64,000 nt of DNA, taken from positions 142,392 through 206,391 of the forward strand of contig CAYTCJ010000001.1 of NCBI GenBank assembly GCA_964436545.1. Reading direction: 5' to 3'. Below the pieces are notes generated by a model. It had not been told where the DNA came from. It was given only the letters and a program-made list of their open reading frames with translations, and did no database searches. Position numbers and translations under genes: made by a program. The stretch is from an uncultured Candidatus Saccharibacteria bacterium. Lineage in GTDB: Bacteria > Patescibacteriota > Doudnabacteria > UBA920. This document shows, one piece after another, positions 1 through 64,000 of this stretch; within the stretch, counting starts at the first letter, position 1, and each line of letters begins with the position of its first letter.

Positions 1-293
1 ATATGAGGGAAATGGTGGCTTTGCCGTATTATGTGGGCAAATTAATTTGGAGAGGTTTTTAGCCTATTTTCAGCCGGTTTATTAGGAAAAGGGCTTAAAT
101 TGACAAAAACATTGGGTTATATTACAATATGTTTAATATATAAATTTCCTAAGAAAGTTGGCGTCTGTAAAATATCAGACATAATCCTAAAATTGGATCC
201 TGAACTTAGTTCAGGATGACAATATAGGTAAGCCCACCGAGGATCATTACGCAGAAATACGCAAAATTAGTGCGGATTGAGGCGGAAGTTTTC

Positions 294-321
294 ACTCGGA
301 ATAATCCGAGTATTTTTTTTT
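294..321 (+). terminator. Hairpin ACTCGGA-ATAA-TCCGAGT followed by T9; terminator of the upstream operon or an attenuator in the L10 leader
   Basis: Perfect 7-bp stem plus a 9-T run, seen directly in the sequence. Confidence 0.55.
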
Positions 322-342
322 GGAATTTAATATTAAACCCTG

Positions 343-400
343 TTAAATGTTGCCTTGCAACAGTTCGCTTCCGGCGAATTATTTAACAGGTAAAGGTCGA
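343..400 (+). promoter_or_regulatory. Putative rplJ (L10) leader structure: outer stem CCTGTTAAAT/ATTTAACAGG enclosing two small hairpins
   Basis: Nested inverted repeats ~80 nt upstream of the rplJ ATG; L10 leaders are known autoregulatory RNA structures. Confidence 0.4.
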
Positions 401-481
401 TTCGTATAAACGAATAATAAGTAATTGATGACAAGTAACATTTATTAGTTATTAGTTATAAATTATTAGTTAGAAAAATTT

Positions 482-1030
482 ATGGCAAAATTAAAATCAC
501 AAAAAAACGAAGATTTGGCCGAATTAACTGAAAAGTTAAAACACGCTAAATCCGCCGTGCTTACCGGTTATAGCGGAACCACGGTAAAAGATATTACTAA
601 GTTTCGTTCTACTTTAAGAAAAGAAAAAGTTTTTTCTAAGGTTTATAAATTGACTTTAGTAAAAAAAGCAATGAAAGACGCTGGTTATGAAGGCGAAATT
701 GCAGATTATAAACAACCTGTAATTCTTTCGGTGTCCGAAGATGAAGATCCAACCCCAGCCAGAGTTATTAAGAGTTTATCTAAAGATATTAAGACTTTGG
801 TAATTTTAGAGGGTTTGTTTGAAAAGAAATTAGTGAGTAAAGACATGGTAATGTCTTTGGCAGACTTACCAAGCAAAGACCAGTTACGTTCCCAGTTTAT
901 GTCTGTGTTAAATGGACCAATTTCTGCTTTTGCTAGAGTGTTAAATGCCTACGCGGAAAAAATGTCCAAGGCTACAACTGCTGTGGCTTCTGAGCCATCT
1001 GCAGAATTAACAACTGCTCCGGCAGTGTAG
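482..1030 (+). CDS. rplJ: 50S ribosomal protein L10
   Basis: 182 aa, L10-like N-terminus, directly upstream of L7/L12. Confidence 0.9.
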   Translation: MAKLKSQKNEDLAELTEKLKHAKSAVLTGYSGTTVKDITKFRSTLRKEKVFSKVYKLTLVKKAMKDAGYEGEIADYKQPVILSVSEDEDPTPARVIKSLSKDIKTLVILEGLFEKKLVSKDMVMSLADLPSKDQLRSQFMSVLNGPISAFARVLNAYAEKMSKATTAVASEPSAELTTAPAV

Positions 1031-1073
1031 GGTCAAGATTATTTAATAATTAACAAATTTTGAAAGGTAATAT

Positions 1074-1475
1074 ATGTCAGAAGAAAATAAGGATATTGTA
1101 GTGCCAGAAAAATATAAGGCAATTGTAGAGGCTGTAGAAAAACTTACAGCTATGGAATTGTCTGAGTTAGTAAAAATTTTAGAAGGTAAATTTGGCGTAT
1201 CAGCAGCTGCTCCTATGATGATGGCTGGTCCGGTTGCCGGCGGAGCCGCGGTTGCCGAAGAAAAAACCGAATTTAATGTTGAATTAGCTGAAGCCGGAGC
1301 TAACAAAATTAATGTCATTAAAGTGGTTAGAGAAATTACCGGTTTAGGACTTAAGGAAGCTAAAGATATAGTAGACGCAGCCCCAAAGATGGTAAAAGAA
1401 AATGTGGCCAAGGCTCAAGCTGAAGAATGGAAGAAAAAGATTGAAGAAGCCGGCGGTAAAGTGAATTTAAAATAA
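1074..1475 (+). CDS. rplL: 50S ribosomal protein L7/L12
   Basis: 133 aa; N-terminal dimerisation region, Ala/Gly-rich hinge ([21 protein letters not shown]), C-terminal domain [19 protein letters not shown]. Confidence 0.95.
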
Positions 1476-1562
1476 TTTAGCAATATTATTTTAAATTCAT
1501 CCCGAACTTGCTTCGGGATCCATAAAATAATTTAGCAATATTATTTTAAATTCATCCCGAAC
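1473..1562 (+). repeat. 35-bp direct repeat x2 (TAATTTAGCAATATTATTTTAAATTCATCCCGAAC), with the first copy beginning at the rplL stop
   Basis: Copies at 1473-1507 and 1528-1562; small hairpin TCCCGAACTTGCTTCGGGAT lies between them. Confidence 0.8.
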
Positions 1563-1584
1563 GTTTTTAAGGGATTATAAAAAT

Positions 1585-1628
1585 AAAATCACCCCGCTTG
1601 TATACTAATAAGCGGGGTGATTTTATTT
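1585..1628. terminator. Strong bidirectional rho-independent terminator
   Basis: 15-bp perfect stem AAAATCACCCCGCTT/AAGCGGGGTGATTTT with a 10-nt loop, flanked by A/T runs on both sides. Confidence 0.8.
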
Positions 1629-1940
1629 GGGTGGAGTTTGGTCTTTACGTTTTTCTAAAACTAACTGTCCATTTTTCTCTACAACATTATAGTAAGGGCC
1701 CATTCGCCAAGTAAGAATATCACCCGCATTAATGCCGGAGACATTATTCAGTAAATTAGCATCGCTTGGGTTTTGAGGTGCTTGGTGCAAAATCCAAACA
1801 CTACTCATGCCATTATTAGCCGAAAAAGTGGGTTTGGCCAAAGAAGTTATAGGTATTTTTTTAGTTTCTAAAGGTGGTGGGGTTTCCGGTGTGGGTAATT
1901 CTGGAGAACGGTTTAACAATTTATTTAAAAAGTTACGCAT
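1623..1940 (-). CDS. Hypothetical small protein (105 aa)
   Basis: ORF only; overlaps the terminator and the dus promoter region. Confidence 0.25.
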   Translation of the reverse strand: MRNFLNKLLNRSPELPTPETPPPLETKKIPITSLAKPTFSANNGMSSVWILHQAPQNPSDANLLNNVSGINAGDILTWRMGPYYNVVEKNGQLVLEKRKDQTPPK

Positions 1941-1974
1941 AGAAATCTTTATTGAATACAGCTATAATACTCGT

Positions 1975-3174
1975 ATGTCTAATTTTTGGCAAGATCTACC
2001 CAAACCTATATTTTGTTTAGCGCCCATGGAAGCAGTTACTGACTGCGTGTTTCGGGAGATTTTTGCTAAGTACGGGAATGGGGATGAGTCAAGAAGTATG
2101 AGTCAAGAATTAAGAAGTAGGAATCAGGAATTATGTGAAAGTCAGAAAAGCATTGAACTAAAACCTCAAACCTCAATCTTCAATTCTTTCATTATGTTTA
2201 CAGAATTTGTGAATGTAGACGGTCTTTTACATCCCGAAGGATTTAAAAAATTAAAAATTGATTTGGAGTTTACCGAAAATCAACGTCCCATAGTGGCCCA
2301 GCTTTGGGGCAGGGATCCGGAAAAGTTTTTAAAAGCCTCTCAGTTGGTGGCCAAAATGGGTTTTGATGGTATAGATATAAATATGGGTTGTCCGCAGGAA
2401 AAGGAGATTGCGCAAAAAACTTGTGCTTATTTAATTCGTGAGCCGAATTTAGCAGGGGAGATAATTCAGGCGACTATAGAAGGTGCAAGAGCAAATAACT
2501 CTCCCCAACCCTCCCTTTGGAAAAGGGAGGGAGCTACTGCATCTACTCCCTCTTGTCCAAAGCATGCCCTGAGCCTGCCGAATGGGAAGGGCAAGGGGGA
2601 GTTCTTGCCAGTTTCGGTTAAAACCCGCATTGGCTATTCCAAGGCAGAGGAAATGGAAAACTGGATTTCTCATTTGTTAACCTATCCTATCTCTGCTTTA
2701 ACTTTACATGCCCGAACCAAACAGGAAAAAAGTAAAGTTCCGGCGCATTGGGAAAAAATTAAGGAAGCGGTAAAAATTAGAGATAAGATACAAGAGAAAA
2801 GAGAAAAGGATAAAACACTAATTATTGGTAATGGCGATATTAAGTCGCGTGCCGAAGGCTTGGCACGTATAGCCGAAACCGGGTGCGACGGAGTAATGAT
2901 TGGCAGGGGAGCGTTTGGTAATCCTTGGCTGTTTAGAGCTGATAATTATATCCCCTCAACACAGGAAAAATTACAGGTGATGCTGGAGCATGCCGAACTT
3001 TACGAGAAAACCTATGCCGGATTAAAAAATTTTATTACCATGCGAAAAAACTTTAAAGCCTATGCCAGTGGCTTTGAAGGCTCTTTAACACTTAGAGCTA
3101 AACTTATGGAAACCAATAATACCGGAGAAGTAAAAAATATTATTGAGCAGTTTTTAAGGCAAGGTGAGTTTTAA
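1975..3174 (+). CDS. dus: tRNA-dihydrouridine synthase carrying two internal in-frame insertions
   Basis: Motifs LAPMEAVTD and MIGRGAFGNPWLF; TATAAT at 1963-1968 only 6 nt before the ATG suggests a leaderless start; the ORF extends to 1807 but its N-terminus is non-homologous. Confidence 0.85.
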   Translation: MSNFWQDLPKPIFCLAPMEAVTDCVFREIFAKYGNGDESRSMSQELRSRNQELCESQKSIELKPQTSIFNSFIMFTEFVNVDGLLHPEGFKKLKIDLEFTENQRPIVAQLWGRDPEKFLKASQLVAKMGFDGIDINMGCPQEKEIAQKTCAYLIREPNLAGEIIQATIEGARANNSPQPSLWKREGATASTPSCPKHALSLPNGKGKGEFLPVSVKTRIGYSKAEEMENWISHLLTYPISALTLHARTKQEKSKVPAHWEKIKEAVKIRDKIQEKREKDKTLIIGNGDIKSRAEGLARIAETGCDGVMIGRGAFGNPWLFRADNYIPSTQEKLQVMLEHAELYEKTYAGLKNFITMRKNFKAYASGFEGSLTLRAKLMETNNTGEVKNIIEQFLRQGEF

Positions 3175-5148
3175 TAAACTGGAATCATTCAGTAAGTAAA
3201 GGGTTTTATTTTTTTCATCTACCACAAAATCTTTAAGGTTATTCCAGTTTGGATTGGTAAGGTTATAGACTAAATTACCTTGTTTATTCAATACCGTAAC
3301 CCGTTTTCTGGTTGGTTCCAGTATGTAGAGATTTTTGGTTTCCACAGAAGTAAAGATTTTTTTAGCTCCGGACAAAGGTTCGATTAAATTAGTTTTAAAC
3401 TCAGTCGGGTTGCCTGCATAGTATTTAATTATGCCATTGGGTTTTAGGAAATAAATACTGCCATCAATGGCAAAATCAACAATGGCTTTACTGTCTTCGG
3501 GGTTTAAAGTTAAGGCAATTTCGGGTTTGGCTAGGGTATTGTTTAATACCGCAAAACTCATGAGTTGGCTTTGGCCTATATTTAACATGTACAGTCTTTG
3601 TTTGGTGCTGTAATAGGCTAAATTAACGCTATCGGGCAGGCCGGGAACCGAAGAAGTGTAATTATCGGTTAGAGAGTTATTTTTGCTATCCCATAATTTT
3701 ATACCCAGGCCATCGTACACAGCAGTAAGGGTAGAGGAAAGCCTTTGCGAATAAATGGCTACTGAGTTGAGGGAAATTTCGTTATCTTTTATGGTATGGG
3801 TTTGTTTGTTGTAACTAATGAAGCGATTATTGGCATAGACTGCGAAGTGTTCGGGAAAATCATGTAAATTTTCGGCATTGGCTAAAACGCCCAAATTTTC
3901 GCTGGTAATTTCCAAAGTTTTTTCCAGTTTGCTTTTAACGGCATCTAAGGCGGTAAGCGTATCAGTTAGGAGAGTTTTTTGTGCATCGGTGCGGGGAGTT
4001 ATGTTGTTTAAGGCGTTTAAAGCTGAGTTTAAATATTGTCTGGCAGCCGGATCGTCTTTATACAACAAGGCAGATTCCGCATCACTTAAATTTTTTTGAG
4101 CCACGGTAATGGCTTGCTCGATTTTGGCGTTTGTAACTTTGCGGTCTTTAAAATACAGAGCCACAAAAACTTGGAAAATTAAAGCTACACATAACACACA
4201 AGCGGAAGCAAAGAAAAATTGTTTTTGCGGAGAGTATGACTTAAAATTTTTAAGACTTAACCAGCCTGATTTTTTTACGGACTGAAAAGTTTTAGTGAGC
4301 CAAGGTAGAAAATTAAAAGTACGCAAATTAATTTTTTTGGTTTGGGCGGCAAAATTTTGGAATTGCAGTTTTTTATTGGGATTAACAATGGCCAAAATAA
4401 AACTTTTAAGCTTAAAGCCCCAAGTGGGTTGGTTAATTCCGCTGGTTTCAATATATTCTTCCAGATTTATTTCTTCATCGGGGAGAGTGCCGGCCATGGC
4501 CTCCTCGGCAATAATGGCCCCTAAGGGCACCTTACCGCCCGAATTGGCTTTTAGAATATCTACAATGTGCGCAGTGGATTTTAAGAAGTTTTTTTGATGC
4601 AATAAGCCTTGGAGTCTATCTAGGGCTATGAGGTTAAATAATTGCGAGGTGGACAGTAAAATTAAATCGTTGAGTTGGATTTTGCCGGAAGCGAAGTTTT
4701 CAAAAGTTTTTACCGCATTGGATTTTTCCGGCGAACAAGCAAGGTCGGTTACTTGATTATCTCTAAAGAGCAGAGCGGTAATTTTTCCCACTGTGGAAAT
4801 ATGAAATAGATTGTTTTGTTTAACCGCAATTATACCATTGAATTTTAGGACCCAGTGAGCTAGGCCTAAAGTAATAAGTTTGCTTAATTCTTCGTTAACG
4901 TTGCTGAGGGAGGTTTCAAAAGTCTCCGGTGAGTTGGATTTGTCAAAGGTGCGTTTAATGGCGGAAAGTATGCTTAAACAAATCTTTTTAGAGGGCTCGA
5001 GGAGTTCCGGAGTGGTATCGGTAATTTCGGCTACAATAAAACATTCATTATTTTCGCCTTTAAGCTTTTCTGCCACGACAAAAACAAAGCCGGTATTACC
5101 GTCTTCCGGACCTAATTGAATTTTAGCGACCTGTGATTCCAACTCCAT
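3154..5148 (-). CDS. Hypothetical membrane-anchored protein (~665 aa): N-terminal cytoplasmic domain, one TM helix, large C-terminal beta-rich domain
   Basis: Long ORF with a hydrophobic segment FFFASACVLCVALIFQVFVALYF; start chosen at MELESQ. Confidence 0.55.
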   Translation of the reverse strand: MELESQVAKIQLGPEDGNTGFVFVVAEKLKGENNECFIVAEITDTTPELLEPSKKICLSILSAIKRTFDKSNSPETFETSLSNVNEELSKLITLGLAHWVLKFNGIIAVKQNNLFHISTVGKITALLFRDNQVTDLACSPEKSNAVKTFENFASGKIQLNDLILLSTSQLFNLIALDRLQGLLHQKNFLKSTAHIVDILKANSGGKVPLGAIIAEEAMAGTLPDEEINLEEYIETSGINQPTWGFKLKSFILAIVNPNKKLQFQNFAAQTKKINLRTFNFLPWLTKTFQSVKKSGWLSLKNFKSYSPQKQFFFASACVLCVALIFQVFVALYFKDRKVTNAKIEQAITVAQKNLSDAESALLYKDDPAARQYLNSALNALNNITPRTDAQKTLLTDTLTALDAVKSKLEKTLEITSENLGVLANAENLHDFPEHFAVYANNRFISYNKQTHTIKDNEISLNSVAIYSQRLSSTLTAVYDGLGIKLWDSKNNSLTDNYTSSVPGLPDSVNLAYYSTKQRLYMLNIGQSQLMSFAVLNNTLAKPEIALTLNPEDSKAIVDFAIDGSIYFLKPNGIIKYYAGNPTEFKTNLIEPLSGAKKIFTSVETKNLYILEPTRKRVTVLNKQGNLVYNLTNPNWNNLKDFVVDEKNKTLYLLNDSSLLKLTLP

Positions 5149-5211
5149 AGTAGGTTTATTATACGATATTTTAAGGTTTTTGAAAACTTGTGTTATAATA
5201 CTACTAAACCC

Positions 5212-5772
5212 ATGTACGAAGAAATTCTTAATTCCAAACATCTTTCCCAAAGCTTGTGTGTCTTTATGCATTTGCCCCAAAGAGCTTACTCGATTAGCGA
5301 AACAGCTAAGGTCTTTCGGTTGTCTGTGCGAATGTCCGCCGGGATTTTAAATACCTTGACCGCTCATAATTTTTTAAAGTCAGTTACCAAACATAACAAG
5401 AAGTATTTTTACTACAAACCCAGTATCGATGTGCCTTCTTGGTTTAAAAGTAAGTTGCTAAAACCTAAAAAAAAGTTAGAAGATCCTTTATTTGAAGATT
5501 TAAAAAAATTGGCTTTAAAAGGAGTATTTCTAACGGGAATTTTTTGTGGACTACCCAATTTACCCGTAGATTTATTGTTAGTCGGCAGAGTGGATTTAAA
5601 AAAATTGAATAAGTTTTTAGACAAGTGGCAACAAATTATGGGATTGGAACTCAACTATAGTATTATGTCTGAAGAGGAATTTGTTGAAAGGAGAAATACG
5701 TTTGATAAATTTATAAAAGATATTTTTGACCATAGAAATTTAGTGGTGGTGGATAGGTTGGGTAAGAAGTAA
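5212..5772 (+). CDS. Hypothetical protein, possibly winged-helix DNA-binding
   Basis: ORF only. Confidence 0.4.
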   Translation: MYEEILNSKHLSQSLCVFMHLPQRAYSISETAKVFRLSVRMSAGILNTLTAHNFLKSVTKHNKKYFYYKPSIDVPSWFKSKLLKPKKKLEDPLFEDLKKLALKGVFLTGIFCGLPNLPVDLLLVGRVDLKKLNKFLDKWQQIMGLELNYSIMSEEEFVERRNTFDKFIKDIFDHRNLVVVDRLGKK

Positions 5773-5868
5773 ATTAAAAGAGCGCTGAAGAAAGCACGCT
5801 GAAATAACGCAGAAGTCTTATTTTATCGACTTACCGGCGTTTCCATCAGCAATTTATGAGCAATATTT

Positions 5869-6105
5869 ATGAATGAAATCCAAAGTTTATATTTAGAATT
5901 TTTGCTAAATTTTCCGGAAAACTTAAGACCTTTGGTGTCTATTGGTTTAGCCGTGCTTTTGGTGTATGCCCTGTTTAAGGTGGTAAAAAAACAGTTTATA
6001 TATATTGTTGCTCTGGTGGTTTTACTCCCTGCATCGGTACCGATTTTAAAAAATATTTGGCAAGGGGTGGTAATGTTTATTAAGTTTTTGTTGAACACAA
6101 AGTAG
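5869..6105 (+). CDS. Hypothetical small membrane protein (78 aa, 2 TM)
   Basis: Hydrophobic ORF. Confidence 0.3.
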   Translation: MNEIQSLYLEFLLNFPENLRPLVSIGLAVLLVYALFKVVKKQFIYIVALVVLLPASVPILKNIWQGVVMFIKFLLNTK

Positions 6106-6159
6106 AGAAGTATTTTTAAAAAGTTTATTGTCGATAATCAAATTGCTATATCTAGTAGC

Positions 6160-6250
6160 CTCGGTGAAGGAATGCCTGCACTCCGAAGCTGTGAATAGGG
6201 GGAGTGCCTGCACTCCGAAGCCTCGGCGAAGGAATGCTTGCACTCCGAAG
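6160..6250. repeat. ~31-bp degenerate tandem repeat x3.5 (core GCCTGCACTCCGAAGC)
   Basis: Seen directly; the inter-core segments are also similar to each other, so this is not CRISPR. Confidence 0.8.
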
Positions 6251-6344
6251 CTTTAGCGTAGGAGTGTGGATAACTTAAAGGTAAACTCTTGTTTACCTTT
6301 ATTTTATTGCAACTTGACGCTAGGTAAACGAAAGTATATTATTT

Positions 6345-6425
6345 AGTTAGCAGTTAGCAGTTAGCAGTTATCAGTTATCAGTTATCAGTTATCAGTTATC
6401 AGTTATCAGTTATCAGCAATCAGCA
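6345..6425. repeat. 7-bp microsatellite (CAGTTAG x3, CAGTTAT x7, CAGCAAT) 50 bp upstream of lexA
   Basis: Seen directly. Confidence 0.9.
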
Positions 6426-6471
6426 AAATGCTCCATTGTAATCTTAAATCATTAATTTTTAATCATATTTT

Positions 6472-7089
6472 ATGCCCAAAGAAATTACCAAAAGACAAAA
6501 AGAATTGCTCCAATTTATTATTAGAGAAATACGGGAACACAATTTACCGCCAAGTTTTTCGGAAATGATGGACTATTTTAAATATCGTTCTAAAAACGCC
6601 ATTGCCAAAATTTTAAAAGTTTTAGAACGAGAAGGTTATGTTAAAGTTTCCGGCAAGGCTCGCGGGATTGAAGTGCTCAAAACTTTAGGTGAAAGTTTAG
6701 AAAAGGGTTTGGTTAGCGTTCCACTTTTAGGCAATATCCAAGCCGGTAGCCCGCATTTGGCCGAAGAGCAAGTGGAAGAATGGATTAATTTACCCACTTC
6801 GCTTATTCGGGGCAGACGTGATGTATTTTTGTTAAAAGTGAGGGGAGATAGTATGGTAAATGCCGGAATTTATGAGCACGATTTAGTAATTGTCAGGCCG
6901 GTTAAAGAAGCTAAAAATAACGATATTGTTGTGGCACTGCTTCATGATGAAGCTACAGTAAAACGATTAATTTACGTAAAAAATCGAGCTTACCTAAAAG
7001 CTGAAAACCCTAATTATAAAAATATTTACCCTAAAGAGGAATGGATGATCCAAGGAAAAGTGGTGGGAGTGATTAGACAGCTTGAGTAG
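6472..7089 (+). CDS. lexA: LexA repressor (S24 peptidase)
   Basis: N-terminal wHTH, cleavage-site region VPLLGNIQAG, Ser (GDSM) and Lys (KRLI) catalytic motifs. Confidence 0.9.
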   Translation: MPKEITKRQKELLQFIIREIREHNLPPSFSEMMDYFKYRSKNAIAKILKVLEREGYVKVSGKARGIEVLKTLGESLEKGLVSVPLLGNIQAGSPHLAEEQVEEWINLPTSLIRGRRDVFLLKVRGDSMVNAGIYEHDLVIVRPVKEAKNNDIVVALLHDEATVKRLIYVKNRAYLKAENPNYKNIYPKEEWMIQGKVVGVIRQLE

Positions 7090-7128
7090 AGTTATGGATT
7101 ATGAATAATGAATTATAAATAAAAAAAT

Positions 7129-7314
7129 ATGAGCGAAATTCAACAAAAAAAATTAAATATTATATCTGAGCTTAGAACACTGTGTGCTCATTGTGCGACC
7201 AGTGGCAATAGGGAACATAATTGTCCCATTAAACAAATTGCTTTAAAAGTGCAGTATTTACAAGGTGTCCCTTTAGTGGTAAATAGTGAATTTAAAGGTA
7301 TGCTTTGGGCCTAA
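7129..7314 (+). CDS. Hypothetical small Cys/His protein (CAHC...HNCP)
   Basis: 61-aa ORF immediately after lexA. Confidence 0.3.
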   Translation: MSEIQQKKLNIISELRTLCAHCATSGNREHNCPIKQIALKVQYLQGVPLVVNSEFKGMLWA

Positions 7315-7382
7315 AAACAGATTTTAGATTTGTGATTGAGGATTTAAGAGTCATTTAATTTATAATTTAAAATTTATTTTGC

Positions 7383-7408
7383 TTATACATAAAACACTCG
7401 CTATTTGG
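7383..7408. terminator. Hairpin ACACTCGC-TATTT-GGCGAGTGT between convergent genes
   Basis: 9-bp stem flanked by T-rich sequence. Confidence 0.45.
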
Positions 7409-7652
7409 CGAGTGTTTGTTTAATTGCTAATTGGATTTTTTCTAATTCAGCTCTTTTATTCCATAATTCTTGTTGTAAGGCCAAATTATGCTCAAATAGT
7501 GCTGTTTGATGTTCTGTGGTGAGAATTTTTATTTTATGATCTACGCAAAAGAGCGCCCAGTGGAGTTGCTCTTTGGACATTTTGTCAATCGCACCCAGTT
7601 CCGGAATTGTAATTCCCGGTTTTTCAAAAGTTGATTCGAGAGTTTTAGGCAT
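7401..7652 (-). CDS. Hypothetical protein (83 aa)
   Basis: ORF downstream of the nucleotidyltransferase in the same operon. Confidence 0.45.
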   Translation of the reverse strand: MPKTLESTFEKPGITIPELGAIDKMSKEQLHWALFCVDHKIKILTTEHQTALFEHNLALQQELWNKRAELEKIQLAIKQTLAK

Positions 7653-7666
7653 AGGCAGTTAAAAGA

Positions 7667-8170
7667 TTATTTTTTGTAGTTTAAGTATTCTTTAGGTAAA
7701 TCAAGTTTAAATTTTTCGCACAATAATTTAACTGCTTCCACATACTTTCCCGGCCATTTATGTATCCAAGGCGACAGAAATTCAATCATATATTGAGGCG
7801 CAATACAACGGACAGTTTGGCCATCAATTACTCCAGTGCCTGTTAAAGATTCTGCTGGGTACATAATGCCATCAATAATACTACCATTGACATCACAAAC
7901 AAAAGCATGGACATCAAGCTTATTACCAATATTATCACCTAAAACAAAATTCCACTTGCTATCTTCCTTAATTTGTTTATAACCGTCTTTTTCTAAAAGC
8001 TCACGAAGCTTAGGCACAGCTTTCCAGTTTATAGCAATATCTAAATCGTTATGAGGGCGGAGTTGTTTGCCCAATAAAGCATCAACGCACCACCCGCCAT
8101 CAATCCAGATTTTAATATTATTGTTTTCAAATTGATTATATAAACTCAAAACTGTTTTAAGCTGCATTAT
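7667..8170 (-). CDS. Lnu/Lin-family (ANT(2'')-like, PF10706-type) nucleotidyltransferase
   Basis: IWIDGGWCVDALLGKQLRPHNDLDIAIN closely parallels the Lnu(A) motif YWLDGGWGVDVLTGKQQREHRDIDIDFD; the ORF extends upstream to 8326, probably by capturing the frameshifted Nudix C-terminus. Confidence 0.65.
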   Translation of the reverse strand: MMQLKTVLSLYNQFENNNIKIWIDGGWCVDALLGKQLRPHNDLDIAINWKAVPKLRELLEKDGYKQIKEDSKWNFVLGDNIGNKLDVHAFVCDVNGSIIDGIMYPAESLTGTGVIDGQTVRCIAPQYMIEFLSPWIHKWPGKYVEAVKLLCEKFKLDLPKEYLNYKK

Positions 8171-8301
8171 TTTTTTTTGTAAATTAAAATAATCTTTTGT
8201 GCCTTTTAGCCACCCACCTTTTAAGAGTTGGCCGGAAAGGATTTGGCTTTTACTTGCCCAAAGGTAAGTGGTGTGAGCAGGGGAAAGGTTAATTTTCCCT
8301 T

Positions 8302-8616
8302 CTAAAAATTTGGCCTTGAAACCCAAAGCAAAAATTTTGGCTTCACTAAGAGTGCCGACTTTTTCCTTCCGTTTGTGCCGGAAAAAATATCGGGTTGGTT
8401 ATTTACTTGATATTTAATTTGCTCTCCTAATTCTTCAATTATTTTTCTTTTTACAATGCTAGTGAGAGGTTTATTAAATTCATTTATTTTTATTCTCCCA
8501 CCCGATAAATCCCATTGCCCAAATTTGTCCTTTAAAACTAAAAGTTTGCCTTTAAATGTAAAGAATATTTTGACAGCCACAAAAAATAGTTCTTTGTGTT
8601 TGTTGTTTTTATCCAT
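8302..8616 (-). pseudogene. Nudix-like hydrolase, probably frameshifted near the A7 run at ~8330-8340 so that its C-terminus continues in the frame of the next ORF
   Basis: Approximate Nudix box GGRIKINEFNKPLTSIVKRKIIEELGE; the ORF ends early and overlaps the 5' extension of ORF 7667..8326. Confidence 0.4.
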
Positions 8617-8622
8617 ATGAGT

Positions 8623-8697
8623 TGGTAGCGCTACCGGGAATCGAACCCGGATTTGTTGGATGAGAACCAACTATCCTAACCATTAGATGATAGCGCC
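8623..8697 (-). tRNA. tRNA-Glu (anticodon CUC)
   Basis: Manual fold: 7-bp acceptor stem, D-arm, anticodon stem GUUGG/CCAAC with loop UUCUCAU, T-arm CCGGG-UUCGAUU-CCCGG, encoded CCA. Confidence 0.85.
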
Positions 8698-8915
8698 ATA
8701 TTGGGCAAGAATTATGAATTTTAAATTATGAATTAAGCAATGAGATTTATTTAACATTATCACTTTGCGGGTGACCACCCGAAGGGTGGGTGATAGCGCT
8801 ATAGACAGAATGATGAAAAACCAATTAACATTTACCAGCTTATCACAATGCTTTGTTTTTTTCAATATTTTATGACATAATATAAACACTGCATAGTTAA
8901 AACTTAAAAAGCTAA

Positions 8916-10130
8916 ATGACACAAAAATACAAATTTCCAGAAGGGTTTTTGTGGGGTGCGGCCTCTTCGGCGCATCAAACCGAGGGAAATAACACTAATT
9001 CCGACTGGTGGGCATGGGAAAATAGTCAAAAGCGAATAAATCAATTAAAAACTAAAGGCCTAAACCCCGAAGCTTTTAAAAGTGGAATTGCGGTTGATGC
9101 TTTTAATCGGTTTGATGAAGATTTTGCTTTGGCTAATATGCTAAAACACAATGCCACGCGGTTGTCCATTGAATGGGCCAGGATTGAACCAAAGCCCGGA
9201 GTATTTAACGAAGTAGCTTTAGAGCATTATGAGCAAGTTTTACGCTCTGCAAAATTTTATGGTTTAAAGACGTTCGTAACTTTACACCATTTTACCAATC
9301 CAATTTGGTTTGCTCAAAAAGGAGGTTTTGAGAACCGGGAAAATTTACAATATTTTATCCGCTATGCCAGTAAGATGGCAAGGCGTTTGTCGGAAAACGT
9401 AGATTTTTGGCTTACCATTAATGAACCGGAAGTTTATACTTTATTGAGTTATTGGCAAGGTGTGTTTCCGCCCCATAAAAAAAAGGTGTGGTCAGCGCTG
9501 AAGGTGGCAAAAAATTTGGTTTTGGCGCATAAGTTCGCAGTAAGAGAAATAAAATTTCATAGTCGCTCTCCGGTAAGTATGGCTTTTCACTTATCTAACG
9601 TGGTGGCAAACGGCCCAATTAGTAAGTTATTGGTAAAAATGTATAATCGTGTGTTTGGGCACTACTTTATCGATCAAACCATCAATTTTTGTGATTTTAT
9701 TGGGGTGAATTATTATTTTCAACATCAGATTGGGTGGCCAAATTTAGGAAAGTCATCCTTGAACCCAGATTTAAAAACCGATATTGGTTGGGAAATTCAT
9801 CCGGAAGGTTTAGAACCTGTGCTACTTGGTCTAAAAAAATACGAGAAACCAATATACATTACAGAGAATGGTATTGCGGATCAGCAAGATCATAAGCGTG
9901 AGCAGTTTATTAAAGAACATTTATTTTATGCTCACAAGGCCATAGCGAGCGGGGTAGATTTAAGAGGTTATTTACATTGGTCCTTAACGGATAATTTTGA
10001 ATGGGAAAAAGGTTTTGCGCCTAAGTTTGGTTTAGTTGCGGTTAATCGGGAGCAAAATTTTAAACGACAAGTGAGATTTAGTGCAATAAAATTTGCAGAA
10101 ATTTGTTGGAATAATTTTTTAGAATATTAA
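8916..10130 (+). CDS. Glycoside hydrolase family 1 (beta-glucosidase-like)
   Basis: FLWGAASSAHQTEG, TINEPEV and ITENGIAD signature motifs. Confidence 0.9.
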   Translation: MTQKYKFPEGFLWGAASSAHQTEGNNTNSDWWAWENSQKRINQLKTKGLNPEAFKSGIAVDAFNRFDEDFALANMLKHNATRLSIEWARIEPKPGVFNEVALEHYEQVLRSAKFYGLKTFVTLHHFTNPIWFAQKGGFENRENLQYFIRYASKMARRLSENVDFWLTINEPEVYTLLSYWQGVFPPHKKKVWSALKVAKNLVLAHKFAVREIKFHSRSPVSMAFHLSNVVANGPISKLLVKMYNRVFGHYFIDQTINFCDFIGVNYYFQHQIGWPNLGKSSLNPDLKTDIGWEIHPEGLEPVLLGLKKYEKPIYITENGIADQQDHKREQFIKEHLFYAHKAIASGVDLRGYLHWSLTDNFEWEKGFAPKFGLVAVNREQNFKRQVRFSAIKFAEICWNNFLEY

Positions 10131-10142
10131 AATTTCTGTATC

Positions 10143-11024
10143 ATGTTAAGTCTACTAACAATTTTACATTATTTGATTGCTGCAATTGTTGACACTTTGG
10201 ATAAATTTTTAATTTCCAAAAGAAAGATTCAGCCCGTGGCTTATACTTTTTGGAGCGTGATTACAGGTTTAGGAATTTTGGCAGTTTGGCCGTGGGTGTA
10301 CGAAAAAATTAGTTTAGGGCAAATGGGCCTAGACTTACTTTCGGGCGTGTTATTTAGTTTGGCCTTATATGTATTTTTAAAAGCCTTGTCCCAAGGTGAA
10401 GTTTCTCGAGTAATTCCGTTTATATTCGGGTTAGTACCCATATTTGATTTGCTGATTGGAAAAATTGTGGGACAAAATGCTTTATTCAGCCAAGAAATTT
10501 CGGCTATCTGTTTATTGGTACCCGGAGCCTTGATTATTTCCTACAAACCAAATTTTTGGGGAAAGCATTTGGTATTAAAGACCATGTCTGCCTTTTTGTG
10601 GAGCTGTAATTTTGCTTTGTGGCAATTTGTTGCCAAAACCGGAAATACGTTTAACCATTTTATGTTTAATCGGTTAGGGGCGGCCGGAATTTTAATTTTG
10701 TTTTTGGTTTGGCCGTACTACCGAACTTTGGTTTTTAAAAGAGAAACGGAAAGTAAACGTAAAGGCACAGTTGGTTTGTTTTTATTTAAACAAGTTTTGG
10801 GCGGGGCGAATATGATTTTTTTCAGTTGGTTGATTGTAGTGGGTAAAATTCCGTTGGTAAATGCTTTGCAGGGGTTTAGGTATGTGTTTTTATTCTTAGG
10901 AGCGTTATTCCTAAGTAAGAAAATGAAGCATTTATTAGAAGAAGATATTACTTCTAAAGTGGTAATGCAAAAAGTATGTGGGTTAGTTTTGATTATTTTA
11001 GGCACATTAGTATTATTTTTATAA
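10143..11024 (+). CDS. Integral membrane protein (DMT/EamA-like, ~9 TM)
   Basis: Hydrophobicity pattern only. Confidence 0.5.
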   Translation: MLSLLTILHYLIAAIVDTLDKFLISKRKIQPVAYTFWSVITGLGILAVWPWVYEKISLGQMGLDLLSGVLFSLALYVFLKALSQGEVSRVIPFIFGLVPIFDLLIGKIVGQNALFSQEISAICLLVPGALIISYKPNFWGKHLVLKTMSAFLWSCNFALWQFVAKTGNTFNHFMFNRLGAAGILILFLVWPYYRTLVFKRETESKRKGTVGLFLFKQVLGGANMIFFSWLIVVGKIPLVNALQGFRYVFLFLGALFLSKKMKHLLEEDITSKVVMQKVCGLVLIILGTLVLFL

Positions 11025-11028
11025 TCAA

Positions 11029-11189
11029 GGACCTACGCTCTTGCCACTTTAGACTTGGCAGAGCCAAGCCCTTAAAGTGGCTTTGGTCAATTTCTTCGTT
11101 AAAATACTGTGGTTTTTGTCGCCGTAGCTCCACTACGCCTCCAAAAATCCTCGTATTTTGCCTAGAAATTGCCTCAAAAGCGTAAGTCC
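11029..11189 (+). mobile_element. MITE-like structured repeat, copy A (subfamily 1), TIR GGACYTACGC/GCGTAAGTCC
   Basis: Near-identical to copy D; immediately 3' of the stop codon of the preceding + strand gene. Confidence 0.7.
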
Positions 11190-11193
11190 TGAT

Positions 11194-11240
11194 AATAAAG
11201 AATACGGACTTCTGGGACATTCCCAGAAGTCCGTATTCTG
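11194..11240. terminator. Perfect 19-bp palindrome GAATACGGACTTCTGGGA-CAT-TCCCAGAAGTCCGTATTC
   Basis: Seen directly. Confidence 0.5.
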
Positions 11241-11251
11241 GGGGAATATGA

Positions 11252-12232
11252 ATGAAAAAAAATTTGTTAAAATTATTGATTGGTTTTGTGGTAATTTTGG
11301 TTTTTTTATCTTTCTACGCCGGCAAAAAGGCTAAAACAATTGTTTACGGGATTACTTTTAGTCCTTACCAAGCAATTGAGTTAGGTTTAGATTGGCGGGC
11401 AACTTATTTGGCGCTTTTAGATGAAGTTGGCGTTAAACATTTGCGCTTGAGTGCGTATTGGAACCGAGTAGAGCCAAAGGCCGGCGAGTTTGATTGGACC
11501 GATTTGGATTTTCAAATTCAAGAAGCGCAAAAGCGAAAGGCGCAAATTGTTTTAGCCGTAGGCCGGCGTTTACCACGTTGGCCGGAGTGTCATGACCCAG
11601 AATGGCTTGCCAAAAAAGATTTTGCCCCAAGTTTAATGGCTTATGTGGAAGCGGTGGTGAATCGTTATAAAAATAATCCGGCGGTGGTTATGTGGCAGGT
11701 GGAGAACGAAGCCTTTCATTCGGTGTTTGGCATTTGTCCTAAATTAGACACCGCTTTGTTCGATAAAGAGATTGCTTTGGTAAAACAGTTAGACCCCGGC
11801 CGGCCCGTAGTCATTACCGATAGTGGCGAATTATCTTTGTGGCTGAAAGCTGGAAAAAGAGGCGATGCGTTTGGCTCTACTTTGTATCGGCACGTATTTT
11901 CCGATGTGTTTAACCGTTATTGGATAAACTATAATCCGTATTGGCTTTATCGGGCAAAAGGTGGTTTAATGAAATTATTGAATGGAAAAAAAGAATTAAT
12001 GATTATTGAGCTTCAGGCCGAACCCTGGACTACTAAGGGAATTTTAGGCACCTCCATTGAAGAGCAGTTTAAAACCATGAGTATGGAAAAGTTTAAAACC
12101 ATACTTTCCGTAGGCAAAGCGATTGGTTTTGAAAAACAGTATTTATGGGGTGGGGAATGGTGGTATTGGATGAAGCAAAACGGGCACCCGGAATTCTGGG
12201 AAACAGCAAGAATATTAATGAACAAAAATTAA
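11252..12232 (+). CDS. Membrane-anchored TIM-barrel glycoside hydrolase (GH5/GH113/GH42-like)
   Basis: N-terminal TM segment; WQVENE motif with catalytic Glu. Confidence 0.6.
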   Translation: MKKNLLKLLIGFVVILVFLSFYAGKKAKTIVYGITFSPYQAIELGLDWRATYLALLDEVGVKHLRLSAYWNRVEPKAGEFDWTDLDFQIQEAQKRKAQIVLAVGRRLPRWPECHDPEWLAKKDFAPSLMAYVEAVVNRYKNNPAVVMWQVENEAFHSVFGICPKLDTALFDKEIALVKQLDPGRPVVITDSGELSLWLKAGKRGDAFGSTLYRHVFSDVFNRYWINYNPYWLYRAKGGLMKLLNGKKELMIIELQAEPWTTKGILGTSIEEQFKTMSMEKFKTILSVGKAIGFEKQYLWGGEWWYWMKQNGHPEFWETARILMNKN

Positions 12233-12239
12233 AAAATTA

Positions 12240-12400
12240 GGACTTCCGCTCTTGCCACTTAAACTTCGGCAGAGCCGAAGTTCTAAAGTGGCTTTGGTCA
12301 ATTTCTTCGTTAAAATGCTCCGTTATTTGTCGCCGTAGCAAAACTACGGCTCCAAATATACTCGCATTTTGCCTCGAACTTGACTCAAAAGCGTAAGTCC
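12240..12400 (+). mobile_element. MITE-like structured repeat, copy B (subfamily 2)
   Basis: 161 bp, 1 mismatch to copy C; directly follows a stop codon. Confidence 0.7.
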
Positions 12401-12483
12401 TAAAATGACAAAAACGACGAAAGCTTTGTCTATTAGTAGCATACTTTTTGTCAATTTTGTTCATTTGTGTAAATTTTGTCAAT

Positions 12484-13245
12484 ATGAATAACATTGTTGG
12501 TTTGGATATTGGCGGAACTAAAATCAATGGCGTGGTGGTTAGTGGAAAAACCATTTTACAAGAACTTACAGTGGCAACCCCCAAAAGTTGGCCGGAATTT
12601 AAAGTTGCCATTAAAGCCATGGTTAAGCAGTTAAATGCAGGGTATAAAATTTTCGCAGTGGGAGTAGGGATCCCTGGGGCAATAAATAACCACGGCAAAG
12701 TGCTTTATGCTCCCAACTTACCCTATTTAGTCAACCGAAATTTATTAGGTTTTTTACAAACCTTAAGCGTTAAAAAGATAAGTATTGAGAACGATGCCAA
12801 CTGTTTTGCTTTGGCGGAAGCTTATTTGGGGCAAGGACAAGGTTTAAAAAATTTTATAGGCATAACTTTGGGCACGGGGATTGGCGGAGGTTTAATTTCC
12901 AATGGGCAACTGTATGTTGGATTGCATGGGAGCGCATGCGAAGTCGGGCATATGATGGCAGACGAGCGCAATACCTATGAGGAATTATTCCAAATTTATC
13001 GGGAACAAAATAATTATTCGGCTTTGGGGAAATTATTAGGCCGACTGTGGGCGGATATTTATAACTTAATAGATGTGGAAGCGATTATTTTAGGCGGGAG
13101 TGTAACCAAATCCGCCAATCAATTTTTGGCTTATGCTTTGGCGGAATCACAACAGAGAATTTTAAATAAGCGTATCCGGCCCAAAATAATTATTTCTAAA
13201 TTAAATAATGCCGGCTCTTTAGGCGCGGCATTATTACCTTTATAG
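12484..13245 (+). CDS. ROK-family sugar kinase (glucokinase-like)
   Basis: IVGLDIGGTK; DANCFALAEAYLGQG; GSACEVGH. Confidence 0.85.
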   Translation: MNNIVGLDIGGTKINGVVVSGKTILQELTVATPKSWPEFKVAIKAMVKQLNAGYKIFAVGVGIPGAINNHGKVLYAPNLPYLVNRNLLGFLQTLSVKKISIENDANCFALAEAYLGQGQGLKNFIGITLGTGIGGGLISNGQLYVGLHGSACEVGHMMADERNTYEELFQIYREQNNYSALGKLLGRLWADIYNLIDVEAIILGGSVTKSANQFLAYALAESQQRILNKRIRPKIIISKLNNAGSLGAALLPL

Positions 13246-13405
13246 GACTTCCGCTCTTGCCACTTAAACTTCGGCAGAGCCGAAGTTCTAAAGTGGCTTT
13301 GGTCAATTTCTTCGTTAAAATGCTCCGTTATTTGTCGCCGTAGCAAAACTACGGCTCCAAATATACTCGCATTTTGTCTCGAACTTGACTCAAAAGCGTA
13401 AGTCC
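13245..13405 (+). mobile_element. MITE-like structured repeat, copy C (subfamily 2)
   Basis: Its first base is shared with the TAG stop of the ROK kinase. Confidence 0.7.
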
Positions 13406-13428
13406 TACTTTGTTAAAAAAAATAGGGT

Positions 13429-14136
13429 TTATTTCTCTTCGTCATCTTCATCCTCATCATCTTCATCTTCTTCTTCGTCATCTTCATTGTCGTCGGATGT
13501 GGGCTCATGAGCAGTCTGGTCCACAAGCGGTTGGTCGGATACGGGAGGTTGAGTGGGCGGAGTATCGGAAGGATTTAAGTCCGGTAAGGGGTTTTCCGGA
13601 TTAAAGATTTGACTTTCGGGCAATTTGATTTGCGCGACTAATTTTTCGAATTCGGGTAAGTCTGCTGTGGAGTTAAGGCCCATGTGGGATAAAAATTCGG
13701 TAGTGGTTTGGTAGACAAAACTTCTGGCATCGTTTAAGCTGGGAGTTTTTTCTATTAAGCCACGCATAAGTAAATGTCGTATGCTGTATTGGGAATTTAC
13801 TCCTCTAATGGCTTCAATTTCAGCTTTGGAAATGGGTTGTCTGTAGGCAATAATGCCCAAAACTTCCACGCTGGCATCGGTAAGTTTTTCTCTAAGCTCA
13901 GCGTTTAAAAAGTTTTTAACCACAGTGGAGTTTTCCGCGTTGGTCGCCATTTGGTATTCGCCGTTATTGTCTAAAATGACTACTCCGGAATTTTGTTTGC
14001 CGGCAATTAGGGTTTGTAGGGCCGGTTGAATAACTTCTGCCGGTTGGTCCAATAATTTGGAAAAATCCTTTACACTTAAAGGTTTACTGGAAACAAACAA
14101 CAGACTTTCAATTATTGAGGGAAGATTGTTGGACAT
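13429..14136 (-). CDS. scpB: Segregation and condensation protein B with a Pro-rich and poly-acidic C-terminal tail
   Basis: IESLLFVS start; tandem winged-helix pattern; tail DDNEDDEEEDEDDEDEDDEEK. Confidence 0.8.
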   Translation of the reverse strand: MSNNLPSIIESLLFVSSKPLSVKDFSKLLDQPAEVIQPALQTLIAGKQNSGVVILDNNGEYQMATNAENSTVVKNFLNAELREKLTDASVEVLGIIAYRQPISKAEIEAIRGVNSQYSIRHLLMRGLIEKTPSLNDARSFVYQTTTEFLSHMGLNSTADLPEFEKLVAQIKLPESQIFNPENPLPDLNPSDTPPTQPPVSDQPLVDQTAHEPTSDDNEDDEEEDEDDEDEDDEEK

Positions 14137-14149
14137 AAAAATAATAATA

Positions 14150-14386
14150 CTATTTTAATTTTAACATAATATATAAACCTAAAGCGATTAAACCAAAACT
14201 GTAAAGTAAAATGGTGGGTTTGGGGCCAAAAAAATTTTTTTCCACACCGGTTGGTTTTTCGGGCAGTTTTACCCAGCCATTGTTTATCAGCCAGCCCAGC
14301 GTGGCTTGGTTTACGGAATTTATGGCTAACGAACCATAAACAATTCCACTAATAATTAAGATTAATCCGATGGTGATTGAATTCAT
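14150..14386 (-). CDS. Small membrane protein (78 aa)
   Basis: Two hydrophobic helices. Confidence 0.4.
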   Translation of the reverse strand: MNSITIGLILIISGIVYGSLAINSVNQATLGWLINNGWVKLPEKPTGVEKNFFGPKPTILLYSFGLIALGLYIMLKLK

Positions 14387-14401
14387 TGGTTGGTAATCGG
14401 T

Positions 14402-15103
14402 TTACGTTTGTTTTTTTATAACTACTTCGGCAAATAAGGTTTCTTGCTCGGCGCTGAATAACCGCTGTTTAATTAATTCCAGTAAGGCTAAAAAAGTTAC
14501 AATAATTTCGTCTTTATTCTTGGCTTGGCTGATTAAATCGCTTAACTTGGTTTCAATTTGAGAGGAAAGTTGACCTTGCAAGTGGTCAATTTTTTCTTGA
14601 ATGGAAATGGCTTCTTTAATTTTAGCTTTGGGCAGATTATCCAGCTCTTTAAGTGCGGATAAGATTTTTAGAATGCTTTTGTGTAAAGTTTCGGCCGAAA
14701 CGGAAGGATCGGGAAAAAAGTTAATTTTTTCTTCAAAGGTTAGAATCCTGCCCCAGCTTTGTCTGCGTTTGTTGTCTTGATGTTTTAAAAATTTGGCAAC
14801 TTCTTTAAATTGTTTATAGAGCAATAATTTACCTTCCAAATCAACTCCCGGATCTTCTTCTTCGGTAGTAATTTCTAAAGTGGGGAGAATGGCTTTGGAT
14901 TTAATTACCAAAAGTTTGGCAGCAATAGCTAAGTAATCGGCTAAGGTGGTTGGGTCAATGTCTTTAAGTTGTTTAATGTATTGCAAAAATTGCTCGGTAA
15001 CGTCTGCCAGAGCAATGGTGGTAATGTCCAATTGTCTTTGTTCAATTAAACTTAGCAGTAAATCCAACGGGCCTTCAAAGTGTTTGGTTTTGGTGTGAAG
15101 CAT
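14402..15103 (-). CDS. scpA: Segregation and condensation protein A
   Basis: FEGPLDLLLSLIEQRQLDITTIALADVTEQFLQY. Confidence 0.85.
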   Translation of the reverse strand: MLHTKTKHFEGPLDLLLSLIEQRQLDITTIALADVTEQFLQYIKQLKDIDPTTLADYLAIAAKLLVIKSKAILPTLEITTEEEDPGVDLEGKLLLYKQFKEVAKFLKHQDNKRRQSWGRILTFEEKINFFPDPSVSAETLHKSILKILSALKELDNLPKAKIKEAISIQEKIDHLQGQLSSQIETKLSDLISQAKNKDEIIVTFLALLELIKQRLFSAEQETLFAEVVIKKQT

Positions 15104-15110
15104 GCTTTTG

Positions 15111-15518
15111 TCTTGTCATCCCGTCCGCCAGCTGGCGGATTGATGCGGGATCCAGTTTATTTGATCAAGTTATTATATAAGTCTTGCCATTCAGGATTTT
15201 GTTTTTCAATTAAATCCAATTTCCATTTTCTTTTCCACTTTTTAAGCTGTTTTTCTCTTTCAATCGCAGATATTACTTCATTAGTTTGTTCATAATATAC
15301 TAAGGTGTGACATTTGTATCTCTTTGTAAAACCATCTGCTAAATTGTTTTTGTGTTGCCATGTTCTTTTTATTAAATCATTTGTGATCCCAATGTACAAA
15401 GTGCCGTTTCTTTTGCTTGCCATAATATATACATAGTAGTTTTTTTGATTTTTATACTTCATTGGGTGTTTTGTGTCTGGATCCCGCATCTCGGATGCAC
15501 TCGTGCGGGATGACAAGA
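15111..15518 (-). mobile_element. Inverted-repeat-bounded element carrying a small GIY-YIG nuclease ORF
   Basis: Ends 15111-15155 and 15477-15518 share TCTTGTCATCCCG...GATGCGGGATCCAG in inverted orientation; each end is also an internal hairpin. Confidence 0.65.
15157..15462 (-). CDS. GIY-YIG (UPF0213/COG2827-like) nuclease, ~101 aa
   Basis: YYVYIMASKRNGTLYIGITNDLIKRTWQHKNN...YYEQ; the ORF as listed extends to 15567 through the right repeat. Confidence 0.75.
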   Translation of the reverse strand: MKYKNQKNYYVYIMASKRNGTLYIGITNDLIKRTWQHKNNLADGFTKRYKCHTLVYYEQTNEVISAIEREKQLKKWKRKWKLDLIEKQNPEWQDLYNNLIK

Positions 15519-15541
15519 AGGACAAGGAAGGGAGCTGGTAG

Positions 15542-16048
15542 TTATCGTTTTGTTTTTGAGAAAACACCCTTTATAGGTAAAACCAACTTCTCAAAATCTT
15601 TCATTGATAACTCAAAGCTGTCAGTATAAGAGCCGGCAGATGAAATAAGTTTTTTGCTCTTGGACATTCCTTTATCTAACAAGGTTTTAACATTATATTG
15701 ACTCCCAAACGGGTGTAAAAGGCCAATTTTAGTTTTTAGTTTTGCTTTAATTTCCTTTTCTGTGGCGAGGCTGACCTTTTTTGCCTTTAGAGCGGTTTTA
15801 ATTCCTTTTAAATCTAAATATTTACCTGCTGGCAGAACAATTAAAACAAAGTCTTTATCTGCACGCACTAAAACCACCTTAGCAATGTCGCTAAGTTTTC
15901 GTTTAGTGGTTTGGGCTAAATCGTGCGCCGTATACACGACTTTGTGTTTAAGTAAATTATACTTAACTTTGGTTTTATCTAAGAATTTGGTTAAATCGTT
16001 AGACAGTTTGGTGATTTTTGGATTTTTTTTCTTCATATTTTTTTTCAA
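15542..16048 (-). CDS. YbaK/ProX-like aminoacyl-tRNA deacylase domain protein
   Basis: Length and pattern: VKYNLLKH...TAHDLAQ, GLLHPFG. Confidence 0.6.
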   Translation of the reverse strand: MKKNMKKKNPKITKLSNDLTKFLDKTKVKYNLLKHKVVYTAHDLAQTTKRKLSDIAKVVLVRADKDFVLIVLPAGKYLDLKGIKTALKAKKVSLATEKEIKAKLKTKIGLLHPFGSQYNVKTLLDKGMSKSKKLISSAGSYTDSFELSMKDFEKLVLPIKGVFSKTKR

Positions 16049-16301
16049 TTTTTTTACCTATTAAATATAGTAAGGTCATATTTATTAACATAGGAATTAT
16101 AGTTACTAAAACTATTCCAACCTGATAAGGGATATTTGGGAATATAGAATAGAGTGGGCCTGAAATAAAAGACATAAAAAAACTCCATGGTAAAGTTAGT
16201 GTGCCAACAAAAAGCAATATCCCCATCGGCAGAGCAAAGACAAAGTAAATGGTCAAAATAAAATAAATAAGTGGCAGGATAATTTTCCAATGAAGTTTCA
16301 T
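15999..16301 (-). CDS. Small membrane protein (100 aa, 3 TM)
   Basis: Hydrophobic ORF. Confidence 0.35.
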   Translation of the reverse strand: MKLHWKIILPLIYFILTIYFVFALPMGILLFVGTLTLPWSFFMSFISGPLYSIFPNIPYQVGIVLVTIIPMLINMTLLYLIGKKIEKKYEEKKSKNHQTV

Positions 16302-16373
16302 ATTTGTTGTTTTTGGTATATCTTTGAATATCTATGTATATTAGGACATATAGGACTAATTAGACGAATAAGA

Positions 16374-18212
16374 CTATTTATCTTTTAATTTCGGTAGATC
16401 CAACTTTATATGCAATTCTTTAAGTTGTTTTTCTTCCACAGTTCCGGGGGCGGACATCATTACATCTTCGGCACTGCCATTTTTAGGAAAAGCAATAACT
16501 TCTCTAATGTTATTTTCGTTCTCTAAGAGCATTAACAGTCTGTCTATCCCTGGCGCAAAACCGCCGTGTGGGGGTGCGCCGTATTCAAACGCACGAATCA
16601 TCCCGCCAAATTTTTCATCTACAGTTTTTTTGTCATAACCGACCAGTTCAAAGGCTTTATACATAATTTCCGGTTTGTAGTTGCGAATGGCGCCACTGGA
16701 AAGCTCGAGGCCATTGGCAATAATGTCGTATTGGTAAGCTTTAATAGTTAACGGATCGTGGTTGGTTAAAGCTTCCAGTCCGCCTTGAGGCATAGAAAAT
16801 GGATTGTGCATAAAATCCAATTTGCCTTCTTTATTCAGTTCATACATAGGAAAATCGGTAATCCACGCCCAAGCAATTAGGTTGGGATCTTTTAGATTAA
16901 ACAGATCACCCAAATGATGGCGAAGTTTGCCTAAAACTTTGTTAACCACTTCGCGACTGTCAGCCCCAAAGAAAATTATGTCGCCGGTTTGGGCTTGGGT
17001 TTTGGAAATTATTACTTGAGTTTCGTCTGGAGAGAGAAACTTAAGAATGGGGGAACGTAATTTTATTCCATCAACTATCACCCCTCCCTGACCCTCCCCA
17101 TCAGATGGGAGGGAATTATTTTCGCATACAATATACGCCAGACCGCCGGCGCCTTCTTTTTTAACAAATTCGGTAAGGTCATCAATTTGCGAGCGGGTGA
17201 GTTTGGCTCCACCTTTACAGCAAATCGCTTTTACCGCTCCACCACTTTTTAAGGCATTACCAAATACGCTAAAGCCGGTGGTTTTAAGCTCAGCCGATAA
17301 ATCTATAAGTTTCATTTCAAATCTTAAGTCCGGTCTGTCACTCCCGTATTCTTCCATAGCTGTAAGGTAGGGTAGGCGAGGAAAAGGTTTTTGCAAACAT
17401 TTTTTTTGCGCAAATTCTTCGGTGAGTTTAATAAACAAAGGTTCCATTTCGTTAAAGACCACCTCGTCTTTGTCCGCAAACGCAATTTCTAAATCTAATT
17501 GATAAAATTCACCCGGACTGCGGTCGGCTCTGGGGTCTTCGTCTCTAAAACAGGGTGCAATTTGAAAATATTTTGGCACTCCGCTTACCATTAACAATTG
17601 CTTAAATTGTTGAGGGGCTTGCGGGAGAGCGTAAAATTTTCCCGGGTGCAGGCGGGAAGGCACTAAATAGTCGCGGGCGCCTTCCGGACTGCTGGAGGTT
17701 AAAATGGGCGTGGTAATTTCTATAAAGCCTTGGGCATCCATCCAGTCGCGAATGAATTTAATCATTTTATGCCTTTTAAAGAGCATGGTTTGCATTTTTT
17801 CTCTTCGCAAATCCAAAAAGCGATATTTGAGACGAATGTCCTCGTTGGCTAATTGGTTTTGTTCGCCATGTCCGTGGGCGACCTGAAAGGGGAGGGGCTT
17901 TGAGGAATTTAAAAGTTGTAAGTTGTAAGTTGTAAGTTCTATGTTCCCAGTGGGAAGATTTGGATTTTTGGTTGCATCACTACGTTCTACCACTTGACCA
18001 TCTACTCTAATAACAAATTCATCTCTACATTTATCAGCCACAGAAAAAGCCTCAGCTTGGTCCGGATGAATGGCTAATTGGACCAAACCAGTATGATCTC
18101 TAAGATCAATAAAAATAACGCCTCCGTGGTCTCTTCGGGAGTTTACCCAACCGGATAAACTAACGGTTTGACCAACAAGCTTTGGCGTTTCTATGCAAAG
18201 TGTTCTTTTCAT
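16374..18212 (-). CDS. aspS: Aspartyl-tRNA synthetase
   Basis: GGVIFIDLRDHTGLVQ; FRDEDPRADRSPGEFYQLDLE; GGAPPHGGFAPGIDRLLMLL. Confidence 0.95.
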   Translation of the reverse strand: MKRTLCIETPKLVGQTVSLSGWVNSRRDHGGVIFIDLRDHTGLVQLAIHPDQAEAFSVADKCRDEFVIRVDGQVVERSDATKNPNLPTGNIELTTYNLQLLNSSKPLPFQVAHGHGEQNQLANEDIRLKYRFLDLRREKMQTMLFKRHKMIKFIRDWMDAQGFIEITTPILTSSSPEGARDYLVPSRLHPGKFYALPQAPQQFKQLLMVSGVPKYFQIAPCFRDEDPRADRSPGEFYQLDLEIAFADKDEVVFNEMEPLFIKLTEEFAQKKCLQKPFPRLPYLTAMEEYGSDRPDLRFEMKLIDLSAELKTTGFSVFGNALKSGGAVKAICCKGGAKLTRSQIDDLTEFVKKEGAGGLAYIVCENNSLPSDGEGQGGVIVDGIKLRSPILKFLSPDETQVIISKTQAQTGDIIFFGADSREVVNKVLGKLRHHLGDLFNLKDPNLIAWAWITDFPMYELNKEGKLDFMHNPFSMPQGGLEALTNHDPLTIKAYQYDIIANGLELSSGAIRNYKPEIMYKAFELVGYDKKTVDEKFGGMIRAFEYGAPPHGGFAPGIDRLLMLLENENNIREVIAFPKNGSAEDVMMSAPGTVEEKQLKELHIKLDLPKLKDK

Positions 18213-18343
18213 ATGATTTATTGTAACCGATAGACAGTCGGCACAAAGTTAATAATTAAAATTATTATAACAAAAACGTTAATTTTTGCCAAATTGTTTT
18301 GATTGAAATATAATATTCAAGTTAATTAAAAAATAAAGATTAA

Positions 18344-18430
18344 ATGCTAAAAAAAATCGTCTTAGATTTAGAAACGCATCCGTCCTACGCTGAAAGCTTC
18401 GGAGGATTGCTTACCACTGTAAATAAAAGA
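18344..18430 (+). pseudogene. Duplicated 5' end (35 nt) of the downstream exonuclease gene, giving a 28-codon decoy ORF
   Basis: ATGCTAAAAAAAATCGTCTTAGATTTAGAAACGCA at 18344 matches ATGCTAAAAAAAATCGTTTTAGACTTAGAAACGCA at 18454. Confidence 0.6.
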
Positions 18431-18453
18431 TTATTTTGTGAAGGTAGGTGTCT

Positions 18454-19032
18454 ATGCTAAAAAAAATCGTTTTAGACTTAGAAACGCAAAAGTCGTTTGA
18501 GGAAGTGGGAGGAAGAGGGAAAAATCATTTGTTAAAAATTTCTGTTTGCGGGATCTACGATTATGCCATAAATAAATACAGCGTGTTTCGCGAGCACGAA
18601 ATTCCAAAATTAGAAAATATTTTACAAACCGCAGATTTGGTGATTGGTTATAACATAAAAGATTTTGACTTTGAAGTCTTAAAACCTTATTTGAATTTTG
18701 ATGTTCATACTTTACCTTACTTGGATTTGTTGGAGGAGATTGGAAAAAAGTTAGGCCATCGACTTAAATTGCAAGATGTGGCAGAAGCCACTTTAGGTTC
18801 GGGTAAATCGGGTTCGGGTAAGGAAGCTTTACTCCTGTATAAACAAGGGCGGTTTGGGGATTTGGAAAAATATTGTTTGGATGATGTGAAGATCACCAAA
18901 CAACTGTATGATTACGTGACAAAAAACCAGAAGTTGTTGTATAAAGATTTTTTTAAAGTCAAAGAACTCGCGTTAAAAATCCCGGAGGCAAAACAAAGAG
19001 TCGGGGTAATGCATCAAGTAGCGCTTTTTTGA
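18454..19032 (+). CDS. DEDD-family 3'-5' exonuclease (RNase H-like fold)
   Basis: LDLET motif and a later YN..FD segment; in-frame 12-bp tandem duplication GSGKSGSGK. Confidence 0.6.
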   Translation: MLKKIVLDLETQKSFEEVGGRGKNHLLKISVCGIYDYAINKYSVFREHEIPKLENILQTADLVIGYNIKDFDFEVLKPYLNFDVHTLPYLDLLEEIGKKLGHRLKLQDVAEATLGSGKSGSGKEALLLYKQGRFGDLEKYCLDDVKITKQLYDYVTKNQKLLYKDFFKVKELALKIPEAKQRVGVMHQVALF

Positions 19033-19139
19033 CAAGTCAAAAAAGAATTTTTAATTTCCAATTTTAAATTTTTAAAGAGTAAATTTAAACCTAAAATTCC
19101 AAATTGGGTATTAGTAATTAATTTTGAGTAAATTAGGAA

Positions 19140-20039
19140 TTGTCAAAGTTAAAAATCCCCAGCATAATTATTTTTGTAACCGTCTTAATTTATTTTTTAA
19201 GTTTGGTTTTTTCCGGTCGCTGGGTTTTACCTCAAATTATATCTTTCGGAGCGCTATCGATTCACTATTACGGAATAGTTATGGCTGTGGCAGTGGGTTT
19301 TGGTTATAAATTGGCCATGCACCGAACGCAACTTTATGAAATAGCTTTACCTTGGGCGGAAAAATTATTTTTTTGGGTAATTATTGGCGGATTGGTTGGA
19401 GCTAGAATTTATCATGTTTTTTCATCGGTTAGTTATTATTCTTTGCACCCGATGGAGATTTTAAAAGTTTGGCATGGCGGTTTGTCTATTTACGGCGCTT
19501 TGATTGGTGGATTTCTGGCTTTGCTTCTGTGGAAAAAACTTACAACTTACCTGCCTTGTCGGCAGACAGGCAACTTACCTGCCTTGTCGGCAGACAGGCA
19601 ACTTACAACACTTCTAAATTGGCTAACTCCCTCGCTCATTCTCGGTCAAATTATTGGTCGGTTTGGAAATTTATTTAATTACGAAGTTTATGGTTACCCG
19701 ACTAATTTACCTTGGAAGTTATTTGTGCCCAATGAATTTAGAGTTTTGGGTTATGAAGCTTTTGCTTTCTATCACCCGTGGTTTTTATATGAACAAATCG
19801 GCTTAATTTTAATTTTCATCCTCTTTAAGGTGTATTTTAATTTAAAATCCGAGCGCTTGTTTGTTTACTACGTTTTATTGTATAATTTAATGAGATTTGG
19901 TCTGGAATTTTTAAGAATTGATAGCCATTTCATTGGGCCTTTTAGGCAAAATGCTGTGGTGAGTTTATGCTTTGCGGTGGGGGCTTTGGGTTTGATAATT
20001 TATTGGAGAGTTTTAAAATCAGCTAACAATGCGTCTTGA
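19140..20039 (+). CDS. lgt: Prolipoprotein diacylglyceryl transferase with an in-frame hairpin insertion
   Basis: YYGIVMAVAVGFGY; WHGGLSIYGALIGG; GRFGNLFNYEVYGYPTNLPW. Confidence 0.85.
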   Translation: MSKLKIPSIIIFVTVLIYFLSLVFSGRWVLPQIISFGALSIHYYGIVMAVAVGFGYKLAMHRTQLYEIALPWAEKLFFWVIIGGLVGARIYHVFSSVSYYSLHPMEILKVWHGGLSIYGALIGGFLALLLWKKLTTYLPCRQTGNLPALSADRQLTTLLNWLTPSLILGQIIGRFGNLFNYEVYGYPTNLPWKLFVPNEFRVLGYEAFAFYHPWFLYEQIGLILIFILFKVYFNLKSERLFVYYVLLYNLMRFGLEFLRIDSHFIGPFRQNAVVSLCFAVGALGLIIYWRVLKSANNAS

Positions 20040-20781
20040 TTTAACCAAATATCATAAATTTAGCGCCGGGGCCTTAAGCGCCTTGTATGTTTGGGTGCTG
20101 TATAATTGGACTACCCCGGTACCTATTTTTAGGTTTCTTTTGCCCGCATTTTTATGCATCTTGGGACTAACAGCGTATTATAATTTAAAATATTTAACCA
20201 CAGGGCAAGCTAAAAATGTTTGGCCCATTTTGCGAGTGGCGCTTTTACAGTCAGCCGGGTTTTTATTATTTTTTGTTATGCCTAGCGCGCCGGCCCGAAT
20301 AATGTTTTTGATGATCTCTTTCATTTTTTTGTTTATTTCGGAATATTTAATTTTAGATTTTTCGGAAAATATTTTATTTAACGAAGTGATTTTAATTTCC
20401 TTTGGGTTTTTTTACGGGTTTAACGGACTCTTGTGGAATTTTCCGACTTTTAATTATATCGGTCTCTTGGCCTTATTCGTAGTGTTAAGTTTATTAACTC
20501 GGTGTTTTTATGAATTTGCACCTTTAACCGCTAAGGCGAAATGGATAAACGCTTTGGTTTTGGCTTTTTTATCGGCACAAATTTTTTGGGCTTGTTTGTA
20601 TTTACCTTTTCATTTTTCGGCATTAGCGGTGATTGGGTTTAACTTGTATTATTTATTAGTCGGCTTAAATTATTTTTATATTTTTAATACTTTAACGGAA
20701 AAGAAATTTAAATTTTATGTCGGTTTGTCCGGAGTGTGCATTTTACTGGTAATGCTCACCACGCCTTGGAAAATTTTATAA
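20029..20781 (+). CDS. Hypothetical polytopic membrane protein
   Basis: ORF with ~7 hydrophobic helices. Confidence 0.5.
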   Translation: MRLDLTKYHKFSAGALSALYVWVLYNWTTPVPIFRFLLPAFLCILGLTAYYNLKYLTTGQAKNVWPILRVALLQSAGFLLFFVMPSAPARIMFLMISFIFLFISEYLILDFSENILFNEVILISFGFFYGFNGLLWNFPTFNYIGLLALFVVLSLLTRCFYEFAPLTAKAKWINALVLAFLSAQIFWACLYLPFHFSALAVIGFNLYYLLVGLNYFYIFNTLTEKKFKFYVGLSGVCILLVMLTTPWKIL

Positions 20782-20785
20782 TCAG

Positions 20786-21010
20786 GGCTTACGCTCTTGC
20801 CACTTTAGACTTGGCAGAGCCAAGCCCTTAAAGTGGCTTTGGTCAATTTCTTCGTTAAAATACTGTGGTTTTTGTCGCCGTAGTTCCACTACGGCTCCAA
20901 AAATCCTCGTATTTTGCCTGGATCGTGATGATTTGGCTTGAGTTCGGGCTCAGCCCGAACTTTAAAGCCAAATCAAGCTCTTGTCGAAATTGCCTCAAAA
21001 GCGTAAGTCC
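20786..21010 (+). mobile_element. MITE-like structured repeat, copy D (subfamily 1) with an extra 62-bp nested hairpin
   Basis: As copy A plus GATTTGGCTTGAGTTCGGGCTCAGCCCGAACTTTAAAGCCAAATC inserted before the 3' TIR. Confidence 0.7.
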
Positions 21011-21086
21011 TGATAATCTTTTCTGCCTGAGCGTATCGGCAGAATAGGGCTATCGCTTTACATTAATTATCATTTAACCCTTACCA

Positions 21087-22052
21087 ATGACAGAAATTAA
21101 GCAGAAAATTTTAATAACCGGTGGAGCCGGGTTTATTGGTTCTAATTTTGTGCATTATTGGCTGAAGCAACATCCGGCGGATAAAATAGTGGTTTTAGAT
21201 AAGCTCACTTATGCCGGACGCAAAGAAAATTTAAACGGAGTATGGGAAAAAATTCAATTTATTCAAGGAGATATTTGCGACCCATCACAAGTTGATAAAA
21301 CCATGAAGGGTGTAGATATTGTGGTGCATTTTGCGGCGGAAAGTCATGTGGACAGGTCTATTACCGGGCCCGATGAATTTATTACAACCAATGTTTTAGG
21401 CACGCATAATTTGTTAAAGCACGCTTTAAAACACGGAGTTAAAAGGTTTCATCATGTTTCTACCGACGAGGTGTTTGGTTCTTTGCCTCTGGGGAGTAAA
21501 GAAAAATGGACCGAAAATTCTCCCTATAATCCTCGCAGTCCGTATTCAGCCAGTAAAGCGGGATCGGATAATTTAGTAAGGGCTTATTATTATACTTACA
21601 AGCTACCCATTACAATTTCTAATTGTTCCAATAATCTTGGGCCGAGGTGTTTTCCAGAAAAATTAATTCCTTTGGCCATTACCAATTTATTGCAAAATAA
21701 AAAAGTTCCGCTTTACAAACCCGGGAATCAAATTCGGGAATGGTTGTATGTAGAAGATCATTGCAGTGCCATCGAAGCCATTTTAACAAAAGGCCAAGTC
21801 GGAGAAACTTATTTTATTGGGCCGGATAATCCGGAGTTAACCAATTTGGCAGTTATAAAAAAATTACTTGAGCTAATGGGTTTAAAGGAAGACATGATTG
21901 AATTCGTGGCAGATAGGCCTGGGCATGACCAGCGCTATGCTATGGATCATGGTAAAATTACCAGAGAGCTGGGCTGGCAACCTAAGTTTGGGCTGGAAGA
22001 AGCTCTAAAACTCACGGTGGAGTGGTATGCGGGGCAAGCACATAAGCCATAA
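21087..22052 (+). CDS. rfbB: dTDP-glucose 4,6-dehydratase
   Basis: ILITGGAGFIGSNF; YSASKAGSD. Confidence 0.95.
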   Translation: MTEIKQKILITGGAGFIGSNFVHYWLKQHPADKIVVLDKLTYAGRKENLNGVWEKIQFIQGDICDPSQVDKTMKGVDIVVHFAAESHVDRSITGPDEFITTNVLGTHNLLKHALKHGVKRFHHVSTDEVFGSLPLGSKEKWTENSPYNPRSPYSASKAGSDNLVRAYYYTYKLPITISNCSNNLGPRCFPEKLIPLAITNLLQNKKVPLYKPGNQIREWLYVEDHCSAIEAILTKGQVGETYFIGPDNPELTNLAVIKKLLELMGLKEDMIEFVADRPGHDQRYAMDHGKITRELGWQPKFGLEEALKLTVEWYAGQAHKP

Positions 22053-22141
22053 GCAAATCAGCGGATTAGATTGGAAATAAGATGAAAGTAGCGAAGATTT
22101 TTATTACAAAAAGCTAACACCTATAACCTAATACCTAAAAT

Positions 22142-22882
22142 ATGAAAGGCATAATTCTTTCCGGTGGGGCAGGCACTCGGCTTTACCCCTTAACCAAAAT
22201 TACTAGTAAACAACTCTTACCGGTTTATAACAAACCGATGATTTACTATCCTTTGGAAACTTTGCTCAAGGCCGGCATAAAGGATATTTTAATTATTGTT
22301 TCGCCGGAACACAGCGACGATTATTTAAAACTTTTGGGTAGTGGCGGTGAGTTTGGCGCCCGCTTCACTTACGAAATTCAAGACAAACCCGAAGGTTTGG
22401 CCCAAGCCTTTATTATTGGGGAAAATTTTATTGGTCAAGATAATGTTTGTATGATTTTAGGGGATAACATTTTTTTTACCGAAGATGAAAATGTCTTATC
22501 GAATCATATTAAGAATTTTAAGTTAGGCGGACAAATTTTTGCCAAAGAAGTGAGTGATCCGGAAAGATTTGGCGTAGTGAAGTTTGACAGTCAGGGTAAA
22601 GCCATACAGATAGAAGAAAAACCCCAAACTTACTTATCTAACTATGCCATTACCGGACTCTATCTTTACGATAATCGGGTAGTGGAAGTGGCTAAACAAG
22701 TGAGGCCCTCAGGGCGCGGGGAGTTGGAAATTACCGATATTCACAATTGGTATTTAAAGCGAGGGGAACTACAGGTAGATATTGTTAAAGGAGAATGGCT
22801 GGATGCCGGCACATTTGAAAGTCTATTTCGTGCCGGAGAGCTAGCAAGAAGCAGAGCTTATAATGCGGATATACAGATTTAA
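22142..22882 (+). CDS. rfbA: Glucose-1-phosphate thymidylyltransferase
   Basis: MKGIILSGGAGTRLYPLT...KQLLPVYNKPMIYYPL. Confidence 0.95.
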   Translation: MKGIILSGGAGTRLYPLTKITSKQLLPVYNKPMIYYPLETLLKAGIKDILIIVSPEHSDDYLKLLGSGGEFGARFTYEIQDKPEGLAQAFIIGENFIGQDNVCMILGDNIFFTEDENVLSNHIKNFKLGGQIFAKEVSDPERFGVVKFDSQGKAIQIEEKPQTYLSNYAITGLYLYDNRVVEVAKQVRPSGRGELEITDIHNWYLKRGELQVDIVKGEWLDAGTFESLFRAGELARSRAYNADIQI

Positions 22883-22889
22883 ATACTGA

Positions 22890-22910
22890 TAATCCGAACA
22901 ATTCGGATTA
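22890..22910 (+). terminator. Hairpin TAATCCGAA-CAAT-TCGGATTA after rfbA
   Basis: 8-bp stem; no strong T-run follows. Confidence 0.3.
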
Positions 22911-22956
22911 TGGCTAATATGTTCAGCGTGAGCTTCATATCATTTGTATCATTAGC

Positions 22957-23937
22957 ATGTATTCGTATATTGGTATCGCAGTTATGACTATACGCCACCA
23001 AAAAATTATTTCCGCCATCTTAATTGCCATTGTAGCTTTTGGCGGTTTTGAGATTTTAGCGAAGATAATCAATCTTAACCAAACGGAATGGTTTTTGAAG
23101 GCCGGTTTTGCCATTTGGTTGTATTTGGCACTCAAGATTGGAATTTTATACGATCTCCATTTTAAACAACCGGGAGCTCTAAAACGAGCCATAAAAAAGC
23201 ACGAAAGCATAGAACATTGGTTTGTCCGAAGCCTAAAAATAGTTTTGAGTGCTTTATTTGACCGTTTTAGTCATTTAGCCACCAAAGACCATTGGCTGAA
23301 ATTTCAAAATTATTTAATTCTGCCCGGTATTTTATTTTGGTCAACGGTAATTTTAATTTATAAAAATGCTTCACCCCTTACCGACAGGCCCTTACAGCAA
23401 TTTTTTATTTTTCTTTCGGGTACAGCTTTGGTAGTAGCCTTTTGGTATTTAAAAGAAATTTTTATTCGCCACACGGAAAAGGTGGAATCCGATGTAATTG
23501 CCGGGCTTGCAATAGTAAAAATTTATTCCGCTATTATTGCGTATGGTGCCACCCTCTCTATTTTTAGAAGGTTTTGTTTGGAGCCCAAGTTGTTTGTAAT
23601 GGCGGTGTTTGCAATTAGTTTTTTGTTAATCTACCAAGCCTTGTTCCAACATAAGTTAGTTAAACTTACCAATCTCTTTTGGACATTGGTGATTTCCGGT
23701 CTTATGGGGAGTTTGGGTTATGTGATCTATCGTTTTTGGGCTATTAACCCTTATACGGCCATGCTGGTAATGGGCGCGGTGTTTAATGCCTTATGGGGAA
23801 TTTTCCATTACAAATTAGACGGGGCTTTAACTAAAAGAGCCTTTTTGGAGACTTTATTAATTTGTCTGTTGTTAATTATTATGCTGGCCTCGGTAACCAA
23901 TTTTAAAGAAAGAATTTTAAATGCCTGCGTGTATTAA
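22957..23937 (+). CDS. Hypothetical polytopic membrane protein
   Basis: Hydrophobic ORF. Confidence 0.5.
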   Translation: MYSYIGIAVMTIRHQKIISAILIAIVAFGGFEILAKIINLNQTEWFLKAGFAIWLYLALKIGILYDLHFKQPGALKRAIKKHESIEHWFVRSLKIVLSALFDRFSHLATKDHWLKFQNYLILPGILFWSTVILIYKNASPLTDRPLQQFFIFLSGTALVVAFWYLKEIFIRHTEKVESDVIAGLAIVKIYSAIIAYGATLSIFRRFCLEPKLFVMAVFAISFLLIYQALFQHKLVKLTNLFWTLVISGLMGSLGYVIYRFWAINPYTAMLVMGAVFNALWGIFHYKLDGALTKRAFLETLLICLLLIIMLASVTNFKERILNACVY

Positions 23938-24983
23938 AACCAATACAAAAAACAGATGACTAACAAGCATAAAATCAATAACACGGTGTTGTTGATTTTT
24001 TTATCCAAATGGGCAAGTTTATTTTGAACTGCCTTATTTAGGTCAATGAGTAAGAAAAATAATATTAAACCCCCCAAAATTAAAATGGGGTTGTTTGCCA
24101 AATCTTTTACGGGATTTGTCTTACTTACTAAACTTTTAATTGGCGCGGAAGTAGTTTTGGCAGGAAGGTTGGTTGGTAAGCTTGGCTTTACCTGGATTTT
24201 CTCGTTTGTTGCTTCATTGCTTAACGGAGTTTGGGGTAGAGTAAAATTTTGAGCAAATTTATCTCCCCTTAGTGCTTCTGGTGGGGGATTAGGCATTAGA
24301 GTCTGAGTTTCAGGGGTCTTTATGTCTACAACCTCCGAGTTAGGCGTTAAAACAGTCTCTGGGGTTTGTGCGCTTAAAGGCGGAGGAGGGGTTTTCTTTT
24401 TTACCACGGTTTTTCGGCTGGAAGTTTTTGGCTTGGGAGCCGGTTTTTTTACCAGAGGAGTGGTTTCGGCAATAGGAGCTGATTTTTTTATTGGTAGTAA
24501 GCTCCCAAAAGTATTGGCAATGGCAGAGCCGTAGGAATTTGCGCCTTGTCCAAAGTTCAGTCCCATTCCTTGGTCTTTAAAACCCTCGGTTAAAATATTC
24601 GCTCTATGGGTGGGGCTGTTCATCCAAGCGCTCATTAAACTTTCCGTGGAAAAAAATTCAATGGCTAAGTTTTCACCCAGCTGTAAGTAGGGAGTATAGC
24701 CTTCGCTTACAATTTTGTTCCAAATATAATTACCCTCCGGATCGGTATGGCTAAAATAGTGACGACTTTGCATATCGTCGGCTTTATATTGAGCAGCTTT
24801 GCCAAGCCGAATGTCCGAGTTTAAGGCCGGCAGGTTATTGGCCAGTCTTTCCTGATTGACAGCATTGAGAATATTTTCAGGAGTTAAATCTGAGGCATTG
24901 ACCCGGGAAGTCTTTATAGGTATATTTCTAAAGGCCAAAATTACTAAGCCCAGTCCCAATAAAATTAAAAGCTTTTTATGCAT
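23934..24983 (-). CDS. Secreted CAP/SCP (PR-1-like) domain protein with a Pro/Thr/Lys-rich linker and C-terminal TM anchor
   Basis: Signal peptide; RHYFSHTDPEG...AWMNSPTHRANIL. Confidence 0.7.
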   Translation of the reverse strand: MHKKLLILLGLGLVILAFRNIPIKTSRVNASDLTPENILNAVNQERLANNLPALNSDIRLGKAAQYKADDMQSRHYFSHTDPEGNYIWNKIVSEGYTPYLQLGENLAIEFFSTESLMSAWMNSPTHRANILTEGFKDQGMGLNFGQGANSYGSAIANTFGSLLPIKKSAPIAETTPLVKKPAPKPKTSSRKTVVKKKTPPPPLSAQTPETVLTPNSEVVDIKTPETQTLMPNPPPEALRGDKFAQNFTLPQTPLSNEATNEKIQVKPSLPTNLPAKTTSAPIKSLVSKTNPVKDLANNPILILGGLILFFLLIDLNKAVQNKLAHLDKKINNTVLLILCLLVICFLYWF

Positions 24984-25144
24984 AGTAGGTTTTGTAAGTG
25001 CATTTTAACAGATGTAACTTATAACTACAAATTTTTATATGGCTTAAATAAGAGGAAAAATTTCTTGATTATAATATAATATTGACAAATATTAAAATTT
25101 ATGATATTATATATGGTTAAATATTATAAATTGATTAAATAAAT

Positions 25145-26524
25145 ATGAGTAGCACTGTAGGTAAAAATTATTCCACTACCGAGGAAGTTGCAAAATTACT
25201 TCATTTTTTTGACGAGCCAAAGACCGCTCATCACTCAGAAAATCACACTCATTCCGTAAGTCACGAACCTGAGCAGAATCATCAGCAATCTGATGTAGAG
25301 GTTCATCATTCAGAATCGTCCCATATTCACGGCGAGTCCTTAGAGGAAGATACTCAGACACATTCGAGTGCTTGGCAAAGCCGAATTAGCAAAGTTTTAG
25401 TGGCCATTATTCCTTACGGGGTGGTATTTATTGTGGGAGCAGTGGGGTATTTTTTCTTCTTGTCCAATTCCAATTTTGATGTAAATGTGATCAAACAAGT
25501 TGCTCCTAAGTCTTCGGGTTTACCGGTGGCAATTAAAGATTCGGAAATTTTGGCTTTGCAAAAAAATAACGAAGTGTTAAATCAGTATTATGCTTGGATT
25601 AACAAGTATTATTTTGATGTTTCCGATGCCGGGATTTTAGACCCGAATACCGACAACTCCGGCAATGGGTTAAGTAATTTTCATAAGTATTTGCTGGGCT
25701 TAAGTCCGAAAGCTTATGATTCGTTAGGTTTAGGCATGCCGGATAGCCAAGCTATTGCCCATGGCATTAACCCGTTAAGCGGGGGTAAATTAACCGCCCA
25801 GCAACAAGAGATTGTAGATAAATATTTTGATTTGGAAATTATTAACAATCGCTTGACTTTAGAACAATTAAGCAAGCAAGGTTATGTGGCGGGCAAGAGC
25901 ATTACCAATAATAATTCGTTGGATACTTATAATTCATTTAACTCAAGTAACGATTCTTCACAATTAGAAACAGCCAGGAATGGAATTAAGTTAGTTCAAA
26001 GACCCAATGGGCCAATTACTCAAACTTTAGCTCAAGATAATCCGGTTTTATCGGAAATTGATTCTGCCAATATTAATGTAGATGTTGCCGGCAGGTTGGA
26101 AATTCCTTCGTTGGGGATTAATGTGCCGGTAATTTGGACTAAAAATCCCAAAAATTTTGAAAAAGATTTGCAAAGCGGTGTGGTGCATTATCCTGGCACA
26201 GCTTTACCCGGACAAATCGGGACTGCCTATATTTCCGGTCACTCCAGTAACTATGCTTGGGCCAAAGGCGAGTATAATAAAGTTTTTAGCAAACTCGGAG
26301 ACTTACCCAATAACAGTTCGTTTATTGTGACAGTAGTGCAAAAAAATGGTAAAGATGCCAGATTGCATTATGTAGTAACTAAGCGACAGGAATTTTCACC
26401 GACTGACCAAGAACAGTTTAAAAATACCGGAGATTCTTTGGTAGCGCTATCGACTTGTTGGCCAGTGGGGAGTACAAAATCGAGACTTGTAGTCTTTGGT
26501 AAATTAACTCAAGTGGAAAAGTAG
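25145..26524 (+). CDS. Sortase (transpeptidase) with His-rich N-terminus and TM anchor
   Basis: Catalytic His in YISGHSS and Cys in LVALSTCWP (TLxTC-like); adjacent to a sorting-signal substrate. Confidence 0.8.
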   Translation: MSSTVGKNYSTTEEVAKLLHFFDEPKTAHHSENHTHSVSHEPEQNHQQSDVEVHHSESSHIHGESLEEDTQTHSSAWQSRISKVLVAIIPYGVVFIVGAVGYFFFLSNSNFDVNVIKQVAPKSSGLPVAIKDSEILALQKNNEVLNQYYAWINKYYFDVSDAGILDPNTDNSGNGLSNFHKYLLGLSPKAYDSLGLGMPDSQAIAHGINPLSGGKLTAQQQEIVDKYFDLEIINNRLTLEQLSKQGYVAGKSITNNNSLDTYNSFNSSNDSSQLETARNGIKLVQRPNGPITQTLAQDNPVLSEIDSANINVDVAGRLEIPSLGINVPVIWTKNPKNFEKDLQSGVVHYPGTALPGQIGTAYISGHSSNYAWAKGEYNKVFSKLGDLPNNSSFIVTVVQKNGKDARLHYVVTKRQEFSPTDQEQFKNTGDSLVALSTCWPVGSTKSRLVVFGKLTQVEK

Positions 26525-26525
26525 A

Positions 26526-26626
26526 GTTCACAGATCACTGATAAACACTGATAACACAGATGATGTAAGGTGAGGTATCTGTATTGGGTTCACAGATCAC
26601 TGATAAACACTGATAACACAGATTAA
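26526..26626. repeat. 36-bp direct repeat x2 (GTTCACAGATCACTGATAAACACTGATAACACAGAT)
   Basis: Copies at 26526-26561 and 26591-26626. Confidence 0.8.
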
Positions 26627-26744
26627 GATAAATCCAATGTTTTTAAGCCTTCCAGCTGTTTTAAACCTTGAATTTCTTGATTCAAAAGAGTAATAAAATA
26701 TGAATAAAAGCTTATATAAGAGGAAAAATCTCAAAGCTCCAGAC

Positions 26745-26773
26745 TTGACTTTTTGTCCAAAATAATTTATAAT
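26745..26773 (+). promoter_or_regulatory. Consensus sigma70-type promoter TTGACT-17 nt-TATAAT, ~90 nt upstream of the giant surface-protein gene
   Basis: -35 at 26745-26750 and -10 at 26768-26773, with an AAGGAT RBS before the ATG. Confidence 0.6.
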
Positions 26774-26861
26774 ATGTGGTTATTACTTAAAACATTAAGG
26801 TAAGTAACATCAATTAATTTTTTAGTTTATTACCAAATGAGCTAAAAAAGGATAAATCACT

Positions 26862-29800
26862 ATGCAAAGATTTAAATCACTTATAACTTTAAAGGTCTCA
26901 GTTTTAACCTTTGTGGGCCTGTTCCTCTTAGTTGGAACGGTTTTGGCTTTGGCGCCCAGACAAATTACCACTACCAAAGCTGAAAATTGTTACAATGCCC
27001 CGGAAGTTGCCACTTTAAACCCATTTCCAGTGTCTTGGAATGGGGTTACTGGCAGTGATTGTACTGATGCACCGGTGATTGCGATTAGAAATGCCAATGG
27101 GGGCAGTTATGCGCAAAGTGCCAGCGCCCAAGTGGGTGAAGAGTTAAGAGTCAGAATTTATATTCACAATGGTGCTCAGCAAGGTTTAGATACCAACTTA
27201 ACTACCTCTTTAGGGGTAAACGGGGGTATGTATATTAATGGAAATAACATTTCCATGACAGCGACAGCCAGCCGAGGTGATGGTAATGGCGGATATATCC
27301 CGACTAATTCTGTGAATGGTTCTGTGAATGTCGATTTGCCCAGCGGGGCTACTTTGGAAATGATTCCGGGAAGCGAGGAATTTTATGACTATCAGGCTAA
27401 CCGAATCTATTCCGGTTCCGCCGGTTTTTACGGACAGAGCGGAGTTTTTGACATGCAAAATATGGAAGCTTGTTTTGAGTTTTCTAAATTCTTTGTTTTT
27501 AGAGTTAAAGTGATTGGTGAAACCGGCGGGGGTATAAACCCTCCTGCAAATCCCGGCTCTGGTTGGTTAACTGCCAGTTTAGCCGGCACGGTGCCCAACC
27601 AATGCTTGTATAAAGCTAGAGTGCAATGGGATACGGAAAATATGTCCCAAGTGTTGGTGACTGTTTCCAATCCGGAGCAAAATTCCGACAATTATTATGG
27701 TAACGACGTAGTCTTTTCCTATTCGCCAAACAGTGACGAAACTGTTAATTGGATAAATCCTAATGATGGTTATAGGTTTACCCTGTGGGAAGTAAATCCT
27801 GCCAGCGGTGGTCAAAACATGAATGTGGCGGGACAAAATTTATTGGTTAAACACATTGCCGAGCAATGGGTAAGTGGTGGTGATGATAATTTTTGCCACA
27901 CTCCGGTAGCTGATTTAGTATGTTCTCCGGGCAGTCAAAATGCCATGGGGAATGACATTGTTTTATTTAATGCCCAAGGCGGGGATGAAACTTCCGAGTA
28001 TGTTTGGTCAGCCCCGGGTGGTTTTAACCAGCAAAGTAATGGGAAAAATTTTCATGTCACTTATCCGGCTCAGGCCAGTGGAAGTTTTACGGTCACAGTT
28101 TCCAATGCCGGACAGACGGCTGAATGTGTTGTGCATGTAAGTCCCAGAGAACAACAAAATACTAATTATGAATTACACGTTTATAATCAAAACGGTCAAT
28201 TAAAGGACAACGGAGAGTTTTGTGTGGGCGATACCCCACAATATAAAATTACCGGTAATGCTACCATTGCTGGGAGTAAAATTTTGTGGAGTTCTAGAAA
28301 AAATAACGTGCAAACCGGTGAATTTGATGCAGACTATGGTTTTACGTTAAATGCTCAAGGTAATTGGAGCGAATGGGGTTCCACTTGGAATAGTAGTCAT
28401 ATTGGTGATTGGGAAAAACAATCTAATGTTAACTATGTTTTAAAAACTGTAAGTTTTAGAGTGAAGGATTGTTCTAATACTCCTCCGCCTCCAGTGGCAG
28501 TTTGTCCAAGTCAAAATCTTTCTGGATACCCCACAACCATTAAAATTGGGGAATATGCAACTGTTTTAGCTCCAGCTGGTTGGAATGGCGGTACTTTAGT
28601 ATCTTCTAACCCAAATGTGGCTCCAGTTTTTGGTGGAAATAGTGTGGTTGGTAGAGCTCAAGGTAGTACTAATGTTTCTGGTACTGGCTTTACCGCACCA
28701 AACGGCGCCACCAATTGTGCTTTAGGTGCAGTAAATATTACTGTTACCCAAACTCAAACTCCTCCACCTTCAGCCGTGTGTCCAACTGGACAAAGTGTTT
28801 CTGTTTCTCCTGCCTCAATTAAAGTAGATGAGTATGCTACAGCTTATGCGCCTAGTGGCTGGTATGGTGGATCTTTTAGTTCATCTAATTCCAATGTTGC
28901 CTCAATTTCCGGTAGTAGCATAAGAGGTAATGCTCAAGGTACTGTATCAATCTCCGGTTCCGGGTTTACTGCTTCTAACGGCGCCACCAATTGTGCTTTA
29001 GGTGCGGTGAATGTTTCCGTGACCCAAACGCAAACTCCGCCTCCGGCAGTGTGTCCGAGCGGGTATAGTTTAAGCGTTTCCCCAACTTCCTTTAAAGTAG
29101 GCGAATACGGTTATATTACCGTGCCCAGCGGATGGTATGGTGGAAATTTTACTTCTTCAAATACTTCAGTAGCTAATATATCCGGTATGTCGGTTTATGG
29201 TTACGGTGCCGGTACAGCCTCTATTTCCGGCTCAGGCTGGACTGCTTCTAACGGCGCTACCAATTGTGCTTTAGGTGCGGTGAATGTTTCCGTGACCCAA
29301 ACTCCGCCTCCGGCTGTTTGTCCAACCGGCGCTTATGTCTCTGTTTCTCCCGCTTCCGTAAAAGTAGGTGAATATGCTACAGCTTATGCGCCTAGTGGCT
29401 GGAGTAATGGGAGTTTTAGTTCTTCAAATTCTTCTGTGGCTTCTGTTTCCGGCAATAGCATAAGAGGTAATGCTCAAGGTGCTGTATCAATTTCCGGTTC
29501 CGGGTTTACTGCTCCTAACGGCGCTGTTAACTGTGCCTTAATCGGAGCGAGTTTAAATGTGACCATTCAGCCTCCTCCTCCGGCAGAATGTCCAAGTAAT
29601 GCCAGCGTGAGAGTGACTCCGGCTAATATTTATGTAAATGATTTTGCCACTGTTTCCGCTCCGGCTGGTTTTAGTAACGGAAGTTTTGTTTCTTCCAATC
29701 CTTCAGTAGCCAGTTTGGTAGATGGTGCCAGAGGTAATTCAATCAAAGGTTTATCGGCCGGTACGGCTTATGTGTCCGGAACTAACTGGACTGCGCCTAA

Positions 29801-32411
29801 CGGGGCTGTTAATTGCAGTTTAAGCAGTGATTCAATTACAGTAAGTAATCGACCAATTCAGCCTCCGGCAGAAGTTACCGCCAGTGCCACCGCTACCGCC
29901 AGTGCCACCGCTTATGCCAGCTGTCCAGATGGCACCAGAGCCAGCGCCAGCGCTTCGGCCAGTGCCACTGCCACCGCGACCGCGAGCACCAGAGGTGAAG
30001 CGGAAAAGTTAGCTTACGAAAGGGCCTATGCTCAAGCTGAAGCTATGGCCTATGCCCAAGCTGAAGCCAAGGTAGTTTGTAAAGAATTACCCCCACCGCC
30101 TCCAGCTCAATTAACCTGTTCCCCAATTCAACAAACCGCGGATGTTAACCAGACTGTGAATTTTTCCGCTAATGGCGGAAATGGGACTTACACTTGGACC
30201 GCCAACGGCGCCGTAATTACCAGCGGTAACGGCAGTCAATTTAGCACTCGTTATACTCAAGGCGGCAGTAAAGTGGTAAGTGTAAGTAGCGGAAATCAAA
30301 CGCAAAATTGTTATGTGCAAGTTAATCAAGTTCAAACAGAAGCGTTAACTTGTACCACTTTAACTCCGGAAGTGGAAATTAACCAAACTGCCAATTTTAG
30401 GGCTACCGGCGGGGCGACCTCGGCTTACGCTTGGCAAGCTTTGGGAGCTAATCCGGCCAGTGGCAACGGACGTGATTTTAGCACTAAATTCAGTTCCGCG
30501 GGTTATAAAACCGTCTTTGTGCAAAATGGTTCTGCTACCGAAAGCTGTTCGGTGAGAGTTAAAGAACCTGTCCAGTCCAATGCGGAAATGGAATTGGTAA
30601 AGACCGTTCGAAATCTTACCGACAATACCGACTTTAGTCATAACGTAAGCGCTAAACAAAACGATAAAGTAGAATACAAAATTTTTGTGAGAGCTTTAAC
30701 CGCTACTGCTTTGCGCAATGTTAGAGTTACCGACGAAATGCCTTTCGGTTTAATTTACGAAGCCGGTAGTTTAAAAGTGGACGGTCAAAGCTCCAATCCG
30801 GGCTTGACGAGTGGTGGTTTAGTGTTTGATACGGTTAATCAAAATGGGATTACCATTACTTACCGAGCGACGGTAAATGTGAATAGTGGCACCCTTACCA
30901 ATTTGGCCCGAGCTACGGCCGATAATGCCCAAAGTAAATTAGATCGAGCCAATATTACTGTAGTGCCGGTTGTTCAAGGTCAACCAACTTTAAGCATAAC
31001 TAAAGAAGTTAGAAACTTAGGACCTTCTCAGACTACTAACTTTACTTCTTCGGTAAATGCCAAAAAGTCCGATACCGTTCAATATCGCATTACGGTTAGA
31101 AATGTGGGCAATGCCACAGCTAACAATGTGGTCTTAAGCGACTCCAGCATTATTATCAATTCCATTACCGGTTTGTCTGTTTCCAAAACTTATTCCGGCA
31201 CCTTGTCAAACGGTTTGAATTTAGGCAGTTTGGCTCAAGGTGAAAATGTCATTATCACTTACAATGCCAATGTGTCCATTGAGCAGGGTGAAATTAGAAA
31301 TACCGCTACGGTCTCGGCTTCTAATGCTTCTACCGAAAGAGCCATTGCTTTAGTTAATGTGATCAAAGACAATGAACCACCGGTCAATCCGCCGGGCGGA
31401 GGGAGTACTAATATTATCAACACTTGTGTAAACAATTCCTGCAACAACACGAATATTGTTTACATCAACCAAACCGGAGGCACTGTGCCGGCAAATGACT
31501 TTAGACAACTTTCTATTTCAAAGTTAGTCAGAAGTATTAATGGTGGAGCGTTCCAAGACAGTGTAAGCGTTAACAATAACGATACCGTGGAATTCGAAGT
31601 CATTGTAAGAAATACAGGGAATCAGGTAGTTAATAATGTCATCTTAAACGATACCTTTAGCTCTAATTTGTATTTGGTTTCCGGTACGGTGAGAGTAGAT
31701 GGTAATTATTGGGGTGATAATATTAACTCAATTAATTTAGGTAGTATTTTAAGCGGTCAGCAAAAACGGGTGGTGTTCCAAGCTAGAGTTAATGGTGCTT
31801 CCGGTCAAACCGTACAAAATATTGCCAGAGTTTACGGCGATAATGCCAATCAAGTGCAGGATGACGCTTGGGTGTTTGTGCAAGGTGGTCAAGTGCAAGG
31901 GGGTAATGTAAATTTGGTTTATAGCAAAAAAGCAGTAAACGAAACCAAGAATACCGAGGCTACCGCTGTTGTAGCCAGTAAAGAAGATTATATTACCTAT
32001 ACCTTAACCGTAACCAACTCCGGTAATGTACCGGCTAACAGTTTTGTGATCACCGATGACTTAAGCCAAGTTTTACCTTATGCCGATATGGTAGATAACG
32101 GCGGTGGATCTTTATCCGGAAATATTTTGTCTTACCCCGGCATTACCATCCCAGCGGGGGGCAGTGTAAGTAAGAGCTTTAAAGTCAGAGTCAAATTTGC
32201 TTTAGCAGCTAACTTGTCTTACACCATGACTAACACTTATGGCAATACCGTAAGTATCCGCATTAATACCCCGCAAGTTTTAGGTGCTTTTGTGGCTCCG
32301 AAAACCGGTGGGCCTTCCGCTCAAATGGCTTCTATCTTTGGTACCTTAATGGTTGCCGGTATGGTAGTAGTGAGAAATAGAAAAAAAGTTTTGGAACTTA
32401 TCTGGAGTTAA
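26862..32411 (+). CDS. Giant cell-surface protein (1849 aa): signal peptide, ~6 tandem Ig-like (Big_2-like) repeats, Ala/Thr/Ser low-complexity linker, DUF11-like conserved repeat domains, C-terminal sortase sorting signal
   Basis: DNA tandem repeats of ~270 bp across 28480-29860; C-terminus APKTGG followed by a hydrophobic helix and RNRKK. Confidence 0.85.
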   Translation: MQRFKSLITLKVSVLTFVGLFLLVGTVLALAPRQITTTKAENCYNAPEVATLNPFPVSWNGVTGSDCTDAPVIAIRNANGGSYAQSASAQVGEELRVRIYIHNGAQQGLDTNLTTSLGVNGGMYINGNNISMTATASRGDGNGGYIPTNSVNGSVNVDLPSGATLEMIPGSEEFYDYQANRIYSGSAGFYGQSGVFDMQNMEACFEFSKFFVFRVKVIGETGGGINPPANPGSGWLTASLAGTVPNQCLYKARVQWDTENMSQVLVTVSNPEQNSDNYYGNDVVFSYSPNSDETVNWINPNDGYRFTLWEVNPASGGQNMNVAGQNLLVKHIAEQWVSGGDDNFCHTPVADLVCSPGSQNAMGNDIVLFNAQGGDETSEYVWSAPGGFNQQSNGKNFHVTYPAQASGSFTVTVSNAGQTAECVVHVSPREQQNTNYELHVYNQNGQLKDNGEFCVGDTPQYKITGNATIAGSKILWSSRKNNVQTGEFDADYGFTLNAQGNWSEWGSTWNSSHIGDWEKQSNVNYVLKTVSFRVKDCSNTPPPPVAVCPSQNLSGYPTTIKIGEYATVLAPAGWNGGTLVSSNPNVAPVFGGNSVVGRAQGSTNVSGTGFTAPNGATNCALGAVNITVTQTQTPPPSAVCPTGQSVSVSPASIKVDEYATAYAPSGWYGGSFSSSNSNVASISGSSIRGNAQGTVSISGSGFTASNGATNCALGAVNVSVTQTQTPPPAVCPSGYSLSVSPTSFKVGEYGYITVPSGWYGGNFTSSNTSVANISGMSVYGYGAGTASISGSGWTASNGATNCALGAVNVSVTQTPPPAVCPTGAYVSVSPASVKVGEYATAYAPSGWSNGSFSSSNSSVASVSGNSIRGNAQGAVSISGSGFTAPNGAVNCALIGASLNVTIQPPPPAECPSNASVRVTPANIYVNDFATVSAPAGFSNGSFVSSNPSVASLVDGARGNSIKGLSAGTAYVSGTNWTAPNGAVNCSLSSDSITVSNRPIQPPAEVTASATATASATAYASCPDGTRASASASASATATATASTRGEAEKLAYERAYAQAEAMAYAQAEAKVVCKELPPPPPAQLTCSPIQQTADVNQTVNFSANGGNGTYTWTANGAVITSGNGSQFSTRYTQGGSKVVSVSSGNQTQNCYVQVNQVQTEALTCTTLTPEVEINQTANFRATGGATSAYAWQALGANPASGNGRDFSTKFSSAGYKTVFVQNGSATESCSVRVKEPVQSNAEMELVKTVRNLTDNTDFSHNVSAKQNDKVEYKIFVRALTATALRNVRVTDEMPFGLIYEAGSLKVDGQSSNPGLTSGGLVFDTVNQNGITITYRATVNVNSGTLTNLARATADNAQSKLDRANITVVPVVQGQPTLSITKEVRNLGPSQTTNFTSSVNAKKSDTVQYRITVRNVGNATANNVVLSDSSIIINSITGLSVSKTYSGTLSNGLNLGSLAQGENVIITYNANVSIEQGEIRNTATVSASNASTERAIALVNVIKDNEPPVNPPGGGSTNIINTCVNNSCNNTNIVYINQTGGTVPANDFRQLSISKLVRSINGGAFQDSVSVNNNDTVEFEVIVRNTGNQVVNNVILNDTFSSNLYLVSGTVRVDGNYWGDNINSINLGSILSGQQKRVVFQARVNGASGQTVQNIARVYGDNANQVQDDAWVFVQGGQVQGGNVNLVYSKKAVNETKNTEATAVVASKEDYITYTLTVTNSGNVPANSFVITDDLSQVLPYADMVDNGGGSLSGNILSYPGITIPAGGSVSKSFKVRVKFALAANLSYTMTNTYGNTVSIRINTPQVLGAFVAPKTGGPSAQMASIFGTLMVAGMVVVRNRKKVLELIWS

Positions 32412-32480
32412 ATATACGGATATTAATCTACTGATACTACAGATGCCTACAGATAAAGACTGTAGATAAAATAAAAATAA

Positions 32481-32512
32481 CAGCGGGGGCTTTACAGCCC
32501 CCGCTTTAAAAA
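32481..32512 (+). terminator. Rho-independent terminator AGCGGGGGC-TTTA-CAGCCCCCGCT followed by T/A runs
   Basis: Seen directly. Confidence 0.7.
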
Positions 32513-32549
32513 TTAAAAGTTAAGGATAATATCTTTTTAAGATAAATAT

Positions 32550-32990
32550 TTATAATATTTTATTTGTGCCCCCGCTTTGATTAGTTTTTTGTGAGTTTAA
32601 GGCTTCGGCAAGTGGTCTTTCCAGAATAATTTCTTTATTTTTTAACTTAAATCCGACAAGAATACCAGGGATGAGAAAAGTAAGTAGAGTTATTGCTTTG
32701 ATTGGATTTTTTGAAATTATATTCAAGAAATCATGTAAATAAAAATTTTTAAAAGAAGTATTACCGATAAGCATAAGTCCAAAAAATGAAATCAGAAATG
32801 TTGAGCCGATAGAAGTTAGTCTTGCTCTTATTCCTCTAAGGTAATATGGATTAACGTGTTCACTCTTTATAATATTAAAATTTTTTTGGTTATGATATCG
32901 ACCTAATATTGACATTTCACCAGTTATTAACCCATGACTAAAGTAGCCAATCGCAACTCCAAATATTAAACACAATAAATATCCCAACAT
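32550..32990 (-). CDS. Hypothetical membrane protein (146 aa)
   Basis: Hydrophobic ORF. Confidence 0.4.
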   Translation of the reverse strand: MLGYLLCLIFGVAIGYFSHGLITGEMSILGRYHNQKNFNIIKSEHVNPYYLRGIRARLTSIGSTFLISFFGLMLIGNTSFKNFYLHDFLNIISKNPIKAITLLTFLIPGILVGFKLKNKEIILERPLAEALNSQKTNQSGGTNKIL

Positions 32991-33269
32991 GTTTGTATTA
33001 ATTTAATGTTTATTAAATACATTATACCAAGATTTTTTAATTATTAGTAGCTCTAAAAAAGGGTGAGTTAAACTACCATTATTCCTCTTGCCTAAGTTTT
33101 ATTTTTGGATTATTATAATTACAAACGAATACACATACCAAAACACAGCCAAAAATTGTTAGAGAAATGAGGCTGTTTTATTTTATCACCGATCACAGAT
33201 AGCACAGATACAGGATTTTAAAACAAAAATTAGTGAATTAGTGTTATCGGTGATCTGTGGACAATATTT

Positions 33270-34490
33270 ATGGATCAAACTTATTTAAAAGAATTAATTG
33301 AAGAAGTCAATAAACGCCAAGGCGGGGTGATTTTGAATTTGGATAATTCGCCTTCGGCCGTGGTTTTGTCCATTGAAAAATATAATCAGTTAATCAGCAA
33401 TCAGCAATCAGCGAATCAGCAATCAGCAATCAGCGAATCAGCAATCAGTAGTTCCTCCTTCGCTTCCAACTTCGCTGATGCTTCGTTGGACAAGAAAGCT
33501 ATGGAGGATAAACAGCAGTCAGCGAATCAAACCATTTTGGTTACCGGCGGGGCAGGGTATATTGGCGCGCATTTGGTTAAACAACTTTTGCATGCCGGGT
33601 ATAAGGTTGTGGTGGTGGATAATTTATCTACCGGTAAAAGAGAAAACGTTCCCAGCCAAGCAATTTTCTTAGAAGGCGATTTAGCCGATGTAAATTTTTT
33701 GCGTGATGTGTTTTCCGCGCATAACATTTCCACAGTTGTGCATTTGTCCGCATCGATTGAAGTGGAAGAATCGGTAAAAGAACCGGTAAAATATTTTGAA
33801 AACAATGTTTTAAATTCCGCTAAACTGCTTTTGGTTATGGATGAGTTTAATGTGCGAAAGTTAATTTTTTCTTCCACCGCAGCCGTGTATGGAGAACAAA
33901 AACAACAACCCATTTCCGAAACTGCCCTCCCAAAGCCCAATAATCCTTATGGACACAGTAAACTGTTAGCCGAGCAAGTGATTGAATATTACTGCACTCA
34001 TAAGCAATTTACCGCAGTGGTGTTTAGATATTTTAATGCTTGTGGGGCGGATTTTGAAGGCAATATAAAAGCTACGCACGAATCGCATTTGCTCGCCAAA
34101 GTTATGCAAGTGGCGCACGGCCATGTTGCGCAAATTGTGGTGAATGGGGCCGATTACCACACCCCGGACGGCACTTGTGTCCGGGATTATGTGCACGTGT
34201 TGGATATTGTCGGTGCCCATATTTTAGCGTTAAATAAATTCGGAGAGTTAAAAGGTTTTGAGGTTTTTAATATTGGCACTGGCCAAGGAGTAAGCGTTTT
34301 GGAAATTATTAATGCCACAGCGGAATATTTAAATAAAATGATTCCTATGCAAATGGGGGAAAGGCGAGCGGGCGATGCGGAAGAAACCGTGGCTGATGCG
34401 GAAAAAATTAAACAGTATTTGGGTTTTAAACCCATGTTTAGCGATTTGGAAACCATAGTCAAAACAGCTTATAAACAATCGGCGAATTAA
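33270..34490 (+). CDS. galE: UDP-glucose 4-epimerase fused at its N-terminus to a ~50-aa Phd/YefM-like domain through a 7-bp-microsatellite-encoded Q/S-rich linker; the GalE core probably starts at M 33500
   Basis: ILVTGGAGYIGAHL and YGHSK in the GalE core; N-terminal MDQTYLKELIEEVNKRQGGVILNLDNSPSAVVLSIEKYNQL; (AATCAGC)n at 33402-33450. Confidence 0.85.
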   Translation: MDQTYLKELIEEVNKRQGGVILNLDNSPSAVVLSIEKYNQLISNQQSANQQSAISESAISSSSFASNFADASLDKKAMEDKQQSANQTILVTGGAGYIGAHLVKQLLHAGYKVVVVDNLSTGKRENVPSQAIFLEGDLADVNFLRDVFSAHNISTVVHLSASIEVEESVKEPVKYFENNVLNSAKLLLVMDEFNVRKLIFSSTAAVYGEQKQQPISETALPKPNNPYGHSKLLAEQVIEYYCTHKQFTAVVFRYFNACGADFEGNIKATHESHLLAKVMQVAHGHVAQIVVNGADYHTPDGTCVRDYVHVLDIVGAHILALNKFGELKGFEVFNIGTGQGVSVLEIINATAEYLNKMIPMQMGERRAGDAEETVADAEKIKQYLGFKPMFSDLETIVKTAYKQSAN

Positions 34491-34528
34491 TTTTAGCTAA
34501 AATTTTAAAAATCAAAAAATTATTTTTT

Positions 34529-34558
34529 TTGCTTCATTGACGGCCGTCAATGAAGCAA
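34529..34558. other. Hairpin TTGCTTCATTGACGG/CCGTCAATGAAGCAA preceded by T8
   Basis: Perfect 15-bp palindrome; not a canonical terminator on either strand. Confidence 0.4.
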
Positions 34559-34589
34559 AGAACTATTTTAAGAAAAAAATTAATATAAA

Positions 34590-35285
34590 AATGTTAAAGC
34601 CCGAACGAGTCCTCCTAGGTTCGTTCGGGCTTTTGGGTTTGTGGGAGGTATTTCAACCCCCCGTTATAATACAACCACCTCGAACGAGAATCGTTCGGGG
34701 GGCAAATCGTGGTGCGGGGGCGGGGACATCGTCTCCCACGACCGAAAGGCCGTGGCAGACAGTGTCTGCCCCATAAAAAACAAAAAGTTGTCGGAGACGC
34801 AATTTAGTGGAAGGGGTTGCCGGAATGCCAGCCGGAGGCCTACGGCCTCCAAAAGTTCAGCCTCGGGCCGAACTCCTTTGTCCGCCAAGAGGCGAACAAA
34901 GCTAGATCTGCCCGCGTGGGGCCATATATCCGGCGCGAGGCAGGGCTTAAGCACCGGCGTGCGTGCAAATACCTCCTCGCAGTTTACCATCCACGTTTGG
35001 ATGGCGTTGCCCCAATGCCACGCTCGCACAACCGCGAGGTGGCGCTCCACTACATTGAGCGCGAAGTCAAACTTCCGACGCTCAATTGCGCCTTCTCCTG
35101 CCACCAAGTCCAGTGGGGTGGTTGGGACGAGGTCGTCCTTTTCCACTACTTGCTGGGCGAGCGACAGGAGGTGGTCCTTGCGCGGGGGGTTTCCGCCGTT
35201 ATGGACCAATAACGGCGGAAGCTCAAACTTTTTTTCTCCGGGAAGTTCAAGAAAAACCCGGTCGCCGATTTGAGTCGGCATTTTT
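34590..35285. other. GC-rich (~60%), hairpin-dense island in an AT-rich genome; a possible 206-aa ORF on the minus strand (34664..35283) or a large structured RNA
   Basis: Abrupt composition shift; perfect palindrome GCCCGAACGA...TCGTTCGGGC at 34597-34628; CCCCCC/GGGGGG stems; both strands are open, as expected from GC richness. Confidence 0.4.
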
Positions 35286-35454
35286 TTTATACCTCCTATT
35301 TGATTTAGTACTGCAAGGTTTTGATTATATAATTTATTCCTAATACTTGGCAAATTTTTGGTTTTGAGGAATTTATGTTATAATTTTAAAACCTTTTTAA
35401 GATTTTTGCGTATCAATTAAGTGGATAGCACCTTCACCCCCACCTAGTGTTATG

Positions 35455-35584
35455 CTTTGAATTACAGAACTAAACTCTTTTGTCATTCCGGCCCCGAGCC
35501 GGAATCTATGGCTTGATAAATAAGAGAATGTTAGATCCTGAAACAAGTTCAGAATGACAGTAAAAGGACGTCTGTAATTCAAAG
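35455..35584. mobile_element. 130-bp MITE-like element with nested inverted repeats
   Basis: Outer TIR CTTTGAATTACAGA (35455-35468) / TCTGTAATTCAAAG (35571-35584); inner TGTCATTC/GAATGACA; internal hairpin ATTCCGGC-CCCGA-GCCGGAAT. Confidence 0.65.
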
Positions 35585-35617
35585 TCTTATGGATGGAGGG
35601 AGAGGGGAAAACTAAAA

Positions 35618-36340
35618 ATGAAAAAATTATCTGTAATTATTCCGGCCTATAACGAAGCGCAGAGAATAGAAAAAACTTTGCTTTCTGTGAGTGAGTTTTT
35701 AAAACAACAGACCTATGAAAGCGAGATTTTAGTCGTGAGTGATGGGAGTAAAGATGAAACAGAAGTTGTAGTTCGTCGTTTAGAGAATCAGATACCAAAT
35801 TTATCTATCATCCCCAATAAAGCCAATCACGGGAAAGGCTGGGTGGTAAAGCAAGGGATGCTAAAAGCCAGTGGGGATGTAAGAGTATTTATGGATGCGG
35901 ATAATTCCACTAAAATTGAGGAAATTAGCCAATTTATTCCGTTGTTGGAGCAAGGGTTTAGTGTGGTAATTGGTTCTCGCCGAACAGAAGGTGCCAAAAT
36001 TGCCAAACACCAAGGCTTAATTAGGGATTTTTTAGGCGGAGTTTTTCGGCTCATTGTCCATACTTTAGTGCCTTTGGGCGTAACCGATTCTCAGTGTGGT
36101 TTTAAGGCCTTTACCGCCACTTCGGCAGAAATGATTTTTCCGAAACAAAAAATTTTTCGCTGGGCCTTTGATGTGGAAATTTTAGCCATTGCCAAACAAT
36201 TAAAGTTTAAAATCAAAGAGTTGCCCATTACTTGGGTAAACGATGGTGAAAGTCATGTAAAGCTGGGCGGAATGGTGAATATGCTGTGGGAAATTGTGCA
36301 AATTAGAATTAATTTATGGCTGGGAAAATATGAAAAATAA
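35618..36340 (+). CDS. GT2-family glycosyltransferase (polyprenol-phosphate sugar synthase, DPM1-like)
   Basis: LSVIIPAYNEA; VVSDGSKD; DADNS. Confidence 0.8.
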   Translation: MKKLSVIIPAYNEAQRIEKTLLSVSEFLKQQTYESEILVVSDGSKDETEVVVRRLENQIPNLSIIPNKANHGKGWVVKQGMLKASGDVRVFMDADNSTKIEEISQFIPLLEQGFSVVIGSRRTEGAKIAKHQGLIRDFLGGVFRLIVHTLVPLGVTDSQCGFKAFTATSAEMIFPKQKIFRWAFDVEILAIAKQLKFKIKELPITWVNDGESHVKLGGMVNMLWEIVQIRINLWLGKYEK

Positions 36341-37976
36341 TTTTCAATTTTCAATTTTCAATTTTCCAATTAAGGTTTTTTTAGCCTTATGTGCTTTTTT
36401 TGTGTTGTCACAAAATGTTTTTGCTTACCAAGTGGGGATAAACCAAATTGTGTTAAACGATCCGGGTTATACCCAAAATGCTAACGATGTAGACAAGTCT
36501 TGGGGGTTGGTAAAAACCGCAGTCTTGCCGGTGTGGGAAAAAAATATCGGTTCTAAAGAAGTGGTAGTGGCAATTATAGATACCGGTGTAGACGCGACGC
36601 ACGAAGATTTGCAAAGTATCAATTGGGTAGAGGGCTTTGATGTATTAAACAGAAAATTAATTACCGGAAAAATCAATTCCGATGATAACGGCCACGGCAC
36701 ATTGATTGCCGGAGTAATTGGCGCCACGCCCAATAATTTAGTAGGGATTGCCGGTGTGGCTTGGCAAGTTTCCCTTATGCCCATTAAGGCTTTAGATGCC
36801 AAAGGTAAAGGGGATACGGCTAAAGTGGCAGAAGCGATTATTTGGGCAGTGGACCACGGCGCGCAAATAATTAATTTGTCAGTCGGGGGGATTGGTTTTG
36901 GGCGGGATAAGATTTTATCGGAAGCCATTACTTACGCGTATAGAAAGAATGTGGTGATTGTGGCAGCCGTGGGGAATGATTCCACCACCACTGCGGTAAA
37001 TTTGGACGAACAACCCGTGTATCCGGCTTGCGAAGATAACGGAGAAAATATGGTAATTGGCGTAAGCGCCATTGACCAGAACGATTTAAAACCCGAATTT
37101 GCCAACTTTGGAAAAAATTGTGTAGATGTGGTGGCGCCCGGCAAACGCATTTTATCTACAATTAACCACGACCCGGTTACACATAATTATTCGCCCAATG
37201 CCTATGCTTATGCTTCGGGTTCGTCTTTGGCTACGCCATTTGTAACCGGACAAGCAGTGCTTATTAAATCCGCTTTTCCTTATGCCACCAATGCGCAAAT
37301 TAGAGAGAGAATTTTAATGACTGCGGATAAAGTTGATATGCTGAATTTGTCCCAGTGTTTGGGCAGGTTATGCGCCGGGCTTTTAGGGCAGGGAAGAATT
37401 AACGTTAAAAATAGTTTGGATACGCAAATTTTACAAACCGCTTTTTTGGAAGGGGATTTGTTAAGATCCACTCAAACCGGCAATGTGTATTTTTACACTG
37501 CGGGGAAAAGAATGTTAGTGTCCAGTTTTGTGTATAACCAAAGGTTTTTAGGTTTATTTGTTAAAAATTTGCCCGAAGAACAACTTACCCCGATTCCCGA
37601 AGGCCCTTACGCTTTGCCGGCGGAAAACACTTTGGTTAAAGCAGAAAAAGATAAAACCGTTTACCTCATTAAAAATAACCAAAAATTACCCGTTTCAGCC
37701 AAAGTGTTTGCTCAAAGAGGGTTTAAGTTTTCCCAAATTCAAGTGGTGAGTTTTGCCGAATTAAACTCTTGGGTGCCGGGAAATTTTTTGGCGCCAATAG
37801 ATGGCACCATAGTTAAAAGTCTAAATGGCAAGCAAACGTTTTGGACTTTAAACGAAACCTTAAGGCCCATTAATCAACAATTTATTAAAGCTCGGGGTTT
37901 GGGCGGTTTTCCCAAATTGGTTTTTAGCGACAAAGAGCTTACCGGCTTTGCCAAAGGTGAGTCACTAATTAAGTAA
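36330..37976 (+). CDS. Subtilisin-like serine protease (S8) with C-terminal repeat modules
   Basis: Catalytic triad motifs AIIDTGVD, HGTLIAGVIGA and GSSLATPFVTG; signal peptide. Confidence 0.9.
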   Translation: MKNNFQFSIFNFPIKVFLALCAFFVLSQNVFAYQVGINQIVLNDPGYTQNANDVDKSWGLVKTAVLPVWEKNIGSKEVVVAIIDTGVDATHEDLQSINWVEGFDVLNRKLITGKINSDDNGHGTLIAGVIGATPNNLVGIAGVAWQVSLMPIKALDAKGKGDTAKVAEAIIWAVDHGAQIINLSVGGIGFGRDKILSEAITYAYRKNVVIVAAVGNDSTTTAVNLDEQPVYPACEDNGENMVIGVSAIDQNDLKPEFANFGKNCVDVVAPGKRILSTINHDPVTHNYSPNAYAYASGSSLATPFVTGQAVLIKSAFPYATNAQIRERILMTADKVDMLNLSQCLGRLCAGLLGQGRINVKNSLDTQILQTAFLEGDLLRSTQTGNVYFYTAGKRMLVSSFVYNQRFLGLFVKNLPEEQLTPIPEGPYALPAENTLVKAEKDKTVYLIKNNQKLPVSAKVFAQRGFKFSQIQVVSFAELNSWVPGNFLAPIDGTIVKSLNGKQTFWTLNETLRPINQQFIKARGLGGFPKLVFSDKELTGFAKGESLIK

Positions 37977-38033
37977 TTTCCAATTTTTAATTTCTAATTT
38001 TTAATAAGGGATTAGTACTAAAAAAATAAACAC

Positions 38034-39881
38034 ATGTTAAGTAAAAAAATATTTAACTTCATATTAATTTTAGTAATTTGCATTTTACCTGTAGTTAGTT
38101 TTGCGCAAATTGACACGGGTTTTAACCCGAATAAGTTAATTGATGATGCCATTTTTGCCGATACACAAACTTTTGGCGGACCGGAAGGCATACAAAAATT
38201 TTTGGAAATTAAAAATTCCATTTTAGCCAACACCAACCCGGCTTTTTTAGCGATGTTAAAAGAACCCGATTCCGTTGAGCTTAAGACCGCGTTAGAAGAT
38301 CCGAACCCAAACTTAGGCCGGTTAAGGACAGCAGCCGAGTTAATTTGGGATGCCAGTCGGCATAGCGGGCTAAATCCGCAAGTGATTTTGGTAACTTTGC
38401 AAAAAGAACAGGGTTTAATTACCAATCATCAAAATTCGCCTACCGATAAACTCCAAAAAGTTTTAGATAAGGCTATGGGTTTTAATTGCCCCGATGGTGG
38501 CGGGTGTGGTAATTTATTCCCAGGTTTTTATTACCAGTTATTCGGCAATTTCGATTCCGCCAATAACCGTTATTTGGGCGCTACCAAGTCCTTAATTAAG
38601 TCTTTTTCCTATCCGGAAGGTCGGGGGCCTTTGGTAAATGGCAGTGTGTCTAAGGTTGGGCAAAATATTAGTTTAGAAAATATTACTTCTAATCCTGACG
38701 CGCCCAAAGAGCAAGTGGTGAATTTGGGCAACCGCGCCACTGCCGCACTGTACCGTTATACGCCTCATGTATTTAACGGTAACTATAATTTTTGGCGATT
38801 TTTTCAAGAATGGTTTAGGTACCCGAATGGCACTTTGTTAACTTTAAACGGCGACAATCGTTTATACATTATTCAAAACGGCACCAAACAAATTGTGCCG
38901 GAGTTTGTGGTTAAAGCCAGAAATTTAGATGTGACTAAAAAAATTATCGCTTCGCCCAACGAGCTATCTACTTATCCGGAAGATAAAATTTTTGGTCCGG
39001 CCGACAACACAGTGGTTAAAGCCGAAGGTGATAATAAACTCTATGTGTTTATCAAAAACATTAAACACCCGGTTTCGGAATTTGTGTTAAGCCAAAGAAA
39101 TTTAAGCACCGGCACAGTCTTGGGTATTACGGCGGGCGAAAGTCAGTTGTTTGAACAAGGTCCGGTACTGCCACCTTCTAACGGGACCATTTTAAGAGGT
39201 GAAGTAAATAAAAGTGTGTATGTAGTGGAAAATAGCACTTTAAAATTATTTTCCGATTTTACCTTTAAACAAAGAAAAGTGGCCGGCAAAAATGTAATTG
39301 TGGTGCCGGATGCGGAAATTGATACTTACCAAAAAATGGGTTTTGTGGCCCCCTTAGACGGCAGTTTGGTAAAAGCCAATGGGAGCCAAACCGTGTATTT
39401 AATTGAACAAGGTTTAAAGCATCCTATTTCAGCCGAGTTATTTAAAAATCGGGGTTTTAAAGCAAAAGAGATTGCTGTAATTTCTAAAGACGAAGTGGAC
39501 TCTTTAAGTATTGGCGCTTATGCACACCCGAAAAATATGACTTGGCTTAAAAATAGCCAAACCGGAGAATTGTATTTATTTAAGGAAGGAGCTTTGCACG
39601 CCATTTCCAAGTTTGTGGCCAAACAAAGGGGTATTACTCCGGATTTTGCTTTTAGCTCGGGAGAAATACAGGAATGGCCCATGGGTATAAGCGTGGCACC
39701 CAAAGACGGGACTTTAATTAGCGGGAGCGAATCTAAAACCGTTTACTTAGTTAGTAAATCACAGTTAAGACCGCTTACTGCCACGGCTTTTAAGAAACGC
39801 AAACTCAATTTTAAAAATGTAGTTAAACTGCCTCAAGATGAAGTTGACGCTTATGCTAAAGGCGAGGTATTGAATAAATAA
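38034..39881 (+). CDS. Secreted protein with ~8 tandem ~65-aa modules, which are also present in the S8 protease C-terminus
   Basis: Repeated pattern (V/L)VKA.G..(T/K)VYL(I/V)..G.K.P(I/V)....F...GF; signal peptide. Confidence 0.6.
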   Translation: MLSKKIFNFILILVICILPVVSFAQIDTGFNPNKLIDDAIFADTQTFGGPEGIQKFLEIKNSILANTNPAFLAMLKEPDSVELKTALEDPNPNLGRLRTAAELIWDASRHSGLNPQVILVTLQKEQGLITNHQNSPTDKLQKVLDKAMGFNCPDGGGCGNLFPGFYYQLFGNFDSANNRYLGATKSLIKSFSYPEGRGPLVNGSVSKVGQNISLENITSNPDAPKEQVVNLGNRATAALYRYTPHVFNGNYNFWRFFQEWFRYPNGTLLTLNGDNRLYIIQNGTKQIVPEFVVKARNLDVTKKIIASPNELSTYPEDKIFGPADNTVVKAEGDNKLYVFIKNIKHPVSEFVLSQRNLSTGTVLGITAGESQLFEQGPVLPPSNGTILRGEVNKSVYVVENSTLKLFSDFTFKQRKVAGKNVIVVPDAEIDTYQKMGFVAPLDGSLVKANGSQTVYLIEQGLKHPISAELFKNRGFKAKEIAVISKDEVDSLSIGAYAHPKNMTWLKNSQTGELYLFKEGALHAISKFVAKQRGITPDFAFSSGEIQEWPMGISVAPKDGTLISGSESKTVYLVSKSQLRPLTATAFKKRKLNFKNVVKLPQDEVDAYAKGEVLNK

Positions 39882-39884
39882 ACT

Positions 39885-41336
39885 ATGGGTTTAGTTTTTC
39901 AAAATATTTTTTGGCTTACAGCTTCAAGGGCAATTGCCCTTGTTTTGCTGTTTTTAGCTTATACTCAATTATTTAGATATTTAGGACCTTTTGGCAACGG
40001 ACAATACCAATTTGTGTTGTCTTATGTTTTAATTTTTTCCACGGTGGTGGATTTTGGCGTTCAGCAATTCATTACCAAAAAAATTACCGAAGAGCCGGAG
40101 AAAACCACGGAATATTTTAAGAGTTTTTTTAAATTTGAAATTTTGGCTTCCGGATTTTTATTTGTCCTGTTAATGAGTATTGCTTACTTAAAGGCTTTTG
40201 AAGCCCCATTAATTTCCGCTATTTGGGTTACGGGTTTGGGAATGGTAGTTAATGGTTTATGCTATCCGTATTTGGCAGTGTTAACCGCCAAGCAAGATTT
40301 AAAAAAAGTGGCAATCATCAATTTTTTAAATTCCTTGGTTAATGTAAGTGTGATTTTTCTGGCGATTTGGCTAAAAAAATACATAGTTTTTTTAGCCAGC
40401 ATCCAACTGATTTTTGGCTTAATGGATTGGGTGTTGTATAGGATGTTTGTAAAAAAATATTTATCAACCCCCCCTACCCCCCCTTTAGACAAAGGGGGGG
40501 AGGAAGATCGTGCTTTAGACAAAGTTGATAAGTTAGGGGGGGCTGTTGTAATTTTAAATATTCTTAAATCTGCGTGGCCTTTTGCTTTACTGGTCGGTTT
40601 TAGCGCAATTTACAACCGCATTGACGTAGTGATAATTACCGGCATGCTCGGGTTTGCGCAAACCGGAATTTACACTTCGGCCTATAAGTTTTTTGATTTG
40701 CTCAATTTTTTCCCCGCTTCGGTGTCGCACGCGCTTTTTCCCGCGTTGTCCGGCTTTATGGCCACAGGTAAAATTGCCGAGGTAAAAATCACTTTGGAAA
40801 AATATTTAAGACTTATGATAGCTATTGCTGTGCCTATGGCTGTGGGTGGAGCTATTTTATCAGGACAATTAATTTTACTCGTGGCCGGAGAACGGTTTTT
40901 GGAAGCGGGTAAAATTTTAGCGATTCTCATTTGGGCCATAGCAATACTATTTATTTATATTCCTGTAAATTCTTTAGTAATTTCTCAGTTAACCAAAAAA
41001 GCAGTTGTGATTACCGGAGTAAATGTTATACTGAATATTGTGGGGAATATAGTCTTGTTGCCCATTTATGGGATTAAGGGTTCGGCAATAATGACAGTGG
41101 TTAGCGAGTTAGTCCAAGGTGGTTTTTATTTTTATTTGGTTAAAAAAAATATTACGGATTTCGCTTTTTTCTCTCTGCTGTGGAAACCCGCTTTGGCCAG
41201 TGCGATTATGGGTGTAATGGTTTGGCAAGTTAGAGAAGTAAATTTATTAACGGGTGTTTTTCTTGGGGTGGTAAGTTACACAGTAAGTTTGTATTTACTT
41301 AAGTTTTTTAAGGAAATTAATATAAAATTTTTTTAA
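39885..41336 (+). CDS. Polysaccharide flippase (MOP/Wzx-like), 12-14 TM
   Basis: Hydrophobicity pattern and genomic context; carries a G/C-hairpin insertion. Confidence 0.65.
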   Translation: MGLVFQNIFWLTASRAIALVLLFLAYTQLFRYLGPFGNGQYQFVLSYVLIFSTVVDFGVQQFITKKITEEPEKTTEYFKSFFKFEILASGFLFVLLMSIAYLKAFEAPLISAIWVTGLGMVVNGLCYPYLAVLTAKQDLKKVAIINFLNSLVNVSVIFLAIWLKKYIVFLASIQLIFGLMDWVLYRMFVKKYLSTPPTPPLDKGGEEDRALDKVDKLGGAVVILNILKSAWPFALLVGFSAIYNRIDVVIITGMLGFAQTGIYTSAYKFFDLLNFFPASVSHALFPALSGFMATGKIAEVKITLEKYLRLMIAIAVPMAVGGAILSGQLILLVAGERFLEAGKILAILIWAIAILFIYIPVNSLVISQLTKKAVVITGVNVILNIVGNIVLLPIYGIKGSAIMTVVSELVQGGFYFYLVKKNITDFAFFSLLWKPALASAIMGVMVWQVREVNLLTGVFLGVVSYTVSLYLLKFFKEINIKFF

Positions 41337-41351
41337 TAGGAATATATTTTT

Positions 41352-43106
41352 ATGCCTGACGGAAACAAAAAACCACAAATAGAACGATTAGGACTTGAAT
41401 CAGCCATTGGGGCTTCGTTATTGTCTGAAAGAGCCGAAGCACAGTCATTTGATGTAGAGAAGATGAAGAGAACATTGCAAAACGATCCATTTTATTTTGA
41501 AGGACATGAAGAAGAAATTAATTTTGAAACGGATGATAAAATTACCCCAGAAATACAAAATTTTGTAAAACAGTTAATTAGTTTACAAAATAGAATTTTT
41601 GATGTTGCTATCACCAACAAACCATCAATAAACAGCCTTGATAAAAAAGGTAGCTTTAACATTAATATGACGGCTTTAGAAAGCTTATGCAAAGAAATTT
41701 TTACACTTATTACTAGACAAATGCAAATAAATTTGTCTTTTTCTCGTGACAATTATAATTACTTATTTCTGTATGAATTACCTAAATATTTGTCGAAATT
41801 TGGCATCGTAATTTACGATACAATCTTTAGAATTGATGATGGTACGGCGAATGGTCTTGGGTCAGCATATCCTTTTGCATTATTTTTTGGAGTGGAGGGC
41901 AAAAGGATTGAGTCAGCAGATGGGTGGAATAGAACAATCGAGACCCCAGTTTTAAATGTTCGGCCAGTTCCTGAATTTGGGGAGCAAAAAAGCTCGCAAT
42001 TTGTTGGAGTAAACAATCAATTTGCGAATGGAAATGTTATGCTACTTAATCGTTCTGACGAAATAACAGCTTCTCAAAGGGAAAAAAACAAAGCTCTCTT
42101 TGAGAACCTATTAAAGAGTGATGAATCAAGTTATTTAGATCTTGTCCGACAAAGTAATGATCCAATAACTCAAGCAACTTTACTGGCCTCAGCACAAATT
42201 TTAAAACGAAACGGTGGCGTTGATTTTATATTTTCAGATGCCACAGATAGAATAAAATTACATGAAATCGGTCATATGATATTTAACCGTGATTCAAAAG
42301 ATCTATCGAAGCATAAAGCACCAACTACCAAAGGCGAATTTTTAATAAACCCACTTAATCTAAATGTCCAAATTCACAGAGAAATTGGTGCCATTTTATA
42401 TGAAATGAAGAAAGTTAAAAATAAGGATAAAGTGTTCTTATTATTTCTTAAATTTATTCGAAGTGGGGTTTTAAAGGGTAGAGTTTTTCAAGATTTTGAG
42501 CATGATGAAGCTGTAAATTGGGTTTTTGATAGAATGGTTAATTTAATTAAACGGGATCCTTTTAAGTATGGTATGGAAATTGATTTTGAAAGTCCGGTGT
42601 CTCATGAAAATCAAATAATTATGCAGTTGGCAAAAATTTCAGCCAATCCAAAATGGGTGGAAGAATTAGTTGATGAAATTCACGAAATACATTTACAAAA
42701 TTTACAGCAAGGATTTTTGGCTAAATATTATCGAAGTCAAGATTTGCCTATGCCGGCAGGGGTGGTGGATAAGCCCATTGTAGAAACTGTTTATGAAGTA
42801 AAAAAGCCATTTCCAGTTGTAGAGATTGGTGTTGGAGCTCTTGCAGTAGGTGGAATGGTTGCCGGCGGAATTGCTTTAAATAAATGGGGAGTTAGAAAAG
42901 AATTAGTCCGTTTAGAAGAGAGATTACCAGACTTAATCAGAAAAAGAGTACATAAAAAGTATAATGTAAATGAGCTTGTAAATAACTTACAGTTTGGTGC
43001 TTCCAAAGAAAATTTAGATTTACAAAGAAGGCAAGGCGCAATTGCTGAACTTAGAAGAATTAAAGTTGATGAAAAGATTATTGCTTATTTAGAAAAACAT
43101 TTATAG
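41352..43106 (+). CDS. Hypothetical protein (584 aa) with an HExxH motif (LHEIGHMIF) and a C-terminal TM helix
   Basis: ORF only. Confidence 0.5.
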   Translation: MPDGNKKPQIERLGLESAIGASLLSERAEAQSFDVEKMKRTLQNDPFYFEGHEEEINFETDDKITPEIQNFVKQLISLQNRIFDVAITNKPSINSLDKKGSFNINMTALESLCKEIFTLITRQMQINLSFSRDNYNYLFLYELPKYLSKFGIVIYDTIFRIDDGTANGLGSAYPFALFFGVEGKRIESADGWNRTIETPVLNVRPVPEFGEQKSSQFVGVNNQFANGNVMLLNRSDEITASQREKNKALFENLLKSDESSYLDLVRQSNDPITQATLLASAQILKRNGGVDFIFSDATDRIKLHEIGHMIFNRDSKDLSKHKAPTTKGEFLINPLNLNVQIHREIGAILYEMKKVKNKDKVFLLFLKFIRSGVLKGRVFQDFEHDEAVNWVFDRMVNLIKRDPFKYGMEIDFESPVSHENQIIMQLAKISANPKWVEELVDEIHEIHLQNLQQGFLAKYYRSQDLPMPAGVVDKPIVETVYEVKKPFPVVEIGVGALAVGGMVAGGIALNKWGVRKELVRLEERLPDLIRKRVHKKYNVNELVNNLQFGASKENLDLQRRQGAIAELRRIKVDEKIIAYLEKHL

Positions 43107-43151
43107 ATTTTAGATTTCTAACCCATGCTACATAATTCTAAAACCCGCATT

Positions 43152-43559
43152 ATGGTTTTTGGCACTTTTGACATTTTGCATAAAGGCCACTTGAATTTTT
43201 TTAAACAAGCAAGGGGCTTATCTAACAATCCATTTTTAATTGTAAGCGTGGCGAGGGATAGAAATGTAAAAAAAATTAAAGGCCACAAACCCGCAAACAG
43301 CGAGCAAACCAGATTAAAATTTGTGGCATTGTCGGATTTGGTTAATAAAGCTGTTTTGGGCGGGGTTAAAAACCATTTACCGCATATTTTAAAAGCAAAG
43401 CCAAGCATTATTGCTTTAGGTTATGACCAAACGGTATATGTAAAAAATTTAAAACAAGATTTAACAAAAGCGGGTTTAAATGTTAAAGTGAAACGGTTAA
43501 AAGCTTTTAAACCGCATTTGTACAAATCATCTAAACTAAATTTCCGGAATACTAAATGA
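43152..43559 (+). CDS. Cytidylyltransferase-like nucleotidyltransferase (HxGH; TagD/RfaE-domain-II-like)
   Basis: MVFGTFDILHKGH. Confidence 0.7.
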   Translation: MVFGTFDILHKGHLNFFKQARGLSNNPFLIVSVARDRNVKKIKGHKPANSEQTRLKFVALSDLVNKAVLGGVKNHLPHILKAKPSIIALGYDQTVYVKNLKQDLTKAGLNVKVKRLKAFKPHLYKSSKLNFRNTK

Positions 43560-44653
43560 TAATAGGTATTGAAGCCGAACGAGCCAACACTTCGCAAAAA
43601 ACCGGAGTGGAGCATTATGCAAAACAATTAATTCTTCATTTGGCCAAACTTGACACTATAAATACATATATCTTGTATTTAAGGACTGAGCCGGAAGAAT
43701 GGTTTTTAGCTTTGCCGAAAAATTTTAAAGTTAAGGTTATGCCTTTTCCCGTATTTTGGACCCAAATTCGGTTATCGTGGGAAATGTTTTTCCGCCCTCC
43801 GGATGTGCTATTTGTGCCGGCTTCCGCTTTGCCTTTGGTGCACCCTAAAAATTCCGTAATTACTATTCACGATGTGGCTTGGCGTTATTTTCCGGAAAGT
43901 TTTACCGCGTTTATGAAATGGTTTTTAGAGTGGTCCACTCAATTGGCAGTTAAGCGGGCCGGTAAAATTATTGCGGTTTCCGAAAGTACTAAAAAAGATA
44001 TTTTAAAATTTTATAGAGTTAATGATAGAAATATTCAAGTAATTTATCACGGTTACGAGACATCCTCCCCCCTAGAGGGAGAGGGGAGGGTGAGGGGGCT
44101 ACCCGAAAAATACGTTTTATTTTTATCCACGCTTCAACCGAGAAAAAATTTAGCCGGTTTAATTGATGCTTTTAAATTACTAAAAATTGAGCACCCGGAT
44201 TTGCCTCATAAGTTAGTGGTGGTGGGTAAAGCGGGCTGGAAGTATGAGAGTATCATACAAAAAATTAAAGCCAACTCAGACACTGTTATATACTTAAGTT
44301 ATGTGAGCGATGCAGACCGGTTAGCCGTATTGTCGCAAGCGGATTTGTTAGTTTTACCTTCTTTGTACGAAGGTTTTGGCATGCAAATTCTAGAAGCTTT
44401 TGCCTTGCAAGTGCCGGTAGTTTTATCTAACACTTCCAGTTTGCCCGAGGTGGCCGGCGAAGCTGGGCTGTATTTTGATCCAAAAAAACCTCAGGATATT
44501 AAGCAGGCAATTGCCAGTGTGTTATTTGATAAGTCGTTGGCGGAAAATTTAACCGCCAAAGGGAAGGCACGATTAAAATTATTTAGTTGGGAAAAGTGCG
44601 CCCAAGAAACTTTAAATATTTTTTTGTCATTCCGTCCGCCAGCTGGGGATTGA
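43556..44653 (+). CDS. GT4-family glycosyltransferase
   Basis: EGFGMQILEAFALQVPVVLSNTSSLPEVAG; contains a G/C-hairpin insertion and a C-terminal 'TGTCATTCCG' hairpin. Confidence 0.8.
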   Translation: MIIGIEAERANTSQKTGVEHYAKQLILHLAKLDTINTYILYLRTEPEEWFLALPKNFKVKVMPFPVFWTQIRLSWEMFFRPPDVLFVPASALPLVHPKNSVITIHDVAWRYFPESFTAFMKWFLEWSTQLAVKRAGKIIAVSESTKKDILKFYRVNDRNIQVIYHGYETSSPLEGEGRVRGLPEKYVLFLSTLQPRKNLAGLIDAFKLLKIEHPDLPHKLVVVGKAGWKYESIIQKIKANSDTVIYLSYVSDADRLAVLSQADLLVLPSLYEGFGMQILEAFALQVPVVLSNTSSLPEVAGEAGLYFDPKKPQDIKQAIASVLFDKSLAENLTAKGKARLKLFSWEKCAQETLNIFLSFRPPAGD

Positions 44654-44663
44654 TCCGGAATCT
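44625..44663. repeat. Solo hairpin repeat TTGTCATTCCGTCCGCCAGCTGGGGATTGATCCGGAATC overlapping the GT4 stop
   Basis: Near-identical to the left terminal hairpin of the GIY-YIG element at 15111-15155. Confidence 0.7.
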
Positions 44664-44671
44664 ATTCGCCT

Positions 44672-46234
44672 ATGCTAAAAGATTTACATCAGAAAATTAA
44701 AAATTTACCCAGACTCAGGTTGCTAATTATTCTATTTGCCATTTGGCAGTATGTTTGCATTGTTTGGCTGGCGCTTTTTCATTTACCCAAAGAATTTATT
44801 TGGTTGAATTTGGGTTTATTGTCCGGTTTTGTGGTGTTGGCGCCAATTTTTGAATCGTTATTACTGTTAACTCTTTCGTTGCCGTTTTTTGTAGTTTTAC
44901 CGCAAAATAATTTTGACACTTTGGCAATGTGGCGACCGTTGTTTGCTTTGGTTTTTTTAACTTGGTTAATTCGTGATTTGAAATTCAATTATAAAGCAAT
45001 TACTTTTTTACCTTGGGATAAATTTTTAGGTTGGTTTGTATTTGTGGGCTTAAGTGTAACTTTATTATTTGCGGAATTTCCCGGCCAAGGGTTTAAACAA
45101 ATAGTTTTTTGGTTAAACATTTATTGTTTTTATGTGGTGTTAATAAATGTCTTGCATACCAAACAACAGATTTTTGAATTTATTCGTTACTTAATTTGGT
45201 CTTTAACCATAATTGTGACTTTGGGCTTTACTCAGCTCATTGGCACCTTTTTAACCTCTTTGGATACATTTTGGGTATATTGGGCCAGTAATGTTACGAG
45301 TTTGTACTATGGTAAAAATTTTGCCGAGGTGGCGTTATACTCCAATTCTTGGTTTTCTTACGCTGGCGGAAGAGAGCTTAGAATGTTTTCCATAATGCCT
45401 GACTCGCAAAGTTTTGCTTATGTTTGTTTGTTTGGTCTGTGTATTGCGACGGCGTTAACTAACCATGTGTTCATTTACGTTAGAAAATGGCTATGGTCCG
45501 GAATTCGTTTTGCCGGGCTGGGTTTGATTTTATCCGGTACCCGCGCGGTTTGGGTAGGTATGCTCGTGCCTTTTTTGGTGGTGTTGTGGGGATACGCTAA
45601 AAATTTTCAAAAGCATTTGGCTAAAAAATTTATTTTACCTTTTGTCATTATTTTAGTATTATTTGCCATTTCGCCAATTATCAATCGGGGTTTGGGTTTA
45701 TTGAGGGTGGGTTATAAGGAAAATTTTATTACTCGGGTAAAAAGTATTTACGATTTAGAAGAGCCTTCCAATGCCGGCAGAATTCAAATTTGGAAGGAAA
45801 CTTTGGCGTTTGGCATCAAACATCCTTTGGGAGTGGGTTTTGGCAATTTTATTACCACGTTTGGATTGGCTACCCATGAGGAGTATGAGCAATTAGCCGG
45901 AGAAATTAACGAAAGATATAATTTGCCCAAGCGTTTTGTGAGCGCGCATAATTTATATTTACAAATTTTTATTGAAGCGGGAATTTTTGGGTTGGGTGTG
46001 TTTATGTGGTATGTTTATGGTATCTTTAATGCTTTTTGGCAGTTCGTGAAGTCATATAAAAAGCAGGAAGATTTTTTGGTTTATTTTGTAGCCGGTGCTT
46101 TAATTATGCTTCTGTGGGTTTTGGCTTCCGCGATTTTTGATGTCACTCTGCTTAATGACAAAGTTTTAATTTATTTTTTCACTTATATCGGCCTAGCCGG
46201 TATAATCGTTAAAAAATATCACGAATATGAATAA
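44672..46234 (+). CDS. O-antigen ligase/polymerase-like (Wzy_C) membrane protein
   Basis: Polytopic protein with periplasmic loop LSGTRAVWVGM; context. Confidence 0.6.
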   Translation: MLKDLHQKIKNLPRLRLLIILFAIWQYVCIVWLALFHLPKEFIWLNLGLLSGFVVLAPIFESLLLLTLSLPFFVVLPQNNFDTLAMWRPLFALVFLTWLIRDLKFNYKAITFLPWDKFLGWFVFVGLSVTLLFAEFPGQGFKQIVFWLNIYCFYVVLINVLHTKQQIFEFIRYLIWSLTIIVTLGFTQLIGTFLTSLDTFWVYWASNVTSLYYGKNFAEVALYSNSWFSYAGGRELRMFSIMPDSQSFAYVCLFGLCIATALTNHVFIYVRKWLWSGIRFAGLGLILSGTRAVWVGMLVPFLVVLWGYAKNFQKHLAKKFILPFVIILVLFAISPIINRGLGLLRVGYKENFITRVKSIYDLEEPSNAGRIQIWKETLAFGIKHPLGVGFGNFITTFGLATHEEYEQLAGEINERYNLPKRFVSAHNLYLQIFIEAGIFGLGVFMWYVYGIFNAFWQFVKSYKKQEDFLVYFVAGALIMLLWVLASAIFDVTLLNDKVLIYFFTYIGLAGIIVKKYHEYE

Positions 46235-46268
46235 GTAAGAATTTCTAAATTTCACCAACCATATTATT

Positions 46269-46712
46269 ATGCCTCAAAATCAATTTGAAAATCACAACCA
46301 CCAAATAACACTAATAAGGGAAAAAGCCAAATCAGATGTTTCTTTGGTTCTGTTAAGATTGGGTAACGACTATAATAGTTTACAAGCAAATAATGATATA
46401 AGTGCCCATCAAAAAACTATTATGCTTCAAACGATTACGTTGAGAAGCGTTGGGGAATTGTATAAAATTTACGAAACTAGAAATCGTGCTTTAAAAGCTT
46501 TGGGGATAGTAGATTTTGAAGATTTTCCAAATTTTATTAAATTAGAAGATTTACCTACCGGTATTTATGTAAGCGACTTTGAATTGGGAGGAATGTTAAA
46601 TGCATTTGACGAGGAAATAAGAAATAGGGGTGAAAATTTGGATCATAATCCGGGACTTGAAAAAGAATTTGATAAAGCTTTTGAAAAATGGCAAGAGAGC
46701 AAAAAAAATTAA
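46269..46712 (+). CDS. Hypothetical protein (147 aa)
   Basis: ORF only. Confidence 0.4.
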   Translation: MPQNQFENHNHQITLIREKAKSDVSLVLLRLGNDYNSLQANNDISAHQKTIMLQTITLRSVGELYKIYETRNRALKALGIVDFEDFPNFIKLEDLPTGIYVSDFELGGMLNAFDEEIRNRGENLDHNPGLEKEFDKAFEKWQESKKN

Positions 46713-46715
46713 TCT

Positions 46716-47825
46716 ATGCCCAAAGTAATAATTATTCAAGTCATATATAATAACCGAAAATGGATTGAGCCGGTGTTTAGCGCGATTTTCAAGCAAACTT
46801 TTTCGGATTTTAAAGTGGTGGTAGTTATTGCAGGGAATGAAGATGGGAGTAAAGAATTGTTGTTAGAAAAATTTCCACAGGCCAAGTCCCGTACCGTGGA
46901 CGAATTTTTACAAAATTCGGACTCTGGTACTGGGATGGAAATAATTGACCCAGGCTATAACATTGGTTTTGCCAAGGGGCATAATTTGGTGTTTGAGAAA
47001 TACTGCAACCCCTCCCTTACCCTCCCCATAAAGGGGAGGGAAGAAGAAGGGGTGGAGTTTTTTCAACTAGTTAATCCAGATATGATTATGGAGCCTAATT
47101 ATATTGAGGAGATGTTAAAGGCTTTTAAAGATGAAACAGTGGGGGGAGCGACGGGCAAGCTTTTTAAAATAGCGAGTAGTGAAGAGAGAATAGAGAATAG
47201 AACAGAAAAGATTTTGGATACGACAGGTGTAATAATACAAAAATCCGGTAGGGCCTATGACAGAGGACAGCACGAAGTAGATAAGGGTCAGTATGATTCT
47301 GCTGTGCTGGTGGATGCAGTCTCTGGTGCTGGGGCAATGTATAGGAAAACAGCTTTAGAAGCTGTTAAATATCAAATTCTAAAAAATAAAAACCAAACAA
47401 ATTCCAAATCAATATTATCTACTACCCAACACGAATTTTTTGACGAAGATTTTCATTCTTATTGGGAAGATGTGGACTTAAGCTGGCGGATGAAAAACTT
47501 AGGCTGGAAAAATGTTTTTGTGCCAACTGCGGTGGGTTATCACGGCCGGACTGCCGGGTCATCGCAAGGTGGCTATTGGCGTTTAGTTGATTTTATTCGC
47601 CATCATCGCGCTTTGCCCTTACGCATTCGGCAGTTGAATTACCAAAACCATCTTTTAATGTATATAAAAAATTCACCTTATTTTTACCCGCAGTTTTTTA
47701 TTAGAGAAGTTTTTATGTTGTGTTATGTGTTAATTTTTGAAACCTCGGTTTTAAAAATTATACCCCAACTAATAAAATTACTTCCTCAAGTGTGGAAGAA
47801 AAGAAAATATTTTTATGAGAGATAA
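46716..47825 (+). CDS. GT2-family glycosyltransferase (rhamnosyltransferase-like)
   Basis: N-terminal GT-A fold; DVDLSWRMKNLGWK; G/C-hairpin insertion at ~47005-47055. Confidence 0.75.
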   Translation: MPKVIIIQVIYNNRKWIEPVFSAIFKQTFSDFKVVVVIAGNEDGSKELLLEKFPQAKSRTVDEFLQNSDSGTGMEIIDPGYNIGFAKGHNLVFEKYCNPSLTLPIKGREEEGVEFFQLVNPDMIMEPNYIEEMLKAFKDETVGGATGKLFKIASSEERIENRTEKILDTTGVIIQKSGRAYDRGQHEVDKGQYDSAVLVDAVSGAGAMYRKTALEAVKYQILKNKNQTNSKSILSTTQHEFFDEDFHSYWEDVDLSWRMKNLGWKNVFVPTAVGYHGRTAGSSQGGYWRLVDFIRHHRALPLRIRQLNYQNHLLMYIKNSPYFYPQFFIREVFMLCYVLIFETSVLKIIPQLIKLLPQVWKKRKYFYER

Positions 47826-48549
47826 TTATTTTAAGGAATTGTATTCAAATACAAACACTTTTCATTCTTATCAAGATGTTAAAGAAGCAAAAAGTTATTC
47901 AGATATAGTACTGTCCGAAGTCCGCCTACCGAGTGACCCATTAATTTTAGATTGCGCATCAGGTGTAGGGTTTGAAGCAGAAGACTTAAGGGCTAAGTTT
48001 AGAGGTAAAGTAATTGAATTAGATATATCAACGAATGGTAGATCTGGAAAAGATAATCAAAAGTTTGTTCAAGCAGATATTAATGCCCTGCCTTTTCCCA
48101 ACAATCAGTTTGATTTTGTGCATATAAAAGATGCTTTAATTCATTGTGAGCCTGATAATTTTTTTTCTGAAGCGTCTAGAGTTTTAAAACCAGGAGGGCA
48201 GTTATTGGTTGTAGTTAATTGTGTCCCAGAAAATGGACCAAATAGAAAATATTTTACAGTAATTTCCGATGGAAAAATATTAAGTGAAGCGGGCTTTTCT
48301 GATTTAAATGATTTTATCAAAAGATCCTCAATAGCAAAAAATGTTTATAAACAAACAGGTTATAATTCTGTTGAGATTTCACCACCCTATTTTGCATATA
48401 GAGCAAGTGTATATAAAGAAAAAGCAAAACAATTTGGATTGGAGACAATACCCTTCTCAACGATTATTTGGCACCCAAGTTCAGGTGAAAGTAATTGGGG
48501 AAATTTTAAGAGAAATATTTTTCTTTTTAAAAAAAGTGTTGTGCAATAA
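47815..48549 (+). CDS. Class I SAM-dependent methyltransferase
   Basis: ILDCASGVGF; LKPGGQLLVVV. Confidence 0.75.
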   Translation: MRDNYFKELYSNTNTFHSYQDVKEAKSYSDIVLSEVRLPSDPLILDCASGVGFEAEDLRAKFRGKVIELDISTNGRSGKDNQKFVQADINALPFPNNQFDFVHIKDALIHCEPDNFFSEASRVLKPGGQLLVVVNCVPENGPNRKYFTVISDGKILSEAGFSDLNDFIKRSSIAKNVYKQTGYNSVEISPPYFAYRASVYKEKAKQFGLETIPFSTIIWHPSSGESNWGNFKRNIFLFKKSVVQ

Positions 48550-48556
48550 AATTACT

Positions 48557-49435
48557 ATGCATTTATCAATCATAATTTTATCGTATAATTCCCAAACCGA
48601 TTTGGAGCAATTATTGCCCAGTGTTTTTAGCAGTGAAGGGGTGGGGTTTAACCCTCACAGTAATAAGAGTTATCAAGCTGAGGTGATTGTGGTGGATAAT
48701 GGCTCAAAAGACGTTACGGTGGAGTATTTACAGACTGTTAATTTTCCATTAAAGACGATACTAAATACCAATACCGGTTTTGCTCATGGAAATAATTTAG
48801 GCATAAGGCAGGCAAAGGGGGATTATATTTTACTTTTAAACCCCGATACTAAATTAGAACCAAATACTTTACGAGTTATGCTGGAGTTTATGGAAAAAAA
48901 TCATGATGTGGGAATTGCGGGTTGTAAACTCATTAAGGCAGATGGGAGTTTGGATTTAGCTTGTCGGCGAAGATTTCCCAATCTTAAAAATGCATTTTAT
49001 AAATTATTTTTGGGGAATAACCGTGATTACAATTATACGGAAATTAACGAAGATCAGAGTATGGAAGTAGATAGTGTGGTGGGCGCATTTTTGTTAATTA
49101 GAAAATCAGTTATTGAAAAAATTGGCCTGTTAGACGAAACTTTTTTTATGTATGGGGAAGATTTAGACTGGTGTTGGCGCTGTAAGGCCTCGGGTAAAAA
49201 AGTTTGGTATTATCCTAAGGCGGTTTGCTACCACTACAAAGGCTCGTCTTCGGCCAAGGTTTCGTTTAAAGCTTTGGGCTGGTTTTACGAGGCTATGTGG
49301 ATTTTTTATAAAAAACACTATTTAGCTCAAAGTAATTGGGTAACGGGAGGATTAGTGTGGATAGCAATAAAAATTAGATATTTGACGGCCATAAGTATCA
49401 ATTGGTTTAGAAAAGAAAAATTTGTGAGCAAATAA
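48557..49435 (+). CDS. GT2-family glycosyltransferase
   Basis: MHLSIIILSYNS; VVDNGSKD; DWCWRCKASGKKVWYYP. Confidence 0.8.
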   Translation: MHLSIIILSYNSQTDLEQLLPSVFSSEGVGFNPHSNKSYQAEVIVVDNGSKDVTVEYLQTVNFPLKTILNTNTGFAHGNNLGIRQAKGDYILLLNPDTKLEPNTLRVMLEFMEKNHDVGIAGCKLIKADGSLDLACRRRFPNLKNAFYKLFLGNNRDYNYTEINEDQSMEVDSVVGAFLLIRKSVIEKIGLLDETFFMYGEDLDWCWRCKASGKKVWYYPKAVCYHYKGSSSAKVSFKALGWFYEAMWIFYKKHYLAQSNWVTGGLVWIAIKIRYLTAISINWFRKEKFVSK

Positions 49436-49477
49436 TAAATTATGGTATAGTAATTTAAGAATCATTAACAAAATATT

Positions 49478-50731
49478 ATGGAGAATGAACCAACAGATTT
49501 AACTCAAAATTTAGAAACTAAACAAAAGATTGCCAAACGCCGACAAGTGGTTTTGTGCATAATTCTGTTGATTTTAGCTTATCGCGTGGGCTACACTTCG
49601 GGCCAAAAGGGTTATGAATTTAATCCTAAAGCTTTTAAAATTGTCAATAAAAACGATACCACTCAAGTGGTGGATTACAATTTGCTTTGGGACACCTTAA
49701 AGGTGGTGGATAATAAATTTATAGAAAAGCACCCTAACCAAGAAGCTATTTTGTATGGCGCCATAAAAGGCGCGGTGGCCAGTTATGGCGACCCTTATAC
49801 CGCATTTTTTGAACCTAAAGAACTTACATCTTTTAAAACCGACTTAGCCGGAAGTTTCGATGGGATTGGCGCGGAAATTGGTAAAAAAGATGGCAATATT
49901 GTAATTGTGGCGCCGTTAGATGATATGCCGGCGCAAAAAGCGGGAATTTTGGCCAAAGATATTTTGTTAGAAGTTAATGGCGAATCGGTGGTTAACTGGT
50001 CGGTGGAAGAAGTGGTGAGTAAAATTAGAGGTCCCAAAGGCACGAAAGTAAAAATAAAAATTTTCCGCGAGGGGAAAACCGCACCTTTGGATTTTGAAAT
50101 TACCAGACAAAAAATTGAAATTAAGAGCGTTAAGCTGGAATTTAAAGAGCTGAACAATAAAAAATTAGCTGTGGTAAAAATTAATCGTTTTGGCGATGAT
50201 ACTTTAGGCTTAATGCAAAAAGCCGTAAATGATATTTTAGCCGGTGGGTCTGCCGGAATAATTTTGGATTTAAGAAATAATCCGGGCGGATATTTAACTA
50301 CCGCAGTAGATATTGCTTCGTTTTGGGTGGAGAATGGCTTAACCGTGGTGAGTGAAGAAAAAGCGAATGCCGAAGCGCAAAAACATTTAGCCGGTGGCAA
50401 CAACCGGTTAGCTAAAATTCCCACTGTGGTGTTAATTAATGGCGGGAGTGCTTCGGCTTCGGAAATTTTAGCCGGTGCCTTGCAAGATTATAATTTGGCC
50501 AAATTAGTGGGTGAAAAATCTTTTGGCAAAGGCAGTGTGCAAGAACTTATCGATTTACAAAAAGGCACTGCGGTTAAGGTTACGGTAGCTAAGTGGATTA
50601 CGCCTAACGGTAAAAATTTAAATAAGGAAGGTTTACACCCTAACGTAGAAGTAAAATTGACCGATGAAGACATAAAGGCCGATAAAGATCCGCAAATGGA
50701 CGAAGCTACCAAACTAATTACAAATAACTAA
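49478..50731 (+). CDS. ctpA: Carboxy-terminal processing peptidase (S41)
   Basis: GIGAEIG; PDZ segment; GSASASEILAGALQD. Confidence 0.85.
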   Translation: MENEPTDLTQNLETKQKIAKRRQVVLCIILLILAYRVGYTSGQKGYEFNPKAFKIVNKNDTTQVVDYNLLWDTLKVVDNKFIEKHPNQEAILYGAIKGAVASYGDPYTAFFEPKELTSFKTDLAGSFDGIGAEIGKKDGNIVIVAPLDDMPAQKAGILAKDILLEVNGESVVNWSVEEVVSKIRGPKGTKVKIKIFREGKTAPLDFEITRQKIEIKSVKLEFKELNNKKLAVVKINRFGDDTLGLMQKAVNDILAGGSAGIILDLRNNPGGYLTTAVDIASFWVENGLTVVSEEKANAEAQKHLAGGNNRLAKIPTVVLINGGSASASEILAGALQDYNLAKLVGEKSFGKGSVQELIDLQKGTAVKVTVAKWITPNGKNLNKEGLHPNVEVKLTDEDIKADKDPQMDEATKLITNN

Positions 50732-50747
50732 TATCTATAAATAATAT

Positions 50748-51068
50748 ATGAATTACTGGAAAAAGCCGGAAAAGCCTCAGTTGCCAGAAATGTATGGCTT
50801 TAGGGCGACAGAAAGAGTGTATATAAAAGGCAATCCTAAAGAGGTGTATCAGGTATGTAATTTTGTTAATGGTTTAGTGGTATTATTGCGGATATCGCCA
50901 GAAACTGTAGATAACCCATTGCATCAAAGACAATTTTCAAAAGAAACATTCAGAGCTCGACCAGAAGATATGATTAGTTATGATAAAGATACAAAGCGAG
51001 ATGAATTAGTTGATAAAATATTAGATGCAAAAGACAAATTAGATGCAACAAAAAGAAAAAAACTTTAA
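50748..51068 (+). CDS. Hypothetical protein (106 aa)
   Basis: ORF only. Confidence 0.4.
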   Translation: MNYWKKPEKPQLPEMYGFRATERVYIKGNPKEVYQVCNFVNGLVVLLRISPETVDNPLHQRQFSKETFRARPEDMISYDKDTKRDELVDKILDAKDKLDATKRKKL

Positions 51069-51101
51069 AGGTTATAAAAAAGGTTGCTGATTAAATTTCT
51101 T

Positions 51102-52898
51102 ATGAAAATTACCGCACAGGAATTAAGAACTAAATATCTGGAATTCTTTCAAACTAAAGGGCATACCATTATTCCTTCGGCGTCTTTAGTGCCGGCCAAT
51201 GATTCTTCGGTGTTATTTACCACAGCCGGTATGCATCCGTTGGTGCCATATTTATTGGGCGAACCTCACCCGGGCGGAAAGCGAGTGGCCAATGTGCAAA
51301 AATGTGTTCGAACGGGCGACATAGACGAAGTGGGTGACGAAACTCACAATACTTTTTTTGAAATGCTGGGTAATTGGAGTTTTGGAGATTATTTTAAACA
51401 AGAAGCCATAGCGTGGAGCTTTGAATTTTTAACTGACCCGAAATGGCTTGGACTCCCGTTAAATCGACTAGCTTTTACCTGTTTTGCAGGCGATGAAGAT
51501 GCGCCCAAAGATACTCAATCAGCCGAAATTTGGAAAAGCTTGGGTGTGCCGGAAACACGTATTTCATTTTTACCTAAAGAAAAAAATTGGTGGATTGCGG
51601 GCGAAACCGGACCTTGTGGGCCTGATACCGAAATGCATTATTGGATAGACGATGGCACACCGGCGCCGGATAGTTATGATCCCAACGAACCGCGTTGGGT
51701 GGAAATTTGGAATGATGTGTTTATGCAGTTTGAAAAAATGGCAGATGGCACATTAGTCCCATTAAAAAAACCGAATGTAGATACGGGTTTGGGTTTAGAT
51801 AGAGTATTGGCGGTATTAAACGGCCAAAAGAGCGTGTATGATACCGATTTGTTTAAGCCCATGTGGGAAGTGATTGGACTTCAAAATGAAATCTTAAGTC
51901 ATGGTGAAATTAAAAAAGCGCGCATTATTTTAGACCATATTCGCGCCAGTGTGTTTATTGTGAGCGATGGCGTTGAGCCTTCTAACAAAGACCGCGGTTA
52001 TGTTTTAAGACGACTATTAAGAAGAAGTTTGGTCATGGGTAAATTATTAAATATAAAAGGTGAATGGCTAAAAGCTTTAGTCGGACAGGTAATTTTTACC
52101 TATGCTTCACCTTATACCGAACTTAGAGATAACAGCGAAAGAATCTTTAACATTATTGAGGCGGAAAAAAACAAATTTGAAGTCACCTTGGAAAAAGGGC
52201 TGAAGCAATTAGAATTAGGAATTAAGAATTATGAATTAGGAATTACGGGAAAAATTGCTTTTGACTTGTATCAGACATATGGTTTTCCCAAAGAACTTAC
52301 CAAAGAATTGGCAGTACAATCCGGTCAAATTTTTGATGAAGCAAAAGAATTGGAATATAATCAAGAATTTAAAAAGCACCAAGAGCTCTCCAGAACCGCC
52401 AGTGCGGGACAGTTTAAAGGGGGACTAGCCAGTCATAGTGATAAAATTGTGCGCTTGCATACCGCTACTCATTTGTTAAATGCCGGTTTAAGGCAAGTTT
52501 TAGGCGATAAGGTGTGGCAAAAGGGGAGTAATATTACGGAAGAACGCACTCGATTTGATTTTACTCACGATAAAAAATTAACCCCCGAAGAAATTTTGGC
52601 TGTGGAAAGTTTAGTGAATGATTGGATAGCCAGAGATTTAAAAGTTAAAAGAGAAGTTATGCCTTTAGAAAAAGCTAGGGAACTGGGTGCCATTGGTGTA
52701 TTTGGCGAAAAGTATGCGAGTGAAGTGTCTATTTATACAGTTTACGATGCCAATTCAGGCGAAATTGTCAGTCGGGAATTTTGTGGGGGTCCGCATGTGG
52801 AGCACACAGGCAGTATTGGGCATTTTAAAATCCAAAAAGAAGAAGCTTCCTCGGCTGGGGTAAGGCGAATTAAAGGTGTAATACAGGATAAAGGCTAA
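51102..52898 (+). CDS. alaS: Alanyl-tRNA synthetase, short form lacking the C-Ala domain
   Basis: KYLEFFQTKGHTIIPSASLVP.NDSSVLFTTAGM; editing-site HTATHLLN and CGGPHV. Confidence 0.9.
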   Translation: MKITAQELRTKYLEFFQTKGHTIIPSASLVPANDSSVLFTTAGMHPLVPYLLGEPHPGGKRVANVQKCVRTGDIDEVGDETHNTFFEMLGNWSFGDYFKQEAIAWSFEFLTDPKWLGLPLNRLAFTCFAGDEDAPKDTQSAEIWKSLGVPETRISFLPKEKNWWIAGETGPCGPDTEMHYWIDDGTPAPDSYDPNEPRWVEIWNDVFMQFEKMADGTLVPLKKPNVDTGLGLDRVLAVLNGQKSVYDTDLFKPMWEVIGLQNEILSHGEIKKARIILDHIRASVFIVSDGVEPSNKDRGYVLRRLLRRSLVMGKLLNIKGEWLKALVGQVIFTYASPYTELRDNSERIFNIIEAEKNKFEVTLEKGLKQLELGIKNYELGITGKIAFDLYQTYGFPKELTKELAVQSGQIFDEAKELEYNQEFKKHQELSRTASAGQFKGGLASHSDKIVRLHTATHLLNAGLRQVLGDKVWQKGSNITEERTRFDFTHDKKLTPEEILAVESLVNDWIARDLKVKREVMPLEKARELGAIGVFGEKYASEVSIYTVYDANSGEIVSREFCGGPHVEHTGSIGHFKIQKEEASSAGVRRIKGVIQDKG

Positions 52899-53009
52899 GT
52901 ATTTAGGGTTAAGGTTTAAGAAAAAATGATTGTCTTATTCCTCCCAAAAAAATAAATAAGGATACAATGTAATTTTTATTGAGCGGTTTTTGGTAGAAAT
53001 TTTAAATCT

Positions 53010-53366
53010 ATGGCTGAATATCCAATAAATCCCGAAGTTTGGGCAGAAAATTTTTTTACCGCAGAGGTAGTTGATGCTGATGATCCGAAGTCACTAATAA
53101 AAAGAACCAGGTTTATAATAACCGAAACAGGTAAAATACTTATTGGTTATCAACATAGTGACATTATAAAATTTGGCGGTGCCACTGTATTCTCTAATTT
53201 AGATGGAGTTTACAAGTATCATCTTATAGATGAAAAAAATAAAATTATGTTTTATAAAGATGATGCTGGAATAAAGCAATTATTTAATTTTCAATTAAGT
53301 GATGCTGACATAGAGATAGTTAAAAAAGTGATTGCAAGAAAAATTAAAGCTGTGCTTGGATACTAA
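53010..53366 (+). CDS. Hypothetical protein (118 aa)
   Basis: ORF only. Confidence 0.4.
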   Translation: MAEYPINPEVWAENFFTAEVVDADDPKSLIKRTRFIITETGKILIGYQHSDIIKFGGATVFSNLDGVYKYHLIDEKNKIMFYKDDAGIKQLFNFQLSDADIEIVKKVIARKIKAVLGY

Positions 53367-53367
53367 T

Positions 53368-54537
53368 ATGAATTTAAAATTTTACAATTGCCCGGAGCCG
53401 GCTGAGTTAGATACAGGCCTTTTACCCAAAGAGGTAAATTTTTTAAGTTACCTGCCGGATTTTAAGTTATTGGAAGCTTTTAAATTAGCTTATGCCGACT
53501 ACAAAAATATTTTAATTATCGGACACGGGGGCAGTATTACCAGCTCGGATGCATTTTATAACAGCCTTAAATATTCTTTGGAATTAAAAAGAGTGGAATT
53601 TTTAAATACCACAGATCCCGATTATATTAATTTTTTAAAGCACAGTTTAAACCCCAAAGAAACTTTGATTTTGGCAATTTCCAAAGCGGGTGAAACTATA
53701 ACTCAGTGGGAAATGCTCACGCAATTTTTAGATTTTTCCATTGTGGTGGTAACGCAAAAGAGTAGTCCGCTGAGAGCTTTAGCGGAAAAACTCAATTTAA
53801 AAATTGTTACTCATCCGCCCATTGGCGGACGGTATACCGGTTTAACGGAAGTGGGTTTATTGCCTGCGGAATTATGTGGAATATCCGGCAAAGCCATTTT
53901 AGCCGGAGCCAAGGCGGTGTATGCCAATTTTTACAAAGCCAATCCCGCATGGAATTTGGCCTCGGTTTTGTTTCAACTGGAAGCGCAAGGCAAGGTAGAT
54001 GTGTTCATGCCTTTTTATAGTCAGGCGTTGTTTGCTTTTAATAAAATTATTATTCAGTTATGTCACGAAAGTTTTGGCAAAGCCGGTAAAGGACAAACTT
54101 TTTTTGCCCACGAATCTCCGGAGAGTCAGCACCATACTAATCAAAGATTTTTTGGTGGACAAAAAAATATTTGCGGTTTGTTTATCAGCCAGCAACGTTT
54201 CAAACACAATCTGCTAAGTGTGTATCCGGCTCAAACTCACAGTGTGCAAATTAAGGGCCATAGTTTGTTTGATATTAACAAAATTCCGTTAGCGGAATCT
54301 ATGCACAGTGAACTTCTGGGAACTTTGCAAAATGCGCAAGTGGCGGGGATTCCCAGTATGCATTTGGAAATTTCGGAAATTACTTTGGAAAAAATGGGTG
54401 AATTTATGGCTTTTTGGCAGATCTTTGCAGTCTATGCTTCGGTATTAAGACAGGTGGATCCTTTTAACCAGCCCGAGGTGGAAAACAGCAAAAATATTTC
54501 CTTCACTAATCGATTAAAGTTTAAGGGGTTGTTGTAG
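53368..54537 (+). CDS. pgi: Probable glucose-6-phosphate isomerase (short SIS-domain type)
   Basis: IIGHGGS; AISKAGETITQWE resembles the PGI SKTFTTxET segment. Confidence 0.5.
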   Translation: MNLKFYNCPEPAELDTGLLPKEVNFLSYLPDFKLLEAFKLAYADYKNILIIGHGGSITSSDAFYNSLKYSLELKRVEFLNTTDPDYINFLKHSLNPKETLILAISKAGETITQWEMLTQFLDFSIVVVTQKSSPLRALAEKLNLKIVTHPPIGGRYTGLTEVGLLPAELCGISGKAILAGAKAVYANFYKANPAWNLASVLFQLEAQGKVDVFMPFYSQALFAFNKIIIQLCHESFGKAGKGQTFFAHESPESQHHTNQRFFGGQKNICGLFISQQRFKHNLLSVYPAQTHSVQIKGHSLFDINKIPLAESMHSELLGTLQNAQVAGIPSMHLEISEITLEKMGEFMAFWQIFAVYASVLRQVDPFNQPEVENSKNISFTNRLKFKGLL

Positions 54538-54609
54538 CTTGCTAATGGTTGGGTAAATTCAGTATAATGTTAAAAGATGCCTATAAATACCTAATCTCTT
54601 TACCTATTT

Positions 54610-56289
54610 ATGATAGCTACGGTTTACATAAATTTAGAAGATGATGTTGCCAAAATTGTTGCCAGAATAAAAAAAGTTCGAGGTGGGGAAATCGTCTTGG
54701 TATGTCCGAAGCGATGTTTTTTATTTTCCGACAAAGTAAATTTGGGATTGCTAAAAAAGCAAACTGATTTTTTAGGAAAAAAGATCAGTATTTTAACAAT
54801 GGATGACAAAGGTCAAAACTTTGCCAAAGACGCAGGTTTTGAAATTAAGCCTTTTCCCAAAAGTGGTTTTAGACCTTTGGCTGTATCCGATATACAAATT
54901 AATAAATTACAGAAAAAAGATTCCGAGCCAATGGCGGGTGCGCCCAATCAAATTTCCAAAGCAGTCAAGGAAGTTAGTAATTTCGTTAGCGGATTAGTGG
55001 CAAAAAAACCTGAGTCAACGGAAAATTTACTCGGTCAAAGATCCTCGTTAAAATTAAAACCGGCGACCAAAATCTCAAATCCTATCACCCTTACAAATGG
55101 GGCTTTGGCCACCAAACCCACGAAAGCCAAATCCAGTCACTTAAAGATTATTTCCTTTGTGGCTTTATTATCTGTAATTTTATGTTTAGGTTTATTTTTT
55201 ATAGTTTTGCCGGAGGCTCAAGTGGTTATTTATCCCAAATCGGAAACGTTAATTAGAGATTTTGATATTTCTCTAGATAGCTCCGTAGCCACAGTGGATG
55301 TGGCCGGTTTAATCCTGCCAGCCACAAAAATTTCCGAAAATTTTACTCAGACCGGCAAGTTTCAGAGTCAAGGTAAAAAAGATGTGGGCAATAAGGCTAG
55401 CGGGTATGTGAGAATCTATAACTTTACCGGACAAACTTTAAATTTAAAAGCCGAAACCACCACTTTAAATGCTTCCGGTAAGGTTTATAAGTTGGCCAAT
55501 GATGCTTTACAAATTAAACCCGTAAAATACAAAAATCCCAAAACCAAAGAAATCGATGAATCCAGTTTATCGGAAGCCTTGGCAATCATTGCGACAGCAG
55601 GCGGTGAAAGCTATAATTTGCCTGCCGGTTTAAGGCTGGAAATTAGTAATACCGTGTTCGGCAGTCGTCCTCAGTTATTGTATGCCAAAACCGACGACCC
55701 GATTACCGGGGGCTATACTCGGTATCTTTCCGTGGTGTCCCAAGAAGATGTAAATTTTGCCCGAGAAGAATTGGGTAAAGAAATTTTAAACACTCTCAAG
55801 CAAAAAATTTCCGAATCCGGTTTGGAATTACCGGATGGCGGTTACCGGATGGAAGTTTTGGATTATTCCACCGATAAGTCCATTAATACCGAATCTCCCA
55901 GTTTTAATGCGAAGCTCGCGGTTAAAATTGTTGGGGTGGCATTTTCCAAAAATAATTTTATAGCTCTGGTTAAAGGCAGACTATTGCAAGGACTGTCGGA
56001 AAATAAAGATTTGGATTTGGAAAATCAAACCACAATGGTTAAGCAATTTAAAAATATTGATTTGAATTCGTTTAACGCCAACCTCTCGGTGCATTTGGAG
56101 ACTAAAATATTTTCCAAATTGGTTCTAAGCGAATATTATGAAAAGTTAAAAGGAAAAAATATAAAGAGTGCGAATGAGTTTTTGCTTGCCGATGAAAATC
56201 TTGAGAAGGTAGAGGTAACTTTACTTCCCGCGTGGCAAAAAACTTTTCCACTAATTAAAAGTAGGATAAAAATTATCATTAATAAATAA
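54610..56289 (+). CDS. Hypothetical membrane-anchored protein (559 aa)
   Basis: ORF with one TM helix. Confidence 0.5.
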   Translation: MIATVYINLEDDVAKIVARIKKVRGGEIVLVCPKRCFLFSDKVNLGLLKKQTDFLGKKISILTMDDKGQNFAKDAGFEIKPFPKSGFRPLAVSDIQINKLQKKDSEPMAGAPNQISKAVKEVSNFVSGLVAKKPESTENLLGQRSSLKLKPATKISNPITLTNGALATKPTKAKSSHLKIISFVALLSVILCLGLFFIVLPEAQVVIYPKSETLIRDFDISLDSSVATVDVAGLILPATKISENFTQTGKFQSQGKKDVGNKASGYVRIYNFTGQTLNLKAETTTLNASGKVYKLANDALQIKPVKYKNPKTKEIDESSLSEALAIIATAGGESYNLPAGLRLEISNTVFGSRPQLLYAKTDDPITGGYTRYLSVVSQEDVNFAREELGKEILNTLKQKISESGLELPDGGYRMEVLDYSTDKSINTESPSFNAKLAVKIVGVAFSKNNFIALVKGRLLQGLSENKDLDLENQTTMVKQFKNIDLNSFNANLSVHLETKIFSKLVLSEYYEKLKGKNIKSANEFLLADENLEKVEVTLLPAWQKTFPLIKSRIKIIINK

Positions 56290-56391
56290 TGGCTTAAATA
56301 AGCGATAAAAAATATTTTTTGCCTTACCCTTTGACAAAATTTATATTTTATAATAAAATTATCAAGATTATTAATTATCTGGTAAATCCAT

Positions 56392-56640
56392 TTGTCTAGC
56401 ACTCAAGAATTTAGCCAGCAAGGATCAAAAAAAGATTCCTTTGAATTAGAGGGCAAAGTAATTGAAAATTTGCCCAACGCTCTTTTTCGCGTTCAATTAA
56501 ATTCCGGTCAAACTGTCTTAGGTCACTTGTCCGGAAAAATGCGTGTAAACATGATAAAGGTATTACCTGGTGATAAAGTTATCATTGAGCTTACCGCTTA
56601 CGATTTAACCAAAGGTAGAATTACCAAAAGATTAAGATAG
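56392..56640 (+). CDS. infA: Translation initiation factor IF-1
   Basis: [25 protein letters not shown]...[23 protein letters not shown]. Confidence 0.9.
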
Positions 56641-56676
56641 CATTTGCTAAATCTTAACCGCTAAACGCTAATAAAT

Positions 56677-56790
56677 ATGAAAGTTAGAGCTTCCGTAAAA
56701 CCGATTTGTAAAAAGTGTAAAATCGTTAAACGATTTGGCAGGATTTTTGTTATTTGTGAAAATCCTAAACATAAACAAAGACAAGGTTAA
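56677..56790 (+). CDS. rpmJ: 50S ribosomal protein L36
   Basis: [37 protein letters not shown] (not in the supplied ORF track, being <60 aa). Confidence 0.9.
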
Positions 56791-56859
56791 TTAATCTACC
56801 TATTAACCGATTATTTTAATTGGTTATAAATTTATCATTATAAATTATTTAAACTATCT

Positions 56860-57249
56860 ATGGCTCGTATTGCAGGTATAAACATTCCCAACGAAAAAAC
56901 CATTGTGGCATCCTTACCTTATATTTACGGGGTGGGTTGGCCTTTGGCGCGAAAAATTTTAAATGAGGTAAAAGTTAGTCCTCATAAAAGAACTAAAGAT
57001 TTAACCGAAGTGGAATTAAACAAGATTCGCGATTATATTGAAAAGAGTTTTAAAGTTGAAGGGGAGTTAAAGCAACAAGTCTTGTTAAACATTAAAAGAC
57101 TTAAAGAAATTTCCGCTTATCGTGGTATTAGGCATATGCGGGGTTTACCGGTTAGAGGTCAACGAACTAAAACCAATTCCCGCACCCGCCGAGGTAATGT
57201 AAGAAAAACCGCAGGCTCTGGCAGAAAATCCGCTTCGGAAAAGACCTAA
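56860..57249 (+). CDS. rpsM: 30S ribosomal protein S13
   Basis: [10 protein letters not shown]... Confidence 0.95.
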
Positions 57250-57252
57250 TTA

Positions 57253-57300
57253 GGATTTACGCTCTTGCCACTTAAACTTCCGCAGAGCCGAAGTTCTAAT
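57253..57300 (+). mobile_element. Truncated copy E of the MITE-like repeat (5' TIR plus first hairpin only)
   Basis: GGATTTACGCTCTTGCCACTTAAACTTCCGCAGAGCCGAAGTTCTAA right after the rpsM stop. Confidence 0.6.
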
Positions 57301-57389
57301 TAGCTTGTGCCAATCTGTAGAACATTCCGGAATTTCTTCTGAAAAATATTATTTAAAACGGATTCTAATTAGCTAATATTTAAAACTTT

Positions 57390-57848
57390 ATGGAAACTAC
57401 TTCGCAATCAAAAGAAGAAACTACAATTGCAACGCCTACGGCTGAGGTGGTTGTTGAAAATGCTCCTAAAATTAAATCCAAGAAGAAAAAGACTAAAAAT
57501 AAAGTTACTAAAGGTAAAATTTATATCAATTCAACTTATAACAACACGATTGTATCGGCAACCGACATTTCCGGTAATGTTTTGGTTTGGTGTAGCGCCG
57601 GAAAAATTGGCTTTAAGGGTTCCAAAAAATCCACTCCTTATGCCGGACAAAGAACCATGGAAGATGTTTTGTCTAAGTTAAAAGAACGAGGCTTAAATGA
57701 AGTGGATATTTTAATTAAAGGCATCGGCTCCGGTAGAGAATCGGCCATTCGGGCTTTGCAAGGCAGTGGTTTGAACATTTTAACCATTAAAGACCAAACT
57801 CCCACTCCGCACGGGGGCGTAAGACCGAAAAAACCCAGAAGAGTATAG
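57390..57848 (+). CDS. rpsK: 30S ribosomal protein S11 with N-terminal extension
   Basis: INSTYNNTIVSATD... Confidence 0.95.
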   Translation: METTSQSKEETTIATPTAEVVVENAPKIKSKKKKTKNKVTKGKIYINSTYNNTIVSATDISGNVLVWCSAGKIGFKGSKKSTPYAGQRTMEDVLSKLKERGLNEVDILIKGIGSGRESAIRALQGSGLNILTIKDQTPTPHGGVRPKKPRRV

Positions 57849-57934
57849 TTTAAAAAAATTGGGTATGGGTAATTCCGGATGCAAAACAATTTTAATTACT
57901 TACAAAATTTTACTTAATTTTCTTTAATAATATT

Positions 57935-58543
57935 ATGAGATATACAGGACCAAAAGTTAAAAAAGCAAGACGTTTAGGCATGGCCTTTACCGTTAAGGAT
58001 GCCAAAATTTTGCAAAAACGTCCCACCCCTCCCGGCCAACACGGACAAAACCGAGCGAGAATTTCTGAATACGGCACCCAGCTGAGAGAGAAGCAAAAAA
58101 TGAAGATAAATTACGGGGTTATGGAAAAGCAGTTTAGAAATTATTTTAAAAAAGCTTTGAGCCAAACCGGAGTAACGGGTGATAATTTGCTAAAACTGTT
58201 GGAGACCAGATTGGATAACGTGGTTTTCAGAGCCGGGTTTGCCGAAACCAGGCAACAGGCCAGACAGTTGGTAAGCCACGGTTTTTTGGTGGTTAATGGA
58301 AAAAAAGTTAACATTCCTTCGTTCCGAGTAAAAGTTGGCAATACCTTTAAATTCGCACCGACAAAATTAAAGAGCAAGTATGTAGAGCAGTTAAAGGAAA
58401 AACTTAAAAATTTCTCTTCCCCTGAATGGATAGAAGTTAACAAAGCCGAGTTGACCGGCAAGTTACTATCGGAACCTAATTCCGATTTAGTACAAAACAC
58501 CATTAACACTCAGTTAATCGTAGAACATTACAGCCGAATCTAG
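57935..58543 (+). CDS. rpsD: 30S ribosomal protein S4
   Basis: MRYTGPKVKKARRLG. Confidence 0.95.
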   Translation: MRYTGPKVKKARRLGMAFTVKDAKILQKRPTPPGQHGQNRARISEYGTQLREKQKMKINYGVMEKQFRNYFKKALSQTGVTGDNLLKLLETRLDNVVFRAGFAETRQQARQLVSHGFLVVNGKKVNIPSFRVKVGNTFKFAPTKLKSKYVEQLKEKLKNFSSPEWIEVNKAELTGKLLSEPNSDLVQNTINTQLIVEHYSRI

Positions 58544-58652
58544 TTAATAGATTTAACCTTTACGGTAATACCTCGTCAGCTTTACCGTAAAGCCTTTTAT
58601 ATCTCAATAATCAAGCAAAGATTTATATCTTTGCAATCGGAGGCTAATAAAT

Positions 58653-59588
58653 ATGGAAGCAATTCCACTACCCAATCGGGCAAAAATTGAAACGTTAGGT
58701 AACAATCGGTATAAAATGGTTTTAGAACCACTATACCCGGGTTTTGGAGTTACCGTCGGGAATGCCTTAAGACGCGTATTATTGTCATCGATGCCGGGCG
58801 CTGCGGCTACCGCGGTGAAAATTAAATATGTTGACCATGAGTTTTCCACTGTTCCGAATGTGAAAGAAGATGTCATTCAAATTATTTTGCAATTAAAACA
58901 ATTACGTTTTGTAAGTCACAGTAGCGAACCGGTTAGATTGCAATTAAAAGTCAAAGGCGAAAAGGTAATTACCGCCGAAGATATTCAAGAAACCGACCAA
59001 GTTAAAGTTATCAATAAAGATTTGCACATTGCCACCTTGGAAGGCAAAACTTCAGATTTTGAAATGGAATTAATTGTTGAACAAGGCAGAGGCTACGCAC
59101 CGGTGGAATCTCGCGAGCACCAAAAAGCGGAAATTGGTATGATTGCTTTGGATGCCGTTTTTACTCCGGTTAAATCGGTTTATTTTGATATTTCCAATGT
59201 ACGTGTGGGACAATTTACCAACTACGATAAATTGGAAGTCACCATGGAAACCGATGGCACCATTAGTGGCGCGGACGCTATCAATATTTCCGCTCATATT
59301 TTAGTCGATCATTTTTCCATGCTGTTTGCTCAAAACGATGGCATTGTGGAAGCCAATAGTGAATCGGTAGTTACTCCGGAAATGACAGAACATTTACCTG
59401 AAGAAACCGAAATGCCGGAAAACGAAATTACCATGTCCACACTTTCCACTCGCGCCAAAAATGCCTTGGTTAAAAACAACATTACCACGCTGGAAGCTTT
59501 AAAACAATTATCCACCGAACAAATTGAAAATATTGAAGGTTTGGGTAAAAAGACCATAACTGAAATTTTAGAATTTATTAGCCGATAA
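58653..59588 (+). CDS. rpoA: DNA-directed RNA polymerase alpha subunit
   Basis: LEPLYPGFGVTVGNALRRVLLSSMPGAA. Confidence 0.95.
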   Translation: MEAIPLPNRAKIETLGNNRYKMVLEPLYPGFGVTVGNALRRVLLSSMPGAAATAVKIKYVDHEFSTVPNVKEDVIQIILQLKQLRFVSHSSEPVRLQLKVKGEKVITAEDIQETDQVKVINKDLHIATLEGKTSDFEMELIVEQGRGYAPVESREHQKAEIGMIALDAVFTPVKSVYFDISNVRVGQFTNYDKLEVTMETDGTISGADAINISAHILVDHFSMLFAQNDGIVEANSESVVTPEMTEHLPEETEMPENEITMSTLSTRAKNALVKNNITTLEALKQLSTEQIENIEGLGKKTITEILEFISR

Positions 59589-59594
59589 TTTTTT

Positions 59595-59939
59595 ATGAGA
59601 CATAGAAAAAAGTTAAAAATTGGTAAAGGCACCGACCAAAAGAGAAAGTTGTTAAAAACTTTAGCTTCCTCTTTAATTTTGTACGAAAAAATTAAAACTG
59701 GTTTGCGTAACGCCAAAGTTTTAAAATCCCATGTGGAAAAATTAATTACCAGAGCTAAAGAGAACACCTTGGCCAATCGCAGAATTTTGTTAACCAAACT
59801 CAGCCCCATGGCAACCAAAAAAGCTTTGGAAGTGTTTGGGCCCAAGTATAAAGATCGCAAGGGTGGTTATACAAGAATAGTTAAACTCGAGCACCATACT
59901 TCCGGGTTGTCTAAGGTGCTTATAGAATTTGTTGAATAA
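59595..59939 (+). CDS. rplQ: 50S ribosomal protein L17
   Basis: MRHRKK..KLGR pattern; operon position. Confidence 0.9.
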   Translation: MRHRKKLKIGKGTDQKRKLLKTLASSLILYEKIKTGLRNAKVLKSHVEKLITRAKENTLANRRILLTKLSPMATKKALEVFGPKYKDRKGGYTRIVKLEHHTSGLSKVLIEFVE

Positions 59940-59964
59940 TTTTAGATTATTAGAAGATTTAATT

Positions 59965-60372
59965 ATGAAATCATCAAAAGCTACATTGGCAAAAAATATT
60001 GTAAGAAAGTGGCACAAAATCGACGCTTCTAAACAGAGCATGGGTAGAGTTGCGGCGCAAATTGCTATTTTACTTCGAGGAAAGCATAAACGAGATTTTA
60101 CCCCCAATATGGATATGGGTGATTTTGTAGTGGCGATTAATACGAACCATTTGAAATTTTCCGGCAGAAAAGTTAACCAAAAAGTGTATTACAGACATTC
60201 CGGTTATTTGGGTGGTATTAAGTCGGAAAAGTTAAGTGTGGTTTTGCAAAAAAATCCCAGCGAAGCTTTAAGACGAGCAGTCTTTAGTATGCTGGATGAT
60301 GTAAAATTTAGAAAAGCGATGATGGCTCGTTTAAAACTTGTGGGCACATCTGAGCATAATTATAAAGTTTAA
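59965..60372 (+). CDS. rplM: 50S ribosomal protein L13
   Basis: KWHKIDASKQSMGRVAAQIAILLRGKHK. Confidence 0.9.
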   Translation: MKSSKATLAKNIVRKWHKIDASKQSMGRVAAQIAILLRGKHKRDFTPNMDMGDFVVAINTNHLKFSGRKVNQKVYYRHSGYLGGIKSEKLSVVLQKNPSEALRRAVFSMLDDVKFRKAMMARLKLVGTSEHNYKV

Positions 60373-60397
60373 TTTTATTTTTTAAAGAATATTTTTT

Positions 60398-60910
60398 ATG
60401 GTGACTAAAACTCCAAGTAAACCTGCGGTTAAAAAACCTCGAGCCCCTAAAAAGGAAACTATAATTGAGTCGGCTGTGGAAACCCCCGTGGTGGCTAAAA
60501 AAGTTGCTGTGCCCAAAGACAGCGGTAAATATATTTTTGCCACCGGAAGAAGAAAAACCTCCATTGCCAACGTGAGATTGTTTCCGGGTTCGGGTAAACA
60601 TGTAGTTAACAAAAAACCTTTGGAAACTTATTTTAGTTTTGCCTTTTATAAAGAGAAAGTTTTAGAACCCTTCAATTTAACCGGCTTGGCCAAGGAATAT
60701 TTTTTCACCGCCCATATTAATGGAGGTGGAATTCATTCCCAGGCCGAGGCCTTAAGGCATGGTTTGGCCAGAGCCTTGTCTAGCACTTCCGAAGAAGTAA
60801 AAAATCTATTAAAAAAGAATGGGCTTTTGACTAGAGATGACCGCAAGAAAGAAAGAAAGAAACCGGGACTCAAAAGAGCCAGAAGAAGCCCACAGTGGGC
60901 CAAACGTTAA
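60398..60910 (+). CDS. rpsI: 30S ribosomal protein S9 with ~38-aa N-terminal extension
   Basis: ATGRRKTSIANVRLFPGSGKHVVN...RRSPQWAKR. Confidence 0.95.
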   Translation: MVTKTPSKPAVKKPRAPKKETIIESAVETPVVAKKVAVPKDSGKYIFATGRRKTSIANVRLFPGSGKHVVNKKPLETYFSFAFYKEKVLEPFNLTGLAKEYFFTAHINGGGIHSQAEALRHGLARALSSTSEEVKNLLKKNGLLTRDDRKKERKKPGLKRARRSPQWAKR

Positions 60911-60914
60911 AATT

Positions 60915-60947
60915 ATCCCCTCCGCTATATTGGAGGGGATTTTTTTA
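60915..60947 (+). terminator. Rho-independent terminator ATCCCCTCC-GCTATAT-TGGAGGGGAT followed by T7
   Basis: Seen directly. Confidence 0.8.
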
Positions 60948-61011
60948 TCCACATATTAATAAATTAAATATCAGTTATACTTATTAAGTATAAATTAACC
61001 AGAATTAATCT

Positions 61012-61776
61012 ATGTACAATTTTCCCAAATGGTTAGTAAATTTAGGGGTTGGTCTGTTAATTGTCTTCTTAGCGCTTTTGGTTTTAGATAAAGGTATTGG
61101 CTTGGGCAATAAGCTCACCGGCAAAAAACCCGATAATACTTTATCGGTTTCTGCTGAGGGTAAGGTGAAAGCCACACCCGATTTAGCCACCATTAATTTG
61201 GGTGTCATTACCCAAGGCGCAGAAGCTTCAAAAGTTCAAGACGATAACAGCAAAAAAATTAACAAGATTTTGGAATTTGTTAAAAAGCAGGGGATTACCA
61301 AAGACGATATTTCCACTTCTCAGTTTAACATTTACCCACAGTATAATTATACTAATGGTAAAAATGAGATTATTGGTTATCAGTTGGACCAAACCATTAC
61401 AGTAAAAGTAAAAGGGGTGGATAAATCCACGGAAATTTTAGGTAAAATTTTAAGCGGTGCGGTTTCGGAAGGTGCTAACCAAATTTATGGAGTTGCGTTG
61501 GGTTTTGATGATCCGGATAATTTAAGACAACAAGCCAGAGAATTAGCCATTGAAAAAGCCAAGGAAAAGGCCAAAGAATTGGCTAAAGTAGCGGGGATTA
61601 AATTAGGTAAAGTGATTAGCGTTTCCGAAGCGGGTAGTGGCAATTATCCTATGCCTTATTATGGAGCCGGTTATGGTGGCGGAGGTATGGCAATGGAAAA
61701 AGCAGTGTCTCCCAATATTGAACCGGGTTCGCAAGATGTAGTGGAAAATATGTCCGTAACGTTTGAAGTTAAGTAA
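61012..61776 (+). CDS. SIMPL/DUF541-domain protein (YggE-like)
   Basis: N-terminal TM; SVSAEGKVKATPDLATINLGV... Confidence 0.7.
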   Translation: MYNFPKWLVNLGVGLLIVFLALLVLDKGIGLGNKLTGKKPDNTLSVSAEGKVKATPDLATINLGVITQGAEASKVQDDNSKKINKILEFVKKQGITKDDISTSQFNIYPQYNYTNGKNEIIGYQLDQTITVKVKGVDKSTEILGKILSGAVSEGANQIYGVALGFDDPDNLRQQARELAIEKAKEKAKELAKVAGIKLGKVISVSEAGSGNYPMPYYGAGYGGGGMAMEKAVSPNIEPGSQDVVENMSVTFEVK

Positions 61777-61793
61777 ACTAGTTTTACATTTTT

Positions 61794-61817
61794 AAACCCC
61801 GCTAAACAGCGGGGTTT
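61794..61817. terminator. Hairpin AAACCCCGC-TAAACA-GCGGGGTTT shared by the convergent SIMPL gene and RNase P RNA
   Basis: 9-bp stem. Confidence 0.6.
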
Positions 61818-61823
61818 AAAAAT

Positions 61824-62562
61824 GTTTAAAGCAAACTCATAAGCCGAATTCTGTTCACCCCGTTAGAAGTCCGGTGTCTAAAGACATCGGCAGACGCCTT
61901 TTGGCGTCTTACTTCTAACGGGGTTAACAATCATCTCTCTGGTCCCGATGTTACCACCGGGATCTTGCGACCTACCAAATTTGGTCTTGCACTCAAGTAA
62001 GAATTTAGCCGTTTCACCCGAGCGTTAGCGAGAATGTCCTACGAAGCCTTAGCATAAGTAGGCTACTCGTTTATTACTCGGCTCGCCCTGCCCTTTGCTT
62101 GCAAAGAGCGGGGCGTCCCGACTCTTTCGTATCGGGACGTCTCTGTTCGCATCTCGCACCTTACGGTGGACGGGGATTACCCGCTACTATTTTTGATAAC
62201 TCTTAAGCGGTCATCAAATAAGTGTTCGGACTTTCCTCCCCCCACTTTCTATCCTTTATTACAATTCAAAAGCTTGCAAGCTATTTTGAATACGTTTTTT
62301 TAGTTGCCCATAACTGCCTTTGAATTGTTTGAGATTTTTTTCTCTGGCTCTCGCATCTTTCTCTGATGCAAAAGCTTCGTAGTAAATCAATCCAACAGGG
62401 AGCCTATGTTTGGTATATCCTGATTGCAAAGACATATGTTCCTTAATTCTTCGCTTTAGGTCACTTGTGTAACCTATATAGATTTGACCACCTTTGGATA
62501 TTTTCAAAGCATAGACATAAAACATAGAAAGTGGGGGGCGATTGTTCGGTTTGCTTTAAACC
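61824..62562 (-). ncRNA. rnpB: RNase P RNA (bacterial type) interrupted in its P3 helix by a hairpin-bounded GIY-YIG ORF
   Basis: On the minus strand: P1 GUUUAAAGCAAAC/GUUUGCUUUAAAC; P4 halves GAGGAAAGUCCGAAC and ACAGAAUUCGGCUUAUG; GGGUGAAACGGC present. Confidence 0.8.
62259..62525 (-). CDS. GIY-YIG (UPF0213/COG2827-like) nuclease, 88 aa, inside rnpB
   Basis: MFYVYALKISKGGQIYIGYTSDLKRRIKEH...YYEAF; flanked by 15-bp inverted repeats at 62238-62252 and 62524-62538. Confidence 0.75.
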   Translation of the reverse strand: MFYVYALKISKGGQIYIGYTSDLKRRIKEHMSLQSGYTKHRLPVGLIYYEAFASEKDARAREKNLKQFKGSYGQLKKRIQNSLQAFEL

Positions 62563-62683
62563 GATTAATAATATCATATTTTCAAAGCTTTGTCAAATTT
62601 TATTTCTTTTGCACAAAAAATTTTCTTTGGAATGTTAGCATAATTATTGTATAATATTAAAGAAATTAAGTAATATTTTTGGA

Positions 62684-64000
62684 ATGAAAAAATCCGAATT
62701 AGTTTTTAATATTGTTTTAATCCCGATTGATTATATCATGCTCCTTATTGCCGGAGTGTTATCATTTTACATTAGGCAATACAGTCAACCCATTATCGGG
62801 CCGGTGATTTTTAAAATTACCGCTCAAGATTTATTAAAAGCGAGTTGGTATATAATTCCACCCTTAATTATTATTTTTGCTTTACTTGGGCTTTATAATT
62901 TAAAAGGTACCCGAAGTTTTTTATTTCAAGCCGGCAAAGTATTTATTGGGGTATCTTTGGGTTTATTATTGGTGATTTTGTTGTTCTTCTTTGATCAGAC
63001 AATTTTTCCTTCTCGGTTCATTATTTTAAGCACGTGGGTATTGGGAATAGTTTTCGTTTTGCTGGGGCGGATTAGTTTAAAATTGTTGCAAACCTATTTA
63101 TTCCAAAAAAATATCGGTCTGCATAAATTGGTATTAATTTGCAGTGATAGCCATCCGGCCATCAGTGAATATTTAAAAAATAAAGCAAATGGATATTTGG
63201 TCACTGCTGAGGAAAAATTTAATGCAGATATAATGGTTAAATTACAGACTCTGTATAAACAAGGGTTACTCGATGAAATTTTGCAGACCGATCAATCTTT
63301 AAGTTACGAAGCTAACTGGCAACTGGTGCAATTTGCCAGAAACCATGGAATTGCTTTTAGCTATTTGCCTAATTTATTTGAAGTACAAAATAATTCCTTG
63401 GAAACCTTAAATATCGATGGTTCCTTAATTATTTTTTTAAAAAATTCCCCTTTGGATGGGTGGGGGAAAGTGGTGAAGCGAATTTTAGATATTATTTTTT
63501 CCATAATTTGCTTAACACTTACCGCCCCGTTATTTTTAATCATTGCCTTAACGGTAAAATTTACCAGTCCGGGTAAAGTGTTTTATGTGGCTAAACGAGG
63601 TGGTAAGGGCAAAGACTTTGATTTTTATAAATTTCGAACCATGCACACACATTTGTCCGTAGGTAATAGTTATGGTGGTCAAGAAGCGGAAAAAGTCAGA
63701 CAAATGTTATGGGAAAAAAATGACCGTGGCGGAATTGCAAGCCCATTTTTAAAAATCAAACATGACCCCAGAGTAACTCGGGTAGGCAGATTTTTAAGAA
63801 AAACCAAACTGGATGAAATTCCTCAATTTTGGAATGTGCTTAAAGGTGATATGAGTTTGGTGGGCCCTAGGGCGCATGTGTTAGACGAAGTGGAAAAGTA
63901 TAGAAATAAATATAGACGCATGTTTAGTATAAAACCGGGGATATTCGGTTTGTCGCAAATTGCTCAAATGCACAGACCTGATTTGCCCTTTAACGATGAA
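62684..64000 (+). CDS. Polyprenyl-phosphate sugar phosphotransferase (bacterial sugar transferase family, WbaP-like); 3' end beyond the window
   Basis: N-terminal TM helices; FKFRTM; KPGIFGLSQI. Confidence 0.8.
   Translation, partial: MKKSELVFNIVLIPIDYIMLLIAGVLSFYIRQYSQPIIGPVIFKITAQDLLKASWYIIPPLIIIFALLGLYNLKGTRSFLFQAGKVFIGVSLGLLLVILLFFFDQTIFPSRFIILSTWVLGIVFVLLGRISLKLLQTYLFQKNIGLHKLVLICSDSHPAISEYLKNKANGYLVTAEEKFNADIMVKLQTLYKQGLLDEILQTDQSLSYEANWQLVQFARNHGIAFSYLPNLFEVQNNSLETLNIDGSLIIFLKNSPLDGWGKVVKRILDIIFSIICLTLTAPLFLIIALTVKFTSPGKVFYVAKRGGKGKDFDFYKFRTMHTHLSVGNSYGGQEAEKVRQMLWEKNDRGGIASPFLKIKHDPRVTRVGRFLRKTKLDEIPQFWNVLKGDMSLVGPRAHVLDEVEKYRNKYRRMFSIKPGIFGLSQIAQMHRPDLPFNDE

Follow-up and report, generated by a model that had tools for sequence, protein, structure and literature searches.

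The window analysed here, a 64,000-nt stretch of DNA, comes from an AT-rich Patescibacteria (candidate phyla radiation, CPR) genome near Doudnabacteria. Five of its genes carry hairpins in which a C tract faces a G tract, namely those for dihydrouridine synthase (dus), aspS, a flippase (Polysacc_synt) and two glycosyltransferases (GT4 and GT2). All five hairpins were found where the original prediction had placed them, each inside a long open reading frame (ORF) with Pfam matches on either side. These and related features of the window, with the hairpins as read from the sequence, are as follows.

2449..2673, minus strand: shadow ORF opposite dus, open because the GC-rich palindrome contains no stops; not a gene
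2494..2604, plus strand: composite in-frame insert in dus (Dus residues ~174-210, NNSPQPSLWKREGATASTPSCPKHALSLPNGKGKGEF)
2503-2506, plus strand: C tract of the dus insert
2509-2531, plus strand: dus hairpin 1, CCCTCCCTTT-GGA-AAAGGGAGGG, with a 10-bp stem
2546-2601, plus strand: dus hairpin 2, imperfect, CTCCCTCTTGTCC...GGGCAAGGGGGAG, with one mismatch and one bulge
17070..17114, plus strand (gene on the minus strand): in-frame insert in aspS, peptide SLPSDGEGQGGVIVD, in a loop of the GAD insertion domain
17081-17113, plus strand: aspS hairpin, CCCCTCCCTGACCCTCCCC-ATCAGAT-GGGAGGG
40465..40545, plus strand: in-frame element in the flippase gene, peptide TPPTPPLDKGGEEDRALDKVDKLGG
40468-40543, plus strand: flippase hairpin, CCCCCCCTACCCCCCCTTT-AGAC-AAAGGGGGGG and a distal G7
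44063..44098, minus strand: C/G-tract hairpin and third G tract in GT4, with CGG polarity on the plus strand; peptide TSSPLEGEGRVRG
44064-44089: GT4 hairpin, CCTCCCC...GGGGAGG
46884..46937, plus strand: second in-frame palindromic insert in GT2, KSRTVDEFLQNSDSGTGM; TCCCGTACC..GACGAATTTT-TAC-AAAATTCGGAC..GGTACTGGGA
47004..47057, plus strand: in-frame element in GT2, peptide CNPSLTLPIKGREEEGV
47009-47040: GT2 hairpin, CCCCTCCCTTACCCTCCCC-ATAAA-GGGGAGGG
60915..60940, plus strand: C-arm-first hairpin between genes, ATCCCCTCC-gctatatt-GGAGGGGAT, then a T run; lies just past an ORF ending at 60910

Architecture and distribution of the hairpins

The repeated unit is polar, running from (TG)CAAC through a C tract (A), 2-3 nt, a C arm (B), a 3-8-nt loop and a G arm (B') to an A-rich tail, and an outer G tract (A') sometimes closes a second stem. 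Units are single (25-45 nt), paired or nested. On the plus strand of aspS, tract A (17081-17088) is followed by TGA, the C arm (17092-17099), the loop and the G arm (17107-17113). The GT2 element reads TGCAAC, C tract A, TTA, C arm, ATAAA, G arm, AAGAAGAA and a partial outer G tract, GGGGTGGAG, while the flippase element consists of CAAC, C7, TA, C7TTT-AGAC-AAAG7, a spacer with a second CTTTAGACAAAG, and an outer G7. Both predicted dus hairpins are present, albeit in altered form: the stem of the first is longer than had been written, and the second, with the arms and irregularities listed above, holds an extra ~30 nt in its loop as a small nested hairpin (GCCCT..AGGGC). The minus-strand ORF said to be created by the palindrome was likewise recovered, along with a further shadow ORF at 2466-2630.

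These motifs far exceed chance in the window. Five matches to CCCTCCC-N(3-20)-GGGAGGG were counted against 0.01 expected, a number reached by none of 100 shuffles, and the 21-mer CCCCTCCCTnACCCTCCCCAT occurs in two exact copies against 0 expected. The 21-mer, which takes in the asymmetric tract A and spacer, is common to aspS and GT2 and lies on the same DNA strand in both, although aspS is a minus-strand and GT2 a plus-strand gene. As had been proposed, the inserts are very GC-rich (52-65% GC or more) for a genome of 38% GC. Folding z-scores are -4.13 for the flippase element, -3.68 for GT2 (0/200 shuffles), -1.66 for aspS and -1.25 for GT4. Pairing and similarity statistics are weak for such low-complexity C/G tracts, as shifted-register controls pair almost equally; pair counts on an alignment of 22 units, made for a covariance model, were no better than in shifted registers (+1 slide, 86% versus 78%). 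The model was therefore dropped, the tracts being too low in complexity, and exact-stem censuses were used instead. Rfam held no family matching the inserts. A triplex involving tract A was ruled out by reasoning on strand polarity.

Across 1.55 Mb of Patescibacteria loci, homopyrimidine/homopurine hairpins are predominantly C-arm-first (67 versus 10 G-arm-first), and a flanking third tract accompanies 35 of the 67 C-arm-first hairpins and none of the 10 others. Long ORFs contain 46 of the 67 C-arm-first copies. The remaining 21 are intergenic (for example, L085 2787-2808), which amounts to a relative enrichment, with 31% of copies in about 9% of the sequence. Relative to the sense strand, polarity is CCG in 14 cases and CGG in 9, and the first stem base occupies codon phase 0 in 16 cases, phase 1 in 23 and phase 2 in 7. 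The hairpin at 60915..60940 probably acts as an intrinsic terminator and lies outside the family, a reminder that C-first hairpins are not always intragenic elements.

The shared 21-mer in genes on opposite strands, the use of all three frames and both orientations, and the intergenic copies together show that the elements are DNA-level repeats and not protein motifs. The same observations largely refute a protein-level adaptation, in which lineage-specific Pro/Gly-rich loops would have been selected and DNA palindromy would be incidental. The flexible P...G peptides encoded at surface loops are what such a process would yield; nevertheless, one DNA sequence gives different peptides in its several frames and orientations, and we regard this explanation as the least credible of those considered.

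Other inserts in the same genes belong to different classes. The GT2 insert at 46884..46937, absent from the original prediction, is not built of C/G tracts and folds strongly (z -4.36; 0/200 shuffles); it is present in L165-L167 at 96% identity and missing in L168 and most orthologues. In dus, an insert at a first site (2066-2195) is an AT-rich, tandem-like repeat that does not form a hairpin (z +0.54).

Empty sites, hot spots and change in place

Comparison with close relatives, which were obtained through protein look-ups (a genome-collection scan with the Dus alignment gave relatives of at most 49% identity among the matches listed), shows that the hairpin sites are variably occupied. At the second dus site, L081 (74% amino acid identity) has no insert, L084 has a single hairpin, and L083 has two, as does the window. 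All 111 nt of the window's dus insert recur unchanged in an independent Logan assembly (L170), so the insert is not an artefact. Of 23 close relatives, 13 have an empty aspS site (57 nt) and the other 10 have different hairpin inserts there. Similarly, L165, the closest relative, has no insert at the GT2 site, which is extended by 45 nt in the window, 42 nt in L166 and 48 nt in L168, and the flippase element (+69 nt, dG -41 kcal/mol) is missing in the syntenic L168. The empty dus, aspS and GT2 sites identify the elements there as secondary insertions.

Protein structures agree with this. The aspS insert residues are extra relative to the AspRS structure PDB 4wj3, and a profile search aligned Dus with PDB 1vhn, which has no extra residues at the insert position (a single-sequence PDB search with Dus at E 1e-20 returned no match). 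AlphaFold places Dus residues 177-207 in coil with pLDDT <50, between a high-confidence helix and strand, and the insert is thus predicted to be a disordered loop; like the other checks originally proposed, structure modelling came out in favour.

GT4 is the exception to the original claim that all of these segments are insertions. Its hairpin occupies the inter-domain linker between Glyco_transf_4 and Glycos_transf_1, is kept with changes in L166 and adds no length relative to a 65%-identical orthologue. The L168 linker is of equal length, and its AT-rich purine tract aligns with the G tracts. The GT4 hairpin is therefore no clean insertion, and an origin in place fits it better.

Every insert examined keeps the reading frame and none has an in-frame stop codon; their sizes (+42, +42, +45, +45, +48, +51, +69, +72, +87, +108 and +138 nt) are all multiples of three. 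This bears on the possibility that the segments are removed or bypassed, as introns, inteins or Magnusiomyces-type translational bypass would do, and that the proteins never contain them. Precedents exist: CPR bacteria are known for intervening sequences in their rRNA genes, and GC-rich palindromes in genes of one AT-rich yeast mitochondrion were reportedly found by Lang et al. in 2014 to be bypassed. Removed sequence would be free of the multiple-of-three rule that all of these inserts obey, and the inserts are far too short for inteins, which makes removal or bypass very improbable.

Filled sites in relatives carry differing hairpin inserts, from +42 to +138 nt, showing that a few protein positions are re-used repeatedly by different elements. 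Inserts found at the same position in unrelated lineages are mutually non-homologous, and these positions are hot spots and not remnants of an ancestral segment; homologous segments in unrelated lineages, the observation named in advance as contradicting insertion, were not encountered. The aspS-site inserts of L094 (TTCCCTTGAAGATTCCCAT...) and L086 (GTAGTGCAGG...) are palindromes found nowhere else in the data, and these could be of local origin.

Copies also change in place, by inversion, by duplication of an arm with its loop and by nesting within loops, and a large share of the variation is of this kind. In the syntenic L166, the entire flippase element is inverted between its outer C and G runs (36/37 nt on the reverse strand), and the two orientations encode unrelated peptides. 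Tandem arm-plus-loop duplications are likewise present in L166.

Copies of one element in different genes

Closely similar elements recur in unrelated genes of different genomes. The aspS insert of L085 matches the dus insert of L084, which has the opposite orientation, at 36 of 37 nt, and the match takes in the non-palindromic TGCAAC end. An element of 141 nt, made up of several hairpins and bounded by 11-bp terminal inverted repeats (CTCCAACCACC/GGTGGTTGGAG), is shared by dus of L180 and aspS of L096 at 85% identity (120/141 nt, E 4e-26), with compensatory changes in its internal stems, and its peptide also appears in the GT2 orthologues P0210 and P0226. Furthermore, exact matches of 23-25 nt link L096 to L099 and L100 to L168.

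These copies weigh on whether the palindromes have arisen solely where they now stand, through local template switching or slippage that reverse-complements a nearby tract at a permissive site, with similarity between loci reflecting convergence. Several observations fit such a process, namely the unique palindromes at the aspS hot spot, the length-neutral GT4 linker, and the duplications and the flippase spacer inversion. Template switching between inverted-repeat arms is described as homogenizing the arms and inverting the spacer, and as creating and maintaining hairpins (PMC8604942, PMC8794818). On the other hand, the near-identical dus and aspS inserts, the 141-nt element in two genomes, the exact 21-mer with its asymmetric tract and spacer in two window genes, and the common CAAC/TGCAAC 5' end are more than convergence can account for, and an origin in place as the only process appears doubtful.

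A second alternative is that the hairpins are selected cis-acting structures, either as stems, as tracts capable of forming a G-quadruplex or i-motif, or as GGAGG/CCTCC pairs resembling Shine-Dalgarno and anti-Shine-Dalgarno sequences, with possible roles in translational pausing between folding units, mRNA stabilization, or control of transcription or replication. In the GT2 element, the stems and the 5' part are conserved despite a protein identity of just 65% between the genomes, and the stems persist across genomes at 65-78% protein identity, which could reflect functional constraint and not neutrality. The compensatory changes in the 141-nt element point the same way, as do the location of inserts between structural units (the Dus helix-to-strand loop and the GT4 inter-domain linker) and the four C runs read directly in the aspS hairpin. 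However, presence and absence vary among the closest relatives, with 13 aspS genes lacking any insert, and the sequences at one site are mutually unrelated, are found in either orientation and can invert. They hold no constant position with respect to where genes start or end, and copies are relatively enriched between genes. We accordingly consider a selected cis-acting role unlikely.

The explanation we favour, as probable, is that these are dispersed selfish GC-rich hairpin modules, comparable to Rickettsia palindromic elements (RPEs) or yeast GC clusters, of which in-frame copies are kept and then remodelled in place; 'selfish' and 'mobile' are terms we infer from the dispersed near-identical copies. 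Such modules would spread through a putative copy mechanism and, in a genome that is about 90% coding, would frequently land in genes. Selection would then purge copies unless they were a multiple of three in length, free of stops and in a permissive loop, and no frame of the C and G tracts themselves could contain a stop codon. Template switching between the arms during replication may keep the stems perfect and flip the spacer, and slippage may give rise to the third tract. The encoded Pro/Ser/Leu...Gly/Glu/Arg peptides would be passengers without a function of their own.

Searches for the machinery of movement were confined to the window and to pairs of filled and empty sites. A Pfam scan of ~35 window ORFs, from 64 kb of genome, detected no transposase domain or insertion sequence (IS) and no RAYT (Y1 transposase) gene, and no target-site duplication could be defined at the filled/empty pairs for dus, aspS, GT2 and the 141-nt element.

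Two genes for GIY-YIG nucleases lie in the window, and GIY-YIG nucleases of 85-100 aa are abundant. One of the two (62259-62525) has on its two sides the arms of a perfect 15-bp inverted repeat (C6.../...G6) similar to those of the flippase element. This gene was examined as an autonomous parent and rejected: Rfam (E-value mode) identified the flanking repeat as the P3 stem of RNase P RNA, with the GIY-YIG ORF sitting within the P3 loop of the window's RNase P RNA. The 95-97% nucleotide conservation at this locus is consequently that of the RNA gene. The other GIY-YIG gene lies between inverted copies of a different dispersed hairpin repeat. Searching for either nuclease by its exact protein sequence added no further genomic locations. 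A more speculative version of mobility, which we hold only tentatively and consider improbable, is a Patescibacteria-wide hairpin-homing process mobilized by GIY-YIG nucleases, in which elements enter hairpin loops or hot spots of essential genes and flip and recombine in place.

Relation to known repeats and significance

RPEs are palindromic repeats of Rickettsia of ~100-150 nt (Ogata et al. 2000, 2002, via PMC10969869 and PMC1166351). RPEs and the present hairpins alike form palindromic families scattered in coding and non-coding DNA of small, AT-rich, reduced genomes, with many in-frame, fold-compatible copies in unrelated housekeeping genes and no known transposase; the 141-nt element of the relatives equals an RPE in size. 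The window units do form hairpins, but at 25-80 nt they are shorter than that range. They also differ in being built of C/G tracts, far richer in GC than their genome and modular (single, paired or nested). In addition, they turn over rapidly, invert in place, and occupy hot spots that different elements use repeatedly. As the host belongs to a different phylum, the Patescibacteria, no sequence relationship or RPE membership is claimed: the resemblance put forward in the original prediction holds as an analogy, and the hairpins appear analogous to the Rickettsia families without being members of them.

Yeast mitochondrial GC clusters such as GC42 (PMC4478555) are similarly GC-rich hairpins of ~30-60 bp, residing in a very AT-rich genome; how they move is not understood, and endonuclease genes have been proposed as helpers. 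Their substitutions fall mostly in loops, and their units merge and shuffle in a manner comparable to the nesting and pairing described here. They are mostly intergenic and mitochondrial, whereas two thirds of the present copies are intragenic and in frame, and their putative AG (AG/TAG) target-site duplication was not found at the filled/empty pairs.

REP and REPIN sequences (PMC3733652) share with these elements an imperfect 20-40-bp palindrome, relatively high GC content, a polar design (a tagged 5' end and a hairpin) and frequent pairing. REPs are extragenic, whereas most copies here lie inside long ORFs. The REP tag is GTAG or CGTC, whereas window copies start with CAAC or TGCAAC, and only the unrelated aspS-site insert of L086 begins with GTAG. 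REPs moreover co-occur with a RAYT gene, of which the window ORFs scanned hold none. The terminal inverted repeats of the 141-nt element recall MITEs, and the window units are themselves hairpins; unlike MITEs, neither a target-site duplication at the filled/empty pairs nor a parent IS among the scanned ORFs was found. Hairpins made and kept by template switching (PMC8794818, PMC8604942) undergo arm homogenization and spacer inversion, which would account for stems without mismatches and for the inversion seen in the flippase, and their length-neutral changes fit GT4. Template switching alone cannot explain the near-identical copies, since it does not move sequence to unlinked genes.

The literature surveyed, with incomplete coverage, did not mention palindromic elements inserted in frame in genes of Patescibacteria or CPR bacteria, and novelty is unproven. 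CPR genomes are tiny, gene-dense and thought to be poor in selfish DNA, and here repeats lie inside essential genes (aspS, dus and cell-envelope genes), with fast turnover of sites and the same elements in different genes over many lineages. The phenomenon recognized in Rickettsia is thereby extended to a huge uncultivated branch of bacteria. The elements constitute a ready supply of new disordered protein loops and explain the large variation in orthologue length (303-462 aa for Dus); they can also upset marker-gene alignments, gene calling (through shadow ORFs) and metagenome assembly. Hot spots, inversions and near-identical copies offer concrete handles on how short hairpins move, including the question posed by RPEs and mitochondrial GC clusters. 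Were hairpin-homing to prove true, minimal genomes would possess a continuous, lineage-wide source of new disordered loops, generated by a mechanism unlike any known transposon, REP or Rickettsia element.

Hairpins in dus and four further genes

The window has a GC content of 38%, and its dihydrouridine synthase gene, dus, contains the two adjacent hairpins that had been proposed from the sequence alone.

Features of dus
1975-3174, plus strand: dus ORF (Pfam Dus, E 1e-54, the match split in two stretches)
2509-2531: first hairpin, CCCTCCCTTT-GGA-AAAGGGAGGG
2546-2601: second hairpin, longer and imperfect, CTCCCTCTTG...CAAGGGGGAG, beginning fourteen bases after the first

Hairpins of like style had also been predicted in aspS, a flippase gene (40465-40545), GT4 (44063-44098) and GT2 (47004-47057); each of these four falls within a long ORF and has domain matches to its left and right, and a search for CCCTCCC-N(3-20)-GGGAGGG returned five matches in the window, against 0.01 expected. 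In the recurring unit, 2-3 bases separate a C tract from another that forms the 5' arm; a short loop, a G arm and an A-rich tail follow. A 21-mer, CCCCTCCCTnACCCTCCCCAT, is found exactly in both aspS (17081) and GT2 (47009), where none is expected. It lies on one DNA strand in both genes and, since aspS is a minus-strand and GT2 a plus-strand gene, is translated in opposite senses (SLPSDGEGQGG versus NPSLTLPIKGRE); it is thus a repeat at the DNA level rather than a protein motif.

Among the matches listed, homologues of the window's Dus place the host in Patescibacteria, with Doudnabacteria nearest. Dus orthologues span 303 to 462 aa, and an alignment of 30 shows at least four positions with variable inserts of 0-70 residues, including the site at 2494-2604, which is filled in 12 of the 30. 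The decisive comparison is the DNA alignment of dus with three close relatives: the site is empty in locus L081 (74% amino acid identity), is occupied by a single hairpin (+45 nt) in L084 (87%) and by two in L083 (76%), and the window has the two hairpins of L083 with some 30 further bases nested within the second hairpin's loop. At a different Dus hot spot, L081 carries ACCCTCCCCAT-ATCTT-GGGGAGGGAA, in essence the window's aspS/GT2 unit. An independent assembly carries the identical dus insert, which rules out an artefact.

Compared with PDB 4wj3, one loop in the GAD domain of the window's AspRS is longer by about 12 residues. Across 23 metagenomic relatives (65-83% identity), this aspS site is empty (57 nt) in 13 and bears inserts of +42 to +138 nt in 10, as in the window. 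All nine inserts read at the DNA level form hairpins, mostly unlike each other, among them C/G-tract double hairpins, one G-arm-first hairpin and two unrelated palindromes. The GT2 site is empty in the closest relative, L165, and filled in the window (+45 nt), L166 (+42) and L168 (+48); the flippase element is missing from L168. Empty sites thus bear out the original prediction of lineage-specific insertion for dus, aspS, GT2 and the flippase; GT4 is an exception and no clean insertion, as the L168 linker is equal in length and consists of an AT-rich purine tract that aligns with the G tracts. An RNA or DNA structure kept by selection fits poorly with the hairpins' varying presence among the closest relatives and with the diversity of sequences found at a single site. 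Removal or bypass of the inserts is contradicted by their lengths, strictly multiples of three, and their freedom from stop codons.

Surface loops had been raised as a possible location of the inserts, in line with the AlphaFold model of Dus (mean pLDDT 80), which predicts residues 177-207 as low-confidence coil (pLDDT <50) between helix 157-172 and strand 213-218 (pLDDT about 94-97). Helix-to-strand loops of a TIM barrel lie on the face opposite the catalytic one, and the model would accordingly position the Dus insert away from the catalytic face. In a comparison with the Dus profile, PDB 1vhn has no extra residues at the insert point. The GT4 hairpin is located in the linker joining two Rossmann-like domains.

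At a second variable dus site (2066-2195), FAKYG is followed by an AT-rich, tandem-like insert (AAGAAGTAGGAATCAAGAATT twice) that does not fold (z +0.54) and is predicted to be disordered (residues 52-70, pLDDT <50); L081 has GC hairpins at the matching site.

Shared elements, census and remodelling in place

The same elements occur in unrelated genes. In opposite orientation, the L084 dus insert and the second of the hairpins in the L085 aspS insert agree at 36 of 37 nt, a match that spans the non-palindromic end TGCAAC, with which the window's GT2 element also starts. A 141-nt element is 85% identical between L180 dus and L096 aspS (E 4e-26). Terminal inverted repeats of 11 bp enclose four to five hairpins (dG about -100 kcal/mol) whose stems are preserved by paired substitutions, and the element's peptide TTPSANAATPP.QGGEAP.. 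is found in GT2 orthologues and further Dus orthologues. Exact matches of 23-25 nt connect inserts to sites elsewhere in other contigs, and one intergenic copy was seen in L085. A purely local origin of each hairpin explains some of the data, namely some unique palindromes and GT4, but leaves near-identical copies in different genes unexplained.

Across 1.55 Mb of Patescibacteria loci at GC ≤0.5, perfect homopyrimidine hairpins are C-arm-first in 67 cases versus G-arm-first in 10, two classes of identical base composition, and a third flanking tract accompanies 35/67 of the former versus 0/10 of the latter. The non-redundant set comprises 46 copies inside long ORFs and 21 intergenic copies, an intergenic share of 31% against about 9% of sequence. 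Read along the sense strand, 14 copies have CCG and 9 CGG polarity, and all three codon phases are used (16/23/7). The coding copies would therefore be survivors of selection, with no preferred targeting of genes.

Syntenic L166 has an element at the flippase site whose reverse complement aligns with the window's element, and the inverted match includes the asymmetric tract, the loop (AGAC versus GTCT) and an internal CTTAGACAAAG repeat. The inverted segment is delimited by outer C and G runs, and the frame is kept in both orientations with unrelated peptides. Arm and loop are also duplicated in tandem in L166, a process that would produce the third tract. Two papers describe template switching between inverted-repeat arms as homogenising the arms and inverting the spacers (PMC8604942, PMC8794818); such switching could plausibly keep stems perfect without selection.

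GIY-YIG genes and other repeats

Further features of the window
61824-62284, minus strand: bacterial class A RNase P RNA (Rfam E-value mode, 58.6 bits, E 3.6e-17, below the gathering score), reaching about 62560 by eye
62259-62525: 88-aa GIY-YIG nuclease ORF in the P3 helix loop of this RNA
15160-15462, minus strand: second GIY-YIG gene (101 aa), within 15111-15519
44622-44666, 35478-35510 and 15111-15156: second dispersed hairpin family, TTGTCATYCCG-TCCGCCAGCTGGCGGA-TTGATSCGGRATC
11020-11203, 12231-12414, 13236-13419, 20776-20959 and 57244-57299: intergenic repeat of about 180 nt

The RNase P P3 stem is a perfect 15-bp repeat, CCCCCCACUUUCUAU/AUAGAAAGUGGGGGG, followed by GAGGAAAGUCCG. This arrangement is conserved at 95-97% nucleotide identity in L172-L177, with flanking genes at 60-88%, and we found no paper on a GIY-YIG ORF in an RNase P P3 loop. 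The second GIY-YIG gene is flanked by mutually inverted copies of the second hairpin family (CTTGTCATCCCG..TGCGGGATCCAG and CTGGATCCCGCA..CGGGATGACAAG) sharing a 14-nt exact inverted repeat, a layout that resembles a small mobile cassette; the family's copy at the GT4 3' end provides the final codons (LSFRPPAGD) and stop codon. Small GIY-YIG genes of L044, L096 and L178 are closely bracketed by inverted repeats of 10-11 nt. In L071 (about 4405-4810), one lies between direct repeats (ATTGGGAGATCGTCTAACGG) that resemble a tRNA gene's 5' end, suggesting insertion at a tRNA gene with duplication.

The intergenic repeat (4-5 copies, 72-97% identity, strong hairpins GCCACTTAAACTTCGGCAGAGCCGAAGTTCTAAAGTGGC) lies between sugar-metabolism genes and after rpsM. 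The lgt ORF (19140-20039) contains a perfect 28-nt tandem repeat of 2.3 copies (19543-19606) with a palindromic unit (CCTGCCTTGTCGGCAGACAGG). Upstream of lexA (6472-7089) are a 30-nt tandem repeat of small hairpins (GGAGTGCCTGCACTCC, 6157-6251) and ten copies of AGTTATC (6345-6416). The stretch 34506-35250, with GC up to 67%, folds very strongly (dG to -35 kcal/mol per 60 nt). Its ORFs all overlap and lack Pfam matches, and Rfam, E-value mode included, gave no match either; it may be an undescribed structured RNA.

Probable selfish hairpin modules

The best-supported explanation is that the hairpins are selfish modules belonging to one family or to several. Their analogues are the palindromic elements of Rickettsia, as described in two papers (PMC10969869, PMC1166351), and the GC clusters of yeast mitochondria (PMC4478555). 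Survivors would be limited to in-frame, stop-free copies in permissive loops, and replication errors would remodel the modules locally. None of the roughly 35 window ORFs scanned showed a transposase domain, no target-site duplication was definable at the filled/empty pairs compared, and no Rfam family matches the inserts. The literature, incompletely covered, yielded no account of such elements in Patescibacteria. The principle of in-frame palindromic elements is already known from Rickettsia; what appears to be new is the modular C/G-tract anatomy, the small element size, the repeated use of hot spots with rapid turnover, the in-place inversion and the spread over a superphylum.

Follow-up and report, generated by a model that had tools for sequence, protein, structure and literature searches.

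The analysis of a 64-kb stretch of DNA (hereafter, the window) outlined a family of structured repeats that most probably represents a new family of foldback-type MITE, approximately 165 bp long and non-autonomous, in Candidatus Doudnabacteria (CPR/Patescibacteria). The window contains four full copies and one decayed 5' half of this repeat, all on the + strand; full-length copies span ~165 bp, and 185-230 bp where nested inserts are present. Elements of this type are already well known, and it is the placement of this one that is unusually strict. The genomes of CPR/Patescibacteria are tiny and tightly packed, and mobile DNA is considered scarce in them; no description of MITEs in this group was found in the searchable literature.

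Copies in the window and target-site duplications

The pattern CGCTCTTGCCACTT-N8-GCAGAGCC matches the window five times, always on the + strand, where no match is expected, and the pattern of the right terminus matches it four times against an expectation of 0.16. A repeat finder run on the window recovers the same ~165-bp family, and a chance match cannot be the source of the repeat. A preliminary description of this DNA had reported five copies in the window, all on the + strand and at gene stop codons, which our analysis confirms; the copies are real, and their limits shift to those given below when boundaries are set by the target-site duplications.

Copy A (11026-11191, + strand, 166 bp, 179.5 bits) starts 1 nt past the TAA stop codon of an EamA-family transporter gene (10143-11024) and is flanked by the 5-bp duplication ATAAT at 11021-11025 and 11192-11196, with the stop codon inside the left copy of the duplication. 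Copy B (12238-12402, + strand, 165 bp, 180.5 bits), which serves as the reference copy, starts 5 nt past the TAA stop codon of a glycoside hydrolase gene (11252-12232), and its flanks (AAAAT/AAATG) form an imperfect duplication within an A-run. In copy C (13243-13407, + strand, 165 bp, 180.3 bits; flanks CTTTA/CTTTG) the first three nucleotides (TAG) are the stop codon of a ROK kinase gene (12448-13245). The orthologue in one relative (L008) ends in ...FKKK*, suggesting that the insertion probably fell no more than a few codons before the end of the original ROK gene. Copy D (20783-21012, + strand, 230 bp including a nested insert) starts 1 nt past the TAA stop codon of the gene at 20029-20781, between ATAAT duplications at 20778-20782 and 21013-21017. 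The nested hairpin of its right arm (20920-20985, + strand) is unique in the window; its presence had been recognized, with a length of 62 bp that is corrected here to 66 nt. Copy E (57251-~57345, + strand, 23 bits) lies in the spacer between rpsM (56860-57249) and rpsK, starting 1 nt past the TAA stop codon of rpsM, and is identical in an independent assembly (L006, a 6.5-kb Logan contig identical to positions 54302-60764 of the window). It is a decayed 5' half that has lost its 3' half, truncated as described, but recognisable to ~57345 instead of ending at 57300. The earlier statement that copies start 0-5 nt after the stop codon consequently stands for A, B, D and E (1, 5, 1 and 1 nt) and fails for C, which at -3 supplies the stop codon itself. 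Copies B and C differ at one position (99% identity), as had been noted; A and D, previously called near-identical, share only 96% identity outside the insert of copy D.

The termini of the repeat are inverted (YAGGACTTACGC...GCGTAAGTCCTR), with TAGGACTTACGC / GCGTAAGTCCTA as the motif pair of the left and right ends and YAGGACTTACGCT / AGCGTAAGTCCTR as the terminal inverted repeats characteristic of a MITE. The inverted termini that had been described are present, but they are imperfect within single copies (GGACCTACGC in A, GGACTTCCGC in B and C, GGGCTTACGC in D). In copy B, the 5' strand of the left terminal inverted repeat (P1; 12238-12250, + strand) pairs with the right one (12390-12402, + strand; AGCGTAAGTCCTA). 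Across nine copies, these terminal 13 pairs (helix 1) are 93% paired, and four of them have changed on both sides.

Insertion duplicates 5 bp of an AT-rich target, most commonly (T)ATAAT. Perfect 5-bp duplications (ATAAT, ATTAC and CAAAT) flank five of eight full copies, namely A, D and three copies from outside the window, designated L1, L2 and L3 and presented in the next section. Two more of these eight, C and L1b, present a 4/5 match, as does L25 (ATAAT/CTAAT), which is outside the set of eight. The window-wide background for such flank matches is 0.18% for a perfect 5-mer and 2.2% for a 4/5 match. The duplication is therefore constant in length and variable in sequence, as in MITEs, and four insertions lie directly after an exact TATAAT. 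A TA duplication of the IS630/Tc1-mariner type, such as that of RUP, was first considered; the 5-bp duplication was preferred because copies A and D present CAGG...CCTG in ATAAT, and because of the 5-mers ATTAC and CAAAT. Taken alone, copies B, C and L1 to L3 are readable as TA|GG...CC|TA. We know of no IS family that fits YAGG...CCTR ends together with a 5-bp duplication.

Empty sites and further copies in related genomes

Searches of public collections identified five copies beyond the window, in two other Candidatus Doudnabacteria genomes. Four belong to MAG JBBRWU01 (L1 and L1b in L001, L2 in L002 and L3 in L003) and the fifth, L25, to L025. The total sample hence comprises ten copies from three genomes, with L1 and L25 sharing one orthologous site. 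Matches to L004 and L005 in a metagenome pattern scan were GC-rich chance matches to unrelated sequence, and three scans of viral contigs returned no copy of the element.

Three relatives (L007, L008-L011 and L012-L018) share the gene order EamA, glycoside hydrolase, ROK and ScpB, and their spacers are short and free of the element; the first of them, L007, shows 87% nucleotide identity to the window. Sites A, B and C are precisely empty in these three relatives, with site A checked in L007, L008 and L012, and BLAST against the empty site B of L007 delimits the extra DNA in the window to exactly 12236-12401. Synteny is broken at site D, which offers no comparison of filled and empty sites. L030 (AAAATATGCTATAAT|ATAGGA) lacks the element at the site shared by L1 and L25, as do L019, L022 and L026-29. 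Copies inside one genome share 93-99% identity (93-98% among L1, L2, L3 and L1b), yet L1 and L25 are only 68% identical at their common site. Filled and empty sites between related genomes, combined with near-identical paralogous copies, are defining features of MITEs. The identity of copies within genomes and the empty sites in relatives therefore indicate that amplification was recent and lineage-specific, which bears out the recent mobility proposed for the repeat. Its earlier reading as a MITE associated with gene 3' ends is likewise upheld by the 5-bp duplications, the precise empty sites and the same placement in other Doudnabacteria.

The arrangement of copies A, B and C, each behind a single gene, in sense and at or just past its stop codon, also resembles an integron array of alternating genes and attC sites, in which each repeat belongs to the preceding gene, and the imperfect palindromes are of attC-like size. 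The same gene order is found without repeats in the three relatives, however, and gene and repeat therefore do not move together. Moreover, the copies present variable 5-bp duplications, the element ends in YAGG...CCTR and not in GTTRRRY/RYYYAAC cores, and no integrase adjoins an array in the window. The empty sites refute an integron array, to which we attach practically no credence.

Searches with both open frames of the element against 5.8 billion proteins returned no homologue, in agreement with the previous view that the antisense ORFs called across the copies are artefacts. Most copies have an open frame of 52 codons between TAG and TAA, which we estimate to be within chance expectation for the composition. 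The element is hence small (<~300 bp) and non-coding, as MITEs are. Pfam scans of 39 ORFs in the window and 10 ORFs of L001-L003 detected no transposase, and no autonomous partner with matching ends was identified in the window, in L001-L003 or in viral contigs. As a MITE, the element would be moved in trans by a transposase making 5-bp staggered cuts (DDE-type), presumably encoded elsewhere in the genome.

Predicted fold and covariation

The predicted fold comprises a terminal stem, a nested hairpin (P2) and a long arm. In copy B, P2 occupies the left arm (12254-12292, + strand; GCCACTT...GGC-AGA-GCC...AAGTGGC) and the long arm (12293-12389, + strand) is predicted to encompass helix 3 (12293-12305 with 12376-12389, + strand), helix 4 (12311-12328 with 12354-12371, + strand) and an apical hairpin (12333-12349, + strand), completing helices 3-5. 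Both strands fold far more stably than shuffled sequence, with z = -9.3 for the + strand and z = -11.2 for the - strand. The alignment of nine copies presents 92.9% paired cells, with 11 of the 12 pairs of helix 3 invariant. Changes on both sides affect 19 of 63 pairs; shuffles give 7.4±1.8 such pairs, with none of 500 reaching 19, and slid-alignment controls give 0-7. Internal hairpins with compensatory changes hence exist, as described, and covariation is supported in the alignment of copies. P2 (helix 2) has 16 pairs, six of them changed on both sides; its sequence differs by subfamily and its pairing is kept.

In a structured RNA, covariation should favour one transcribed strand, with G·U pairs only in sense. 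Here, 13 G·U cells (nine from one invariant pair) were counted on the + strand, against 20 A·C cells, which correspond to G·U on the antisense strand. The compensatory changes include many transversion swaps (A-T to T-A, G-C to C-G), and one-sided changes of the G·U type amount to only two cells. Given that there is no sense-strand G·U bias, a DNA-level constraint fits the data equally well as an RNA one, and the covariation does not single out the sense RNA strand. Under the MITE hypothesis, the two long arms would represent two transposase-binding ends, and the invariant helix 3 the likely binding site. The covariation of P2 is left unexplained by simple co-evolution of two such ends; with pairing and not sequence being kept, extrusion of this hairpin could possibly restore the geometry of the left end.

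The fold also bears on the possibility that the element was exapted as an RNA module, its transcript being useful to the host by stabilising or processing the upstream mRNA as a 3' UTR, or as a terminator-plus-promoter cassette. The strong conserved fold with covariation, the strictly sense orientation and a promoter-like right junction (see below) are consistent with this notion, as are the orientation-dependent effects on mRNA stability of Yersinia ERIC elements (PMC2229807). Furthermore, a strong hairpin, which at L2 is a typical hairpin-plus-T-run terminator, follows the element at A and L2; enclosed there by the stop codon on one side and this hairpin on the other, the element should be co-transcribed with the upstream gene. 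No stem and U-tract of normal terminator quality was detected within the element, however: a weak candidate in B and C has a 9-pair stem with three GC pairs and the tail CAATTTCTTC, and P2 is followed by UUUGG. The earlier alternative of a mobile terminator gains no support from these results or from the location of the strong hairpins of A and L2 downstream of the element. A search of the whole window against Rfam 15 returned a tRNA as its sole gathering-level match, and none on the element even at E<=10. In addition, the antisense strand folds better, G·U pairs are not enriched in sense, and the prevalence of transversion swaps is also what a DNA palindrome would produce. The insertions at A, B and C, missing in three close relatives with the same operon, are therefore recent additions and not conserved parts of a transcript. 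We regard an exapted RNA as rather improbable, and no host function is required to account for the elements.

Transposition as single-stranded DNA by a HUH/Y1 (RAYT or TIRYT) transposase, in the manner of REP elements, would account for both the hairpin covariation and the strand bias, with hairpins conserved by pairing and not sequence and every copy on the gene-sense strand. The apical stem of most copies contains GTAG, and a related Doudnabacteria contig (L022) harbors a Y1_Tnp gene with flanking 20-nt inverted repeats (5707-6711). Nonetheless, HUH transposition (IS200/IS605, REP elements) is not known to give target duplications, whereas the copies described here present variable 5-bp duplications. 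The GTAG sequence lies inside the stem instead of forming an unpaired tag and is lost in L25 (GTAC); L022 carries no copy of the MITE family, and the inverted repeats flanking its Y1_Tnp gene are unrelated in sequence. Like the element, REP/BIME and other GTAG/CGTC palindromes form species-specific families, are plausibly transcribed and mostly lie past the 3' ends of coding regions, where the neighbouring genes are co-directional or convergent (PMC3733652). REPs, however, are 20-40-bp palindromes whose GTAG or CGTC tag is unpaired and which are linked to RAYT tyrosine transposases (PMC3733652), in contrast with a 165-bp element with terminal inverted repeats and 5-bp duplications. A REP-like origin hence appears very unlikely.

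Placement at gene ends and comparison with known systems

All ten copies run in the same direction as the upstream gene, and nine of them are located -3 to +14 nt from its stop codon (-3 to +5 in the window). The association with stop codons reported for the window thus extends to L1, L2, L3 and L25 (within 14 nt), but not to L1b, which lies ~82 nt from the closest upstream ORF end. Of 77 ATAAT sites, just eight adjoin a stop codon in sense orientation, and a random choice of ATAAT-like pentamers in non-coding DNA is expected to yield this configuration in ~10% of cases. ATAAT-like pentamers are common in non-coding DNA, and sequence preference alone therefore fails to explain the placement. 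With ten copies, insertion preference and post-insertion selection are inseparable, and it is not proven that the element "targets" gene ends. For a MITE, the AT-rich target would often overlap TAA(T), and a stop-adjacent sense site could be, through selection, the least harmful landing in a compact genome.

The right end of each of the nine full copies contains the hexamer TTGNCT, which precedes the best -10-like hexamer of the junction by 15-18 nt; in copy B, it corresponds to an outward-facing, putative -35 hexamer TTGACT (12380-12385, + strand). In A, D, L1 and L1b, TTGNCT is combined with at least a 5/6 match to the -10 hexamer at a spacing of 16-17 nt, and the right junction of L1b reads TTGACT-17-TATAAT. 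The right end may hence create promoters: in sense orientation, TTGNCT upstream of the duplicated ATAAT-like target would give the downstream gene a promoter-like junction. The elements themselves most likely form part of the upstream gene's transcript, as structured 3' or intercistronic RNA.

Placement could instead be set by the transposition machinery itself, which would determine both the gene-3'-end position and the orientation and replace only the selection step of the MITE hypothesis. Tn7 provides a precedent for machinery-directed insertion at gene ends, since at attTn7 it generates a 5-bp duplication and inserts in fixed orientation just downstream of the glmS stop codon. The machinery could take its cue from a site that melts easily or has an asymmetric, TATAAT-like sequence, from a dyad in the vicinity, or from a feature linked to transcription or replication. 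Directed insertion would fit the orientation and stop proximity of the copies against the ~10% expected from random use of ATAAT-like pentamers, the exact TATAAT preceding four insertions, and the shared site of L1 and L25, which at 68% identity could be independent hits on a hot spot. A hairpin is also found a few nucleotides downstream of the element at A and L2, and perhaps at D and B, but it is missing at C, L1, L3, L1b and L25; targeting of terminator hairpins was rejected, with a downstream hairpin at only two to four of nine sites. The distance from stop codon to element varies, and the duplicated pentamers differ (ATAAT, ATTAC, CAAAT, AAAAT, CTTTA), so that there is no fixed sequence relation. 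Furthermore, Tn7 recognises one conserved gene via a dedicated protein, whereas the element follows eight different genes and no targeting protein was found. Tn7/Mu-type elements have TGT...ACA termini and repeated binding sites, both absent from the ends of the 165-bp element, and no Tn7-like ends or genes were seen with it. We consider directed insertion unlikely on balance. A bolder proposal is that the element is placed purposely: a hypothetical transposition system would insert it in a single orientation at gene ends, using sites that resemble TATAAT and melt easily, and each insertion would give the upstream gene a structured 3' end and the downstream gene a promoter-rebuilding -35 box. 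This also seems rather doubtful; if true, the element would be a mobile "gene-boundary cassette" rewiring the operons of ultra-small CPR genomes.

As a MITE, the family shows recent bursts, with four insertions inside a 10-kb section of the window that the relative of 87% nucleotide identity lacks, can supply the stop codon of a gene (copy C), and has copies that break short-read assemblies and yield false ORF calls. A covariance model built from these copies can be used to mask and count elements in Doudnabacteria genomes, and strict sense orientation with stop proximity makes the family a compact system for addressing machinery versus selection in the placement of small transposons.

Several known MITEs share features with the Doudnabacteria element. 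Correia/NEMIS elements of Neisseria and RUP of Streptococcus pneumoniae are likewise non-coding, recently mobile MITEs (~100-155 bp) that lie near genes, have inverted repeats at their termini and are flanked by target duplications, and Correia elements carry functional DNA motifs (PMC2229807). They use TA targets, with RUP tied to an IS630-type transposase (PMC2229807), whereas the Doudnabacteria element duplicates 5 bp, resides in a CPR host and has one arm with an additional nested hairpin, P2. YPAL/RU-2 of Yersinia (168 bp) is similar in size, lacks a terminal TA motif, generates target duplications, shows filled and empty sites between strains and has targets beside dyad symmetry (PMC2229807), reminiscent of the hairpins at A, L2 and perhaps D and B. 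It has internal inverted repeats and variable duplications of 3-26 bp (PMC2229807), in contrast with the constant 5-bp duplication and terminal repeats observed here. The ERIC/IRU elements of enterobacteria and Yersinia, which are 127-bp imperfect palindromes, are also small, mobile palindromes without coding function that occupy transcribed spacers next to genes. They differ in that they share no sequence similarity with the Doudnabacteria element, which has no Rfam match, and are found in both orientations, compared with ten of ten copies in sense here; ERIC-type MITEs also typically bear a terminal TA motif (PMC2229807), as opposed to a 5-bp duplication. ERIC folds as RNA, and how it affects the neighbouring mRNA depends on its orientation (PMC2229807), making ERIC/IRU the best functional analogy for what would be a co-transcribed, orientation-sensitive MITE.

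Copies of the repeat and their genomic distribution

A repeat finder recovered a repeat of ~165 bp in the window (G+C content 38%, with tightly packed genes, ~70% of them on the + strand), with four full copies (A-D) and a fifth, partial one (E), as the preliminary description had proposed. A 30-nt pattern from the conserved 5' part matched five times, always on the + strand, with none expected from shuffled sequences, and a pattern for the 3' terminus matched four times against 0.16 expected. Copy A (11026-11191) starts 1 nt after the TAA of an EamA-type transporter gene, copy B (12238-12402) 5 nt after the TAA of a glycoside hydrolase gene, copy D (20783-21012) 1 nt after the TAA of the gene for an unknown 250-aa protein, and copy E, a decayed 5' half, 1 nt after the TAA of rpsM (ribosomal protein S13); copy C (13243-13407) itself supplies the TAG stop of a ROK kinase gene. 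The preliminary claim that all copies lie on the + strand, 0-5 nt after a stop codon, was thus accurate on strand and adjacency but not on the distance of copy C. The copies were correctly located, with true ends 1-3 nt wider than proposed and with E alignable to ~57345 instead of ending at 57300. A single base does separate B and C, whereas the near-identity reported for A and D amounts to 96%. The nested hairpin noted in D is present (20920-20985) and seen nowhere else in the window, measuring 66 nt rather than 62.

When one genome per species was scanned for the exact pattern, three matches emerged, L1, L2 and L3, all in the Doudnabacteria MAG JBBRWU01. Candidatus Doudnabacteria, the CPR/Patescibacteria lineage to which the nearest named homologues of the window's hydrolase belong, is also the source of the only other GTDB representative genome with copies. 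A covariance model trained on seven copies detected a second copy (L1b) in L001, the contig carrying L1, and a divergent copy (L25) in L025, a relative with 86% identity in the neighbouring amidohydrolase. The ~180 kb of loci fetched from other relatives (a total that counts overlapping contigs of the same regions) contained no copies, nor did the viral contigs scanned, and a metagenome scan gave just two matches, both unrelated and due to chance. Because the exact pattern would miss variants like L25, the range of the family is underestimated.

Element orientation is that of the upstream gene in all ten copies, and nine of the ten begin between -3 and +14 nt from its stop codon (L1 and L25 at +14, L2 and L3 at +6). 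The association with stop codons therefore extends to four of the copies elsewhere, all within 14 nt, and fails for L1b, which is situated in a degraded region, ~82 nt past a gene fragment of 56 codons. Such strict sense orientation, combined with stop proximity, is unusual for an element of this kind.

Insertion sites and transcriptional context

With element ends set at YAGG...CCTR, perfect 5-bp direct repeats were found to flank five of eight full copies (ATAAT at A, D and L1, ATTAC at L2 and CAAAT at L3), against a window-wide background of 0.18% perfect matches for 5-mer pairs at the element spacing. The flanking 5-mers of C and L1b agree at four of five positions, the flanks of B form an A-run that makes the duplication register ambiguous, and those of the tenth copy, L25, are ATAAT/CTAAT. 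Three related genomes present the same gene order with short spacers and no element (L007, at 87% nucleotide identity; L008-L011, with a hydrolase 82% identical in amino acids; and L012-L018, with one 71% identical). At the insertion site of copy B, both flanks are conserved and the surplus DNA delimited by BLAST is exactly 12236-12401, with a 4-nt overlap. At that of copy A, L008 reads TTTTTATAAT followed directly by TATC, where the window has TTTTTATAAT, the element and ATAAT. The ROK gene is now terminated by the terminal TAG of copy C; given that its L008 orthologue ends in ...LLFKKK and a stop, and that TTGTTAAAAAAAATAG lies just 3' of copy C, this copy probably landed a few codons ahead of the old stop and replaced it. 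The repeat is hence a transposon and not a conserved operon part. Duplications, empty sites and stop adjacency in nine of ten copies all bear out the initial reading of a MITE at gene 3' ends.

TAA is the dominant stop codon in the window (40 of 58), and TAAT is frequent. The non-coding DNA, elements excluded, amounts to ~6.1 kb and contains 77 occurrences of the favoured pentamer, ATAAT, counting either strand. Since only eight of these 77 sites are stop-adjacent and in sense orientation, the resemblance of TAA(T) stops to the target does not by itself account for the placement bias.

The right junction resembles a promoter. In all nine full copies, TTGNCT precedes the best -10-like hexamer of this junction by 15-18 nt; together with the AT-rich duplication it gives TTGCCT-16-GATAAT in A and D, TTGTCT-16-AATAAT in L1 and TTGACT-17-TATAAT in L1b, and an inverted element would supply no comparable -35. 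In L1, the duplicated ATAAT lies 6 nt ahead of the downstream ATG, and the empty site in locus L030 has TATAAT 6 nt ahead of its ATG. These junctions suggest that the -10 box of the following gene serves as the target in some cases, with the promoter rebuilt in the sense orientation only. If so, selection could account for the orientation bias. The pattern is in part a consequence of the target preference, and placement may reflect either the transposition machinery or selection.

The alternative of a mobile terminator gained no support, as no proper intrinsic terminator was found within the element. A strong hairpin lies just 3' of the element at A and L2, the latter with the T-run of a typical terminator, so the element should be transcribed together with the upstream gene. 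In most copies, the divergent L25 among them, one sense frame that begins at the terminal TAG stays open for ~52 codons before it reaches the TAA in GCGTAAGTCC, and one antisense frame is open in A-C. No protein homologues were found for either, and their openness is within chance by our estimate, in line with the earlier view of the antisense ORFs as artefacts; it explains why false ORFs are placed there by gene callers.

Fold and covariation

The predicted fold comprises a terminal stem of 13 bp (P1), a local hairpin (P2) that lies nested in the left arm 16 nt inward, and a long, near-continuous arm (helices 3-5) capped by a small apical hairpin. Folding energies are -67.4 kcal/mol on the + strand (z = -9.3 versus shuffles) and -77.3 kcal/mol on the - strand (z = -11.2). 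Across nine aligned copies, 92.9% of cells are paired and 19 of 63 pairs have changed on both sides, against 7.4±1.8 in shuffles (none of 500 attains 19) and 0-7 with slid partners. The covariation anticipated from compensatory changes is therefore borne out. Covarying pairs map to P1, P2, helix 4 and the apex, and 11 of 12 pairs in helix 3 (columns 56-68 with 160-173) are invariant. L1 and L25 occupy the same site with 68% identity, and L25 retains 52 of the 63 pairs; its swaps include AAAA/TTTT to TTTT/AAAA and CGTAG/CTACG to CGTAC/GTACG. Covariation reaching into a nested hairpin is an unusual feature of the element.

These data show that pairing is under selection. They give no pointer to a sense RNA, since sense-strand G·U cells number 13 (nine from one invariant pair) against 20 A·C cells, equivalent to G·U on the opposite strand, one-sided G·U-type changes amount to two cells only, and many changes are transversion swaps. 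A constraint at the DNA level fits the covariation as well as one on RNA, and could stem from co-evolution of two ends bound by the transposase, from extrusion of hairpins or from correction of one arm by the other within the palindrome. In our reading, P1 and helices 3-5 would be long inverted ends, with the invariant helix 3 as the putative protein-binding part, and P2 would be an old hairpin insertion whose extrudability must be kept. With P2 taken out, the left end becomes TAGGACTTACGCT-CTT-TTTGGYCAATTTC, the mirror of the right end. Hairpin insertions recur in the scaffold, as seen in the insert of D and in a ~21-nt hairpin common to L2 and L1b, indicating that small hairpins nest repeatedly in the element. 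The latter (CCTGCCTTGCCGGCAGACAGG / CCTGTCTGCCGGCAGGCAGG) lies near the long-arm apex (L002 5765-5830 region, L001 3410-3435) and defines a subfamily.

Neighbouring repeats and comparison with known elements

Several other repeats were observed. A perfect 19-bp stem, AGAATACGGACTTCTGGGA...TCCCAGAAGTCCGTATTCT (11199-11239; -33.6 kcal/mol, z = -8.9), is separated from copy A by 7 nt and precedes the hydrolase gene; the matching spacer in L007 and L008 holds different C-run/G-run hairpins, so the spacer after the EamA gene carries lineage-specific hairpins. A small C-run/G-run hairpin repeat, CCCCCCC-TTTAGACAAA-GGGGGGG accompanied by a tail resembling TAGGGGGAG close by, occurs in spacers behind stop codons in these relatives (L007 1085-1125, L008 2955-3001) and, in the window (40460-40505), inside a polysaccharide-flippase ORF (39885-41336), where it runs the opposite way. 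The repeat may represent a second family of tiny palindromic elements, in this instance within a gene. From the stop codon of rplL (1074-1475), a 55-nt unit in two tandem copies (1468-1577, 84% identical), each closed by a small hairpin ATCCCGAAC...TTCGGGAT, resembles a terminator region that has been duplicated. Three ~270-nt tandem repeats (28677-29540, 66-80% identical) within a 1849-codon ORF (26862-32411) adjoining a sortase gene (25145-26524) presumably correspond to repeated domains in a large surface protein. A microsatellite-like run of 7-8-nt units (ATCAGCAATCAGCGA repeated, 33400-33450) lies in the first part of ORF 33270-34490, which may be two genes or have a variable leader, as a weak N-terminal Phd/YefM antitoxin match precedes its epimerase domain.

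In relatives, another foldback of ~190-215 nt, with perfect 17-20-nt arms (TTGAAAACAGTCTTCTGGCG / CGCCAGAAGACTGTTTTCAA) ~70 nt apart, occupies the spacer that directly follows the stop codon of MraY (L022 9786-10000, L025 3943-4134). This spacer is only 12 nt long in L019, and the foldback may constitute a second MITE-like family that likewise sits behind stop codons. L022 also carries a 313-aa Y1_Tnp (IS200/RAYT-type) gene (5707-6711), flanked by 20-nt inverted repeats beginning GGGGTCAAG and inserted 8 nt past the stop of a TraG-like gene; it resembles 'TIRYT' units (PMC3733652), and syntenic L019 lacks it. In L001 (3363-4231), ~520 bp of degraded fragments from AbiE-like toxin-antitoxin genes lie between L1 and L1b, two copies in direct orientation, and the element borders an inserted accessory block; L025 has intact AbiEii genes after its single copy, and in relatives such as L019 MurD directly follows the amidohydrolase. 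The element could have helped move or degrade this block.

The element shares with bacterial MITEs its terminal inverted repeats, target duplication, small non-coding size, near-identical paralogues and filled/empty polymorphism. No cognate transposase was found among the ORFs of the window and L001-L003 or in the viral contigs. The 5-bp duplication rules out a TA-type (IS630-like) MITE such as RUP, and a REP/RAYT element is ruled out by the size, by the duplications and by the lack of an unpaired GTAG tag (PMC3733652). Integron attC sites are likewise ruled out, the repeats being gained and lost without their genes. The element belongs to no Rfam family, and no description of MITEs in Candidatus Doudnabacteria was found in the literature searched. 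It is a genuine, previously undescribed MITE family of this lineage: the kind of element is known, and the family itself is new. Tn7, which duplicates 5 bp and inserts in one fixed orientation behind a stop codon, provides a precedent for that combination, the element being otherwise in no way Tn7-like. The closest functional likeness is to ERIC, Correia and YPAL, co-transcribed palindromic MITEs beside genes, and in ERIC it is orientation that decides the effect on mRNA (PMC2229807).

Follow-up and report, generated by a model that had tools for sequence, protein, structure and literature searches.

A small GIY-YIG nuclease gene between inverted hairpin repeats in a Saccharibacteria genome is a probable member of the Ssn family

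A cassette lying between a ybaK-like gene and scpA in the window (the whole 64,000-nt stretch of Saccharibacteria DNA that was analysed) very probably belongs to the Ssn family, being composed of an ssnA-like gene and its cognate inverted hairpin repeats, with putative cleavage of single-stranded DNA (ssDNA). The copy found here has long resided at the ybaK-scpA site, where it has been passed on vertically rather than inserted recently. Ssn proteins are single-domain GIY-YIG nucleases whose genes are typically flanked by repeats (NTS/SRM-ssnA-NTS/SRM) (Chenal et al., Nat Commun 2025, PMC11893778). They bind a GTCAT-stem-loop-ATC hairpin in ssDNA only and cut a few nt 5′ of it, the cut position varying among homologues; cleavage and binding depend critically on the GTC that precedes the palindrome and on the C that follows it (PMC11893778). 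Cleavage restricted to ssDNA, with no activity on dsDNA or RNA, was shown for the enzymes of N. meningitidis (SsnA, NMV_0044/NMB0047), N. elongata, N. wadsworthii and Wolbachia, and the consensus of the NTS is CGTCATTCCCGCGMAVGCGGGAATCYRG (PMC11893778). The family equals cd10448 (GIY-YIG_unchar_3), membership having been defined by tblastn similarity to Nm SsnA (E < 1e-10) or by CDD assignment to cd10448 (PMC11893778).

The ssn-like gene (15157..15462, minus strand, stop codon included) encodes a single-domain GIY-YIG nuclease of 101 aa, which matches Pfam GIY-YIG (PF01541) with an E value of 1.1e-15 across residues 8-82. The neighbouring genes of this co-directional row encode ScpA (PF02616) and a YbaK-like tRNA_edit protein (PF04073). 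Both the setting and the presence of a ~101-aa GIY-YIG ORF between hairpin-forming ends are as described in the first-pass annotation, with the ORF, the domain match and the folds of the ends in agreement. A longer ORF of 136 aa with a GTG start (P0001; 15157..15567) was considered and rejected: it would run through the 5′ hairpin and overlap the stop codon of ybaK, and most homologues are 94-100 aa long and start near the window ATG at 15462.

More than 7,300 homologues of the protein were found, and 70-80% identity persists across phyla. Every invariant residue of the family is kept. Among them, Y12, Y23 and E70 correspond in the alignment to Y6, Y17 and E64 of L059, a betaproteobacterial homologue of 94 aa with NTS flanks; the latter three are the residue numbers mutated in Nm SsnA. 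The AlphaFold model, for which database homologues were used as input, has a pLDDT of 92.9 and consists of one compact GIY-YIG domain with two C-terminal helices. The protein thus has the form of an Ssn nuclease (<150 aa, about 94-100 aa, no added DNA-binding domain), and the sole ORF of the cassette is a GIY-YIG hydrolase domain rather than a DDE, HUH/Y1 or serine transposase. A search of the PDB found no Ssn structure, and the top matches of the model among solved structures are GIY-YIG folds (UPF0213 1zg2, Slx1). However, the label 'UPF0213-like' given initially is not borne out by the sequence, as the solved UPF0213 proteins 1ywl and 1zg2 match at just E 0.007 and 0.025 (21-25% identity in structural alignment), which does not amount to UPF0213 membership by significant similarity. 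UPF0213/YhbQ-type proteins (1zg2, 1ywl) and the Slx1 nuclease domain share the fold and are the best structural matches, but their sequence similarity is marginal (E 0.007-0.025 for the UPF0213 structures). We know of no hairpin-repeat association for UPF0213/YhbQ proteins or Slx1, and Slx1 is structure-specific on branched duplex DNA and requires Slx4. A search of NCBIfam returned no informative family; TIGR01453 was matched weakly (E 0.002).

An SRM-like hairpin lies on each side of the gene. The upstream (5′) hairpin (TCTTGTCATCCCGCACGAGTGCATCCGAGATGCGGGATCCAG; 15477..15518, minus strand) is forward on the strand of the gene and stops 14 nt before the ATG, a position and orientation that are the norm for the family. 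The downstream (3′) hairpin (TCTTGTCATCCCG[TCCGCCAGCTGGCGGATT]GATGCGGGATCCAG; 15111..15155, plus strand) begins 1 nt past the stop codon and finishes 7 nt ahead of the scpA ATG. As it is forward on the plus strand, it is inverted relative to the 5′ hairpin. A repeat is therefore found in both flanks, well inside the 500 bp used for Ssn genes. The outer arms (13 nt; 15111-15123/15506-15518) and the inner arms (14 nt; 15142-15155/15477-15490) are each 100% complementary, whereas the middle 15-18 nt of one end bear no relation to those of the other. Each end thus consists of the two halves of a single hairpin motif (TGTCATCCCG...CGGGATCCAG), inverted with respect to the other end and with a loop insert of its own, which confirms the earlier description of them as inverted copies of each other. 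Each end is also a hairpin in its own right, as had been proposed: folded alone as ssDNA, the left end reaches -10.9 kcal/mol (z -3.6) and the right end -9.9 to -10.2 kcal/mol (z about -2.5). The loop of the 3′ hairpin contains a nested perfect palindrome (TCCGCCAGCTGGCGGA; 15124..15139), which is the reverse self-match of the left end and the inner stem of its fold. Both ends read TGTC-ATCCCG...CGGGAT-CCAG, such that the critical GTC 5′ of the palindrome and C 3′ of it are present.

The likeness to the Ssn/NTS-SRM system thus comprises a ~100-aa single-domain GIY-YIG protein, inverted oriented hairpins on both sides whose stem is preceded by GTCAT and followed by ATC(C/T)A, conserved GTC and C determinants and additional solo copies in the genome. 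In contrast to the published system, the host belongs to the Saccharibacteria (Patescibacteria), a phylum unmentioned in PMC11893778, the window stems are ATCCCG/ATTCCG instead of ATTCCCGCG, and the loops carry inserts of 13-18 nt, one of them a nested palindrome. These inserts may alter recognition. Together with the stems, they cause every window copy to be missed by the published SRM search pattern HGTCWYN(0-2)YYVSBRHN(0-5)WNVSBRGN(0-2)RNCYNB, which was built from 29 genomes of 4 phyla (PMC11893778). In its strict form this pattern has 0 matches in the window. The right end fits only if up to 20 nt are allowed in the loop in place of 5; in the left end and the solo copies it is the composition of the stem that does not conform.

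The association between gene and hairpin was assessed in 80 homologue loci that are 55-80% identical and come from many phyla. Of the 80 loci, 50 have a forward hairpin no more than 150 nt upstream and 55 a reverse hairpin no more than 150 nt downstream, where about 1.3 would be expected from background density. The oriented motif is thus found beside homologous genes in unrelated contexts across phyla at about 40-fold over background. The SRM pattern detects only 21 upstream and 18 downstream hairpins in the same loci; since it misses most of those found by the structural criterion, we take its failure in the window as a limit of the pattern and not as exclusion from the family. The exact Neisseria NTS (≤1 mismatch) occurs in 11 of the 80 loci, and the proteins encoded there share about 58-73% identity with that of the window in the part that aligns. 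It is on these homologues flanked by exact NTS that the probable membership of the protein in Ssn rests. Moreover, the stems covary strongly. When family hairpins were picked by their unpaired anchors only, 92% of the cells of the 8-bp stem were paired, against 23-44% in slid controls, and 110 double-sided stem changes were counted against 27.5 expected; 0 of 500 shuffles reached the observed values. Several copies per genome or contig and tandem copies were also seen (L051/L078, L037/L067, L078, L056).

The window contains 5-6 copies of the hairpin (2 flanking, 3-4 solo), and TGTCATYCCG occurs 9 times with ≤1 mismatch, against 3.3 expected (0 of 100 shuffles reach 9). Two of the sites pointed out in the first-pass annotation were recovered. 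At the C-terminus of a GT4 gene (43556..44653) lies a solo copy of the 3′ hairpin with its loop insert (44624..44664, plus strand), whose match to the left end (44624-44654) reaches 94% identity across 32 nt and whose stem carries a compensatory C-G to T-A change; the final ~10 codons of the gene and its stop codon come from this copy (C-terminus ...NIFLSFRPPAGD, followed by the stop). The loop insert of the left end recurs at 44635-44649. As this insert is otherwise private to the left end, hairpins have been copied within the genome. The second site is the 35455-35584 'MITE', which holds a forward hairpin (TGTCATTCCGGCCCCGAGCCGGAATCTA; 35482..35508, plus strand; 8-bp stem, -8.7 kcal/mol) and a degenerate reverse one (TGTCATTCTGAACTTGTTTCAGGATCT; 35535..35561, minus strand) with a weak fold of -2.7 kcal/mol and a 1-mismatch motif match at 35550-35559 (minus strand). 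These face each other as a gene-less forward/reverse pair, arranged as around ssn. Solo hairpins in the genome would be further target sites for the enzyme. A canonical short-loop solo hairpin (TGTCATCCTGAACTAAGTTCAGGATCCA; 194..220, minus strand), with a 9-bp stem according to the hairpin detector and a fold of -8.7 kcal/mol, was absent from the earlier annotation.

The cassette occupies the same ybaK-scpA site in three Saccharibacteria genomes that are syntenic there, the gene order aspS-ybaK-ssn-scpA-scpB-ROK being found in both L001 and L002. Identity to the window proteins in L001 and L002 is 80/77% for Ssn, 78/80% for AspS and 75/77% for ScpA, so the divergence of Ssn equals that of its housekeeping neighbours. 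The ssn orthologues of L001 and L002 have a dN/dS of about 0.06, indicating strong purifying selection. The shared site together with this selection marks the cassette as an old resident. Closer relatives are polymorphic at this slot, and the search for ybaK-scpA junctions without the element that had been suggested at the outset was successful: some relatives are empty (e.g. L085, L087), the empty sites containing different hairpins and no copy of the motif recognised by Ssn, while others hold other small nuclease genes. Across close relatives the slot is either vacant or filled by one of at least five small stand-alone nuclease genes that are unrelated to each other. The occupants are the Ssn-type GIY-YIG, a second GIY-YIG allele with GTCATTGCGAG-type hairpins, a UPF0213-like GIY-YIG with GTTCGAG/CTCGAAC flanks, a PDDEXK_3 gene with inverted arrays of short motifs, and a DUF559/Vsr-like gene whose flanks are copies of a repeat also present at other junctions of the slot. 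A private flanking inverted repeat was seen for most of these nucleases.

Elsewhere in the family, the loci L017 and L022 have ORFs that are 88% identical at the nucleotide level within unrelated flanks, and the homology runs from TGTCATTCC to GGAATGACA, i.e. it ends at the hairpins. This is evidence that, at the level of the family, the cassette is a unit that probably gets relocated. Because the hairpin-gene-hairpin unit enters new contexts, its behaviour appears to be that of a selfish module that is domesticated or moves slowly. Neither the window copy nor the L017/L022 comparison shows a target-site duplication, and neither an excision product nor an empty site with a hairpin scar was found among relatives. 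The initial suggestion of a family of mobile or selfish GIY-YIG cassettes is consequently upheld in part, by the recurrence of the cassette across the 80 loci, the relocation indicated by L017/L022 and the polymorphic slot; however, the family is the known Ssn family and the window copy is not recent.

By homology with the Neisseria and Wolbachia enzymes, the protein would be inactive on duplex DNA and RNA. When DNA becomes single-stranded, as in transforming DNA or in replication and repair intermediates, the repeat would fold into its hairpin. The protein would then bind the stem and the C just 3′ of it, read the GTC just 5′ and cut that strand ~3 nt further 5′, an offset deduced from the oligo lengths reported for the Neisseria enzyme. 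Cleavage would affect the plus strand at the left end and, at the right end, the minus strand; with this offset, cuts are predicted at 15110/15111 (+) and 15518/15519 (-). The predicted cuts coincide with the exact outer limits of the perfect inverted repeat. By analogy we infer ssDNA cleavage at these positions for the window protein, with a possible role in, for example, the restriction of incoming ssDNA.

Four other explanations were weighed against the reading of the cassette as an Ssn member. The most serious is that it is an autonomous, currently active IS-like element, in which the GIY-YIG protein cuts the terminal hairpins and the unit is excised or copied, the solo hairpins and the gene-less pair being MITE-like derivatives (cf. 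REP/RAYT, IS200/IS605). The terminal inverted hairpins with predicted cuts at the limits of the inverted repeat, the L017/L022 homology, the occurrence of several or tandem copies in one genome or contig, the private loop insert in the solo copy at 44624 and the polymorphic slot are all consistent with this. Chenal et al. noted the IS-like architecture and raised the same hypothesis (PMC11893778). However, three genomes with just 75-80% identity in their housekeeping genes share the window copy as an orthologue, with a dN/dS of 0.06, and the lack of a visible target-site duplication and of any excision product or hairpin-scarred empty site also counts against current activity. Furthermore, to our knowledge GIY-YIG hydrolases have no strand-transfer or ligation activity and form no covalent intermediate, and the predicted cuts fall on opposite strands, unlike those of IS200/IS605. 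We regard an active element as rather unlikely, though it deserves more weight than the remaining explanations. One of these is a classical free-standing homing endonuclease of the T4 Seg or I-TevI type, which would cut dsDNA in cassette-less alleles, the hairpins being incidental. The GIY-YIG domain is common to homing enzymes, TIGR01453 is matched weakly and the slot is polymorphic among relatives. Yet the protein consists of nothing more than a ~100-aa catalytic domain and lacks a DNA-binding extension, its characterised homologues lack any dsDNA cutting (PMC11893778), the recognised motif lies in the cassette's own flanks and is absent from empty sites, and the hairpins covary and travel with the gene, all of which makes homing very improbable.

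The two last explanations concern the hairpins themselves, and we consider each of them scarcely credible. Both ends are stable intergenic stem-loops in a co-directional gene row and could be ordinary terminators or regulatory stem-loops of the ybaK-scpA operon with the gene merely between them. Neither end was scored as terminator-like, however, and neither has a T-tract. One solo copy overlaps coding sequence, and the hairpins of empty-slot relatives differ. As the main explanation, terminators are refuted by the missing T-tracts, the covariation and the gene-hairpin association at about 40-fold over background in unrelated contexts, although the ends may affect scpA expression as a side effect. 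Alternatively, the two ends could pair into one long-range stem whose loop would hold the gene and which would act at the level of RNA, in the manner proposed for the ORF inside rnpB; the 13-nt and 14-nt arms are indeed perfectly complementary across 321-382 nt. This picture of a nuclease gene in the loop of a long stem gives way to local hairpins, given that each end folds locally, solo hairpins exist and covariation is seen within the hairpin at each end. In addition, characterised Ssn enzymes bind a single hairpin and not RNA (PMC11893778). Nor does the comparison with rnpB hold: the alignment of the two GIY-YIG proteins that had been called for gave 38% identity over 72 aa, and the rnpB ORF is flanked not by Ssn-type hairpins but by a different, unrelated 15-nt inverted repeat (CCCCCCACTTTCTAT/ATAGAAAGTGGGGGG), which appears to be a native helix of the RNase P RNA. 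The rnpB GIY-YIG is therefore of a different subfamily, without NTS/SRM hairpins, and does not share the architecture of the cassette. A search of the window with Rfam at the gathering threshold returned a tRNA alone; rnpB scored 58.6 bits, below its gathering score of 100, and emerged only when the threshold was relaxed, its low score being due to the embedded ORF.

The Ssn-type cassette also resembles other repeat systems. As in REP/BIME with RAYT and in IS200/IS605, a gene lies between inverted hairpin copies that are also scattered as solo copies or pairs, and the hairpin is recognised in ssDNA, as would be the case for the window enzyme by Ssn homology. There is the same flavour of a domesticated transposase, with single-copy vertical inheritance beside repeat dissemination. 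However, the window enzyme is a GIY-YIG hydrolase and not an HUH/Y1 transposase, and its predicted cuts are not on one strand as in IS200/IS605. The Neisseria dRS3/NIME arrays share the core palindrome ATTCC...GGAAT, of the same motif class. In Neisseria, dRS3 is known as a phage integration target and recombination hotspot and not as part of a nuclease cassette, and it is defined as a 20-bp palindrome without orientation, unlike the hairpins here. It is contained in the NTS (PMC11893778). Literature searches for GIY-YIG proteins with REP, inverted repeats or mobile elements found nothing relevant, and no later work on Ssn mobility, structure or Patescibacteria was found after the 2025 study.

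Since the architecture was published in 2025, the window cassette adds little by itself. It does extend the Ssn/hairpin system to the Saccharibacteria/Patescibacteria and reveals that the published SRM pattern overlooks AT-richer and long-loop variants, including all copies in the window and more than half of those in the 80 loci. It also bears on the question of NTS-ssn-NTS mobility, setting cassette-bounded homology in unrelated contexts against long vertical retention at one locus. The ybaK-scpA junction is a hotspot at which one small nuclease cassette takes the place of another. We tentatively propose, as a possibility that is still the less probable one, that a small nuclease with its own flanking repeat represents a general, unrecognised class of nuclease-only selfish cassettes, of which Ssn/SRM would be the first characterised. 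ssDNA cleavage, combined with transformation or repair by the host, might spread such cassettes, and in the streamlined genomes of the CPR one cassette might displace another from a common landing site. New enzyme-hairpin pairs are moreover of practical interest as tools for cutting ssDNA. Patescibacteria are thought to rely heavily on DNA uptake. In Neisseria, the Ssn nuclease limits transformation (PMC11893778), and a hairpin-directed ssDNA nuclease could likewise matter for the control of incoming DNA in Patescibacteria.

In the low-GC window (38%), the 101-aa GIY-YIG ORF (15157..15462, minus strand; Pfam PF01541, E 1.1e-15) lies in a row of genes all running in one direction: aspS, a small membrane ORF, a ybaK-like tRNA_edit gene (15542..16048), the ORF itself, scpA (14402..15103) and scpB. 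The first-pass annotation had described the ORF as bracketed by inverted, hairpin-forming ends, and this was confirmed. Two pairs of inverted-repeat arms, of 13 nt (15111-15123 / 15506-15518) and 14 nt (15142-15155 / 15477-15490), are 100% complementary, and each end folds by itself as ssDNA (left, -10.9 kcal/mol, z -3.6; right, -10.2 kcal/mol, z -2.5). In the orientation of the gene, the upstream end reads TCTTGTCATCCCG-CACGAGTGCATCCGA-GATGCGGGATCCAG; the downstream end, inverted on the other strand, reads TCTTGTCATCCCG-TCCGCCAGCTGGCGGATT-GATGCGGGATCCAG. Since TCTTGTCATCCCG and GATGCGGGATCCAG are shared by both ends, the arms are the two halves of one hairpin motif, GTC-ATCCCG...CGGGAT-C. The loop inserts differ between the ends, one being a perfect 16-nt palindrome.

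Databases contain >7,300 homologues of the window protein, with 70-80% identity persisting in Patescibacteria, Omnitrophota, Flavobacterium and Rhodocyclales. Eighty genomic loci with homologues at 55-80% identity were sampled (Patescibacteria, Planctomycetota, Ignavibacteria, Nitrospirota, Zixibacteria, Proteobacteria including cultured Shewanella and Undibacterium, and others). In nearly all 80, TGTCATTCC-stem-loop-GGAATCCAG directly precedes the ATG and an inverted CTGGATTCC-...-GGAATGACA directly follows the stop codon, the hairpins usually standing 4-23 nt before the ATG and 0-9 nt past the stop. A structural detector found a forward hairpin <=150 nt upstream in 50/80 loci, a reverse hairpin <=150 nt downstream in 55/80 and both in 37, against a chance expectation, from background density in the same loci, of ~0.017 per side (~1.3 per 80). 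Of the 12 'negative' loci, most have imperfect variants of the hairpin. For an unbiased test of structure, sequences were picked by unpaired anchors only (YGTCA-N18-TCYA), giving 154 matches versus 12 in shuffled sequence. Six or more of the seven interior pairs were present in 86 of the 97 unique sequences, the 8-bp stem was 92% paired in their alignment (23-44% in slid controls), and double-sided stem changes numbered 110 versus 27.5 in shuffles; the observed values were reached by 0/500 shuffles. The hairpin-bracketed GIY-YIG gene is a genuine feature, far beyond what chance would give. The loops accept big insertions, such as a second hairpin nested in the upstream loop of L001 (3710-3899) or ~60-70 nt of variable sequence between the stem halves in the Marinicella loci L052 (3880-4016) and L071 (3850-3986). 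A single locus may also hold several such ORFs, in tandem or near one another (L078 3163-4273, L056 4001-5498, L023 2129-3774); a Melioribacteraceae MAG has three within 1.1 kb, some apparently fragmentary.

In Neisseria, the dRS3 palindrome lies within NTS, an oriented hairpin repeat of 28 nt (CGTCATTCCCGCGMAVGCGGGAATCYRG), and homologues of one gene, ssnA, are flanked by NTS-like repeats (SRM) across bacteria (PMC11893778). SsnA, a 94-aa single-domain GIY-YIG protein (CDD cd10448), binds NTS as ssDNA only and cuts a few nucleotides upstream, leaving dsDNA, RNA and the reverse strand untouched; binding depends most on the C that directly follows the palindrome, cleavage on the three nucleotides preceding it, and cutting is lost in Y6A, Y17A and E64A (PMC11893778). 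In N. meningitidis, the Ssn system lowers transformation by NTS-flanked DNA. Of the NTS-ssnA-NTS arrangement the authors write that it 'is identical to' an insertion sequence; they also see a likeness to REP/RAYT, take this as pointing to domestication, and make no mention of Patescibacteria (PMC11893778).

The window protein resembles this family in its similar size and single GIY-YIG domain, its gene in having hairpins of inverted orientation in both flanks, and both cassette ends in keeping the critical GTC and C nucleotides. Placement in the cd10448 clade is supported indirectly. Exact Neisseria NTS (<=1 mismatch) was present in 11/80 loci, where the proteins share ~58-73% identity with the window protein over the part that aligns. 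L059, a homologue of 94 aa from Undibacterium, carries Y6, Y17 and E64 under the same residue numbers as published for SsnA; these align with window Y12, Y23 and E70 and are invariant or nearly so in family alignments. The best fold matches are UPF0213 proteins and Slx1, but sequence matches to solved UPF0213 proteins are marginal (E 0.007-0.025), making the earlier label 'UPF0213-like' imprecise. The published strict degenerate SRM pattern, a search aid derived from 29 genomes and biased to GC-rich CGCG-type stems with loops <=5 nt, had 0 matches in the window, and the right end fits it only with the loop limit relaxed to 20 nt. Within the 80 loci it found 21 upstream and 18 downstream hairpins, versus 50 and 55 by the structural criterion. 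We regard the mismatch as a limitation of the search aid, not as exclusion from the family. The cassette is very probably a member of the Ssn system described in 2025; new here are the phylum and the long-loop hairpin variants.

A second GIY-YIG ORF (88 aa; 62259..62525, minus strand), which interrupts a class A RNase P RNA at 61824-62555 (-) (Rfam RF00010, 58.6 bits, E 1e-16, below gathering), had been credited with the same architecture. The likeness did not hold: the proteins share 38% identity over 72 aa, the C-terminal WK..LIE..NP.W segment of Ssn proteins is missing, and SRM hairpins are absent at this ORF. Its flanks are CCCCCCACTTTCTAT/ATAGAAAGTGGGGGG, and a 15-bp helix, CCCCCCACUUUCUAU/AUAGAAAGUGGGGGG, holds it in its loop; as the flank repeat lies directly 5' of the conserved GAGGAAAGUCC of RNase P RNA, it looks like helix P3. 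The ORF belongs to a GIY-YIG subfamily other than Ssn and is a case apart, similar to the non-intron GIY-YIG insertions described for rRNA genes of CPR bacteria (PMC11270868). Our literature search found no description of GIY-YIG insertions in bacterial rnpB.

Relatives were ordered by ScpA identity to the window, and the content of each ybaK-scpA junction was read. The slot holds a PDDEXK_3 gene at 94% (L088/89) and 90% (L081/82), a DUF559 gene at 85% (L090), a different GIY-YIG allele with GTCATTGCGAG...GAAGCAATC hairpins upstream and a window-type hairpin downstream at 84% (L091), a UPF0213-like GIY-YIG fused to scpA with GTTCGAG/CTCGAAC flanks at 78% (L092/93), and an Ssn cassette at 77% (L002) and 75% (L001). 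Junctions without a cassette, which the first-pass annotation had proposed seeking, were found at 82% (L083/84), 77% (L085/86) and 75% (L087); no SRM scar was found at the empty junctions examined. Among these genomes (ScpA 75-94% identical) the slot is a hotspot of small nuclease-gene turnover. Two further loci, L017 and L022, have ORFs 88% identical in nucleotides within unrelated flanks, the homology starting at TGTCATTCC and stopping at GGAATGACA (the L022 copy has an in-frame stop), and multiple or tandem copies occur in certain genomes (L051/L078, L037/L067, L056, L078). Taken with the slot contents, these show that the unit relocated or exchanged is hairpin-gene-hairpin.

Other features were seen at these junctions. 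The PDDEXK_3 (PF13366) genes have their own flanking inverted arrays of short motifs, 3-4 copies per side, e.g. TCCGAAT.../...ATTCGGA and ACAGAT.../...ATCTGT (PDDEXK_3 or array observations: L081 2016-2501, L088 492-978, L083 1386-1850, L085 1470-1916). L085, at its 'empty' junction, retains runs of similar ATCCG(T/G) motifs, as do L001, L002 and L091 on the downstream side of their ssn cassette; a second type of cassette, again a nuclease gene plus repeats, is suggested. In L092 (2501-3535) and L093 (275-1309) the stop codon of the GIY-YIG ORF has been lost, and the ORF is called as one 344-aa product fused in frame with ScpA. The L091 cassette (1779-2501) is a mosaic of a REKQIKAGSRQKK-type GIY-YIG allele with last codons (QNPEWKDLY) and downstream hairpin (CTGGATCCCGCATC...GCGGGATGACAAGAC) of window/L001 type, suggesting recombination inside the cassette. 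A further hairpin family (…CTCCCCTTAtcTTAAGGGGAG…), sometimes tandem, recurs in several relatives (L083 2374-2501; L090 661-706, 1086-1105; L091 about 2290-2450).

Two Saccharibacteria MAGs (L001, L002) share the order aspS-ybaK-ssn-scpA-small ORF-scpB-ROK with the window, with respective identities of 80%/77% for Ssn, 78%/80% for AspS, 75%/77% for ScpA and 65%/58% for YbaK. Between them dN/dS is 0.06, synonymous sites being saturated in comparisons against the window. Hairpins at both ends are kept in 3/3 genomes; within each genome the two ends have changed their stems in concert (GCA/TGC in the window, GGA/TCC in L002), and loops are variable. By synteny, matching identities, dN/dS and retained hairpins, the window cassette is therefore an old, vertically inherited and functional resident. 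The earlier idea of a mobile cassette has support for the family (L017/L022, slot turnover), but not for the window copy as a recent insertion.

The core motif occurs 9 times in the window versus 3.3 expected, a count reached in 0/100 shuffles. Hairpin relatives without a nuclease gene lie, as previously noted, at 35482-35508 (plus; degenerate partner 35535-35561, minus) and 44624-44664 (plus), and in addition at 194-220 (minus). The private loop insert of the left end recurs in the 44624 copy, whose stem has a compensatory C-G to T-A change; hairpins have therefore been copied within the genome with pairing maintained. The gene-less pair is in turn enclosed by another inverted repeat, perfect over 15 nt (CTTTGAATTACAGA.../...TCTGTAATTCAAAG), and this 130-nt unit (35455-35584) folds strongly (z -5.1). 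The GT4 glycosyltransferase ORF (43556-44653) takes its last ~10 codons (…FLSFRPPAGD) and stop codon from the 44624-44664 hairpin, and the next gene begins 18 nt further on.

By analogy with SsnA, the protein very probably recognises its own hairpin in ssDNA and would then nick ~3 nt 5' of GTCAT. Because the ends are inverted, one nick is predicted on each strand, at 15110/15111 (+) and 15518/15519 (-), where the perfect inverted repeat has its outer limits; these positions are extrapolated from published oligo lengths, and the cut position varies among homologues (PMC11893778). Despite its layout, the cassette is unlikely to be a currently active insertion sequence, given the lack of a target-site duplication and the long vertical retention of the window copy. 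It also counts against this that GIY-YIG hydrolases are not known to have strand-transfer chemistry. Transcription terminators are a very improbable reading of the ends, both of which lack a T-tract and neither of which scored as terminator-like. There is equally little to be said for a classical homing endonuclease, or for one long stem joining both ends, each of which folds alone. The first-pass interpretation was partly right: a relocated cassette family is supported, the long stem and the rnpB likeness are not.

Beyond probable membership of the Ssn system, what remains new is the hotspot of nuclease cassettes, together with the comparative data bearing on mobility. The protein and its hairpins may serve to control incoming ssDNA (transformation, conjugation, ssDNA phages), or may represent a domesticated selfish module.
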